Source: Flaccisagitta enflata (Eukaryota). From it: a stretch of 64,000 nucleotides of DNA. The DNA lies in NCBI GenBank assembly GCA_965153355.1, contig OZ231126.1, forward strand, positions 1,798,001-1,862,000, read 5' to 3'. The position numbers were made by a program, and so were the translations under genes. The notes beneath the pieces were generated by a model. That model did no database searches, was not told the DNA's origin, and saw nothing but the letters and a program-made list of their open reading frames with translations. Positions within the stretch are counted from its first letter, which is position 1, and every line of letters begins with the position of its first letter. Shown here piece by piece: positions 1 through 64,000 of this stretch.

Positions 1-2190
1 GCATTTGCTGTGTGGCAAGGAGATTTTGAATTCCTCAAAAACTTTGAAATTGAACGATGGACTGCGACGCTGGAAACTCAGGATGGTGAAAAACAACTGA
101 TGGTGTTCAGCGATGCGAGTAGTAAGGGATACGGCGTGGTGATATACGTGCGCCGGAAGACGCCGGATGGAAAGATTCACGTAGCGATCGTATGCTCGAA
201 GGCGCACGTGGTGCCGGTGAAAGACGCTGAAGCTGGGCACCACGATTCGATGCCGAGGCTGGAATTGCAGGCCGCGCGATTGGCGGCAAGGATGAGATCA
301 TCTGTGGAAAAAGAGACAGGGAGTTATGACAGTATCATTATGTGGACTGACTCTGAATGTGTGATTAAGCAACTTAATGATACAGTCACCCGATTTAAAG
401 TTTATTTTTCCAACCGCATCTCAGAAATACAGGCGTTGACGAGCGTGTCCGAGTGGAGATGGGTGCCTTCCGGGGAAAACCCGGCCGACGACTGTACCCA
501 TGGTCTTCTGGCGCGTGACCCGAAATGGCGACGTTTCCACAGTGGGCCGGAATTTTTGTGGCAAGACGAGACGGAATGGCCGGAAAAGCAGATCGTGTCG
601 GAACCATTCCCAGCGCATATCCTGGCTACGGCAGTGACAACTCCTGCAGTGGAAGAGACTTGGATATCGAGAATATCCCGCGGTGTTGCCTCGTGGCCAG
701 GAAAAGTACGTCGGATCGCGCTTTTCAAAAAGACGATAATGCGATGTGTAGTGAGACGACGCCCCGCAGTCGGTGGCAGCGGTGCGCAGTCAGCTACACT
801 GCGCGAGCTGCGAGACGCGGAAATGCTTCTGATACGGGACATTCAATCGCGGCATTTCAATGAAGAGATAAAAGCGTTGACGACGGCGCCAAAAGGCCCC
901 ACAAAGAGACATAAAGTGCACGCGAAATCGACGATAGTGGCATTGAACCCGTTCATCGATGCGAGTGGGATACTGCGCTGCATGGGACGTCTCACAAACT
1001 CGACGGATCTGAGCTACGACGCCAGACATCCAATAATACTCCCTCATGACGACGACGAAGTGTTGGTTTTGATAAGACTATTTCATGAATGTCACCTTCA
1101 CGCTGGCGTGGAACATGTGTTGGGAGAGTCGCGACCCCGTTTTTGGATCACAAAAGGGCGCCGCGTCGTGTCGCGCGTGGTAAAAGCATGCGTGGGATGT
1201 CAGAGACACTTCAAAGCGCCGGAGTCGCAGCAAATGGCGCCGCTTCCCGCAGAAAGGACGCATGCTTGTCGGCCCTTCGAGAATACGGGAGTAGACTGCT
1301 TTGGACCTGTGAAATGCAAAATTGTTGGAAGGGCATTTCACAAAGTGAATGTGGCTCTTTTTACGTGTATGGCGACGAGAGCAGTGCATTTCGAAGTATT
1401 GCGGAGTATGGACACATCGAGCTTTATTGATGCTCTGCAACGCTTTTGGGCGAGAAGACCGGCGGTGAGGCGCCTGTTTTCAGATTGTGGCTCAAACTTC
1501 ACTTCCGCCGAGAAAGAGATTGCGGCGGAAGTCGCGGCATGGAACGCGTCGTCGACGAAGGATTTGCGGCTGCTTGGGATCGAATGGAAGTTCAACCCAC
1601 CGACATCCCCTCATAGGGGTGGTGTGTGGGAGCGGCTTGTGAAAGCCGCGAAAAAACATTTAACGTTCGTATTGACATTGGACAACCTGAGCATCGAGAC
1701 GTTGACGACAGTGTTGGCTCAGGCGGAGTTGGCGATGAACTCGAGACCGATCACACACATCCCTGATGAGCCTGGAGTCCAAGCGCTGCGTCCGATTGAC
1801 TTTCTGTGCCCTGGTGTATTTGCGGCGTCGGACTGTGACATTCTTCCTCCATCGCCTCCGGATGCAGTGTGCCTTCGTTACAGTTGGCGCCAATCGAGAG
1901 CATTGGTTGACGAATTTTGGAACCGGTGGTCGCGGGATTATGTTTCGGCGCTACAAGCGCGGCCGAAATGGCGTTTGTCGGAGCCAAATTTGGAAGTCGG
2001 GGACGTGGTATTGATGGTGGATGAACAGTGTTGACGGGGTGATTGGCGGACTGGGGTGATTGTCGAGACGGATGGCCAGGACTTGGTGAGGACAATCTCC
2101 GTGCGGACGTCGAATGGGAAAATCTTTTCTCGCGATAGGACGAAGGTTGTCCGTTTGGAGTTGGACCCGCTTAGAGCGGATGTATCATAG
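1..2190 (+). CDS. pol: BEL/Pao Pol C-terminal part (RNase H, HHCC zinc finger, DDE integrase, DUF5641-like tail); 5'-partial, with in-frame TGA at 2032-2034
   Basis: Motifs FSDASSKGYG, MPRLELQAA, WTDSECV, WRWVPSGENPAD, H..H...CVGC, GVDCFGP, FSDCGSNF, GGVWERLVK. Past the TGA the same frame reads RGDWRTGVIVETDGQDLVRTISVRTSNGKIFSRDRTKVVRLELDPLRADVS to TAG at 2188-2190, matching the usual BEL integrase tail. Confidence 0.93.
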
Positions 2191-2538
2191 TGTATTATGT
2201 ATTAGATTTTTTTTTGTAGATGTGATTCTGTGGTGGTGGCGACTAGATTTTTCTGATGGTGTCTTTTCTTCTTTTAAACGCGCGTTTTCGCTGGGGCTTA
2301 TTCGCTTTGATGTTGATTCTCACTTTACCATTTTTTCTCGGATGACCGTTGGGCGATTGGGCTTTGCGTAATATCGTGTTGTTTGGGTTGGGGATATGTC
2401 GGTGGGATTTTTTCGTCACGCCTTATTTTACGTTTTTGTTGGTTTGTTTATTTTTACATTGATTTATTTTTTGATTGATTTTGATTTGTCTATTTTCGCA
2501 TTGATTTATGTTTTTATGATTTTGTTTTGCTGTATATA

Positions 2539-2569
2539 TTTTTTCTTCCTTTCTTTCCATGTCCCTTAG
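2539..2569 (+). promoter_or_regulatory. Candidate 3' splice acceptor upstream of the extra ORF
   Basis: Long polypyrimidine tract ttttttcttcctttctttccatgtccct followed by TAG at 2567-2569. Confidence 0.55.
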
Positions 2570-2638
2570 CTAGTTAGTAAAAAGTGGAATTGTGCTTCTT
2601 CATTGTGTTCTGTGAAAGTGTTAAGTCTTAGTGCAGTG

Positions 2639-4783
2639 ATGTCGGGATTGGAGATGGATGTGGATGATGGTGCTGGGGCACTCGGTGGTGGTGGTGAGGA
2701 ATGTAGTTGTGAAGGGGCCTGTGCTTGCGGCCGGGATGTGGATGGTGATGTGGTGGCTGATAGGGAAGAGGAGGAGGAGGAGGGGGCGAGCGACGTAAGC
2801 AGCGGTGCCGACGATAGTGACAGTGACAGTGATGAGGAGTTGGTGTTGGATGCGCGGAAGTATGCGAAGGAGTTCCGCCAGGTGGTGCCGGAGGGGATGG
2901 CGGCGGAAACTCTAGCAGTGATTAGGGAGGATGGTGTATTGATGGGTGGGCGCCGGGTTAACCCGAAGAAGTTGCCTTCGACGGGAGGTCCGGTGGTTCC
3001 CCCCTGGATGAACATTTGGACGGACATGCCAATGGAAATAAGAGACTTGTGTGGGTTGCGTCAGGTGGCGGTGGCGTTGCACAGGGTGGTGCACCCTGAG
3101 TATGAAAACATGTGTGTGATGCAGGTGGTGAGGCATGGGTGTATGCCGGATTTTTTCTTGGTGGTTGACGCGGAGAGGCCGGATGATTTGAGGAAAGTGG
3201 CAGCGGGGGCCTTTCGCGGGGAGTCGGTGATCTGGTGGGCACCGAAGAACGCCGACGGTGTAAGGTACGCGGTGCAGACTTTTATGAGCGACCCTGGTGA
3301 GTGTGAATTTTGGTCGTGGCACGATGAGGAGACTCATAGGGCCCCCCGCTGGTCTGTTTGGCCAAGCCGTTGCCCAGTGAAAAGGGTGTCAGTGTTTATG
3401 GAGCTGCCCCCAGTGACTATTTTTTTGAGGGAAGTGGATAAGGCGGTGAAGGCGTGCCCACCTGGCAGTGGCCCGGCGGTCCAATGGATCATTCGGGAGC
3501 TGTTGGATGGGGCCAAGAGCTGGAAAGACTTATATCGTGGACATAGGAATAGAAGGCCGGTATATGTGCCAGAGGTGTTGTTTGGGTCGATGGCAAAAAG
3601 GCCCGGTTTGAAGGAGGGCGTCGTGGCCTCTAATCAGTTGGTTTGTGACGCGATGGACGGACTTTATTTCGAGGAGAAGGACTCAGGGGATGTTGAGGAG
3701 CAGCTGGCGGCTGACGCGGAGGTGGTGGAAGGGGAGGTGGTGGTGCCGGAGGTGGATCCGGCGATGCCTCCATTGGAGCCGGTGGTGCCGGTGGTGCCGG
3801 TGGCGGATGACGGCGGTGGGGGCGCGGTGGAGGAGGAGGAGGAGGATGAGGAGCAGGCGGCGGCGCGGTTGCTGGAGGAAGAGAAGAAGAGGAAGAAGTC
3901 AGTGAGGCGGACGGAGCGGCGAAAGCGGTCGAAGATGGCGGCCAAGGCGAAGTTGGAGGAATTTCAGCGCCTGGGGAGTGAGCGGCTGAAGCAGGAGAAG
4001 GAACAGCGGCGTCTGGCGGAGGAGCAGAGGCGGCGGGAGGAGGAGCAGCAGCGTCTTGCGGAGCAGCAGCGCTTGGAGAGTGAGCGTCGTCGCCGGGAGG
4101 AGGAGGCTGCAAGGGAGGTGGAGCGGCTGGAGAAGTCGCTAAGGGATGCCCGGAATCAGCAGGCGCAGATCCGGCGGGGTGGCCATACTCGGTCCTCTTC
4201 GCAGGGGTCTGGCCGGGTTGATGGTCGGGCTGGTGGTGGCCATAATCGCGGTGGTGGTGGTGGTCATCATGGTGGAGGCGGGGGTGGTCATCGTGGTGGA
4301 GGCGGTGGTGGTCATCATAGTGGAGGCGGTGGTGGTCATCGTAGTGGTGGCAGTTTTCCCCGTGGGGGTGGTGGTAGCTTCCATCGTGGTGGTGGGGGCG
4401 GTGGTTTTCCGCGGGGCGGTGGTCTTCCGCGGGGTGGTGGTGGAGGTGGTGGTGGCGGTGGTCGGCCTTGGGTGGAGAGGGGGCATTGCGGTTTTCGCGT
4501 GCCTGACCGGCCGTCGTCGTCTTCCTCTTCGACGCGGCCACCTGCTTCCCCGACGCTGGATTCGTCCTTCGCGTCTTCTTCCTCCACTTTTTCTGAGCGC
4601 GAGATGGAGATCGCGCTGGCTTTTGCCTCTGGAATGCGGCATGCGGGGGATCGGTCACGTAGCGGTGAGCGGGCGGAGGAACCGTTGGCGGCTTCGTCCC
4701 CCGCTGCGTGGAGACCCTCACGTTCATCTGATCGTGGTGGTGACGGGCGGCGTGGGGGCCCGCCGCCGAACTTCCGGCGTTAG
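2639..4783 (+). CDS. Extra retrotransposon ORF (714 aa from first ATG), unknown function: acidic N-terminus, ~270-aa non-repetitive domain, coiled coil, RGG/Gly-His and Ser/Arg-rich tail
   Basis: Uninterrupted 2145-nt frame between the pol stop and the PPT/LTR. The ATG at 2639 has G at -3 and is the first ATG after the acceptor at 2569. No signal peptide or transmembrane segment is visible. Confidence 0.8.
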   Translation: MSGLEMDVDDGAGALGGGGEECSCEGACACGRDVDGDVVADREEEEEEGASDVSSGADDSDSDSDEELVLDARKYAKEFRQVVPEGMAAETLAVIREDGVLMGGRRVNPKKLPSTGGPVVPPWMNIWTDMPMEIRDLCGLRQVAVALHRVVHPEYENMCVMQVVRHGCMPDFFLVVDAERPDDLRKVAAGAFRGESVIWWAPKNADGVRYAVQTFMSDPGECEFWSWHDEETHRAPRWSVWPSRCPVKRVSVFMELPPVTIFLREVDKAVKACPPGSGPAVQWIIRELLDGAKSWKDLYRGHRNRRPVYVPEVLFGSMAKRPGLKEGVVASNQLVCDAMDGLYFEEKDSGDVEEQLAADAEVVEGEVVVPEVDPAMPPLEPVVPVVPVADDGGGGAVEEEEEDEEQAAARLLEEEKKRKKSVRRTERRKRSKMAAKAKLEEFQRLGSERLKQEKEQRRLAEEQRRREEEQQRLAEQQRLESERRRREEEAAREVERLEKSLRDARNQQAQIRRGGHTRSSSQGSGRVDGRAGGGHNRGGGGGHHGGGGGGHRGGGGGGHHSGGGGGHRSGGSFPRGGGGSFHRGGGGGGFPRGGGLPRGGGGGGGGGGRPWVERGHCGFRVPDRPSSSSSSTRPPASPTLDSSFASSSSTFSEREMEIALAFASGMRHAGDRSRSGERAEEPLAASSPAAWRPSRSSDRGGDGRRGGPPPNFRR

Positions 4784-4912
4784 CGGGCTGTTCCCGCTGT
4801 CCGTCCGTCCGTACTTCGTCCGTCACTTTCAGGTGGGGGTATCGTTTTTTTTTGGAGGTGGGACAATGTGACTGAGGTTGATTGGTTTGAAGTGGGCTTC
4901 AAACGGGCGGAC

Positions 4913-5536
4913 TGTGGAATATCGCGTTAGATTTTACCATTTTGTGATTATTTGTAATTGCATATTCTCTTTGGTTCGCCCTGTTTGTTGCCCATTTTGT
5001 GAATTTATATTATTGCTGATTTTCTTTCTTTAGTTATCAGTTGTAATGTTATTCGCTCTTCATTCCTGATCAATCTTGGGGTGCGTTTCCTTACCTGGTG
5101 AGTTTTGGATGGACTTGGTTGGTTGGTTAGTTGGTCGGTTTGGTTGGTTGGTCAGTTGGTCGATTGGATTAACTAGTTGTTTAGTTATATAGTTCTTATG
5201 TTGTTGAGTTATTGAGTTATTTAGGATGATAGGTTGTTAGGTTAATCTCTTTTCTTCTTTTCCCCTCTTCCTTTCCTTTCTATTATTTCAGCGTTTTTGT
5301 ACCCCTTTCAACCATAGAAGATATTGAGATGGCGACGACGAAAGACCTTATCCAAATGGAGACTTGATGACTTTGAGTGGATTCGTGGTGTTGGCGTTGT
5401 TGGCGCAGCGCGTGGCGTGGCATAGAGAGGATTGGCGCGGTCGTGACGCAGCGACTGCCGGACTGATTCATCATCGTCAACGTCAGCGCAAAGGTACTCT
5501 GACGGTTGGAGACTGTATTCTACGCGGTTCTTTACA
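4913..5536 (+). repeat. 3' LTR of the BEL/Pao element (5' boundary 4913, alternatively 4867)
   Basis: aaacgggcggac|TGT at 4913 or ggaggtgggacaa|TGT at 4867; ends ACA at 5536. It contains a GTGAGT donor (5098) and a polypyrimidine/TTTCAG acceptor (5291). The 5' LTR is not in the window, so boundaries are unconfirmed. Confidence 0.65.
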
Positions 5537-5542
5537 AGAGAG

Positions 5543-5630
<88 letters not shown>
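5537..5630. repeat. (AG)n microsatellite flanking the LTR
   Basis: Direct sequence. Confidence 0.98.
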
Positions 5631-5632
<2 letters not shown>

Positions 5633-6397
5633 CAGAGGGTTTACTAAAAAGATATCAAGCGTAAAAATGACGGACAAGATTTTTTGAAACGGCCTGATCA
5701 ATTTTTGATGGTTGGCATAACACTTTGGTGTCTTTGGTGGCGCCATCCAGTCGCCTCCTCGCCTTTATTTCTGTCGCCTTCTACCCTTTTATTTCTCTTA
5801 ATCTCCTCCCAACATAACATTTTCTTTGTCTTTTGTTTCCTGGGGTACATTCACATTTTTTTTGTTTTTTGTTCCCTGGGGTTCATTCAGATTTTCTTTA
5901 TCTTTTGTTTTCTGGGGTTCATTCACATTTTTTTTTTTGGTTTCCCGGGGTTTGTACACATTCTCAAGAAATTATGTTTCCTTGAGCTATCTTGTCCGCT
6001 TCTGTTCACGTAATCGCATTTTATTCTTGCTCACAACAAATGGTTATTGCTTCTTAAATTGCTTAGAAGCCAAATGGCTATATCCAGAGCAAGTTTAATA
6101 TCGTTTCATACTATTTTTACGCAGAAAAACTAGTCATACAATAGAAGTTTTGGTAAAAAAGTTCAAAAAATTGATGATTAAATATTTGGGTTTTGCCTCT
6201 TAACCTTCCATTATCATTTGAATTTTCTGCTCAGAAAAAAAAACCATAACAAGACGAATATGGCACAGATGTGGGACAAATGTGGAATACAAATTTGAAC
6301 GCGACCCAAATTTATACGTTTAGGGGCGGCATTTCTGCGCAAATTGTATGTTGTTACAAATCTGTGGCTTTTTTCTGTTGATTTAGTTGTCTGATAG

Positions 6398-6663
6398 AGG
6401 GCGGGTTTCCAGTCACAGACAATCGCGTTTTTAATGGGCCACTTGGTTGGTCGCTAACTATGTTCATTCGCTCGCACCACTCACTCCGCTCACTCAGTCC
6501 ATAGCGCTCTATTTTGCTACGCTCGCTCGCTCCGCTCACGAGCTCACTTACTCACTTCGCTCACTCCCTCATGAGACAGTTGAATTTCTTGGATATGTGT
6601 TCACGCTGTAAACGCGATTCACTGGAAGAATCGCATTTTTGCTCGTCAGTGGAAACACGCCCT
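6398..6663. mobile_element. MITE with ~19-bp TIRs and internal (CGCT/CACT)n
   Basis: Left end agggcgggtttccagtcac vs reverse complement of right end agggcgtgtttccactgac. A second right-end copy lies at ~6742-6759. No clear TSD. Confidence 0.6.
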
Positions 6664-6972
6664 GGAGAGATAGAGACAAAAGAAATAAAGGGAAATGAGA
6701 CATAGATAGAGACATACAGATTAAAGGGAATGATTCTGGTCGTCGGTGGAAACACGCCCAGAATCTTGATTGTTGAGTCTTCCTCCGCCTAAAAGATGAA
6801 ACGGTTAAAACGTAACAACAACAAACTCAAACTTAAAAGATGTCTCTTCCACGAACACTGCCAATCAGAGGATGTGTGTATCTAAGCCTTTGTTCTGACT
6901 TTCATATTCCTGTTTTTCTTGTCCTTTTGTTTGTTGAAGTAGTTGACAAGATAAACATACGAACAGTAGAAT

Positions 6973-7168
<196 letters not shown>

Positions 7169-7821
7169 AAACAACGAAAGAGAAAGGTAAGGTTCCGCAC
7201 TGCCTCAAAAGAGCAACAAAGGACAGTCATGTGGCAGTAGTCAGTACATCGCAATCCCATCGGACTCAAGCTCTTCCTAGTGAGCCTTTTTCCTGATCCC
7301 TGCCTTCTTATGATCCTCCTCCTCCTCCTCCTCCTCCATCTTCTCCTCGTTCTCCTCCTACCAGTCCTTCAGTTGACATCATAATTTCAGTTTCTCTTCT
7401 CTTGTAAAAGGTCCCTTTTTTTTTATTTTCCAAAAAGTCGTGACGAACAAACTATTAATGGATTAAGTTCATTCGACTGTAGCTGTAGGTCCTCGATTTC
7501 AGCGCAATTGAATCTTTTGCGGTCGGGTGAACAGACAAAGACAGACTTAGATACAGACAGCGTGGAAGATAGATGAAGTCAGAAAAACTACACAGATCAC
7601 TTTTTTCTATGTTTTATTTTGTTGTTGATTACATAGTTCATTTCCTAGGAAGCGAAGGAGAAAACATAGTTAATATATGTCATCTACAGTACTTTTAAAT
7701 CTAGCTACACTTTTTGCCAACCGAGATTAGTTAAAATCCGTTTCTTCTCTCCATATCCAATTGTGTTGACAAAGAAAGAATTGTCAGTTGATTACTCCAA
7801 ATACCTTTCAATTATTTGCAG

Positions 7822-9231
7822 CTGCGGTGGAAGTTTGACGCTGTATTTGCATTGGAAGGAAATTTTCCCAGCATTGCTGCGTTTACAAATCGTAAGCAGG
7901 AAGATTTCATCTTTTGATAACAAGCTTGATCCATGCGACATTCTCTGTATGAGCCAAAGGTCATTCTCCCTCCCGCGCTATACAAATACCACGGCTTGTC
8001 CTACACTTTTTTTTTTTTATAAGAGACAACCTTTTTTCAACTCAGCCTGAGTGTTCTTAAATTCCAAGTCATTTTCAGTCTCGAATTCTCTTAAATTGTT
8101 CTTAATTTTCCTGATTTGATCCGTTATTACTAATACTATCACTGATACTAATATCACTACTACTGATATTACTACTGTTACTACTACTGTTACTACTACT
8201 GTTACTGTTACTACTACTACTATTACTACTACAACCACTACTAGTACTACTCTACAACAACAAATATTACCGCTACTACTTCTTCAACTTTTACTACTAC
8301 TATTACTACTACTACATTTACTACTACTACTACTTTTACTACTACTACTACTACTACTACTATTACTCTCACTTGTAATAGACGAAAAAAAATCAGCCGA
8401 GGCAAAAGTCAGCCTGAGCTGTCTCTTATTTTGTTCTTAAATTTTCAGAGAATCTCAGCCTCATGTCTCTTATAAAAAAGTCTCTTATAAAAAAAAAAAG
8501 TGTATATAACAAATCCACTTCGGCTCTGCATCATGTCCGTTGATGTTTAATTGCATATGGTTGCCTGAGAGTAAGCGAGTAAAGCGACGCAATACTCCAC
8601 TGAATTTGTTCTTTCTGTTGGTCGTCGGTCAGTCCGTTTCATATTCGCTCCCGACAATTTTTTAGCGTATTTTTGTAACAACTGCCACTGTACAAGGTTG
8701 CCACACACACTTACTCATATCGGTATTTTTAGTCGCGTCTACAACCCGCTTTGTCCGTCCGTCGGTCGGTCGGTTGGTCGGTCGGTCGGTTGGTCGGTCG
8801 GTCGGTCCCGCACGCGACTTCGGTAGCCGTGTATCCGGCCTTGTTCTAAGACACTTTGTTTTATGTTTCTTGTCTTCTTTCCTCTCGCAGTCCTACGGTG
8901 TTCGGATAAATCCAAAGAAATTATTCTCATCCATTTCAAAATCTCGTGACATTACGTCATGTAATCCTCGACGCGAAATCTATGCAAATCACATTGACAA
9001 AAGAAAGGAGTATGCAAATAATGAAAGACAAATAACGAATGGATGGATGGACGTATGGACGACCTCACGGACAATTTCTCGCTCATCTGTTCAAGCAATT
9101 CTTATCAAATCTTTTTTCCCATTTCTTTATTTGGTACATTTATACATTTACTCAGTACATCTGTCGAGGGTTTGCAGAGGAGGACATCGCACCGACGAAT
9201 AGGACACCGACGGAGCTCGATCGTTTGCTGA
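7822..9231 (+). CDS. Candidate 3' coding exons of an unidentified gene: 7822-7891, 8891-9009, 9156-9231 (stop)
   Basis: Acceptors ttgcag, cttctttcctctcgcag and ttactcag; donors GTAAGC and GTATGC. Phases join into one open frame ending ...RRSSIVC*. No homology recognised. Confidence 0.33.
8004..8502. mobile_element. Tc1/mariner-type MITE with TA TSD and internal degenerate (ACT)n
   Basis: TA|CAC(T)nATAAGAGAC ... GTCTCTTAT(A)nGTG|TA terminal inverted repeats. Confidence 0.8.
8727..8844 (+). mobile_element. Short DINE-1/HINE-like element (family 2)
   Basis: ttttagtcgcg, (GGTC)n, gcacgcgact, then 3' end gccgtgtatccggccttgtt, shared with the copies at 19916, 63373 and 63667. Confidence 0.65.
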
Positions 9232-9299
9232 GTACATTAAAGGAAGTGCGTAAAGTGAGGCTTGAGGGTTGAAGGGTCATCAACCAACCCCTGACATGG

Positions 9300-9617
<318 letters not shown>

Positions 9618-9863
9618 CCTTCCTAACCGTCGGTGTCATAAACTTCTCTCTCTCTTGCGCTTGACACGACCACTGATGAGTGACGAGTGACGATTCTCTT
9701 TCAGTCACATGACCTCATAATCATGAAACCAAAGTGACAATTGACAAAAGAACGCTTCATGTCCTGGAGGCAATTCTTTACCAGTCAACGCCTGTTATCG
9801 CTTGCGGGTGGGCTGAAAAGCTGTTTTGGAAATTGGGCAGGGGCAAAGATAAAAAGAAAAAAG

Positions 9864-10405
9864 AATAATCGCAAAAGCGTTAGATGGTCAGCGGTACCCG
9901 TTGCCCCTATGTGAGTGTATGTGGGTGTGAGGTGGTTAGTGGGGCAGCGGCCCCGAAGGGGCCGATGACCTATGCTGATCTTATTTGAGCCTCAAGGCTG
10001 GGATTTGAGCCTGGAGGCTGGGATTTGAGCTTCAAGGCTGGGATTTGAGCTTCGAGGCTGGGATTTGGGCATCGAGGCCGGGATTTGAGCCTCGAGGCTG
10101 GGATTTGAGCCTCGAGGCTGGGATTTGAGCCTCGAGGCTGGGATTTGAGCCTCGAGGCTGGGATTTGAGCCTCGAGGCTGGGATTTGAGCCTCGAGGCTG
10201 GGATTTGAGCCTTGAGGCTGGGATTTGAGCCTCGAGGCTGGGATTTGAGCCCCGAGGCTGGGATTTGAGCCTCGAGGCTAGGAATTGGGCCTCGAGGCTA
10301 GGAATTAGGCCTTGAGGGGGGGGTACGAAGAAGAAGAAGGAGAAGAAGGAGAAATTTCTGCATATGTGAAAGCATAGGTCATCGGCCCCTTCGGGGCCGC
10401 TGCCC
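9864..10405 (-). mobile_element. DINE-1/HINE-like element family 1 (subtype B) with ~16 copies of the 20-bp unit ggatttgagcctcgaggctg
   Basis: Inverted arms gggcagcggccccgaaggggccgatgacctatgct at ~9942 and 10371-10405. An asymmetric tail ends in a short hairpin. Same family as 24901-25525. Confidence 0.8.
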
Positions 10406-11106
10406 AAAAACTGCTCGCAAGGACATGGAATTTTCGAAAACCCATGAAACAACTGACCGAACAGAGGAAACAGTGGACAGGAAGACCGACAGAAAGACCG
10501 ACAGCAATAGCGATTAATCAGTTTATTAAGGCAGGATAATATTCTGTTTTCTAGCTCAAGAGTCTAAGTTAGATCACTTAACAAGCTTCTGGTTTCATCA
10601 TTACGGACAATACCACGATGACAATCTGATGATTTTGTGACGATGAAAACAGAGTCCTGATCACGTGATACTCGGTCATCGTCATAGCCATGACCGCGAC
10701 CGTTGGTTTAGTCTAATCAACGGATTATCCTAAGGAAGGAAGGAAAGGAAAAGCCCTTGAGAAGGGTATTGAGTCGGTGTAGCGTTTGTCATTGTTCGAA
10801 AGGACCTCCCATGGTAAAGATACCACCATCAATGATACCACCAACTATGTGGCCACTGATATAACCGCTAATCGCAATGCTGAGTGCCGGTGTTACCACA
10901 TACATGACAATTGATATGACCGCTAATGCAACCTTCAATCTTACCACCTAGCTGACCACCAATGTGCCTAATGATATGAATGCTAATGCAACTATCGATA
11001 CGAACACCGATGTAACCACAGATGTTAACTAATGTGACCACAGATGATCTCTAGCTCTCTCACCACCACATTCTAACATACATTGACTTCAGGACAACGG
11101 GTATTA

Positions 11107-11711
11107 CTACCCGAATTGAAAAAAACGCAAGTTTTTCATAGAATTGTTCAGATTGGACTTTATTTCACTAATGAACGGCATTTTCAGGTCAAGTTAGGTA
11201 TTTTAGAGCTTCTGTCCATCAAATTTGAGAGTTTTAGTCAATAGAATTCAGTAACTGATGAGAGAAAGCCGCGCAAAAGCAGGAGGTATTTTGGAGTAAA
11301 AAAATAATGGTATTGGGAAACATCCATGATTATTTTGGACGTTTTATCACATTTACCCGCTAGAAGTGTTTCATTTTTCAAGGCAGGCATTGGATAACTT
11401 TCATATGAGCACCATGATTGGTGACGAAATGAGCATAAATGCTCAAATGGTTACAAAAATGACAACCATAGAGAAATAATTTTCAATTAGAAATGGCCTC
11501 TTTCTCCTCCAACTGCGAAATGAAATTTTGACTTACTCACCTTCATTTGAATGTAACTTCTAAACGAATAAAGCTACAAATGTGGGATTGCGCTCAAAAG
11601 AAAGCCCTTGAAAAAAGCTTCAATTTGGTCACCGATAAATTGTTTCTAAAGTTAGCCAAAGGTGCGTAAATTGGCGTAGAAAAAACTTGCGTTTTTTTTT
11701 AATTCTGGTAG
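11107..11711. mobile_element. Tc1/mariner-type MITE (605 bp, ~30-bp TIR, TA TSD) inserted in the tail of a family-1 element
   Basis: TA|ctacccgaattgaaaaaaacgcaagttttt ... aaaaacttgcg(t)naattctggtag|TA. The flanks rejoin to caacgggtatta-ctgaccatatgacgcttttgcgactatt. Confidence 0.85.
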
Positions 11712-12901
11712 TACTGACCATATGACGCTTTTGCGACTATTCTGCACTATATTCTTAATGGTTCAGTTAAGCTTTACTGGAGCGCATGTCAGGGACTACA
11801 AAAAAATTATTGCTAATATAGAAATATCTATAAAGTTCAATTTCCATGCCTTATATACGGTTAGGCCACATAAGTTGGTGGGCCACAGCGGTGCTCAACT
11901 GTACAACTGAGTAATGGTATCCTGTGCTAAACAATACACAAAATGCACAATTACACATGTCATAACTCGAGATCAAACAACAAATTAATATGAGGGGAGC
12001 ATTTATTCCATTCAAAAGGAGATTATGGCTGACATGAGGAGAACGAAAATGATGTAATGGGCCAGGGATAGGGGTTGGGGGTTGGGTTGGCGAGTGGGGG
12101 GGGGGGGAGTCTGAACAAGAAATTGCATGCTGTGATACAATGATGACTTTTCATTTACATTCTGGAACTGCCTATTGCCTAATCACATGAATGAAACAGG
12201 CAAAAATTTTCCAAAATCAGAAATGACATATTTTTGATAAATAATGACAAAAACAAATGAAACAGTAACAAAGAAAATTAAGTCGCTAGGAATGGAAAAA
12301 ATTCTTCCACGTAGAACCAAGGTACATGTAGACGTAGTTATATTGAAGCTGATATAAAACGATGGAAAAGAGCCGATATGGCGAAGAACAGCTCAAATCC
12401 AATGTACTGTCAATAGAATGTATTCATGTAAATCATATCATACATATGGCGAAAGTATTGGTATTTAATTCATAAGTACGGTTTTGCTCGTTTTGATTAA
12501 AAACGGGTCTATAGCATTTTCGTGGCGTTCCTAAATTTCTGATGAAGTTATGTTTCTTTCCCAATCAACTGTTCCTTGACATTCTGGTGGTATTGTAAAG
12601 ATAAATAAGGAGCCTAAAGACCTTTTTTTTCAAAAGCTATGTCAGAAATGACAATATCAACCACATAAATTAAATCGTTTGCACTCTTACTCTTTTTTTC
12701 GCCCTAATATTCTCATCATTCTAGTAATCAGTTATTCTATTACAATCATAAGCCACTCTTATTATCAACCATTTATATCAATTATTGTTCGCATGATAGG
12801 CATTTATCACAATCGCAACATTTGGCAAGGATTTTGGTCTTGTGAAGAATTGTTTTTTTTTATGGACAAGGACAAGGACAATATCTCTCTTGAGAATGTT
12901 T

Positions 12902-12907
12902 TTTATT
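12902..12907 (-). terminator. Candidate polyadenylation signal for engrailed
   Basis: AATAAA on the minus strand ~250 nt after the stop codon. Another candidate lies at 12002-12007. Usage is unverified. Confidence 0.3.
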
Positions 12908-12968
12908 TGTTTGCATAATGGATAAAGCGCGAGAATTTCAATTTGGGCCATGCTTCGAAACATGGGTC

Positions 12969-13152
<184 letters not shown>

Positions 13153-13158
13153 AACAAT

Positions 13159-13368
13159 TCACGGTGAGTCCACAACATCGATGATTCCTCCGACATCAAT
13201 TGGTGTTGGCGCTGATCTGACGTCATCTCCGTTGTTGTTGTCATTGACAGAAACGATGTTGTTTTCATCATTGTTGTTGTTGTTTGGATGATTCATGATG
13301 GACATTCTTTGGCCTTCTTCGTCGTCATCAGAACCGTCTTCCGTGACTGTTGCGTGGTTGTAAAGACC
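13159..13368 (-). CDS. en: Engrailed-family gene, coding exon 5 (end of EH5, acidic/Asn-rich tail, stop)
   Basis: tttccgttttag|GGTCTTTACAACCAC gives GLYNHATVTEDGSDDDEEG...DVVDSP*. Phase 0, completing EH5 LMAQ|GLYNH. Not shown in the ORF track. Confidence 0.93.
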   Translation of the reverse strand, partial: GLYNHATVTEDGSDDDEEGQRMSIMNHPNNNNNDENNIVSVNDNNNGDDVRSAPTPIDVGGIIDVVDSP

Positions 13369-14113
13369 CTAAAACGGAAAAGAAATATCGAAATGTCATC
13401 TATTCTGCCATGGTGACCCGCCGCAATAGAAAGAAAACCAAAGGAAACCTAGGGTAACCTACAATAACCTTATTGACCTATGAATAATTAATATGAACAT
13501 GTGCGGTAAATCCGTTTCCTCTCCTCCCTATCCAGATAACAGATACCAGGTCATATTTCATGGTGTTTATAAGGGTTGTTCAAAACTGGTTTTATTTTTA
13601 TCATTGCCCCTGCTCATAGACCAATCAACATCAGCATCACTGCTCCTTCCCAACCTCATTCTATATCAAGCCGTGGCTAGCATTTGCATTCGCCACCAAA
13701 GAATCATTATGCTCCCCTGTCCATTACAGGTCTAGCCATGTCAATGCGTTATCACGTTTACCTTTTATGAAAAGATTTTGCATAAGATGTCATATTATAC
13801 TCATATCGCTGCTTATGGCATATCATGTTTATTTATGACATGGCATGTTATGTCATTTCATTTCATTTCATTTTAATTACCCTGTTATCCGAGGTTTTTG
13901 TATCCCGGATGCGCTCTCCAAATTCCTAATGAGAAAAATGGAGAACCTTACCATACCTGACCATACCTTGCCATGCTTGATTACACCTTACCATACCTGA
14001 CCATACCCAACCATACCTGATGCTTATCATACCTTAGTGCTAACCATAGCTTATCGTTCCTTTGACCTTGTCATATCTTGTCTTTTGTTAAGTTGTTATT
14101 TTCTCTTTAATAC

Positions 14114-14261
14114 CTGTGCCATGAGATGGACCGCCAAATCGCTTCTTCTGCCAGCAGCTTTCTTAATTTTTGCTCTTTTGTTTTGAAACCAAATTTTGAT
14201 TTGAGATTCGTTGAGTTTTAATTCGGCCGCTAAATCTTGACGGCGCTTCTCCGTTAAGTAC
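14114..14261 (-). CDS. en: Engrailed-family gene, coding exon 4 (homeodomain helices 2-3, start of EH5)
   Basis: [49 protein letters not shown]. Acceptor ctatcag, donor CAG|GTATTA. Phase 2 in, phase 0 out. Confidence 0.97.
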
Positions 14262-14448
14262 CTGATAGTAGGTGAGGATGGGAAAAAAAGAATGGTCAAG
14301 TTCAGAATCAACAACATTTCCTTATAGGCCTAATTGTATTCATTTACCACAAATATCTAACCTTTTTCCGAGCAATGTCACTGTGGCTTCGTTCTTTCAG
14401 TTTCACATACTGTTTTATCATAAAAAAGTGATGATGTTGATTACGTAC

Positions 14449-14584
14449 CTGTTATCGTTAAACTCAGTTTTGAGTCTTGCCAGTTGTTCATTTGTAAATG
14501 CAGTTCTGGGTCTTTTTTCGCCGCTGACGGTGCTGACAGCGCCCGGGCTGCTGTCCCTCTTGCGGGAACGACGAGAACGAGGAC
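14449..14584 (-). CDS. en: Engrailed-family gene, coding exon 3 (EH3, homeodomain N-arm and helix 1)
   Basis: (G)[45 protein letters not shown]. Acceptor ccttttttccag, donor AG|GTACGT. Phase 1 in, phase 2 out. Confidence 0.97.
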
Positions 14585-15477
14585 CTGGAAAAAAGGAACA
14601 ATACGTGAAGAGAAGGTAAAACAACGCATAGTCACTAACGTAAGAAAATGGCAAATTGGTGAAATAGTTGTGGGGATTTAGTTTGATACTGATACACCAA
14701 TCTGGTAATCCTTCATGTCTGGCCCATTACTCAAATGGAAAAACACACCCAAAGGCTCTTTATCTTATTTCATTTTTTTATGACATTCCTCGCCAACGTT
14801 GAAAAGGTGACCAGAATGAGAAAATTATTAATGGTAAAAAATGTTAAAGCCTAAAAGCAATCATCATAACAAGCCAAATGCTTTTATGATGATGTCATAT
14901 GAGCTAATACAAATCCCTCAATTCAAATTCAGAAAACTTTGCATGCATATCATCATTTACATCAATATTGATTTACAACTCTCAACATGATTCTTGTATG
15001 AAATATGTTTAAAACATCGCGTTTCTGTCTCTACTGTTGCCTTTTTATTTTCCAATCTTTCAAAAAAAAAAGTGAAATATATGTTTTCATTTTCTTTTCT
15101 TTTTTTTCACTTTTGGTCTCGGACCCTTCAAAATGTTTTCTTTAAATAATTATTGTCGGTTTGCTAATCAAAAATGGCCATTTACTTTTTGCGTGACTTA
15201 ATTTGTTTTTGAATTTTAACAATTTATCTTTTTAAAACATTTATCGCTTTGAAACGTGTTTCCCCTCAGTTTTATCCAAAGGAAAGATCCTCAACAAATG
15301 CGTGCGAAAAATAGAAGAGATCAAAGTAAATGTAAAAAAGCTGAGGAACCATCGTCTAGATGAAAATGAAATGTAAACTAGTTAGTCACAAGGATATATC
15401 AAAATCGGTGAACATTTGATTTTTTGTTGATTCAATCACTTTCCACATTGACCATTTAGAGCGTGACTGCTCAAGAC

Positions 15478-15805
15478 TAGGGCGGCTACCTAGGGGCCAA
15501 ATGTGGTCAAATTTTAGAACGCCACAGCCAACTAACCATACACTGTATCTAAACTGTATTTAAAAGGGAATTGAGGCAAGCAGAGATTGGTATCTGGAAA
15601 GAAAACCCACACGGTTTCAATGGGCGTAAAATTGGTTTCATATACTTAACCATTGTTTTGCCGTGCGGGTTTCTTGATCAAATACCGACCTCTGCCTTTC
15701 TAATTTACTGCTCAGATGCCGGCATCATGCCGATTAGTATGTATGGTTAGATGGCGGAGGAATTTTAAATTTTGAGCCAAATTCACCCTTCAGGTGACCG
15801 CCCTA
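15478..15805. mobile_element. hAT-type MITE (328 bp) with perfect 8-bp TSD
   Basis: TSD CTCAAGAC at 15470-15477 and 15806-15813. TIRs tagggcggctacct / aggtgaccgcccta. Confidence 0.88.
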
Positions 15806-16119
15806 CTCAAGACATCTTGACAATACATTATTCAATTTTCTTGCCATCTAGGTTTGGAGTCAAATATTAGCAGCTGTTACTAAGTAGCTAGAATTGCAAG
15901 CAAAATAGTCATGACCGATAATTTTGAGTGAGAGACAGTGAGTAACCATCAAATGGGCGTTCAATGTCATTACGCGCCTCACCACTTAAACCCAACAATG
16001 CGAAGTTTTTATGCCCTACTAGAGGCCCCCAAAAAATAATTTAACGTCTCTTTTGACGGGTTTTCAAATGTCAAATTTCGGGTGTCAAATGTAGTAATTA
16101 TTCACGCGCATCTGAAAAA

Positions 16120-16158
<39 letters not shown>

Positions 16159-16713
16159 GCTTTCATGATGACAACCCCGGCGATTTCGTTTGTGCCTGTA
16201 TCATGTAAAATGATCTGCTTTCAAAAGAAGTGAAATTTGCCTTCTCGTCTCAAAATCGCTTTGAATTTCCTTTTCTGTTTTGATCTCTCCATTTTTCTGT
16301 CTCTCATTCTTTCTTTCTGTCTTTCTGCGTATCCATCTAACTATCTTTTTGGGCTACTGTCTTTCTGTCTTCTTGTCTTCCTGTCTTTGTCTTCTTGGCT
16401 TCCTATCATTTTTCTCTTCTGAAACTCCGTTTGAAATTGCTACTCTGTTTACTGTCTTAGCTCTTTTTCTTACCCGTCTATCCCTTTATGTGTTAATCCA
16501 TTCATTCTGTTTGCCAGGAACTTTGTATTCTGATGAGCAGTCTTGATATTACATAATTTTCTTTCTTTTAATGTTGCCCTTGTTTGTTTTTTTGATTGTG
16601 TTTTGCTTGTATTTTCTGTCTGTGCGTTCATTTTTTTGTCTGCTGTCTTTGCCTCTGTATAACTGCCGCCGTATAACTGCCTCTGTATCTATGTCTCTGT
16701 AAATAACTCTGTC

Positions 16714-16787
<74 letters not shown>

Positions 16788-17133
16788 ACTCAAGTAAGTC
16801 ATAAAGACTCTAAAGCTCATATTTCAAAATGTGCAATTCTTTTAGTCAAAAACGCATCAAAAGAATTCGTTTCATTACTTTAAAGTCATTTGCATTTTTT
16901 AGTTTATGAGTCTTCTCGTGTTCCGTCATGGTTTATTGGCTGCCTCACAAATCATCTACGTGTATGTACCTAGTTTTTACTTTCGTAGGTGCTTGGTATC
17001 AATATCTAATTGATATACGCGTTGTAGAGAGGGGGGGGGGGGCAGTTTGGTGGGGGGTGGTGTGCGTACTAGATCAACCCATGACGTTTAGAAATGGTTG
17101 TAGCAAAGTTTGTATGTGCATCTTCCTCTTAAA

Positions 17134-17950
17134 AACAAGGCCAACACCTTACAGTCGCGTGCGGTTGTTAAGACGTGCGGTTGTTTACCACTAAAAGACA
17201 AAAAGACTAAACGTAAATTATCTTGCATTAGTTTGAAATGACTAACCATAAGTGCAATAAAAATGGCTGATTTTTCAACAGCTTTGAGCACATGTTTTGG
17301 TTAAAAGATTCTTGAAACCATCCTAAAATTCATGTAGTGTAGAGAGATGTCAAAAATATCTTTCATTTGAGTCCATGTAGCAACTTTTTTCTCAATTCTT
17401 TTAGAAAATATGACAGATTAAAGGCTAACAACTAATTTGCCACCTCATGAAAAAACGGCCGAATTTGTCGCTTGGATTTTCTGAAATATTTTAGATGAGT
17501 AAAAAGGATAGAAGATCTTCATCGATTTTGATGAAATTTTAGGTGCTAGTTGACCCGTATTTGCCCTAATATCAATTCAATTTTCATCAATATCGGGCAA
17601 CGTCTTCTGTAATTTTTTAGGGAACTTTGTAAAAATACCATGGGCAGTTTCAAAATTGAGTGTTTTGACTAATCTTGCTCTCATTTGCATATTCATTGAG
17701 TTGGTGGTCCCACAAAAGTTTCAAATGAAAGATCTTTTGAAGGGCTTTCCAGGTGTCATGAGTTTCGCTATCTTCAGATAAGTTCTAGTTCTTTTACAGA
17801 CCTTTCAAAAATCGGCCATTTTTTTTGCACTTATGGTTAAAGATGACTTAAAATGACATAAAACGACGGAAAAAAGTTAAGTGTGAGCAACCGACCGACC
17901 GACGGACCGGCGGACAGAGCAGGTCATAGAGTCGCGTGCACGCGACTAAA
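17134..17950 (-). mobile_element. DINE-1/HINE-like element family 2 (long copy)
   Basis: Palindrome agtcgcgtgcacgcgact and (CCGA)n at the right end; matching agtcgcgtgc and aacaaggcc at the left end. A shorter relative lies at 22230-22432. Confidence 0.6.
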
Positions 17951-17974
17951 AAGAAATCTTCCTATTCTTCCTAT

Positions 17975-18336
17975 TCTTCTTCTTCTTCTTCTTCTTCTTC
18001 TTCTTCTTCTTCTTCTTCTTCTTCTTCTTCTTCTTCTTCTTCTTCTTTTTCTTCTTCTTTTTCTTCTTCTTCTTCTTCTTCTTCTTCTCTTCTTCTCTTC
18101 TTCTTCTTCTTCTTCTTCTTTCTTCTCTTCTTCTTCTCTTCTTCTTCTTCTTCTTTCTTCTTCTTCTTCTTCTTTTTCTTCTTCTTCTTCTTCTTCTTCT
18201 TCTTCTTCTTCTTTCTTCTTCTTCTTCTTCTTCTTCTTCTTCTTTCTTTCTTCTTCTTCTTCTTCTTTCTTCTTCTTCTTCTTCTTCTTCTTCTTCTTCT
18301 TCTTCTTCTTCTTCTTCTTCTTCTTCTTCTTCTTCT
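17975..18336. repeat. (CTT)n microsatellite, imperfect
   Basis: Direct sequence. Confidence 0.97.
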
Positions 18337-18718
18337 TGTTCTCCTGCTCTATTTGCTCCATCGGATTCTTGTCCCTCTCCTTCACCTTCACCTTCCTCCT
18401 TTCCTTCTCCGTCGCAATCTTCACTATCCTCTTTATTTCATCACCAACCTTCCTCTCCTTCTCCATCTTCTTCCTTCTCCTTCATCCTCATCATCCTCAT
18501 TTGTTTCATCGCCACCATCCTCATCGATTTTGTTTTGACATCGTAATCAATACCGTTGTAAGAAAAGCGTTGTAGTTGACAGGGATCGAAGACTTTTTCT
18601 CTCCCAAATGTGAAATAATGACTCCTTTTATCCATCCATCACAATCTGACATTGAGTTAATTCCTCCTCACGTTCAATTACACGGTCAAAGTCGCAAATT
18701 GTAGTCTCAAGACATGAT

Positions 18719-18757
<39 letters not shown>

Positions 18758-19162
18758 AATTTTACGATATACAAGTTGGCTTCTAAGAATTCAAGCTATT
18801 ACTTTTACCCGATTTACCAGGCTAGATTTCTTTCTCATTCATTTCTACTTCTTGATACTAATTACCATTTCTTGCTGCAACCTTCACGCGTTATTTTTCT
18901 TTTTTCTATATCAAGAATTTAAAAAGATTAACGGTTAAGAATTACGTTAATTCATTTGCGATGCAGTTACGTAAAAAAACTTTATAGTGCGGTGGCCACC
19001 AAAGTTACCTCAAATATCACAAAATTTGACGGGCGCGACGCGGGGCCCCGAGGGTACAAAGTCTCAGGGCCCCTAAAAATCTCATAATCGCAGGGCCCAG
19101 AATTCTGTTCCCTGAGACACCATATTCTTTTACTCCCTCTCTCTTAATCTTTTATTATCTCT

Positions 19163-19227
<65 letters not shown>

Positions 19228-19229
19228 TT

Positions 19230-19732
19230 GGGCAGCGGCCCCAAAGGGGACAAAGTCCTGTAGAACACAGGGGACTTCGTTCGTCCCCCCCAGGCCCTCT
19301 CAGGCCTGAAATCTGCCCTCTCAGGTTTAAAATCTGCCTTCTCAGGCCTGAAATCTGCCCTTTCTGGCCTTGAATCTGCCCTCTTAGGCCTAAAATTTAG
19401 CCTTTCAGGCCTGAAACCTGTCCTCTCAGGCCTTGAATCTGCCCTCTCAGGCCTGAAATCTGCCCTCTCAGATTCAAGGCCTGAGAGGGCAGATTTCAGG
19501 CTTGAGAGGGCAGGTTTCAGGCCTGAGAGGACAGATTTCAGGCCTGAGAGGGTTAGGGGGGGGTGGATGGACAGAAGAACGGACGGACGGACAAACGAAC
19601 GAACAAAAGTCCCCTGTGTTCTACAGGACTTTGTCCCCTTCGGGGCCGCTGCCCTGCCTCTCATTCCAATTTACAACCATGCAAAGCAGGGCAACGGGTA
19701 TCGCTGTCCAAGTATTGCCCTTGGGCGACCTA
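19230..19732 (+). mobile_element. DINE-1/HINE-like element family 1 (subtype A) with a 21-bp internal array that reverses orientation
   Basis: Arms gggcagcggcccc..cctgtagaacacagggg and its reverse complement, (TTCG)n, and tail ending ttgcccttgggcgacct. Confidence 0.8.
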
Positions 19733-19915
19733 TTTCTCTCTCTCTGGCTGAATTTTTCTTCCTGTTCCCCTCTTTTCCCCCCATCCCCAATTGCAACCCA
19801 AATTCCAGCTATAAGTGTGTTGTGTAACAAGGCCGGATACACGGCAGGACAGTTGCGGACGGTTGGGCAGGAGGGGGCATCCTCTGAATCACGAAATTCG
19901 TGCTTAAGTTAAATT

Positions 19916-20090
19916 TTTAGTTGCGGACAAGCAACTCTATAAGAGGCTTTGTCCGTCCGTTGGTCGGTTGGTTGGTTGGTTAGTTGGTCCATCACGCTTG
20001 AGTTGAAAACGATCGCGCAGTGTGAAAACGCGCATTCTCGCCCCTGCCCACCTGTCCGCGACTGGTTTTGGCCGTGTATCCGGCCTTGTT
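19916..20090 (+). mobile_element. DINE-1/HINE-like element family 2
   Basis: ttttagttgcggac..caact, (GTCC/GGTT)n, gtccgcgact, hairpin ggccgtgtatccggcc then TT. An inverted partial copy lies at 19826-19875. Confidence 0.7.
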
Positions 20091-21052
20091 TTCCACTTAA
20101 GCACACCCTAGTGCTTCAGTGGAATTGAAAATAACTCGTGTTTTTTGCAATTTGAGCTTCAGTGGAATTGGAAGTAACTTATTTTGTCATAGTAGAAAAG
20201 ATAGTCAAAATAATTTTTTTCAATGCTAAAACTAAAAACAAAAATAAAAAACAAAAAAACAAACAAAAAAAAGGAATAAAAAGAATGTGAAAAATGTAAT
20301 CCATATATGCACACCAAATATGACCTCCTTTCAGAACCAACAAGTCTGGTCTGTCTGTCTATCTGTTTGTCAGTCACATTTTACTTTTTTATGTTTTTTA
20401 TTCCCTGGCCTCTAACACCTGTCCGCATATTATTGTCCCAGTAGTGTCACAACTTTAGATGCCTCACTACGGCTGGTGAGGAACAATATAAATCTCTGTT
20501 ATTGGATGTCAGATGAGTATTTCCTAGTATGTTTCATATTGTTTTCTGTATTTAATCCCATTTTGGTTGCTTCATATCAACTTAATCAACCCTTGACCAC
20601 TATCCAACAACGCCCAGATTTGAATTTTTCTATAGCTTTGGTTTGAATTTTTAAAGGGTTCATTTCTAAGAAATCCATCAAAATCCATGGGCAAATTGAA
20701 GAACTTTTCAAAAGCTTTTTAGCCTTGAAATCCGCATCTGAGTATCTTTCTTCATACAGATTTGGTAGGAATCTGAGGTTGGTTAGGTTTTTCTTGTAAT
20801 TTTGCCATGATTTGCTTGGGCAATGTTTTTACTGTTTTTGATCTAATTCGATTTTGTATGAAGCAATTCGAGCTCTAACTGGTGCAAAAAACTGCATGTT
20901 GCTAAATATCCTCGTTTTGATTTGACAGTCATTTGATTTTGGGACAATAATATATGGACAGGTGTTATGCTCCTGCCCAAATGTGGCCTCAAATATGGCC
21001 CCTGCCAACCCACACCCAACTAGGGTAGTCGTGTATCCGGCCTTGTTTCTCT

Positions 21053-22086
<1,034 letters not shown>

Positions 22087-23334
22087 ATTCCTATTGCTAC
22101 CAAACATGCCTAAATGATATACAGTCTGCCTGTCTACCTGTCAGTTTGCCTATCTACCTGACTGCCTACTTTATCTACTTTATGTCCATAGTTTAAACGA
22201 GAAAAGTGCAGAAAATGAGACCCTTACAAAACAAGGCCAACGCGTTACAAGTCGCGTGCGGTCTTGAAGACTAAAGGACTAAAGACCTACTGACCAAAAG
22301 ACAACAACTAAAAGCAGGAGCAGTAATGCAAAAAACGCCCAAAAACGCTGAAAAAAGCTAAGCGTGACAGACGGACCGACCGACCGACCGACGGACAGAG
22401 TGGGTCATAGAGTCGCGTGCACGCGACTAAAAAGGTCAGTTGAAATTGACCGATATACATTTTACAATTATGTTCTCTTTTTTAAATACTGTTAAGCCAT
22501 TCTGATTTTATGTTTCCCACCTTTATATGTTATGGCTTTTGTATCGCAATATTTTTTGTGAATTGACAATTTTCCTTCCAAGTCACTCTTTAGATATTTC
22601 ATTGCCATGCTATATTGCTTCACTCAATCACTCATCACTCAATTTCTCACCCACTCTCTCACTCACTCACTCACTCACTCACTCACTCACTCACTCACTC
22701 ACTCACTCACTCACTCACTCACTCACTCACTCACTCACTCACTCTTTCTCTATCTATTTCTCTTTCCTTTTCTCTTCACTCTCATTCTCTTTTAATGACA
22801 TAATTCATTTTTCTTTCTCTGCTGCAATTTGTCGTTTTATCGCATCAAATTTATTTTTGACAAAAGAAAAATTATTTTCACAGACCATTTTTTTGTTTTT
22901 TGTTTTTCATATTTTTTCTATTATGTTTTTTTTTTCATTTCGGTCGTTAACTTTTTTATGTCATACTTGTTCTCATATCGTTCCGGACCTAATCTCCAGG
23001 ATGAGTCCTGCCAACCATCAACCTTTCTTCCCCATTACTAAGAAACACTTTTCTAAATCCAACTCTCTAATTTCAACTCTCATTTCAATAACACCAGTCA
23101 TTCCCCTCCCCCCTCTTCTCAAGTAAACTGTCCAATCATCAACCATATTCCTAAGCAACACCTCACTCATCTTGAATCAACCATTTAACTTAAACCCCAT
23201 TCTTGAGCAAAGATGCTAGTCTCAGTCCAAATTTCACATCACTAACCAACCATTAGTCTCCTTATTCGCCTACCTTTACATGAAAGTACAACAGCGCATC
23301 CCCAGCACAACTGAACAACAAACCACCACATTAT

Positions 23335-23813
23335 ATCTCCAGCCTTACCTAACATCAAACCACAACAGCAAATCTCCAGCCTCACATAACATCAAAACAC
23401 AACAGCAAATCCGCAGCCTTACTTTAAATCAAACCACAACAGCAAATCTCCAGCATCACTTGATATCAAACCACAATAGTAAATCTTCAGCCTCACTTGA
23501 CATCAAACCACAACAGCAAATCTCCAGCCCCACTTAACATCGAACCACAGCAGCAAATCTCCAGCCTTACTTGCCATCCAACCACAACAGCAAATCTCCA
23601 GCCCCACTTTTCATCAAACCACAATTGTAAATCTCCAGCCCCACTTTACATCAAACCACAACAGCAAATCTCCAGCCTCACTTAGCATCAAACCACAACA
23701 GCATATCTCCAGCCTTACTTAGCATCAAACCACAACAGCAAATCTCCAGCCTCACGTAACATCAAACCACAACTGCATATCTCCAGCCCCAATTTTTCAT
23801 CAAACCTCAGCAG
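23335..23813. repeat. 37-bp minisatellite, ~13 copies (catcaaaccacaacagcaaatctccagcctcacttaa)
   Basis: Contiguous degenerate units without spacers. Confidence 0.92.
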
Positions 23814-24172
23814 CACATTATGTTGATCAGCGGAGAATTTTCCCACACCCACGTTAATGTATCACTATTCAGTATCTGCCCAAATTAATCGCGACCACTG
23901 TATCAATCTTATGTGTTTTTTTTCTCTATATTCAAAATAAAAACGCTAAAAAAGTGAGGCCACCGACTTTTGTCCATTTGTCTTATTTATTTTGTGTGTG
24001 TAAGGGGGGGGGTAAGGGGGGCCCGTGAGATTCCCGCTCCTTAAACTTGTTTTTTTTTTTATTATATGCTCCCTTCTTTCTTTTTCTTCTCTTTGCCTAA
24101 TTCCCTTCCATCTTTTCCTCCATCCCCTTCTCCCCTTTATCCTTTCCACATTCTCTTATCCTTCTCCTTTTT

Positions 24173-24849
24173 GGGCAGCGGCCCGAAGGGGACGAAGTCC
24201 TGTAGAACACAGGGGGAACTTCGTTTGTTCGTCCGTTCGTCCATTCGTTAGTCCCCCCCTTCATCAGATCCTCAAATTCAGCCTCAAATTCAGCCTCTCA
24301 GGCCTCAAATCCAGCCTCTCAGGCCTCAAATCCAGCCTCTCAGGCCTCAAATCTAGCCTCTCAGGCCTCAAATCTAGCCTCTCAGACCTGAAATCTGGCC
24401 TCTCAGGCCTCAAATCTGGCCTCTCAGGCCTCAAATCCAAATTCTCAGGCCTCAAACCTGGCCTCTCATGCCTCAAATCAGGCCTCTCAGGCCTCAAACC
24501 AGCCATCTGAACCTCCATTTATTGCTCTCAGGCTTCAAATCAGTCCTCTGGCCTCTCAAGCCTTATCAGCTCTCTCAAGCCTCAAGTCAGCCCTTTCAAG
24601 CTTCCAATCGGCATTCTCAGACCTTATATCAGCCTTCTTAAGTTCTTAGACCTCAGTTTAGGCTCTTGAATGCCTTCAGTCAGCCCTCTATAGCATCTCA
24701 TCAACTTCTTCAGGTAGGACAAACCCCCTGTGTTCTACAGGACTTCGTCCCCTTCGGGGCCGCTGCCCTGCTTCCTCTCACTCCAATTCACAATCACTCA
24801 AAGCAGGGCAACGGGTATCGCTGACCACATATTGCCCTTGGGCGACCTG
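24173..24849 (+). mobile_element. DINE-1/HINE-like family 1, subtype A, 21-bp internal array
   Basis: ~45-bp inverted arms, (TTCG/TCCG)n, aggcctcaaatccagcctctc units, 3' tail with short hairpin, T-run flanks. Confidence 0.8.
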
Positions 24850-24900
24850 TTTATCGTCTTTTCTTCCTCCTCATTTCCTCCTCTCTATTCCCCCTTTTTT

Positions 24901-25525
24901 GGGCAGCGGCCCCGAAGGGGCCGATGACCTATGCTTTCTCACATAGGGGAAATTTCTCCTTCTCCTCCTTCTTCTCCTTCTTCTCTTCTTCTTCTTCTTC
25001 TCCGTCCCCCCCCCCCTTGAGGCCCAAATCTTAGTCTCCAAGCCCAAATCCTAGTCCCGAGGCCCAAATCCTAGCCTCCGGGCTCAAACCTACCTTTGAA
25101 GCTCGAATCCCAGCCTCAAGGCTCAAATCTCAGCCTCAGGGTTCAAATCCAAGCCTCGAGGCTCAAACCAAAGCCTCAAAGCTCAAACCCCAGCCTCGAG
25201 GCTCAGATTTCAGCCCCAAGGCTCAAATCCCAGCCCCAAGGCTCAAATCATAGTCTCGAGCCCCAAATCCTAGCCTCCAAGCTCAAATCCCAGCCTCCAA
25301 GCTTATATCCCAGCCTCCAAGCTCAAATCCCAAGCTCAAGGCACAAATCTCAGCCTTAAGGCCCCAAATATAGCCTCCAGGCTCTAATTTAAGCCTTGAG
25401 GTTCAAATAAAAACAGCATAGGTCATCGGCCCCTTTGGGGCCGCTGCCCCTCTAACCACCTAACACCCACAAACACTCTCATAGGGGCAACGGGTACCGC
25501 TGACCATCTGACGCTTTTGCGACTA
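24901..25525 (+). mobile_element. DINE-1/HINE-like family 1, subtype B, 20-bp internal array
   Basis: Arms ending gccgatgacctatgct; tail ends gacgcttttgcgactatt. Confidence 0.8.
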
Positions 25526-25541
25526 TTCCTCTTCTCTTTTT

Positions 25542-26843
25542 GGGCAGCGGCCCCGGAGGGGCAGATGACCTATGATTCCACACAGGGCGATTTTCTCCGT
25601 TTTCCGTTTTCCGTTTTCCGTCCCCCCCCCTTGGCCTCTAATCAGACCCATAGACCCCAATGAGGCCTCTCACACCATAAATCAGGCCTCTCAGACTCCA
25701 ATTCAGGCCTCTCAGACCCCAAATTGGGCCTTGCAGACACCAAATCACGCCTCCACACCCCAAATCACGCCTCAGAGACCCCAAATCAGGTCTCCCAGAC
25801 CCTAATCAGACTTCTCAGACCCCAATTAAGGCACCTCAGACCCCAACTCAAGCCTCTTAAACCCCAATTCAAGCCTCTCAGACTCCAATTCAAGCCCTTC
25901 AATCTCTATTTCAAGACCTTCAGACCCAATTCATGCCTCTCACAACCCAAATAGGGCATCTCAGACCCCAACAGGTCGCCCAAGGGCAATATGTGGTCAG
26001 CGATACCCGTTGCCCTGCTTTGAGTGATTGTGAATTGGAGTGAAGGGTAGCAGGGCAGCGGCCCCGAAGGGGACGATGTCCTGTAGAACACAGGGGGAAT
26101 TTTGTTCATCCTGCCTGAAGAAGTGGATGAGATGCTGACTGAAGGCCTTCAAGAGCCTTAACTGAGGTCTAAGAAGGCTGATGTAAGGCCTGAGAATGTC
26201 AATTGGAAGCTTGAGAAAGCTGGCCCTGAGAATTTGGATTTGAGGCCCGAGAAGCCTAATTAGAGGCCTGAGAGGCCAAGTTTGAAGCCTGAGAGGCTGG
26301 ATTTGAGACCTGAGAGGATAGATTTGAGGCCTGAGAGGCTGGATTTGAGGCCTGAGAGGCCGGATTTGAGGTCCCAGTGCCCAGATTTGAGGCCTGAGGG
26401 GCCCGATGAGGGGGGGGACGAACAAACGAACGAACGAACAAACGAACGAACGAAAGTCCCCTGTGTTCTACAGGACATCGTCCCCTTCGGGGCCGCTGCC
26501 CAAAAAAGGTCTCTCAGATCCCAAGTCAGGCCTCTCAGACTGCAAATCTGGCCTCTAAGAACTCAACAAAAGCCTCCCAGTCTCAAATTCAAGCCTCTCA
26601 GACCCCAATTCAAGCCTTTAGGAATCACCTGAGGTCTCTAAGAATCTAAATCAGGCACCTCAGGCCTCCCAGACCTAAAATCAGGCCTTTCAGACCCCAG
26701 ATTAGACCTCTTAAAAATCGCCCTGTGTGGAATCATAGGTCATCTGCCCCTCCGGGGGCGCTGCCCCTCTCACCCCCACATCCCTACATAAACTAACTTA
26801 GGGGCATCGGATACCGCTGACCATGTAACGCTTTTGCGACTAT
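25542..26843 (+). mobile_element. DINE-1/HINE-like family 1, subtype C, interrupted by a nested subtype A copy
   Basis: Arm ggagggg-cagatgacctatgattccacacagggcgatttt and its reverse complement at ~26714-26766. The internal array resumes after 26501. Confidence 0.8.
25972..26501 (-). mobile_element. Nested DINE-1/HINE-like subtype A copy
   Basis: Reverse-complement match to the 24173-24849 type. Inserted in an A-run (T-run on its own strand) inside a host repeat unit, with no other TSD. Confidence 0.8.
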
Positions 26844-27758
26844 TTCCTTTTTCTTCTACTCCTCTTTTCCTCTTTTCCTCTTTATCTTTTCTTCTTCTTT
26901 TTTCTTCCTTCTCTTTCCAACTCTTTTCTTCCTTCTGTTTTTTTTCTCTTCCTTTTCTTTTTCTCCTCCTTCTTTCCTCATTCTTTCTTCCTCCTTTCTT
27001 CCTCTTTATCTTTTCTTCTTCTTTTTTCTCTTTCCTCCTCTTTTCTTCCTTCTCTTTTTTTTCCTTTTTTCCTTCACTTTTCTTCCTTTTCTTCTTCTCC
27101 ACCTTTCCTCTTTCTTTTTTCCTCTTCTTTTCTTCCTCTTTCTTTTTTCCTCTTCTTTTCTTCCTTTTCTTTTCTTCCTCCTCATTTCCTCCATCTCTTT
27201 TCCTTATTCTCATTTCCTTCTTCTGTTTTTCACTTCTTTTCTTCTTCTCTCCCTTTATATCTTCTCCACACTTATCCACTTATCCACATCCTATTCACCG
27301 TCTCATTTGTTCCTTTTCTTTTCCCCTTCTACCCTCCGTCCTATCCTCCTCTCGTTCACCTCTTTTTATCCTTTCTCCATCGCCGCTTTCAACCTACCCT
27401 CCTATTTTTTTTTCACTTCGACCTCATCCATATAGCGTCCGTCAGTCTGTCTGTCTGTATGTCTATCCCTCCATCCATCCGTCTTTTGAAAAAAAAACGG
27501 ATTGTTAGCTGTTGCTGAGTTAATGTGCAAAATGTCATTGTTTCTTCCAGTCCTATCTTTAAGTTACATGAGTATGACGTTTTAGTATGCCCAAGGTCCT
27601 GAGGGTGGAAGAAACAAGATAAACTTCAAAAGAAAGTTGGTTTGTTTTTGTTTTTTTTTGGTTTTTGAGGGTTTCGAACTTTTCATTTTTTTCGCTTTTT
27701 TTGTTCAGTCGGAATTTTTGGTTTTGATGGATAGCGCCAGTTGCCGCGGTATAATTGA

Positions 27759-27995
<237 letters not shown>

Positions 27996-29236
27996 GTTGA
28001 AAAACAGCGATCTGTCTCACCACTTCAGTGATGCGCCAAAATGAAATATCACAATTTTTAAGATACATTCTATTTATGACATTTGACAAATTTTTGACAA
28101 TTATGATAATTTGTAACCAGATGTGAGGTGCGACCAAATGACCAAAGTTCATCGATGTTTACAAATATGCACCATTTTAAACATTCCAATTTAATGAACA
28201 ACTTCAATACAGAAATTTTGACAAATCACTTTATGGATACTTGACATTCACAAATACAATACTTAATGATCATGATGATGTCACAAATGGCATTATTGAT
28301 ATTATGAATATGTATAAAAGTACCATGAACATTGAGAATTCTTACGTGAATTAAACCGCACTTTAGTTTTAAGACTGCATAAAATCGGTACCTGAACTAT
28401 TCATGAAATCATGTAGGCTATCAGTTCTGATTTCATGTTAACATTTCCTTTAACTGTTTCTTTTAACTGTTTCTTTTAACTGTTTCTTTTAACTGTTACT
28501 TTTAACTGTTCATGTGTCCATGTTTTTTCCTTTGTAAATCCGACTTTGGACAAATGAGGACAACTCAATTAAAGACAACTTCGTGGGGAGAAAGTTTTTA
28601 GAAAGAGAGAGAGAAAAAGTGTTTATCTCTTGATTTAAAAACGACAAATGGTCCTCTCAATCCTCTCAATTCTCTCAATTCTCTCCATCCCACACCCAAA
28701 CTCACATTCATTGATAAAAGGTGGCGGGTGAGGGTGGAGGGGATGGTGGAGGTGATGGTGGTGTTTAAGATGGTGAAGATGTTGGTGGTGTTGAGGGTGG
28801 TATTTAGGATGGTGAAGGTGATGGTAATGTTAATGGTGTTGAGGGTGGGATTTAGGATGGTGAAGGTGATGGTGGTGTTGATGGTGGTATTAAAGATGAT
28901 GGTATCTAAGGTGGTAGTATTTACGATGGTGATGATGGAGGTGATGATGGAGGCCGGAGGGGATGGTGATGGTGATGTTTACGATGGTGATGGTGAAGGT
29001 GATGGTGATAGTGGTGGTGAGGGTGGTATTTAATATGGTGATGGTGAAGTTGATGGATGATGGTGGTGATAAAGGTGGTGGTGATAATTGTTGCGGCGGG
29101 GATGGATGTAATATCTCTTTCGAGTGCGCAACCGAATTCACCGCTTTTGTTCTTTATGTTGCTCAGTGAATGAGGAGAAGCAGGTGCGGAGGTTAATGAG
29201 GAGGAGGAGAGGAATGCTAAGGAAAAAGAAGAAGAA

Positions 29237-29300
<64 letters not shown>

Positions 29301-29661
29301 TTGATGATGATAATGGTGATGGTGATGGTGATGGTATAAATTATGGTGACGATGATCACGATGGTCATGATGATCATGATGATCAAGACATCAATTATTA
29401 AGGAGCTGTCTTATCTAAGTTTTTTTGATAGCTCAACCTTGTATAATCAAAATAGCCAAAGCATCAGACATTTTCAGAATATCTGTTTCCACTGATAGAA
29501 TATCTTGGAATCATCGGCACATTCTTTCATCTTTTCAGTCATTGTTCATCAATCACACATCACTCATTTTATCAGCTATTCTTCAATTGGCAAGTTGTTC
29601 TTTTTTGTTTTTGTTTTTCCAAGTTATTCCCACCCTAATTAAAGGGACGAGCGGAAATCCC

Positions 29662-29746
<85 letters not shown>

Positions 29747-30377
29747 ACTCTATCAACACTCTCTTCACAACAACTTTTGCCGTGATGATCACTTTTTTTG
29801 GGCCTCGCCTTCATCCAATTTTGACACTTTCTTTACTCTCCAATTTTTGACACCTTTTATACAGATAAACTCCGCTATACCAAATTCAAGACTAACAAGA
29901 CTCTGCCTAAACCACCTGATATACCTCTAAAGTTAACCCCCACCAGCGTGTATGACAAAAGCCTGAGCAAAATAATGCATTATATAGTGAAGCCTTATTG
30001 CCAATAGAGAAGTAATTAAAAAAACTTTTGTGGGACTGCAAGTTCTATACCTCATAAGCAGGCGTTCCCTAACAGGGGTTACGCTCTAGTGGTACTCCAC
30101 TGTACCAGCATTTCCTTCTGTGACTGTGAACATTTTCTTTTTGATCAAACACTTCCTTCTCTCACTCGTAAGTCCCCAATTCATTGGCTATCATTTCATG
30201 TATGCACATTGGACAAAATAAAGTCACATGAGAATAAGTAAATGCATCTCGTATTTGCTGTTGCCATAAAACTGCCGATTTATTAGGTTTCATTTCTCGT
30301 TCCCATTTCGGCATAAAATGTTCCAATATCTATAAAGAATGTTTCAATAGGAAGGTACTAATTAAATTATGAGCAAC

Positions 30378-30380
<3 letters not shown>

Positions 30381-30433
<53 letters not shown>

Positions 30434-30449
30434 CACACACACACACACA

Positions 30450-30538
<89 letters not shown>
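30381..30538. repeat. Compound (CA)n(CT)n microsatellite
   Basis: Direct sequence. Confidence 0.97.
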
Positions 30539-30541
<3 letters not shown>

Positions 30542-31008
30542 TGCACATATATTTTCAAGCCCGGTGCCCCTGGGGCTGCCAAATATGGCCTCACATTCCC
30601 CCTATGGACATTTATGACTTTGAAAGAAGTCTCTGATCTTATTTACATATTGGAGCTGTTCTCAATTCTCACACACCTGCCGCAAAACCGAAGCCGAAGC
30701 CGAAATCGAAGGCGAAGGCGGCAAAATTTCATTTCACTTCATTCTTCCTTTTCAGTTCCGGAAATGGGAATAGAGGTATTGGACGGCGACGACAGCGACG
30801 ACGACAATGACGACGACGTGGATGACGACGACGATGACGACGACGATGACGACAAGGACTATGAAGGCAATGATGATGACCATGATAATAATGACGGCGA
30901 TGACGAGGATAATGAGGATGACGACGATCACGATGACGACACCTGACGGCTCCTGGGAGCGCATTTGTGAAATATTTGATCAAATATCAAGAACAACCAA
31001 ACAATCTA

Positions 31009-31612
31009 CTATCTAGAACATATGTTTGTCGGCAAGGATTATGAGACATATCTCTGCTTGAAATAAGAAATTTATATAAAAATTAGTGAGCTTCTTAAAC
31101 TACATCGAATTTCTGACCTAATGCCACCAACCGCGCTTTGCTATCTCAATTCGTTTAGAAATTACAAGTAAAACAAGATTGCTTCTCCAAATGCAAAATG
31201 GCAGAAAAATTAGATTTCATTTCCTTCTAGTTACGGCACTTGGCAAAACCTCATTTTCAGCCATTTTAGGATTGTTTGTTTTGCTTAAGTGATGCCAAAG
31301 GGTAGTCATGTCATGTCTTCACTCCCTCAAAACCTGGTCTCTTGTCAGATACTCTTATGGAGACAGCTACAAAGAAGGGAGCACAGATCATTGAGCATGG
31401 GCTGAAAAAATCAGCTCTCAAGTTGTAAAGGAAGATCGTGTCATTCTACTTCAAAATACCTCTACAAAAGCGTTTCAGTTCAATTCATGAAATACATTGA
31501 TGTCCACAAGACTCAGAGCAAGGTTCACATGTGTCTCATTGATGTTTTATGAATGATTTGATGGATATAGAACCTGATTGTAATCTTGCCGACAAACTTT
31601 TTTTGTAGATAG
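31009..31612. mobile_element. Tc1/mariner-type MITE (604 bp, TA TSD)
   Basis: TA|ctatctagaacatatgtttgtcggcaaggatta ... taatcttgccgacaaac(t)ngtagatag|TA. Confidence 0.75.
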
Positions 31613-34600
31613 TATGGATGAGAACGCTATATCCTAATCATCTTCTATAGGATCGCTCGGTGCCAAATGATATTGACTTTTGATTAATGAGCTGGGATCA
31701 TGACCAGTATGCTTTATTGATTCAGTAATCACTGTTCGAGCATAACGGATTTAACATGCAGTTAAACAAAGTAATGAATGAGCAACTGATTTAAAGACCG
31801 GATGATGGAAATATAACCGATTTCTGTACAATCACCCTATTTTGACTGGGTGCCCCCATTCATTGACCAAATAATCTCCCCCAACTCTGCCTTACCGAGC
31901 TTATTTTCACTCCTAGGCGCAAAGAAATGACACCCAAGATATGCGCATCCCCCAAACGCCCGGCACCCTCCTCTCCTCTCCTTCGGTTGTTCTGTTGCCC
32001 CTTGGAATCACACCCAAAACATTTGCACATCTCTCCCTCGCCTCGCCTCGTCTTCAATTGTTCTTTTGCCGTAAGGGATCACACTCGACATAATTCGACA
32101 ATTACGCCCTACCCTTTCTTCTCCCCATCTTTGATCGATCCTTTGCTCCTACGGGTAACCCCCAACCTAAACACCCTCCTCCCGTCTCCCCCATTTCAGC
32201 TTGTTCATTTGCTCCAAGGGATCGTGTCCAGCGTTGTAACCCCCTCCCCCCCTCGCCCATCTTAAGCTTGTTCATTTGCTCCCAGGGTTCTTCTTTTATT
32301 TTTTCTCGCATTCTTGATCTTGTCAACAAGTTTGAGGATTAACTCTTTCTTTCTCGTATCCCCCAAATGGCTCAAAAGATAATTACACTTCCGATTTCTT
32401 TTTAATCTTTCTTATATTTCTTTTTTGTTATCTATCTCTTTTTGTTCGCGATTATTTATAATCCTGATGATGTCTATTTCCTCTTCTTAAGTATGTATGT
32501 GGACGGTGAGAATGTATTGGAATTTTTGCACAACGAAGAGAACGAACGCCGGTATTCACGAAGAAGTGGTAAGGGGGGCTGGGGGGCTGTTGGGGAGGGG
32601 GGCTTGGGGCCCGGGGGTGGGTGTCTGCGGATGAGTGCTGAAAGTAAGGGCATGAGTAATCGGGCATTTACTGGGGATAAGTGGGGCAGTGATAGTGGAA
32701 TGGTGGGTGGAAAGAATGTGGTAACAATCACAATGGTAACTAGGAAGGAATTGACCAAGTGCATGATGTAACAGATGGTGGAAATTGCCTATGTGTATGA
32801 TGTAGCAGATGGTGGAAATTGCCCATGTGCATGATGTGGTGACAGATGGTGGGAAGAGATGACATAGATCTATTAGAAAAGAAAGATCCCGATGGCAAAA
32901 AGACAGATGGCAAGACATTTATTAAGACAGATGGTAAGACATTTAGTAAGACAGAGATAAGACAGCTTGATGGGGAACCGCCTCCACTGAACAATCATCA
33001 GATTTGAATAAAAAGAGAAAAGAAAGAAATAAGGAGAAAAACTGCATCCGAAACAGGGGAAGGATAGCAGAGACGAAGTCCTTTTGGTAGGTGTGGAAGG
33101 AATGGGAGGGGGGGTGAGGGATAACAAGAGAATGGGGGCGGGGGGGGGGGGTGAAGAGAAAGAGGTGTGAAAGATGAGAAAGAGGAAGAGGCAAAATACA
33201 AAATCGGAGAAAAGAGAAAGTAAGGAAAGAGGATTTGTAATTAAGTGATTTAACCGAAAGGTGAGACTGAGAGGAAGAGCAGTTAGATAAAGGGGATAAT
33301 TAAGGGGATGGTTAGATTAAGGGGATGGTAAAAGTGGAAAAGGGAAATAGGCAGAGGTGAAGTTACCCAGTAAAATGTAAGGGACAATGCGAAGAGAGGA
33401 AGGGGCAATGAGAATGAGGATACGAAAGATACGAGGAGATGGGTAGGGGATTAAACAAGTGGCAAATTAATGGAGATAAAAATGAAGCCTAGGAAAGGTT
33501 AGGCAAAGGGAGGGTTAGACAAGGAAGCTTCGCTGCTTTTCAAGAGCTATGATTTTGTTGATTCGATTTGTTTTTTTATTCGGTTAGAGACCATTTCTCT
33601 CGGGGGCGTGTGTCTCTCTCTCTCCCCGTTTATCTCATCACTGACTCTCTTTCTCTTTTTCTTTCTCCCTCTTATGCTTCTCTCTCTCTTCCTCCCTCTG
33701 GGGAACTTCGGTAATTATAAACATATCGACACCTCAGTCTGGTTATTTCGTGTGGACATATCATCGTGACGACGGGGCGCAGCCCTTATTTAAAGATTTG
33801 TGCAGCGTGATCATGTGAAAGAAACAGTCTCTAAGATTTGCGGTGGCCAGTTTTTCCCATTATTGGGACAAATATGTCAATTTGAGCAACAAAAGAACTG
33901 ATCAGTTTTTAGAGGTCAGGGATGGAAAGGATTTCTCAATAAAGGAAGAATTACTGAGTTTACATGCTTCCCACGTTCCATAATCCAACACCATAACTAT
34001 AGGTCAATTGTTAGGTCCACAAAAGCCATTTCAACAACACGATTTTCCATACTAATAGGTTTCACCTATTCCATATTTCATTTTACAAGAGATAGACGAA
34101 TTCAATTATGGAAGCATCATTAAAGAAAAGCAAGCTGATTGCCCTGCTACCAGATCAAAGGGTCAAGAAGCATGATTTCTGTGTTGGGAATTTGAGACAT
34201 GAATTCAGACGTCAGAGAACGGAGACGGAGAAATTTAGTGCTTCACCTCACTTTCACATCAATAATGGACCAATTATTCATCCTTTAACTATGTGATCAT
34301 TCAAAGGTCACTGAATAAACCTGAGTACATCTGCGTTATGTTCTCAGCTAAACATGCCTTTGGATCAGCTATTATCATGATAAAAGCAGGGATATGAAAT
34401 TGTAACCCTAAATGTTTCCTTTGTGGGGACGATGTTTTAAGCAGTATAGAGATTAAAGACAGATGGAAGGCTCGCATCGCACTGCCCTCCTTTGTAACAT
34501 GAAGATGACATACATCAGAAATGAACAAAAAACACTCAATCAATCAAAGAGAGCCTTTCAATGGGGCAGTGAGAGTCGTTGGTGAGAAGAACATGTTATT

Positions 34601-35009
34601 CAGGCCTCATCCTCACAGAAAATAATTTCAGACCATGATGCACAATGGCCTGTGCAAGCTGAGTAACAAATTTCGTGAACAAGCTCAACAACTTATGAAA
34701 AGATAGCCCCACTCACTTTTGAGGAAGTGACTTTGTTGGGCTTATTGATTTAAGATAAAAACATTTTCCATGAATAAGCAAAAACAAGAGTTATCAAGTG
34801 TTACCTGTGAGCAATGAGGGGTCACTTGTTCCGACTAGTAAAGATGTTAAAACTAGTCATCCAAGTATCGCACATGTTCAGCGTTACCCGATGCCCTGCT
34901 TGGGGTGATCAACGCTCCAATAGATTGTCATTGGTGTCTTTCCTTAATGACAATGACTCAAGCAGCGCCACCATAACTCAACATATCTTCGTCATGCCAT
35001 TCTCTATGC

Positions 35010-35315
35010 TGCGTGACATTCTAATCGGTGTGACATTCTCTTTCACGTGACTTTCTCTGCGAATCTTTCGTATGTTATTTTATGCGGCGTGACATTTCAC
35101 TCGGCATGTTATAATCTGCAGCATAGCATTTTCTTCCCCGTGACATTCGTTGCTGCATGACATTCTATGCGGAATGACACTCTCTTCATTGTGACAGTCC
35201 CTTGAACTCAACATTCTCTTTGGCGTGACATTCTAATCAGCGTGATATTCTCTTCCATGTGACAATCTATGCGGCATGACATTCTCATCAGCATCCCTCT
35301 CTCCTCATGACATTT
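35010..35315. repeat. Degenerate ~19-bp minisatellite built on gtgacattct
   Basis: Recurring (g/a)tgacattct motif. Confidence 0.75.
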
Positions 35316-35359
35316 ACTCGTGTGTGACATAAAATGACATCACAAAAATAACAGCACCA

Positions 35360-37244
<1,885 letters not shown>

Positions 37245-40009
37245 TCTCGCATTCTTGATCTTGTCAACAAGTTTGAGGATTAACTCTTTCTTTCTCGTAT
37301 CCCCCAAATGGCTCAAAAGATAATTACACTTCCGATTTCTTTTTAATCTTTCTTATATTTCTTTTTTGTTATCTATCTCTTTTTGTTCGCGATTATTTAT
37401 AATCCTGATGATGTCTATTTCCTCTTCTTAAGTATGTATGTGGACGGTGAGAATGTATTGGAATTTTTGCACAACGAAGAGAACGAACGCCGGTATTCAC
37501 GAAGAAGTGGTAAGGGGGGCTGGGGGGCTGTTGGGGAGGGGGGCTTGGGGCCCGGGGGTGGGTGTCTGCGGATGAGTGCTGAAAGTAAGGGCATGAGTAA
37601 TCGGGCATTTACTGGGGATAAGTGGGGCAGTGATAGTGGAATGGTGGGTTGAAAGAATGTGGTAACAATCACAATGGTAACTAGGAAGGAATTGACCAAG
37701 TGCATGATGTAACAGATGGTGGAAATTGCCTATGTGTATGATGTAGCAGATGGTGGAAATTGCCCATGTGCATGATGTGGTGACAGATGGTGGGAAGAGA
37801 TGACATAGATCTATTAGAAAAGAAAGATCCCGATGGCAAAAAGACAGATGGCAAGACATTTATTAAGACAGATGGTAAGACATTTAGTAAGACAGAGATA
37901 AGACAGCTTGATGGGGAACCGCCTCCACTGAACAATCATCAGATTTGAATAAAAAGAGAAAAGAAAGAAATAAGGAGAAAAACTGCATCCGAAACAGGGG
38001 AAGGATAGCAGAGACGAAGTCCTTTTGGTAGGTGTGGAAGGAATGGGAGGGGGGGTGAGGGATAACAAGAGAATGGGGGCGGGGGGGGGGGGTGAAGAGA
38101 AAGAGGTGTGAAAGATGAGAAAGAGGAAGAGGCAAAATACAAAATCGGAGAAAAGAGAAAGTAAGGAAAGAGGATTTGTAATTAAGTGATTTAACCGAAA
38201 GGTGAGACTGAGAGGAAGAGCAGTTAGATAAAGGGGATAATTAAGGGGATGGTTAGATTAAGGGGATGGTAAAAGTGGAAAAGGGAAATAGGCAGAGGTG
38301 AAGTTACCCAGTAAAATGTAAGGGACAATGCGAAGAGAGGAAGGGGCAATGAGAATGAGGATACGAAAGATACGAGGAGATGGGTAGGGGATTAAACAAG
38401 TGGCAAATTAATGGAGATAAAAATGAAGCCTAGGAAAGGTTAGGCAAAGGGAGGGTTAGACAAGGAAGCTTCGCTGCTTTTCAAGAGCTATGATTTTGTT
38501 GATTCGATTTGTTTTTTTATTCGGTTAGAGACCATTTCTCTCGGGGGCGTGTGTCTCTCTCTCTCCCCGTTTATCTCATCACTGACTCTCTTTCTCTTTT
38601 TCTTTCTCCCTCTTATGCTTCTCTCTCTCTTCCTCCCTCTGGGGAACTTCGGTAATTATAAACATATCGACACCTCAGTCTGGTTATTTCGTGTGGACAT
38701 ATCATCGTGACGACGGGGCGCAGCCCTTATTTAAAGATTTGTGCAGCGTGATCATGTGAAAGAAACAGTCTCTAAGATTTGCGGTGGCCAGTTTTTCCCA
38801 TTATTGGGACAAATATGTCAATTTGAGCAACAAAAGAACTGATCAGTTTTTAGAGGTCAGGGATGGAAAGGATTTCTCAATAAAGGAAGAATTACTGAGT
38901 TTACATGCTTCCCACGTTCCATAATCCAACACCATAACTATAGGTCAATTGTTAGGTCCACAAAAGCCATTTCAACAACACGATTTTCCATACTAATAGG
39001 TTTCACCTATTCTATATTTCATTTTACAAGAGATAGACGAATTCAATTATGGAAGCATCATTAAAGAAAAGCAAGCTGATTGCCCTGCTACCAGATCAAA
39101 GGGTCAAGAAGCATGATTTCTGTGTTGGGAATTTGAGACATGAATTCAGACGTCAGAGAACGGAGACGGAGAAATTTAGTGCTTCACCTCACTTTCACAT
39201 CAATAATGGACCAATTATTCATCCTTTAACTATGTGATCATTCAAAGGTCACTGAATAAACCTGAGTACATCTGCGTTATGTTCTCAGCTAAACATGCCT
39301 TTGGATCAGCTATTATCATGATAAAAGCAGGGATATGAAATTGTAACCCTAAATGTTTCCTTTGTGGGGACGATGTTTTAAGCAGTATAGAGATTAAAGA
39401 CAGATGGAAGGCTCGCATCGCACTGCCCTCCTTTGTAACATGAAGATGACATACATCAGAAATGAACAAAAAACACTCAATCAATCAAAGAGAGCCTTTC
39501 AATGGAGCAGTTAGATAAAGGGGATAATTAAGGGGATGGTTAGATTAAGGGGATGGTAAAAGTGGAAAAGGGAAATAGGCAGAGGTGAAGTTACCCAGTA
39601 AAATGTAAGGGACAATGCGAAGAGAGGAAGGGGCAATGAGAATGAGGATACGAAAGATACGAGGAGATGGGTAGGGGATTAAACAAGTGGCAAATTAATG
39701 GAGGCAAAAAATGAGGCCTGGGAAAGGTTAGGCAAAGGGAGGGTTAGACAAGGAAGCTTCGCTGCTTTTCAAGAGCTTTGACTTTGTTGATTCGATTTGT
39801 TTTTTTATTCGGTTAGAGACCATTTCTCTCGGGGGCGTGTGTCTCTCTCTCTCCCCGTTTATCTCATCACTGACTCTCTTTCTCTTTTTCTTTCTCCCTC
39901 TTATGCTTCTCTCTCTCTTCCTCCCTCTGGGGAACTTCGGTAATTATAAACATATCGACACCTAATGCACCTGTTCTTCAGCGTAACATCTCTGTCCGTC
40001 TATCATTCT

Positions 40010-40115
<106 letters not shown>

Positions 40116-40240
40116 CTCTCTCTCTCATTTCAGTTTTTTTTCTTCACTTCTTTGGAAAGTGCGAACTACGAAAAATGACATGAAAATAAACAAGCTGATA
40201 GTTTTGCGGGGAAACATTAAAGGATTTTATTTTGTTTTGT

Positions 40241-40322
<82 letters not shown>

Positions 40323-42367
40323 AGTATAGTACTAAGTATTTTGCGGACGCCTTTGTTTTTCCGTTGCAATCGTCAGTTATTCTCGCACAATTAAACCGAC
40401 TTAATTCACAAATTGAGGCATGGACATGGGTCATGGTGTCTGCTTAGCAACACAAGGATACTCAAACACTCTTGACGATGTCTAATTAAAATTGACGTTG
40501 AATTAGGAAAATCGGAAATTTAGATAACAAGTAAGACGGCACAAAGACAGATTAAGACAGACAGATACACGGTCAGAAAGATAGACAAATAGACATATTG
40601 AGTTCGATCTACATACAAAGAGATGGACGATCCATCATAGTGGCAAATGGTATATTTTTGAAGTCATTTTGAATTTGTTCCAAACCTCAACACCTCAACA
40701 TAAAAAACTTTTGTTTGTCGGCAAAAATCATTTCCTTGTTTCTTGAAAAGGAAAGAATATGATTTTCTCTTCATTTGAATCCTGCCCTTTCTTCAAATTT
40801 GTCTTCTTGTTATCCTTCTTCTTCCTTTTCCATTTTTTTCTTCTTCTTCTTCTATTTCTTCTTCTTCTTCTATTTCTTCTATTTCTTCTTTTTCTTCTAT
40901 TTCTTCTATTTCTTCTATTTCTTCTATTTCTTCTATTTCTTCTATTTCTTTTTCTTCCTCTCCCTCCTCTATTTCTTCTTTTTAGTCGCATGCTACGCGA
41001 CTCTTCAACCCGCTTTGTCAGTCAGTTGGTCCGTTGGTCCATTGGTCCGTCCATCAGACTTTACTTTTTTGGGGTTTATGCAGTCTTTGGCCTCACTGCT
41101 TCTTCTTCTTCTTTTTCTTCTTCTTCTTCTTCTTCTTCTTCTTCTTCTTCTTCTTCTTCTTCTTCTTCTTCTTCTTCTTCTTCTTCTTCTTCTTCTTCTT
41201 CTTCTTCTTCTTCTTCTTCTTCTTCTTCTTCTTCTTCTTCATCTTCTTTTTCTTTTTCTTTTTCTTCTTCATCATCATCATCTTCTTCATTTTTTCTTCT
41301 TCTTCTTTTTCTTCTTCATCTCCTCATTCATCATCATCATCTTCATCACGATCTGTTTCCTGTTCTCACTCGGCATTAACACGATTCTTTCTTCGCCATT
41401 TACTATGTGGGATGGACACCAATGGGCAGCTCATCTTATGACTTATCGTTACCAAAAAAAATGGCCATGACAGTTTTCCTGCTTTCCTCCAATTCCAGTG
41501 AGCACGCTACACATCCTTTGCCTCAACTTCCTTCCTTCAGACCCCCTTCCCAAATGGTGATGTCAATTCCCATACACACCAATGAACAGCACAACTTATC
41601 GTTGCCAAAAACATGGCCATGACAATTTTTCTGCTTTTTTTCCATTACCAGTGAGCACGCTACACATCCTTTGCCGCAACTTCCTCCCTTCAGACCCCCT
41701 TCACAAATAGTGATGTCAATCCCCATACATGATGTACCCCCAATCTCCTTCACCCCATCCATCACTCTTTGCTATCTCCTACTTAAACCCTCAATCTCAA
41801 TTACCCCGCCATCTCCTCCATCCTCATTGAACCCCCAATCTCCTCCATCCCATCCATCAATCCTTGCCATCTCCTGCTTGAACCCCCAATCTCAATTATC
41901 CCGCCATTTCCCCCATCCTTATTGAACCCCCAATTTCCGCATTTAACTACTCGATTTTGTCACTTTCTCAAATTTCTTCTTTGAAGGGGTTTGAGGCAGA
42001 ATCAACAAGAGAGAGCGCCCAACCCCTAAAAAGCCCAAATCCAAGTGGAAATATGACAACTGGGATCATGATTAACGGGTTTTCTGCGTGGTTTTGGATT
42101 AGTTTTTTATTCTTAGTGTTTTTTTGTTGTTATTCATAAGTTGATTTTCTCACCCCATCGTCCTTTTCTTTTTATGTCTCTTTGCCCTCAAAATATTCAT
42201 ATTCTTTCTTATCTTTACGTTTGTAGAGAATTTCTGTCCATTGCTGAGTTTGATTGTACGTCATTCTGTCTCTTTTCATGTCAGACTGCTTCTTTATTGA
42301 CGTGTACTTTCATTTGTCTTTCTGTTTGTCTGTCTGTCCGTCCATCATGAAAAACATAATTGACTCA

Positions 42368-42442
<75 letters not shown>

Positions 42443-42781
42443 TCCACTCGTCATACATAACATCTCCGCTTAAGCAAACCATACTTTCGTCAAACTAACA
42501 TAACTTTCATTTATTTCGTCCGAAATTTTTCTTTATCTTTTTTGAGATAAGATCTAAGAAAATTCGCCGCTTTTTGGAAATGAACATATGAACACATTTT
42601 GGGATCTCATCGACGATTCCTTAACAACATGGGGGGGGGGGGGGGAGAGAAAATGGGGGGGGGGGATTTGGGGGGTTGAAAGGGGAAAGGGGAGTAAGAA
42701 CCCACTGGACTGGGAGACTGATGTAGAGTTGATGGGACATTTCAAACCCACTAAGCATTTAGCATTTAGCATTTAGCATTT

Positions 42782-43299
42782 AGCTTCATTAAAGCGCATG
42801 CTAAGGGACTGGGCCAAATTCTGCCTAATAGTGAAGCTGCCTTATTGCCAATGTAGAAATAACTACAAAATCTTTCAAGGGACTGTAAGTTAGATGCCTT
42901 ATAGGTGGGCATGCCTTACTAGCGGGTGCGCTCTAGCGATGCTCCACTGTATTTGAACCATTATGCATTATCATCATTTGACCAGTTGATAAGTCCATCC
43001 CTTCCATTCTTAATCATCTTCTTTAACTGTTCGTCCGTGCACAGAATTTCTGATTTTAGGGGTCTGGAGATGAGAATTGAGCCAGCCTAAGCAGTAGTGA
43101 TTCTTTTCTTGTTATTTTGATAGTACAGTGGAGCACCGCTGGAGGGCACCCACTAGTAAGGCATGCCCGCCTATTAGGCATCTAACTTACAGTCCCTTGA
43201 GAGATTTTGTAGTTATTTCTACATTGGCAATAAGGCAGCTTCACTATAAGGCAAAATTTGGCCCACTCCCTTAGCATGCGCTTTGATGAAGCTGAACTG
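42782..43299. mobile_element. Two inverted copies of a ~175-bp TA-flanked MITE (42782-42951 and 43124-43299)
   Basis: The arms are reverse complements, ending ctccactgTA / TAcagtggag. A related fragment lies at ~29982-30103. Confidence 0.8.
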
Positions 43300-45382
43300 T
43301 ACCAGTAATTATAGAATAATACTTCAATAGAAATAGGCAACGGATGTCACTGACATCCCTCCAGCTCATTGTTTTCATCCATTCTTTTCTTTTCTTTTTT
43401 CTTTTCTTTCTCGTATTCTCCGAATTTTCTGCTTCCGCTTTCGAAATGACTAAGTGAAGGAACGAAAAACATTTTTGCTGCCAATTTTTATGACATTCTC
43501 GGAAAATGAATGATTCTCTTTAACAGCTTCGTTCACACGCGTGATGAGCACAATAACAAAGACCCAGATGCTCGCTCACTCTCGCTGCATCACTCGCTCG
43601 CTCATTCAAACTCAATCAATGGCTCCCTTTCTCGATTGATGAACCACTCGTTCAATCCATGCAACTCATTTGACAGTCACTCGCTCATTCTCACCCAATC
43701 TCGCCCATACTCGCTCGATCATTCATAAAAGCGCACTCGCTCCTTTACTTCCTTGATGCAAATTGCTCATTCACTCTTTCTAGATCGCTTGCTTCCTCAC
43801 TCCCATACCAACGGTGGAATAGATTGCTCACTCTGAAAAAAAAACTATTGACCATTCAATTAATCTCACACCCTTTCCCCCTCCCCCGGCCCCCCATCCC
43901 TATGTGTAACTCACTATTTCATACTCCAACGGTTCAACCCCTGTTTGAGTCATTGATATGTTGTTTTCTTTTTTTTCTCTCTCTTTAGTTTTCGCAATAT
44001 GTAAATCAAATCTATCAAAGCCTAAATCGGCATTTCAGTCGGTCTTTGCTTTGGTGAAATATCGCAAACTTCATTTCAATCTGTCATCGAAATCATTCAC
44101 TTTTCAAAAAATTGAAGAAAAAAAATATTATCCTAAACCCTTTTCAAACCATTTGATTATTTTTTATCTTGTGAAACAAAGCATTCGCGCTTAAATCTCC
44201 ATCAGTTGAAGTAAAATTCTGTGTTGATAATGCTTTAGCAGCAATCTCAATTTAGTAACATTTGTTGCAAACCAACCAAAAATAAGAAAAAAAAATCAAA
44301 TTTGACTTTTTTTGAAAATTAGAGCAGCTGATTTTAACATTGATCAATGATCCATATGATAATTCTCACGCCCGGTTAAACAAGAAGAAAAAAAGAATTT
44401 ACAACATACAGACAGAATAAATGGCCAAAAATGATTTGAACAAGATGGTCCAATTTGGTCAACCCGGATAAAGATGGTTTCATTTTGACAATGGCGTTTT
44501 AAAAACATATTGATTTCATTTTTTTATAATTGCTCGGGAAGAAAGAACATGAATCAGGCCGCTTCTATTTACTTTACAGTGAGTCATATTCATGAGAACA
44601 TTTTCACTTTTCACATTTATGCTTCTTTTTTTATCATGCCTTTCGACTGATTGCGTAATGAGTATGTTCTCAATCAGTGAACATCGATATATCGGTCAAG
44701 TCTTTGATGCATCGCACCACACGGTTATTGTACAGACCGCGAGTTAACCACATCAAGAGAAAATTATTTGCCACAGTTTCATGTTCATATTTTCTTTTTC
44801 ATAATTAATGATTTGATATCACCTATCTCTATTCTTAAAGAAGAACCATCTTAAAAAAAAAAAACAAGGTCATTAGACCTATGTCGCGTGCGTCAGTATT
44901 TTCAGAAAGTTTCGGTCAGACAGACATACAAACAGACAGACAGACAGACAGACAGGCGCACACAAATTTTCAAAATGAAAAATCTCTCACTCGTAACAAT
45001 GATTAACTTTGAAAGAGTGCCGCTTGTAAACGAACGGGATCGGTTCCACGTCGCACCATTTCTAGATAGTTGTTTGTTCTCTTTCAAATGAGAACAATCT
45101 GGGGTTTGTAGCGAAATTGAATTGTAGAACACCGTTGCTCCAAAGTAAATACTTGTTGCTTGTTGCTTGATGACATCATTATTTTGAGAGAAAGTAATGG
45201 CAGCTTCACGATCAGGCATTGGGTATTTTGTATTTACTATTGGGTATTTTGTATTTTGTATTGTATTTTGTATCTTGTTATGGGTATTTTGTATTTGCTA
45301 TCAAACATTGGGTCCATTGTATCGCCCCGTTCAGATCTAGATCTCCGTTTAGAATACTCATCAGCTTCAAATGCCTACTCAC

Positions 45383-47102
45383 CAGCGGAAGGTCGATCCG
45401 AATATCTCGTGCAGTAGACCCAAGCAGGCCACAACATTTGTTCTCCGCCTTTCCCGGCCTTACCACCGCCGCCGCCGCCGCCGCCGCCGCCACCGCCGCC
45501 ACCGCTTCCACCAGACGCTGCAGCACCAGCAGCTGCACCGCTTCCGGCCGGCGATTTGCGCGGCGAAGATGTCGAAGAAGATTCGCTGTTGGTGTCGCTG
45601 ATGTGGCCGGAAACGCCCGTCATTCCACCTCCTCCTCCTCCTCCTCCTCCCATTGGAGAGAGAGCGCCGGGGCTTCGAGGCGAGAGCGCCCGAGATGAGC
45701 GAGGAGAGTAGGCGCCGGGAGTCAAAGCGCCACCTGGACGTGGAGTTGTGGGAGTCAGAGATCGCGGAGTGGTGTTGCTGTTGTTGTTGTTGCTGTGCTG
45801 TTGTTGATGATGGAGAGGATGATGATGATGATGATGATGATTGTTGTTAATGTTGATGCCATTGTTGATACTGTTGCTGATGCTGTTGCTGATGCTGTTG
45901 CTAATGCTGTTGCCATGGAGATGAAATGAGTCCAAGAGAAATCTCGAAGTCTTATCAGCCAAAGACAAAGAAGATGAGGAAGATGATGAGGATGAGGATG
46001 AGGATGAGGAAGAAAGTCGATGAGGATGAGGAGATAAAGGCGCCGATGAGGAGTTTGAGGATGAGGCGAAGGATGGAAACGCTTGAGGAGGAAGATGAGG
46101 AGCGAACGGATGAGGATGAGGTGCAGAGAGAAGATGAGGATGCGGAGGATGAAGTGGATGAGGTCTGTTTAATGGAGATGGTTTGGATAGTTTTTGCTGT
46201 TGCTGATTTTGCTGCTGTTGTTGTTGTTGTTGTTGAAGATGAGGAGGGAGATGAGGATAAGGTGGTGGCTGTTGCTGTTGTTGCTGTAGTTGTTGTTGTT
46301 GTTGTTAGTCTGAATGGCGCTGCGATGAGACTGATGAATTTGGTCATTTCAGCGGCGCCAAATTTGGCCTCGTTTACGCCAAAAAACGCCGCCGAAGCCT
46401 CGGAAGAGGAAGAGGAGGAGGAAGAGGAAGAGGAGGAAGAGGAGTTGACGGCGTCGTGGAAGAGGTGAGCGGGCAAAAGCGGCGCCGTAGGCAGATGAGC
46501 ATGAGGATGAGGATGAGGATGAGGAGCTGGATGAGGAGCTGCGGGGAAACCGGCGTCGAAAGATGAGGATGTAGGAGGAGTTGGGACGCCACTTCTACCG
46601 GTGAGGTCACGTGATGATAACAACGCCGCTGAAGGAGGCGGCGACGTCATCGAATCTCGTGGCTCGGATGAAGGAGGGAGAGGAAGAGGAGGAAGACCAA
46701 CGGCAGGTGGAAGAGCAAGAGGAGGAGGAGGAGGAGTGGAAGACGACGAAGAGGAAGAGGTTTCAGATTTGGCGCCGTTTGGAGGAGCCCCGGCGCCAAA
46801 GTTAGGGCTCAAGATGCTGTCGATGAAGAAATTGGTCAAACGCTGCTGATGAGTGGACGTGGCCGCGGCCGCGGCAGCCGCAGCCGCAGCCGCAGCAGCG
46901 ACGGCAGCGGCGGCGGCGGCAGTTCCGCCGTCAGCGGCGCCAAGACCGAGGCTGGAAGAAGATGGCGGCGCTGACGAGGATGCGAGTGAAGAGGACGAGG
47001 AAGACGAAGGTGGAGGAGGAGGAGGTGGAGGAGGAAGAGCAGAGAGCGGGAGTAAGGAAGCGCTACGGATTGGCTTGGGTACGACGATGGAAGGCTTGGA
47101 TG
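45383..47102 (-). pseudogene. en: Second copy of engrailed exon 2 (1720 nt, not a multiple of 3; stop at 45955-45957 if read through as assembled)
   Basis: Acceptor ctctacag and donor G|GTGAGT are intact. EH1 and EH2 are present but in different frames. Removing one base at 46305/46306 restores a continuous frame. Confidence 0.7.
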
Positions 47103-50100
47103 CTGTAGAGGGATGATTGATTTTAGGAGAGAAAATAATAGATGAAGAAAAATTAGGAAAAAAAGAAGAATAAATCCAGTACGTCTGCCAGTATCTGACT
47201 CTAGCTGTCTTTCTACATGTCAGTCAATGAATAATCTGTAGACTCGGCACTGAGTTTGATTTTGTATGAAAGTGTATGTATATTTATAGTATGTTTGTTT
47301 GTTTGTTTATTTATTGGTTTTTTCATTTGTTTATATGTTTATTTATATCTTTATTTGTTTGTTATTCTTTTGTTATTCTTTGTTTATTCTGTTTCTCTCC
47401 CACGTTTTTGTTTCCTTACCATTTTCTTGTGCCATAGGATGCTGTCTTCTTCTTTCTTGTGATTCCATGTCTTGTAGGAACTTCCTTTGATTGTGAATGT
47501 GATCTTCAAGAAGTCCCAACCATTTTGGTTGAACCTTTAACAATTCTTCCATCGACTCGCATCCTGAACAATTAAAGCAACCAAGATGAACAGCATCAAG
47601 AACCTCATTTACATGTTGCAGTTTTAGGATGACTGCCCAATTGTTATAACGTTAGTTTGGAATATATTTGAATTTGAGTTGGAGCTTAAACCTTTACTAA
47701 ATCATTGTGTTTTTGAAATAAAAAAGTTATAAACATCATCATGTGTTTCATGTAGCCCTCCGTGAATAAGATTTATATTGATGATTTAGGACCTAAATAA
47801 CATCCAATCAACAAAATAAACTAAACTTTTCGATCTCAAATTCGGTCCGATTCGCCGCACCGAAGCCAAGGCTGGCTATGGCGCCTCAGCCTTTAGCTGG
47901 AGTGCTGGATTTCGGTTCGGTCCTGGGCTGGTGGGTTTTGAGAATTGAGGCAAAATACCCTTACTCAGCGATTCTCGGGTGATGTGTTACTCAAGAGTAG
48001 GACCAAATTACTCGGATGGGTGAATTTTATTGTCATGATACCATGATTGACGACACGTGACTTAAACAGTGCTCTCCGGGGAAGGTTTTTTTAACCTTTT
48101 CTGTCTGTCTGTTTATTTGTCGGTCTTTTTGACCTTGTTTTACTATCTTTGCAGGGTCTGAAAAAAAAAATGATCAGCAGCGCTTGATTCTAATCACATT
48201 CTCCTTCGCATCATTTGCTTGCTCACCTCCGAGCGCATCTCTGTTGCGGAGATTTTGCTTCCGCTTTCGAAATGACAAAGTGAAGGAACGAAAAACATTT
48301 TTGCTGCCAATTTTTATGACATTCTCGGAAAATGAATGATTCTCTTTAACAGCTTCGTTCACACGCGTGATGACACAATAACAAAGACCCAGATGCTCGC
48401 TCACTCTCGCTGCATCACTCGCTCGCTCATTCAAACTCAATCAATGGCTCCCTTTCTCGATTGATGAACCACTCGTTCAATCCATGCAACTCATTTGACA
48501 GTCACTCGCTCATTCTCACCCAATCTCGCCCATACTCGCTCGATCATTCATAAAAGCGCACTCGCTCCTTTACTTCCTTGATGCAAATTGCTCATTCACT
48601 CTTTCTAGATCGCTTGCTTCCTCACTCCCATACCAACGGTGGAATAGATTGCTCACTCTGAAAAAAAAACTATTGACCATTCAATTAATCTCACACCCTT
48701 TCCCCCTCCCCCGGCCCCCCATCCCTATGTGTAACTCACTATTTCATACTCCAACGGTTCAACCCCTGTTTGAGTCATTGATATGTTGTTTTCTTTTTTT
48801 TCTCTCTCTTTAGTTTTCGCAATATGTAAATCAAATCTATCAAAGCCTAAATCGGCATTTCAGTCGGTCTTTGCTTTGGTGAAATATCGCAAACTTCATT
48901 TCAATCTGTCATCGAAATCATTCACTTTTCAAAAAATTGAAGAAAAAAAATATTATCCTAAACCCTTTTCAAACCATTTGATTATTTTTTATCTTGTGAA
49001 ACAAAGCATTCGCGCTTAAATCTCCATCAGTTGAAGTAAAATTCTGTGTTGATAATGCTTTAGCAGCAATCTCAATTTAGTAACATTTGTTGCAAACCAA
49101 CCAAAAATAAGAAAAAAAAATCAAATTTGACTTTTTTTGAAAATTAGAGCAGCTGATTTTAACATTGATCAATGATCCATATGATAATTCTCACGCCCGG
49201 TTAAACAAGAAGAAAAAAAGAATTTACAACATACAGACAGAATAAATGGCCAAAAATGATTTGAACAAGATGGTCCAATTTGGTCAACCCGGATAAAGAT
49301 GGTTTCATTTTGACAATGGCGTTTTAAAAACATATTGATTTCATTTTTTTATAATTGCTCGGGAAGAAAGAACATGAATCAGGCCGCTTCTATTTACTTT
49401 ACAGTGAGTCATATTCATGAGAACATTTTCACTTTTCACATTTATGCTTCTTTTTTTATCATGCCTTTCGACTGATTGCGTAATGAGTATGTTCTCAATC
49501 AGTGAACATCGATATATCGGTCAAGTCTTTGATGCATCGCACCACACGGTTATTGTACAGACCGCGAGTTAACCACATCAAGAGAAAATTATTTGCCACA
49601 GTTTCATGTTCATATTTTCTTTTTCATAATTAATGATTTGATATCACCTATCTCTATTCTTAAAGAAGAACCATCTTAAAAAAAAAAAACAAGGTCATTA
49701 GACCTATGTCGCGTGCGTCAGTATTTTCAGAAAGTTTCGGTCAGACAGACATACAAACAGACAGACAGACAGACAGACAGGCGCACACAAATTTTCAAAA
49801 TGAAAAATCTCTCACTCGTAACAATGATTAACTTTGAAAGAGTGCCGCTTGTAAACGAACGGGATCGGTTCCACGTCGCACCATTTCTAGATAGTTGTTT
49901 GTTCTCTTTCAAATGAGAACAATCTGGGGTTTGTAGCGAAATTGAATTGTAGAACACCGTTGCTCCAAAGTAAATACTTGTTGCTTGTTGCTTGATGACA
50001 TCATTATTTTGAGAGAAAGTAATGGCAGCTTCACGATCAGGCATTGGGTATTTTGTATTTACTATTGGGTATTTTGTATTTTGTATTGTATTTTGTATCT

Positions 50101-50207
50101 TGTTATGGGTATTTTGTATTTGCTATCAAACATTGGGTCCATTGTATCGCCCCGTTCAGATCTAGATCTCCGTTTAGAATACTCATCAGCTTCAAATGCC
50201 TACTCAC

Positions 50208-51980
50208 CAGCGGAAGGTCGATCCGAGTATCTCGTGCAGTAGACCCAAGCAGGCCACAACATTTGTTCTCCACCTTTCCCGGCCTTACCACCGCTGCCGC
50301 CGCCGCCGCCGCCGCCACCGCCGCCACCGCTTCCACCAGACGCTGCAGCACCAGCAGCTGCACCGCTTCCGGCCGGCGATTTGCGCGGCGAAGATGTCGA
50401 AGAAGATTCGCTGTTGGTGTCGCTGATGTGGCCGGAAACGCCAGTCATTCCACCTCCTCCTCCTCCTCCTCCTCCCATTGGAGAGAGAGCGCCGGGGCTT
50501 CGAGGCGAGAGCGCCCGAGATGAGCGAGGAGAATAAGCGCCGGGAGTCAGAGCGCCACCTGGACGAGCGCCACCTGGACGTGGAGTTGTGGGAGTCAGAG
50601 ATCGCGGAGTGGTGTTGCTGTTGTTGTTGTTGCTGTGCTGTTGTTGATGATGGAGAGGATGATGATGATGATGATGATGATTGTTGTTAATGTTGATGCC
50701 ATTGTTGATACTGTTGCTGATGCTGTTGCTGATGCTGTTGCTGATGCTGTTGCCATGGAGATGAAATGAGTCCAAGAGAAATCTCGAAGTCTTATCAGCC
50801 AAAGACAAAGAAGATGAGGAAGATGATGAAGATGAGGATGAGGATGAGGAGGATAGTCGATGAGGATGAAGTCGATGAGGATGAGGAGATAAAGGCGCCG
50901 ATGAGGAGTTTGAGGATGAGGCGAAGGATGGAAACGCTTGAGGAGGAAGATGAGGAGCGAACGGATGAGGATGAGGTGCAGAGAGAAGATGAGGATGAGA
51001 AGATGAGGATGCGGAGGATGAAGTGGATGAGGTCTGTTTAATGGAGATGGTTTGGAGAGTTTTTGCTGTTGCTGATTTTGCTGTTGTTGTTGTTGTTGTT
51101 GAAGATGAGGAGGGAGATGAGGATAAGGTGGTGGCTGTTGCTATTATTGCTCTGGTTGTTATTATTGTTATTCTTGTTGTTGATGGTAGTTGATGATGAT
51201 GTTGGCACTCTTTGATGGACCAGTGAATTTCAGCGGCGCCAAATTTGGCCTCGTTTACGCCAAAAAACGCCGCCGAAGCCTCGGAAGAAGAAGAGGAGGA
51301 GGAAGAGGAAGAGGAGGAAGAGGAGTTGACGGCGTCGTGGAAGAGGTGAGCGGGCAAAAGCGGCGCCGTAGGCAGATGAGCATGAGGATGAGGATGAGGA
51401 TGAGGAGCTGGATGAGGAGCTGCGGGGAAACCGGCGTCGAAAGATGAGGATGTAGGAGGAGTTGGGACGCCACTTCTACCGGTGAGGTCACGTGATGATA
51501 ACAACGCCGCTGAAGGAGGCGGCGACGTCATCGAATCTCGTGGCTCGGATGAAGGAGGGAGAGGAAGAGGAGGAAGACCAACGGCAGGTGGAAGAGCAAG
51601 AGGAGGAGGAGGAGGAGTGGAAGACGACGAAGAGGAAGAGGTTTCAGATTTGGCGCCGTTTGGAGGAGCCCCGGCGCCAAAGTTAGGGCTCAAGATGCTG
51701 TCGATGAAGAAATTGGTCAAACGCTGCTGATGAGTGGACGTGGCCGCGGCCGCGGCAGCCGCAGCGGCAGCCGCAGCAGCGACGGCAGCGGCGGCGGCAG
51801 CTCCGCCGTCAGCGGCGCCAAGACCGAGGCTGGAAGAAGATGGCGGCGCTGACGAGGATGCGAGTGAAGAGGATGAGGAAGACGAAGGTGGAGGAGGAGG
51901 AGGTGGAGGGGGAAGAGCAGAGAGCGGGAGTAAGGAAGCGCTACGGATTGGCTTGGGTACGACGATGGATGGCTTGGATG
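50208..51980 (-). CDS. en: Engrailed-family gene, coding exon 2 (poly-Ala, EH1, long low-complexity region, EH2)
   Basis: EH1 RLTNFFIDSILSPNFG and EH2 [19 protein letters not shown]. Acceptor ccctctacag, donor G|GTGAGT. 1773 nt, phase 1-1, joining exons 1 and 3 in frame. Confidence 0.9.
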
Positions 51981-53096
51981 CTGTAGAGGGATGATTGATT
52001 TTAGGAGAGAAAATGATAGATAAAGAAAACTTAGGAAAAAAGAATAAATCTAGTACGTTTGCTAGTATCTGACTCTAGGTGTCTTTCTACATGTCAGTCA
52101 ATGAATAATCTGTAGACTCGGCACTGAGTTTGATTTTGTATGAAATTGTATGTATATTTATAGTATGTTTGTTTGTTTGTTTATTGGTTTATTCATTTGT
52201 TTATATCTTTATCTATATCTTTATTTGTTTGTTATTCTTTTGTTATTCTTTGTTTATTCTGTTTCTCTCTCACGTTTTTGTTTCCTTACCATTTTCTTGT
52301 GCCATAGGATGCTGTCTTCTTCTTTCTTGTGATTCCATGTCTTGTAGGAACTTCCTTTGATTGTGAATGTGATCTTCAAGAAGTCCCAACCATTTTGGTT
52401 GAACCTTTAACAATTCTTCCATCGACTCGCATCCTGAACAATTAAAGCAACCAAGATGAACAGCATCAAGAACCTCATTTACATGTTGCAGTTTTAGGAT
52501 GACTGCCCAATTGTTATAACGTTAGTTTGGAATATATTTGAATTTGAGTTGGAGCTTAAACCTTTACTAAATCATTGTGTTTTTGAAATAAAAAAGTTAT
52601 AAACATCATCATGTGTTTCATGTAGCCCTCCGTGAATAAGATTTATATTGATGATTTAGGACCTAAATAACATCCAATCAACAAAATAAACTAAACTTTT
52701 CGATCTCAAATTCGGTCCGATTCGCCGCACCGAAGCCAAGGCTGGCTATGGCGCCTCAGCCTTTAGCTGGAGTGCTGGATTTCGGTTCGGTCCTGGGCTG
52801 GTGGGTTTTGAGAATTGAGGCAAAATACCCTTACTCAGCGATTCTCGGGTGATGTGTTACTCAAGAGTAGGACCAAATTACTCGGATGGGTGAATTTTAT
52901 TGTCATGATACCATGATTGACGACACGTGACTTAAACAGTGCTCTCCGGGGAAGGTTTTTTTAACCTTTTCTGTCTGTCTGTTTATTTGTCGGTCTTTTT
53001 GACCTTGTTTTACTATCTTTGCAGGGTCTGAAAAAAAAAATGATCAGCAGCGCTTGATTCTAATCACATTCTCCTTCGCATCATTTGCTTGCTCAC

Positions 53097-53415
53097 CTCC
53101 GAGCGCATCTCTGTTGCGGAGATTTTGCTGCAGCGCGGCAGCTGCAGGATGTTGCTGCAGCATTTGAGGCAAAACTCCCAAAGCCGGATGTTGCTGTAAC
53201 GCCTGAAGATGCGGCAAATACGCCAAAGGAGGCTCCAATGACTGAAGTTGCTGCAAGGGAGCGGAGGAGGAGGGAGAGGAAGAGGAGGAGTCGGCTTGCT
53301 GTTGCAGTTGCTGTAGTTGCTGCAGTGGTGAAGCACCGAGGGTGTGATGAGGATGAGGATGATGAAGAGGAGGAAATGCCGAAGGAAAGTCTTTTAGCGC
53401 GGAAGTTGAGGCCAT
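53097..53415 (-). CDS. en: Engrailed-family gene, probable coding exon 1 (Gln/His/Pro-rich N-terminus)
   Basis: ATG at 53415 (aagATGG context), MASTSALKDFP...RDALG, donor GGAG|GTGAGC. The 319-nt length gives phase 1, matching exon 2. Composition resembles exon 2. Confidence 0.78.
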
Positions 53416-54105
53416 CTTTCCAGGGAAATGGGGCGTAGATCACTGTCTTTTTCCAGAGGGTAGTAAGTCACTGTTGTTCTTCTGTATTCAGTTCGTTAAA
53501 TATTTTCTTATTCTTATTCCATTTGATCTGTTCACTTATTTTTACTATTTTATCCTTTCCTTTGATGATATTTTACTTCAAATCATGTCTTTTTCTCTCA
53601 ATATGAAGCAATAGTAATTTCACAGTAAAGCACCAGGCTCAGGAGTTTTAGGGTAGCAGCCCTCTCAGGGTGCTATTTCATGACTCATTTTAATTGTTAA
53701 GAAAAGAATTCGTTTTGATTCTGTTGGATTTTGAGCAATTTTTCGGGAAGAAGTTAAGATGTAAGTCATAGAATTATCATTTTCAGCTAAAAAAATAATG
53801 CAAATAAAAGATTTCCAGGTTTTATTGTTATGTGGTTTGCCGGGGACTAAATAAGTATAGACATGTACTATGCATCTTATCGTCAAGAAATGGACCAACG
53901 GCGAATAGCACAATACAGACAAACCAGTGATACTTATGCGAAGGCTATTAATATTCTTATTATTTATTAATGTTCTTCTTATTCTTCTTTATTATTTCTT
54001 TGAACCTTTCTTCCTTTTATATTTTCTTCCTTTCTTCTTCTTCTTCTTCTTCTTCTTCTTCTTCTCTTTAACTAACCCCATTCTTCTTCTTCTTCTTCTT
54101 CTTCT

Positions 54106-54142
<37 letters not shown>

Positions 54143-55476
54143 GACATTGGTCATTTTATATGTGTCGGAAATTGGTGAAGTCGAATCACGGAAATTGATT
54201 CTATAATCTACGACGTCACAAATTGATGACGCGTGACGTCACAATTTGATGACGCGTGATTTTGTAACGTCACAAATTTTCACAGACACACGAAGTCACA
54301 ACCTCACAATCTCATAATCACACAATCTCCCTCTAATAATTTCTCACAATGTAAATCTTTGTCTCTTCCTTCTATTGAAGACATTGAGCTTAAAGGGAAA
54401 AAGACTCTTTAAGACGGCGCCCCCGCGGATTTTGTTACGATGTCCAAGTTTTTTTACGAGGCTACGTCATTTTACGGCCCCAAATCCGGAGACACTGCAT
54501 TAGTGCATTACGCCCTACGTCCCACTACTTCGCTACACCACTTTGCGTAATCATGCGTTCAGAGGGAACCCATTGAAGCAAGCTCAGTCTCCTTTGCTTG
54601 CTCACGAGCTCATTTTTCCATACTTTGCATATTTTCTTTGTTCTACGTCCACCCAGGACCACCCATATTGTTAAGGAAGTGGCTAACTCATTTCTGTTGT
54701 CCAGAATGAATTAATGAGATCTCCCCTCAACATCAATAGGATCCCGCTCGCTCATTCGCTCAACCATTTCCTTTCTCTCTTGCTCATTTACTAAACTTCG
54801 TGGTTGCGTGCAAGGCTGAATTGATTCGGGGGTTACTTTGACAGAGGGAAAAATCCCAGGTATGCTTCTCGCACTCTGTTCTTTTTTCTTCTTGTTAAGT
54901 TCTTTTTCTTGTTCGTGTTCTTGTTCTTGTTCTTGTTCTTGTATTTTTTCTTTTTCTTTTTCTTTTTCTTTTTCTTTTTCTTTTTCTTTTTCTTTTTCTT
55001 TTTCTTTTTCTTTTTCTTCTTCTTCTTCTTCTTCTTCTTTCATTTTCTGTTACTTTTCAGCTCCTTTGTCAATCAGCAGTATCAGAATCAGATGAATATC
55101 TAAAGTGTGATTCAATTTGGCAAAAATTCAGCCCAGTGAAATTAGTTTCAAGGGATCTGAAATATTAATAACTTCATACAATGAGAGAGATTAGTTAAAC
55201 AAATACCTCAGATAAATGTTAACCAGTAAGCAGTGTGATGGGGCAGTGTACATTCCACGTGAATAAGCCAAGACGACCAGTATTGCACGAGAAATACAAG
55301 CTGAGCAACTGAGCAGAAGCTGAGCAGAAGCTGAGCAGAGTTGGGCTAGGAGTAATACGAGATTACAAGCTCACGCTATGACTATGGTTGCAGAAAAGCC
55401 CCAATAATCTATCAGGTCATGATTTGTAATAACCATCGCTATGAGTTTCAGATAATTTCGCGGACGGAGATTTAAT

Positions 55477-56495
55477 CAAAAACAAAACAAAACAAAACAA
55501 ATCAAAACAAAACAAAACAAAACAAAACAAAACAAAACAAAACAAAACAAAACAAAACAAAACAAAACAAAACAAAACAAAACAAAACTGACTATGAAAA
55601 AAAAACGTATGAAATATCTACGATATTGAATTGGCGAGGTTTGGATTGATTTAAGATTCACAACATCATCCTTTTGATGAGATTGGTAACGATGATTGTA
55701 AATGTTCCAATTGAGGATTAATATTCATTAACTTTTCTAAAGTATGACGTTTGCACTCTTCATTTGATTCGCGGGGCGGACTGTATTCGTTTCCTTTTTT
55801 GTTTTGATTTGTTTTGTTTTTTGTTTTTTTAACAGTCATCTCTGATGCACACTTCACTGAAATCGCTCCCAGTTCAAACCAAAGTGTTGCGCAAAAATAT
55901 CGCCCTTGTAGGTGGGGACATTCAATTCCATGTTAAGGACATTCATTGTCATGGTAAGGACATTTATTTCCATGGTAAGGAAAATAAATCGTTTTTTTTT
56001 TTTTGAATGTGAAATACCCCGAAGCAAATAGCGAAAGGCGAGAAAAGGACAACAAACATAAATACATAATTAGATGAACAGTTAAATAGATAAATAGATA
56101 AATAGATAAATAGATAAATAGATAAATAGATAAATAGATAATTAGATAAATAGATAAACAAATAGATGAAAAGATAAATAAGTTGATGAATAGATTACTA
56201 GATAAGTGAATAAATAAATAAATATAGATAAATAGATAAATAGATAAATAGATAAATAGATAAACAGATAAATAGATGAATAGATAATTAGATAAATAGA
56301 TAAACAAATAGATGAAAAGATAAATAAGTTGATGAATAGATTACTAGATAAGTGAATAAATAAATAAATATAGATAAATAGATAAATAGATAAATAGATA
56401 AATAGATAAACAGATAAATAGATAAATAGATAAATAGATAAATAGATAAATAGATAAATAGATAAATAGATGAACAGATAATAAGATAAATAGAT
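55477..56495. repeat. (CAAAA)n at 55477-55586 and (TAGATAAA)n at ~56085-56495
   Basis: Direct sequence. Confidence 0.93.
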
Positions 56496-57606
56496 GAATC
56501 ATACAACAACAATAAAATGTTAAATAAGAGCGAACAATGAAGATTGACGACGAATTTTTGTGGTGCCGATGATACGGTTTACGGCGACAAATGAAATGGC
56601 GACTTTGGAAATTTTAGGGTGAATGAAGGCGAAAATCTTTTTGCCCAAACGAGGAAGCGCTTCTGTGGGTTCGTCTTAACGAAGTGCGAATGTTCATTTA
56701 GAGCTTCCGTCTCGATGCACACGTAAGAGGGGATCTTGCAAACGTCGTCATAATCGTCGTCGTCCTCAAGCTAACAACGTCGTAATCGTCGTCGTCCATA
56801 TGGTCGTCGTCTGTGGCGTATTCTTCATTGTCATCTTTTTGGATCATCATCCTCGTTTTCGTCGTCGTCGCCGTCTTCGTTGGCTTCATCGTGGTCGTCG
56901 TCGTCCTCCTCATCGTCATCGTTGTTGTCGTCGTCGTCGCCGTCATCGTCGTCGGCCTCAACGTTGGTTCTTTGAATTTTGTCGTTGTCGTAAAACATGG
57001 GCAATTTTTCGTCGTTTTCATCATATTTGTTTCCACATTGAAATTGATCACGACTCTGCTACGAACCCTTAAAATTGTCTCTTCTTTCCCCCAAACACCC
57101 TCAAAGTTACGAACGAAAACTATCTCTACAACCCGCAAACACCCTCAAAGTTAAACAAAACTATCTTTCTTACCTTCACTATTATTTCTGTAACCCTCAA
57201 AACAACCTTTGCTACCCCCAAAGTTGAGTAAAACTACCACTGCTACCTCCTCAGCTAATCCTGTTACCCTCAAATCTACCTCTGCTACCCCCAAAGTTAC
57301 ACATAACTATCACTGCTGACATGACAGCAACCTCCTCAACCATTTCTGTTACCCTAATAACTACCTCTGCTACCTCCACCATCATTGCTTCATTTCAGTG
57401 CCAATGGCTGTTTTGTTTCTCAGTTTTTCGTCGCCTCACTCTTTAGTCTAAGTAAGTTTTAGTCTGAGCAAGTTTTAGTTAATGTCAGTTTATCAGTCCT
57501 TGTTTGTTTGTTTGTTTTTGGATTGTTTGCGTGTGTTGTCTTTTTGTTTGTTTGTTAGTTTTTTGTTTGTTTGTATGATTGTTCGACACTGTCTTTGTCT
57601 CTGTCC

Positions 57607-57780
<174 letters not shown>

Positions 57781-57947
57781 GTGTCTCAGCGTAACGCAGT
57801 ATACACACGAGTCTCGTACGACGGTGTTATCTCACAGGCACACACCCCTAAGCAAACGTGTATTCTAGTTCGATTAGCGTATTCATCGTCATCATCGTCG
57901 CCACCTCCTAAATCGTCGTCGTCGTCACCGTCATCATCGTCACCATA

Positions 57948-58555
57948 CTATCTTGGAAATAAATATACGGACACTTGATAAAAAAGTTCATTTATTGACT
58001 GGAAAAGTACATGAATATGTTGAAAAACGCCTAGTACATTGTATGTCCGCCTTGGGCATCGACCACTGCTTGCATTTGGCGTGGCATTGAATCGTAGAGT
58101 GACGCCAAGTAATCTGGAGTGATCTTCTCCCAAACCAGTAGCGCAATTCTTTTCAGCCCTTCTTTTGAAGTTGCCCTTACGTCCGATTGCGCGTAAACTT
58201 GGGCCTTCACCCCTTAGAGCGATAATTGCCCCTTTGGTATCTAGGGAAATGCGTTTTTCCAGAGGCATTGTAAAAAAAAACCGAAGTAAAAAAGAAAAAA
58301 TCCCGGAGGCAATGAGCCCAGATGGCGCCGAAAGGTATGGTGAAAATTATCCACAATTTTTTTCCAAATTCGAAAAGCAACGTTTTTACTCATTCGGCTC
58401 TCATTTCTAAACGAATAAAGATACTGCATTGGGCTTGGTCTAGATCGCTAGATCTTTCGAAGACGCGCATTTCTAAAAAAAAACGAATGTTCTACGACAA
58501 AAATTAAGCGCGCTATGACTATAAACAGCTGTCCGTATATTTATTTCTAAGATAG
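57948..58555 (-). mobile_element. Internally deleted Tc1/mariner element (608 bp, 26-bp TIR, TA TSD) with a transposase N-terminal remnant
   Basis: TA|ctatcttggaaataaatatacggaca ... tgtccgtatatttatttctaagatag|TA. Minus-strand MPLEKRISLDTKGAIIALRGEGPSLRAIGRK from 58268 resembles a Tc1-family N-terminal HTH. Confidence 0.82.
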
Positions 58556-60323
58556 TAGTCGTCGTCATCATCGCCGAAGTCGTTTGCCATTTCTTGTTTC
58601 TCTTGCTTTAAGCGGTAGTGATGGTCGATCTTAATACATGTCTAATAGGGAGGAGGAAGATGAAGAAGAGGAAGAAAAGGAAGAAAAGGAAGATAAAAGA
58701 GTTGATGAGAAAGACGACGATGAGAAAGATCGGAGGGGAGAGAATGAACAGGAGGAAGAAGAGATAGCAGTTTCTTTAGTATTCATAGACCTATAAAGAG
58801 TAAAATATCTGTAAGAAAATATGAGTTCAAACTGAATTAACTGGATGAATCTAATAGCCATCCAGATTCAAATGTTATAAAAGAATGGAGGCTCAAGTAC
58901 TATCGTCGTTGTCGTTGTTGTTGCTTTTTGGGCAGCGGCCTCGAAGGGGTCGATGACTGAAGCTTTCATATACATGTAGATATGATCTTGGACATGAATC
59001 TTTGTCGTTTTCCAGATGTGGTTTTCTTGTCATTGTATTCAGTGTACACTTTCTGTTATATTGTAAACGTAACGTTCAATAGTACCTGAATCTCCTAACA
59101 TAAATTTGGGCCATCCATGAAGTGAGCAAGTGACGCGGGGTCACAATATTGTTGCGGACGGGTGGACAAGGGCATCCAACCCCCATCCATACCGCAACCC
59201 TCCTCCCACACACACAAAAATACACAGAAAGTATCTTAAACGCTTGTTTTGCCACTTTACAGCTCGAGGACCCCGGACAAAAGTTAAACAGACATACAGT
59301 GATACTATACAGATGGACAGTCGGGCAAAGCCTCTTGAAGAGTTCCGTTTCCGCAACTAAAATTCCAAACTAGTCCGCTTGCTTGACCCATGGGGACAAA
59401 GTTACCGCCTCACCCATGACTCGTATTAGAAAAGCTTGCGGACCTTTTATTTCGCCGTCTTCAGCATTTTTCGTTTTTTGTATCATCCATATTAATTTCA
59501 TGAGCGGAAGGCTACAGAGCATGCAAATTGAAGTTGATGACATCAAAATACGTAAAAGTTCCCCTTTTTTTTGTCTTAGCAATAAAAAAAATCCTTATGA
59601 AAGTGTTTGTTTTAACTTCAATTTATTCTTTTTCGAACTAGCCTCATAGAAAAGGACCCTACAAATGGGTCTTGATACTGGCCTCAATTTCTACTATCAT
59701 GGAAAAAATAAAAGTCCCACCTGTATGGCTAATTTGTGATGAAACAGCTTAAGAGAACCCATTAAAATCAGTGACCATTAGAAAAAGCTTGAAAACATCT
59801 TCAAAATGGCGCTAAGTAGAGCTATGTAGCTCAATTCGTTTAGATTTTAGAGCTAAAAGAGTGAAAACGTTCACCTCAACAAAAAGCAGAAAATATGCAA
59901 AAAAATGAGGGGGAAAAATTGACCTGTTCAAACCGTTTAGATTTTATATCAAAATGAATATACTTTGATCTGAAAGCGCTAAAAACAAGAATTGTTAAGA
60001 AAATCAAGGGACTTGTTATACAAAATTGTTAAAAAATCCTTCATCCATGTTTACCCAAATGATTACAAATGATATTTGGTGCCAAAAAAACCTTAACTAA
60101 TCATTTCTACACAAAAATTGAATTTTGTGCAGGAAATACCAGTTATAAATAGCAATACTATTTTACTGGGACTTTTATTTTTTCCAAGATAGTATTGTCC
60201 CGCCATGCTCTTAGCGCCTTTCGAGAAGCTCCACAGTCCACAGTCAAGAGGTCTGATTCCCCCATCCCCATAATTTGACCAAAGGTCATCGGTTATCGTC
60301 ATCGGCTGCCCATCACCCACTCA

Positions 60324-60901
<578 letters not shown>

Positions 60902-60978
60902 TTAATTACTCTTGGATCCTGTAAGCAATGCCCAATCTTCAATGATGCAAAACTGTCATTTTTTGCTATGAAGGATTT

Positions 60979-61272
60979 TTAGTCGCGTGCTACGCGACTC
61001 TATAAGCCACTATTCGGTCGGTCCGTCGGTCCGTCGGTCCGTCGGTCCGTCGGTCCGTCGGTCCGTTGGTCCGTCGGTCCGTCGGTCCGTCGGTCTCAAA
61101 ACTGTTTTAACGTTTTTTTAAAGCGCTTTTTACATCTGGAATGCACAAAAGAAATTTTGTGAAGTAAATAACCATTTCAAATGTCTTTTTGCAAAAAAAT
61201 TGTTTGTTTGTGTGTCTGCCTGACTTTTTTTGAAAGAGCCGACGCACGCGACTTAGGTCTAATGACCTTGTT
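60979..61272 (+). mobile_element. DINE-1/HINE-like element family 2 with (CGGTCCGT)n
   Basis: ttagtcgcgtgctacgcgact, 8-bp GTCC-type array, gcacgcgact, then aggtc..gaccttgtt hairpin end. Confidence 0.68.
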
Positions 61273-62526
61273 TTTAGTAGTTGTGGGCATGAGAGAATTG
61301 TGGGTACGTTTCTAAGGGTGGCCTCCTGGTTGTTAGGTAAATGAAACAAAAGTTATTACCCTGACTTCCCCGCTTACCGATCTCCGTTGCAACTGATACA
61401 ATCTTTTGACATATCTAGATCTAAACCTTCGCTCGTCTTCGCCTGTCTAGAGGGATTTACCAATTCAACTTTTAAGGTGGCCGGTCTGAAGGAGTGACCG
61501 TGTTGCTATATTTTTAAAAATAATACTATCAAATTTTACATCATTAGATAGCCTAGCGTTTAAGCTTTCCTCGGTTGTTCTTACTTTTCAAATACTCCTA
61601 ATATTTCAGGTGTAGTGATCAAAAGACGAAAGGTAGTTCATGATTTTATGAGCGCTCAAGCGTGAAATACGCTAAGTCTGAGAACAAAACATGTTTGTGA
61701 CTTTTTTTCTCTAAGTGGCGGAAATTGTCGTGACTTTTTTTACCCAAACTTTGAAAGCTCATATCTTTTGAACGGATTGACGGATTGACTTGATTTTTTG
61801 TATGGTAACATTATTTGACCTTGTTTACTAATATGTCAAGATTCAAGAAATTTCAGATATTGCAACCAGCCGAACCAGCCTACCTATCCAAAAATTTCAA
61901 ATTAGCGTAGCCAAAAAAGTGTTGTATGAAATTTTCTGAAATTTTGCATGAATAACCATCCAACCCCTGGACTAATCCTAGGTGAGTTGTATGGCGATCA
62001 CATGATTACTTTGGCCGTAATCACATGAAACATTTTTTTCGTTAGAAAGTTATTCAGTACTAGTCCACAGATTCCAAAGCAAAGCTCCTAACGTGGAATA
62101 TTAATGATGAATCCATCCTTTGATGTCATCTTAATAACAGCATTGCATATTTGCTCCTTGGTCTGAGCGTCTTCATCTTAAAAAAAAAATAAACTAATTC
62201 TAACTCAACAAATTCCGTTCACTATCGAAGCTTTCAGGCGACGGAACTAAGTAGAGTGTGTTTTAAGGATCTTTTTTGAGCGGCGGTTCTTTTCATGAAT
62301 GCTTATGGCGCAATTGAAATATTCAATTATTCACTCATCTTCCACCATTAATAAGAAGAAATGAAATAATAAAATTGATGTGAGAAGAAAAATCAAAATA
62401 GGACCGAATATCATAATGTGATGAATACATTTTAACACTGAAGACGTGAATGTTTTGAATTCTATCTAATCTGTCATTAAGAAACAAATTATATTTCATA
62501 TCATGTTTTGACACTTCCACTTTGGT

Positions 62527-62657
<131 letters not shown>

Positions 62658-63372
62658 GAGATGAAATGAGCAAACAGGCAGAAAAATGATTAAGAGAATC
62701 AAAATTAGTATCAAAAATTATTGACTCATAATATCTTTTGCTTGAAAAAACAGAAAATTCTAAAAACAATGATGGCTGTGAAAAAAAAAATTGGAGAAAA
62801 GGAACCTATTAACGAAAGATCCTTGGGTTAGTCCCTTGTCCATAGTCTATAACAAACCAAAATTGTAATCATTTGCAGAATTGAAACGGTAGTTGCCGTG
62901 GGGGGGGGGGTGTATAGGGGGGTTAGTTGTAGTGGGGAAGGTAGTTGCAAGATAACCTCCGTTTTCATTCACGCAACTCCAGCTGCATCAATCTGTCCGT
63001 CCGATTGTGATTGATTGTCGGTCCTCATGACTGGCCCTGTAAGTGTAACCGATGAATGTACTCTTCATGGTAAAACTACTCTTTTTTCTAGTGCAGAAAT
63101 GGTATCAGGACCTAAACGCCTGACCTTGTCGGAGTTAGGGCCCTCAGAGAAACAACCCAAAGTGGATATGCAATAGGATTACTCCAAGAACCTGCATTTG
63201 GTTCTACGGGGAGTACGTTATCTGCATATGAAAGGCTATGTTTATCATGGTTCTTGATAAAAATGTTGTTTAATTGATAAAGGATAGTTGTGATGAGTCC
63301 GGATTAAGAACCATTGAGAGTTCCCAAGACTCTCATCCTTTGTTTTTTATGTGTTCTTTTTTTCTTTCTTTT

Positions 63373-63862
63373 TTAGTTGCGGACACGCAACTCTATAAGA
63401 GGCTTTGTCCGTCCGTCGGTCAGTTGGTTGGTCGGTTGGTTGGTTGGTTGGTTGGTTGGTTGGTTGGTCCGTAGAGGTGATCGAGTCGAAAAGTGGGAAA
63501 ACGCGCATTACCGCCCCTGCCCACCCGTCCGCAACTGGTGGCCGTGTATCCGGCCTTGTTTTGTAAAGCAATGATGTCTTAAGTCATATGATATGATGAT
63601 GTAGATCTCCTAGGTCGGCCGACGCTGACAATGCGGAGTCGTTGGCTATCTTTAACAGGACGATTGTTAGTCGCGTGCACGCGACTCTACACCCCACTTT
63701 GTCGGTCCGTCCGTCCCTCCGTCCGTCCGTCCGTCACACTTTACTTTTTTTGGGTTTTTGCGGTCTATGGCCTCACTGCTCCTGCCCAAATGATCTGGTG
63801 TCCTCAATTACGGCCCCTGCCCACCCGCACGCGACTGAGGTAGCCGTGTATCCGGCCTTGTT
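63373..63862 (+). mobile_element. Two DINE-1/HINE-like family 2 elements (63373-63560 and 63667-63862)
   Basis: 5' palindromic subTIR, (GTCC)n/(GGTT)n, 3' subTIR, gccgtgtatccggcc hairpin, TT flanks. Confidence 0.75.
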
Positions 63863-64000
63863 TATGTATCTTCGGCATCTATTTGCTCTGTGTTCGCTCT
63901 CATGATGTCGAAGAAAAAAGAGAAAATATGATTTGGTATTTGAATACAATTTGTTTTTGTTGCCCCTTAACGCAATATTAGTAAAAGAAAACCTTTCGAC

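Follow-up and report, generated by a model that had tools for sequence, protein, structure and literature searches.

A maintained non-envelope third gene with a predicted integrase-like core in a BEL/Pao retrotransposon of Flaccisagitta enflata

Introduction

The usual description of an LTR retrotransposon is that of a gag-pol element to which env may be added. Complex retroviruses have well-studied accessory genes other than env; among invertebrate elements, to our knowledge, CERV of Cer1 is essentially the sole example. In the Caenorhabditis elegans Ty3/gypsy element Cer1, CERV is encoded by an open reading frame (ORF) that sits at the env position and lacks Env homology (PMC10309623). According to the excerpts of that account on which we draw, the 517-aa protein is spliced from gag exons, has domains named H, M and G and perhaps a C4 zinc finger, is translated from a spliced mRNA, is nuclear, carries a KRKK candidate nuclear localization signal (NLS) and is needed for the export of genomic RNA (PMC10309623). 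The same excerpts, citing Vicient and Casacuberta (2020), describe the additional ORFs (aORFs) of plant LTR retrotransposons, which occupy the env position, are of unknown function and mostly lack clear homology (PMC10309623).

For BEL/Pao elements, the only extra genes named in excerpts of two accounts are env-like (PMC3118150, PMC13524379). These third ORFs include the F-like gene of roo, gB-like genes of mosquito BEL elements and those of the Tas/Cer elements (PMC13524379, PMC3118150).

The element considered here lies in a 64,000-nucleotide stretch of the Flaccisagitta enflata genome (GCA_965153355.1, contig OZ231126.1, positions 1,798,001 to 1,862,000 of the forward strand), referred to below as the window. 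Its third gene, ORF3, occupies the env position, between pol and the polypurine tract (PPT) and 3' LTR. The literature searched (main texts, with subscription journals outside coverage) yielded no non-envelope ORF3 of a BEL/Pao element, nor did a broader literature search for additional ORFs of LTR retrotransposons. We lean towards ORF3 being a selectively maintained, non-envelope accessory gene of a multi-copy BEL/Pao element, whose product may act as a ribonucleoprotein (RNP) scaffold or as an export/packaging factor.

Results

A BEL/Pao element with a third reading frame

Pao-type pol domains identified by Pfam support the assignment of the element to the BEL/Pao LTR retrotransposons, as the original prediction had it. 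Peptidase_A17 (6e-20), Integrase_H2C2 (2e-7) and DUF5641 (5.5e-21) score above their curated cut-offs, while the rve match (1e-5) reaches 26 bits, below its cut-off of 32.6 bits. Counted from the first nucleotide of the window, the element comprises:

1..2190, + strand: 3' part of a BEL/Pao pol, with RNase H/connection region, integrase zinc finger, integrase core and DUF5641 (Pfam)
2191..2538, + strand: T-rich spacer with tandem repeats between pol and ORF3 (TRF periods 16 and 42 at 2439-2529)
2539..2569, + strand: polypyrimidine tract with a terminal AG, 70 nt 5' of the ATG; candidate 3' splice acceptor
2639..4783, + strand: ORF3, an intact 714-codon accessory gene, stop included in the coordinates (frame, shuffles, variants)
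4854..4866, + strand: PPT adjoining the LTR on its 5' side (sequence)
4867..5536, + strand: 3' LTR of 670 bp, TGT...ACA (termini read, depth rise)

The 5' LTR, gag, PR and RT of the element lie outside the window, which holds no further copies of it. No LTR-like sequence or other element terminus was found between pol and ORF3. The position first given to the ORF, between the pol stop and the PPT/LTR, stands, with a correction to the pol stop itself: the codon originally taken for it is an in-frame TGA (2032-2034) within DUF5641, which the Pfam alignment crosses as X at residue 678 (profile positions 2-93 of 94), and pol naturally ends at TAG 2188-2190. The present copy is thus not wholly intact.

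ORF3 runs without a stop for 714 codons, from the ATG at 2639 to the TAG at 4781-4783 on the + strand (ORF list and translation); the earliest possible start after the preceding stop is a TTG at 2603, 12 codons 5' of this ATG. A chance frame of G-rich, A-poor sequence is ruled out by shuffling, as 714 open codons were reached in none of 2000 whole-ORF shuffles (longest 345) and none of 2000 block shuffles (longest 373). The probability of meeting no stop at the local composition is about 1e-11. Third-position A amounts to 6-11% in ORF3 versus 23% in pol, a composition that would fit a separate origin of ORF3. The frame and the sequence features listed for it are confirmed. Long antisense and alternative-frame ORFs are also present at 3630-4871 and are taken as compositional by-products.

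Regions of the ORF3 protein

The protein is divided into five regions:

2639..2983, + strand: acidic N-terminal region, residues 1-115 (composition, pLDDT under 50)
2984..3673, + strand: conserved domain, residues 116-345, with the folded core at about residues 126-305 (3014-3553)
3674..3877, + strand: acidic Val/Pro/Glu-rich linker, residues 346-413 (sequence; equivalents in the relatives P0013 and P0012)
3878..4174, + strand: basic NLS-like patch, then E/R/Q-rich helical stretch to about residue 512 (sequence)
4175..4780, + strand: low-complexity tail of Gly-His-Arg repeats, FPRGG/FHRGG boxes, poly-Gly, a Ser-rich stretch and an RG-rich end (TRF, composition)

The features that the original prediction had read from the letters are borne out in this order. 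Its acidic N-terminus holds 31 D+E against 11 K+R in residues 1-115, a region predicted to be disordered; a CxCx3CxC cluster at residues 22-30 is also found in P0003, P0033, P0035, P0009 and P0014. The Trp/Cys-containing domain has 10 Trp and 7 Cys in residues 116-345. The basic stretch, of KKRKK type, is EEKKRKKSVRRTERRKRSK at residues 414-432, and the EEQRR-type region appears as the E/R/Q-rich helical stretch; P0013 and P0012 contain an equivalent K/R/E-rich stretch. The estimate of about five GGH repeats agrees with a 24-nt tandem unit present 5.0 times at 4232-4351 and encoding GGH..GGGG (TRF). The FPRGG/FHRGG boxes lie at residues 573-585, followed by the Ser-rich stretch and the RG-rich end, GRRGGPPPNFRR. 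Altogether ORF3 has 9 RGG and 12 RG, mostly in residues 513-610 and 703-714, and the tail thus shows the clustered RGG/RG repeats in a Gly-rich region that define an RGG box.

The highest 19-residue Kyte-Doolittle mean in ORF3 is 1.28 and the N-terminus is acidic, so that, as first claimed, neither a transmembrane (TM) helix nor a signal-peptide-like start is found by this hydropathy script, and ORF3 is predicted to encode a soluble protein. Sequence matches in the PDB (SFPQ, GCN2 and others) fall in the charged helix and the Gly-rich tail and are treated as compositional, including the best match to the helical stretch, the SFPQ coiled-coil region (E 4e-4).

A family without a name

Twelve relatives of ORF3 were found among 1.84 billion representative proteins and three more by profile search, with identities from 95% to 23%. 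None of the 1.84 billion representatives is a named homologue or a related named host protein, no Pfam match to any of 13 family members appeared at E up to 10, and PDB profile searches with the family returned nothing relevant. These searches support the view that ORF3 belongs to a family without a name, a Pfam model or a PDB relative. A word-indexed search of proteins of near length with P0001 residues 60-350 gave no match, the ESM Atlas gave no usable match for the ORF3 domain or P0012, and the metagenome, viral and genome contigs searched held no related loci for the ORF3 domain or P0028. No fused pol-ORF3 form was found among longer proteins (1211-3455 aa), which is weak evidence.

Compared as proteins, family members span at least four divergent lineages, and four retain the architecture in full. 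For instance, P0013 (691 aa) follows the same order of domain, acidic linker, basic helix, RG region, Ser-rich stretch and RG end, and its C-terminal motif GGRGG..PP resembles the end of ORF3.

A predicted RNase H-like core

Residues 66-345 were modelled from a shallow alignment of 13 rows (Neff about 2). In the model, residues 126-305 or so are predicted to adopt an RNase H-like fold resembling the integrase catalytic core, with a five-stranded mixed sheet in the order b1-b2-b3-a1-b4-a2-b5 and flanking helices. The 14 highest structural matches are retroviral integrase catalytic cores, which also head the Foldseek list for the first model; integrase matches include 7usf_A, 6rwl_A, 2x6n_A and the Ty3 structure 7q5b_A, and PIWI structures rank after the integrases. 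The domain had originally been called unrecognised, which holds for its sequence, as neither Pfam nor the PDB offers a relative, and no longer holds for its predicted fold.

Strand 1, QVAVALHR (3062-3085), has no acidic residue, and D/E is absent from this strand in all five aligned lineages, residues being equated with those of integrases from secondary-structure order. The catalytic carboxylates of the integrase type are thus incomplete, and without the strand-1 aspartate the core probably has no nuclease activity. Charged residues are conserved in all five lineages at R135, R/K209 and E/D231 only; in the alignment, an Asp after strand 4 is conserved in most lineages.

These observations bear on an unlikely alternative, in which the core would come from a duplicated integrase/RNase H domain and would pair with integrase or with cDNA ends, regulating or targeting integration and not acting on RNA. 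The integrase cores at the head of both structural lists and the conserved Asp after strand 4 speak for it. At the sequence level no link between the ORF3 core and integrase was found: hhalign of the family against the pol of its own element returned a probability of 0.13. Modelling the ORF3 core together with P0002 residues 405-600, the integrase core, scored 0.00, with the alignment unused and the partner poorly folded, and speaks neither for nor against such pairing.

Copies and selection

Reads X1, X2 and X3 were placed on positions 1-6900 of the window, and copy level was taken as summed contig depth over 230-bp bins, which is not a copy number. Mean depths over nine bins for pol, ORF3 and unique flank were 4235, 3354 and 158 in X1, 2217, 1320 and 149 in X2, and 129, 46 and 1.8 in X3; ORF3 depth is 0.36-0.79 times that of pol. 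LTR bins have about four times the depth of internal bins, and in X1 they reach 12,486-17,514 (bins 4831-5520) before depth drops to 228 in bin 5521-5750. The spacer bin 2301-2530 has summed depths of 197 (X1), 80 (X2) and 2 (X3), with thousands on both sides, and multi-copy depth returns at bin 2531-2760; one X2 contig skips 2182-2276. At a likeness of at least 88%, the spacer is near single-copy and poorly common to the copies, and consequently no contig was seen bridging pol and ORF3 in siblings.

Among the best-supported 40 of 687 variants, synonymous changes account for 9 of the 12 in ORF3 (binomial P about 9e-4 for an expected fraction of 0.28) and for 18 of the 23 in pol, three of these 18 lying 3' of the TGA. 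Indels were considered for 12 of 48 entries: the two events in ORF3 keep the frame, one being -3 and the other a -1 paired with a +1 three bases away within the same contigs, and those just upstream (2583-2611) are of 1-2 nt. In the distant lineage of P0013, the 11 distinct copies of full length differ at 8 of 577 columns of the ORF, versus 18 of 114 columns upstream of the inferred Met (P 1e-9, Fisher test), and the sole indel is a single residue. The family that ORF3 defines shows purifying selection in two lineages or more. A frame broken in sibling copies, a dN/dS near 1, or a match to a known Env or a described BEL accessory protein had been named as grounds against the original prediction; among the listed variants and indels the frame is kept in sibling copies and substitutions are mostly synonymous, and no such match was found.

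An origin of ORF3 as a gene fragment captured from the host or a foreign source, or as part of another element joined to a truncated BEL/Pao pol, with no role in the cycle, would accord with the near single-copy spacer at 2301-2530, the third-position composition of ORF3, its depth below that of pol and the in-frame stop in the pol of the present copy. Such a chimera is nevertheless distinctly unlikely, since no element terminus separates pol from ORF3, ORF3 adjoins the PPT and LTR in a depth profile that fits one element, its synonymous bias equals that of pol, and no named host protein among the 1.84 billion representatives is related to it. The architecture shared by four divergent lineages, one with at least 11 distinct intact copies, argues in the same direction.

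Expression

A subgenomic mRNA for ORF3 may use the tract at 2539-2569 as its splice acceptor. From a single poly(A) RNA run, of which about 6% was read, no reads fell on ORF3 or on the candidate acceptor; 19 of 12.2 million reads were placed on the element, all as partial fits, with depth mostly in the LTR bin 5061-5290.

Discussion

In the reading that we favour, ORF3 protein would be made from a spliced subgenomic mRNA through the polypyrimidine-AG site, enter the nucleus by way of its KKRKK-type patch and oligomerise through the charged helix. Its RGG tail and inactive RNase H-like domain would bind element RNA or RNA-DNA intermediates, and the protein could thereby act as an RNP scaffold or as an export/packaging factor for the genomic RNA of the element, a role functionally comparable to that of CERV of Cer1 or of retroviral Rev-type proteins. 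Nuclear localisation, RNA binding and a chaperone, export or anti-silencing role are suggested by composition, that is, by the KKRKK-type patch and the 9 RGG. The original interpretation, that of a nuclear RNA-binding accessory factor, is in this sense partly supported.

RG repeats are potential methyl-arginine sites. An inactive RNase H/PIWI-like domain joined to such repeats might mimic PIWI-type proteins, or condensates of the protein might sequester Tudor/piRNA components. Counter-defence of this kind is improbable: PIWI matches rank below the integrases, and RG repeats are common in many unrelated proteins. A broader version, to which we give little credence, is that an ancient third gene is part of the BEL/Pao elements of marine animals, and that its dead integrase/PIWI-like domain and RG tail would form a counter-defence or RNA-shielding factor. 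Its product would engage proteins of the Tudor/piRNA pathway or build condensates around genomic RNA. That ORF3 is a diverged envelope or fusogen like those of roo, Tas/Cer7 and mosquito BEL elements is barely credible and was rejected even though env-like genes are the only extra BEL/Pao genes named in the excerpts cited above (PMC3118150, PMC13524379), because ORF3 lacks a hydrophobic signal and a hydrophobic anchor (its 19-residue hydropathy reaches 1.28 at most), has acidic and RGG-rich ends, has a predicted alpha/beta RNase H-like fold, and met no fusion glycoprotein among the 50 matches listed in each of five fold searches with residues 66-345. The non-Env nature first claimed for ORF3 is upheld on the same grounds.

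If its role as an accessory factor is confirmed, ORF3 would indicate that BEL/Pao elements have also evolved regulatory proteins, and would add a new pseudo-enzyme to those built on the RNase H fold. It would also provide a profile with which to annotate thousands of ORFs that are now anonymous in the genomes of marine animals and in plankton metagenomes. Should the ancient counter-defence or RNA-shielding reading be true, the BEL/Pao superfamily would have its first accessory protein of a Rev/CERV-like or anti-silencing kind.

Comparison with known systems

With the integrase catalytic core, the ORF3 core shares a predicted RNase H-like fold. Unlike integrases, ORF3 lacks the D,D,E triad, an rve match in Pfam and a zinc-binding N-terminal domain, and its core is fused to acidic, helical and RGG regions. 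LINE-1 ORF1p is a retroelement chaperone that combines a helix with RNA binding. Like it and like RGG-box RNA-binding proteins, ORF3 has multiple RGG beside a long helix, a likeness of composition only that suggests oligomeric nucleic-acid binding; RRM, KH and CCHC domains are absent from it. The env-like third ORFs of the same superfamily occupy the same position as ORF3 and encode viral fusion glycoproteins, whereas ORF3 lacks both a signal peptide and a TM helix and is predicted to fold differently. Likened by description, the aORFs belong to plant Ty3/gypsy and Ty1/copia lineages and ORF3 to an animal BEL/Pao element (PMC10309623).

Like export proteins of the Rev/CERV type, ORF3 is encoded 3' of pol. 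CERV belongs to a Ty3/gypsy element and ORF3 to a BEL/Pao element, and the localisation, splicing and export role of CERV are demonstrated, whereas those of ORF3 are proposed (PMC10309623). The RNase H-like core and RGG tail are features of ORF3 that do not occur in the excerpted description of CERV, by which the two were compared (PMC10309623). In the same excerpts, CERV resembles ORF3 in that neither is Env-like, both have homologues of narrow range and a basic KRKK-type NLS candidate, and both contain a helical region, zipper-like in CERV and E/R/Q-rich in ORF3 (PMC10309623).

A constrained frame in the env position

ORF3, the third open reading frame of a BEL/Pao element, occupies the env position and is a real, constrained, multi-copy gene that encodes a soluble protein and founds a new family. 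The element around it is laid out as follows.

Features of the element and of ORF3, read from sequence or, where named, Pfam
1-2031, +, 3' part of BEL/Pao pol (Pfam Peptidase_A17, Integrase_H2C2, rve, DUF5641)
2032-2034, +, in-frame TGA within DUF5641, the Pfam match continuing across it
Between pol and ORF3, +, T-rich spacer with short tandem repeats
2539-2569, +, polypyrimidine tract of 31 nt plus AG at the end of the spacer, 70 nt 5' of the ATG
2639-4783, +, ORF3, 714 codons without a stop, ATG to TAG
ORF3 start, +, acidic N-terminus
Residues 116-345, +, Trp/Cys-containing domain (10 W, 7 C)
Residues 414-432, +, basic stretch
After the basic stretch, +, E/R/Q-rich helical stretch
4232-4351, +, Gly-His units encoded by five 24-nt repeats
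ORF3 tail, +, FPRGG/FHRGG boxes (nine RGG in total)
ORF3 C-terminus, +, Ser-rich stretch, then RG-rich end
4854-4866, +, polypurine tract downstream of ORF3
4867-5536, +, 670-bp block with TGT...ACA ends, adjoining the polypurine tract
After 5536, (AG)48 microsatellite, then unique sequence

The length of the frame was reached in none of 2000 mononucleotide shuffles (maximum 345 codons) and none of 2000 block shuffles (maximum 373), so ORF3 is not a by-product of its G-rich, A-poor composition; local composition gives a probability of about 1e-11 that it would lack a stop. The original prediction of an intact frame carrying these features, from acidic N-terminus to RG-rich end, is borne out. 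With a maximum 19-residue hydropathy mean of 1.28 and an acidic N-terminus (hydropathy script), no transmembrane helix or signal peptide is seen, as had also been claimed.

The supposed pol stop at 2032-2034 proved to be the in-frame TGA. With this codon read as X, the DUF5641 match spans profile positions 2-93 of 94 and the frame closes at a TAG (2188-2190), so that pol is truncated by 52 codons in this copy while ORF3 is intact. Between pol and ORF3 there is nothing resembling an LTR, and no second copy occurs elsewhere in the 64-kb window. The polypyrimidine-AG at 2539-2569 is a candidate splice acceptor.

A CxCx3CxC cluster (window 2702-2728, residues 22-30), possibly a small site for metal binding, lies within the otherwise acidic and probably disordered N-terminus. 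Among related metagenomic proteins, the closer lineages (P0003, P0033, P0035, P0009, P0014) retain it, and P0012 and P0013 lack it.

A family of unnamed metagenome proteins

With residues 66-345 as query, a full HMMER scan over 1.84 billion representatives gave 12 proteins; a profile search added three. All are unnamed ENA metagenome records, none carrying a protein name. They include close siblings (P0003, P0005, P0033, P0035; 84-95% identity to ORF3), cousins (P0004, P0006, P0034; 45-59%) and three distant lineages (P0011, P0012, P0013; 23-26% over the aligned domain). The 691-residue P0013 has the whole architecture in order: domain, acidic linker, K/R/E-rich helix, RG-rich region, Ser-rich stretch and RG end. 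Its 90% cluster has 30 members; among the 15 listed, 11 are 690-691 residues long, all distinct. Across these eleven the inferred ORF has 8 variable columns out of 577, and the translation 5' of its inferred start has 18 out of 114 (Fisher P 1e-9). The sole indel is one residue long. Such a pattern is that of a constrained gene present in many copies.

Parts of ORF3 are also present in marine and plankton metagenome runs (X3-X12) from five studies besides that of organism A, six in all, and in the marine metagenome X3 depth rises and falls as it does in organism A. It is therefore probable that the host, or a species close to it, is a common animal of the marine plankton.

Selection on ORF3 and pol

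Among the 40 best-supported of 687 variants, 12 fall within ORF3: nine are third-position and synonymous and three non-synonymous, against an expected synonymous fraction of 0.28 (binomial P ~9e-4). For pol the count is 18 synonymous out of 23, three of the 18 lying 3' of the TGA and synonymous in the continuing frame. Among 12 of 48 indels, those inside ORF3 keep the frame: one removes 3 nt, and the other pairs a -1 with a +1 three bases away on the same contigs. Indels shortly before the ATG are of 1-2 nt. The synonymous bias and frame-keeping indels thus point to purifying selection on ORF3, much like that on pol, and the frame is not broken in the other copies so covered.

Predicted fold of the core

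The domain that could not originally be recognised has no Pfam match in ORF3, nor, with E allowed as high as 10, in the 13 family members, but AlphaFold and Foldseek give it a likely RNase H-like fold. The alignments behind the two AlphaFold models were shallow, with 12 and 13 rows. In the second model (residues 110-345; mean pLDDT 71.5, pTM 0.72, core blocks 85-94), the core runs b1-b2-b3-a1-b4-a2-b5 and then continues into two long helices, an RNase H-like arrangement. Beyond the leading retroviral integrase cores, the structural matches listed are mostly IS21 and other DDE transposases or Argonaute PIWI domains; Foldseek in PDB and BFVD returned the same families, never below E 1e-3. Since the Z-values are middling by the search tool's own yardstick, the RNase H-like fold is likely, a likelihood that covers the fold and not integrase descent. 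PDB sequence matches to ORF3 were compositional, and profile searches of PDB with the family were empty.

The first catalytic Asp is universal in RNase H-like nucleases. In all five lineages compared, strand 1 (QVAVALHR in ORF3) lacks acidic residues, so this Asp is missing; the 11 columns invariant across the lineages are Trp, Pro, Phe, Leu, Val, Ala and one Arg. From sequence and model we infer a non-catalytic domain. There is no sequence-level link to integrase, and hhalign of the family against the pol of the same element gave a probability of 0.13. That ORF3 is a pseudo-integrase acting at integration, as the leading structural matches might suggest, is unlikely.

Copy level across runs

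Contigs of X1 and X2 (DNA runs of organism A) and X3, together with raw reads of the poly(A) RNA run X17, were mapped on window 1-6900, and 230-bp bins were averaged by hand.

Mean summed contig depth, which is not a copy number but has an informative profile
Run: pol (9 bins); ORF3 (9 bins); LTR (3 bins); unique flank 5521-6210 (3 bins)
X1: 4235; 3354; 15440; 158
X2: 2217; 1320; 8408; 149
X3: 129; 46; 401; 1.8

By this profile ORF3 is repeated at about pol level (0.36-0.79 of pol), and the flanking block 4867-5536 is LTR-like, at about four times the internal bins. The spacer bin 2301-2530 has a depth of only 197, 80 and 2 (X1, X2, X3), which counts against a single element, and the mapped contigs showed none bridging pol to ORF3 in sibling copies. 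We attribute the low depth to rapid slippage in the T-rich repeats; one spacer contig contains 20 gap letters, and 2182-2276 is missing from another. Third codon positions are strongly A-poor and G/T-rich in ORF3 (A 6-11%, G 48-51%) versus pol 1-2031 (A 23%, G 37%). The 3' half of the element may owe this contrast to an origin of its own or to a distinct mutational history. A passenger or chimeric gene is quite improbable. X17 gave 0 reads on ORF3 in the ~6% of one library examined.

Other features of the window

Segments 44001-48259 and 48826-53129 are duplicated in tandem (97.2% identity across 4318 bp); this segmental duplication could be real or an assembly artefact. On the minus strand, each copy carries a long ORF with abundant Ser, Ala, Pro and Gln, no significant Pfam match and a terminal motif that we take to be engrailed-like. 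A repeat present in extremely many copies occupies 6211-6900, where summed contig depth is 1e5 to 6e5 in X1 and X2 (~1000 times the unique flank); its many internal joints of ~97-153 nt suggest a satellite. Long microsatellites, comprising (AG)n, (CT)n, (AC)n and poly-purine or poly-pyrimidine runs, are unusually abundant in the host sequence.

Repeats in the window
5537-5631, 17862-18575, 20829-21556, 27559-28158, 60257-60982 and others, long microsatellites
19155-19912, 24016-24510, 25997-26467, ~24-nt satellite

Possible role and relation to known systems

The original interpretation of ORF3 as a whole is partly supported. From composition and analogy, ORF3 would be expressed from a spliced subgenomic RNA, its protein entering the nucleus via the basic patch and oligomerising via the charged helix. 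The RGG tail and the core, predicted to be an inactive RNase H-like domain, might bind element RNA or RNA-DNA, and the protein could act as an RNP scaffold or an export or packaging factor. A counter-defence factor mimicking PIWI is very improbable. A divergent Env is practically excluded for this soluble protein, and the non-Env assignment stands.

In the available text of a BEL/Pao survey (PMC3118150) and of a paper from 2026 about elements with envelope genes (PMC13524379), the extra genes named for the superfamily are all env-like. A search of openly accessible main texts returned no description of a non-envelope third ORF in BEL/Pao, nor one under additional ORFs of LTR retrotransposons; Repbase-type annotations of such an ORF may exist. 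CERV, from the C. elegans Ty3/gypsy element Cer1, is an env-position ORF without Env homology, expressed from a spliced mRNA; according to the text available, its protein is nuclear and needed for genomic RNA export (PMC10309623). It is the nearest functional precedent for the proposed role of ORF3. Non-envelope accessory ORFs are already known as a class, including CERV, plant aORFs and retroviral regulators; the protein family carried by ORF3 is itself new.
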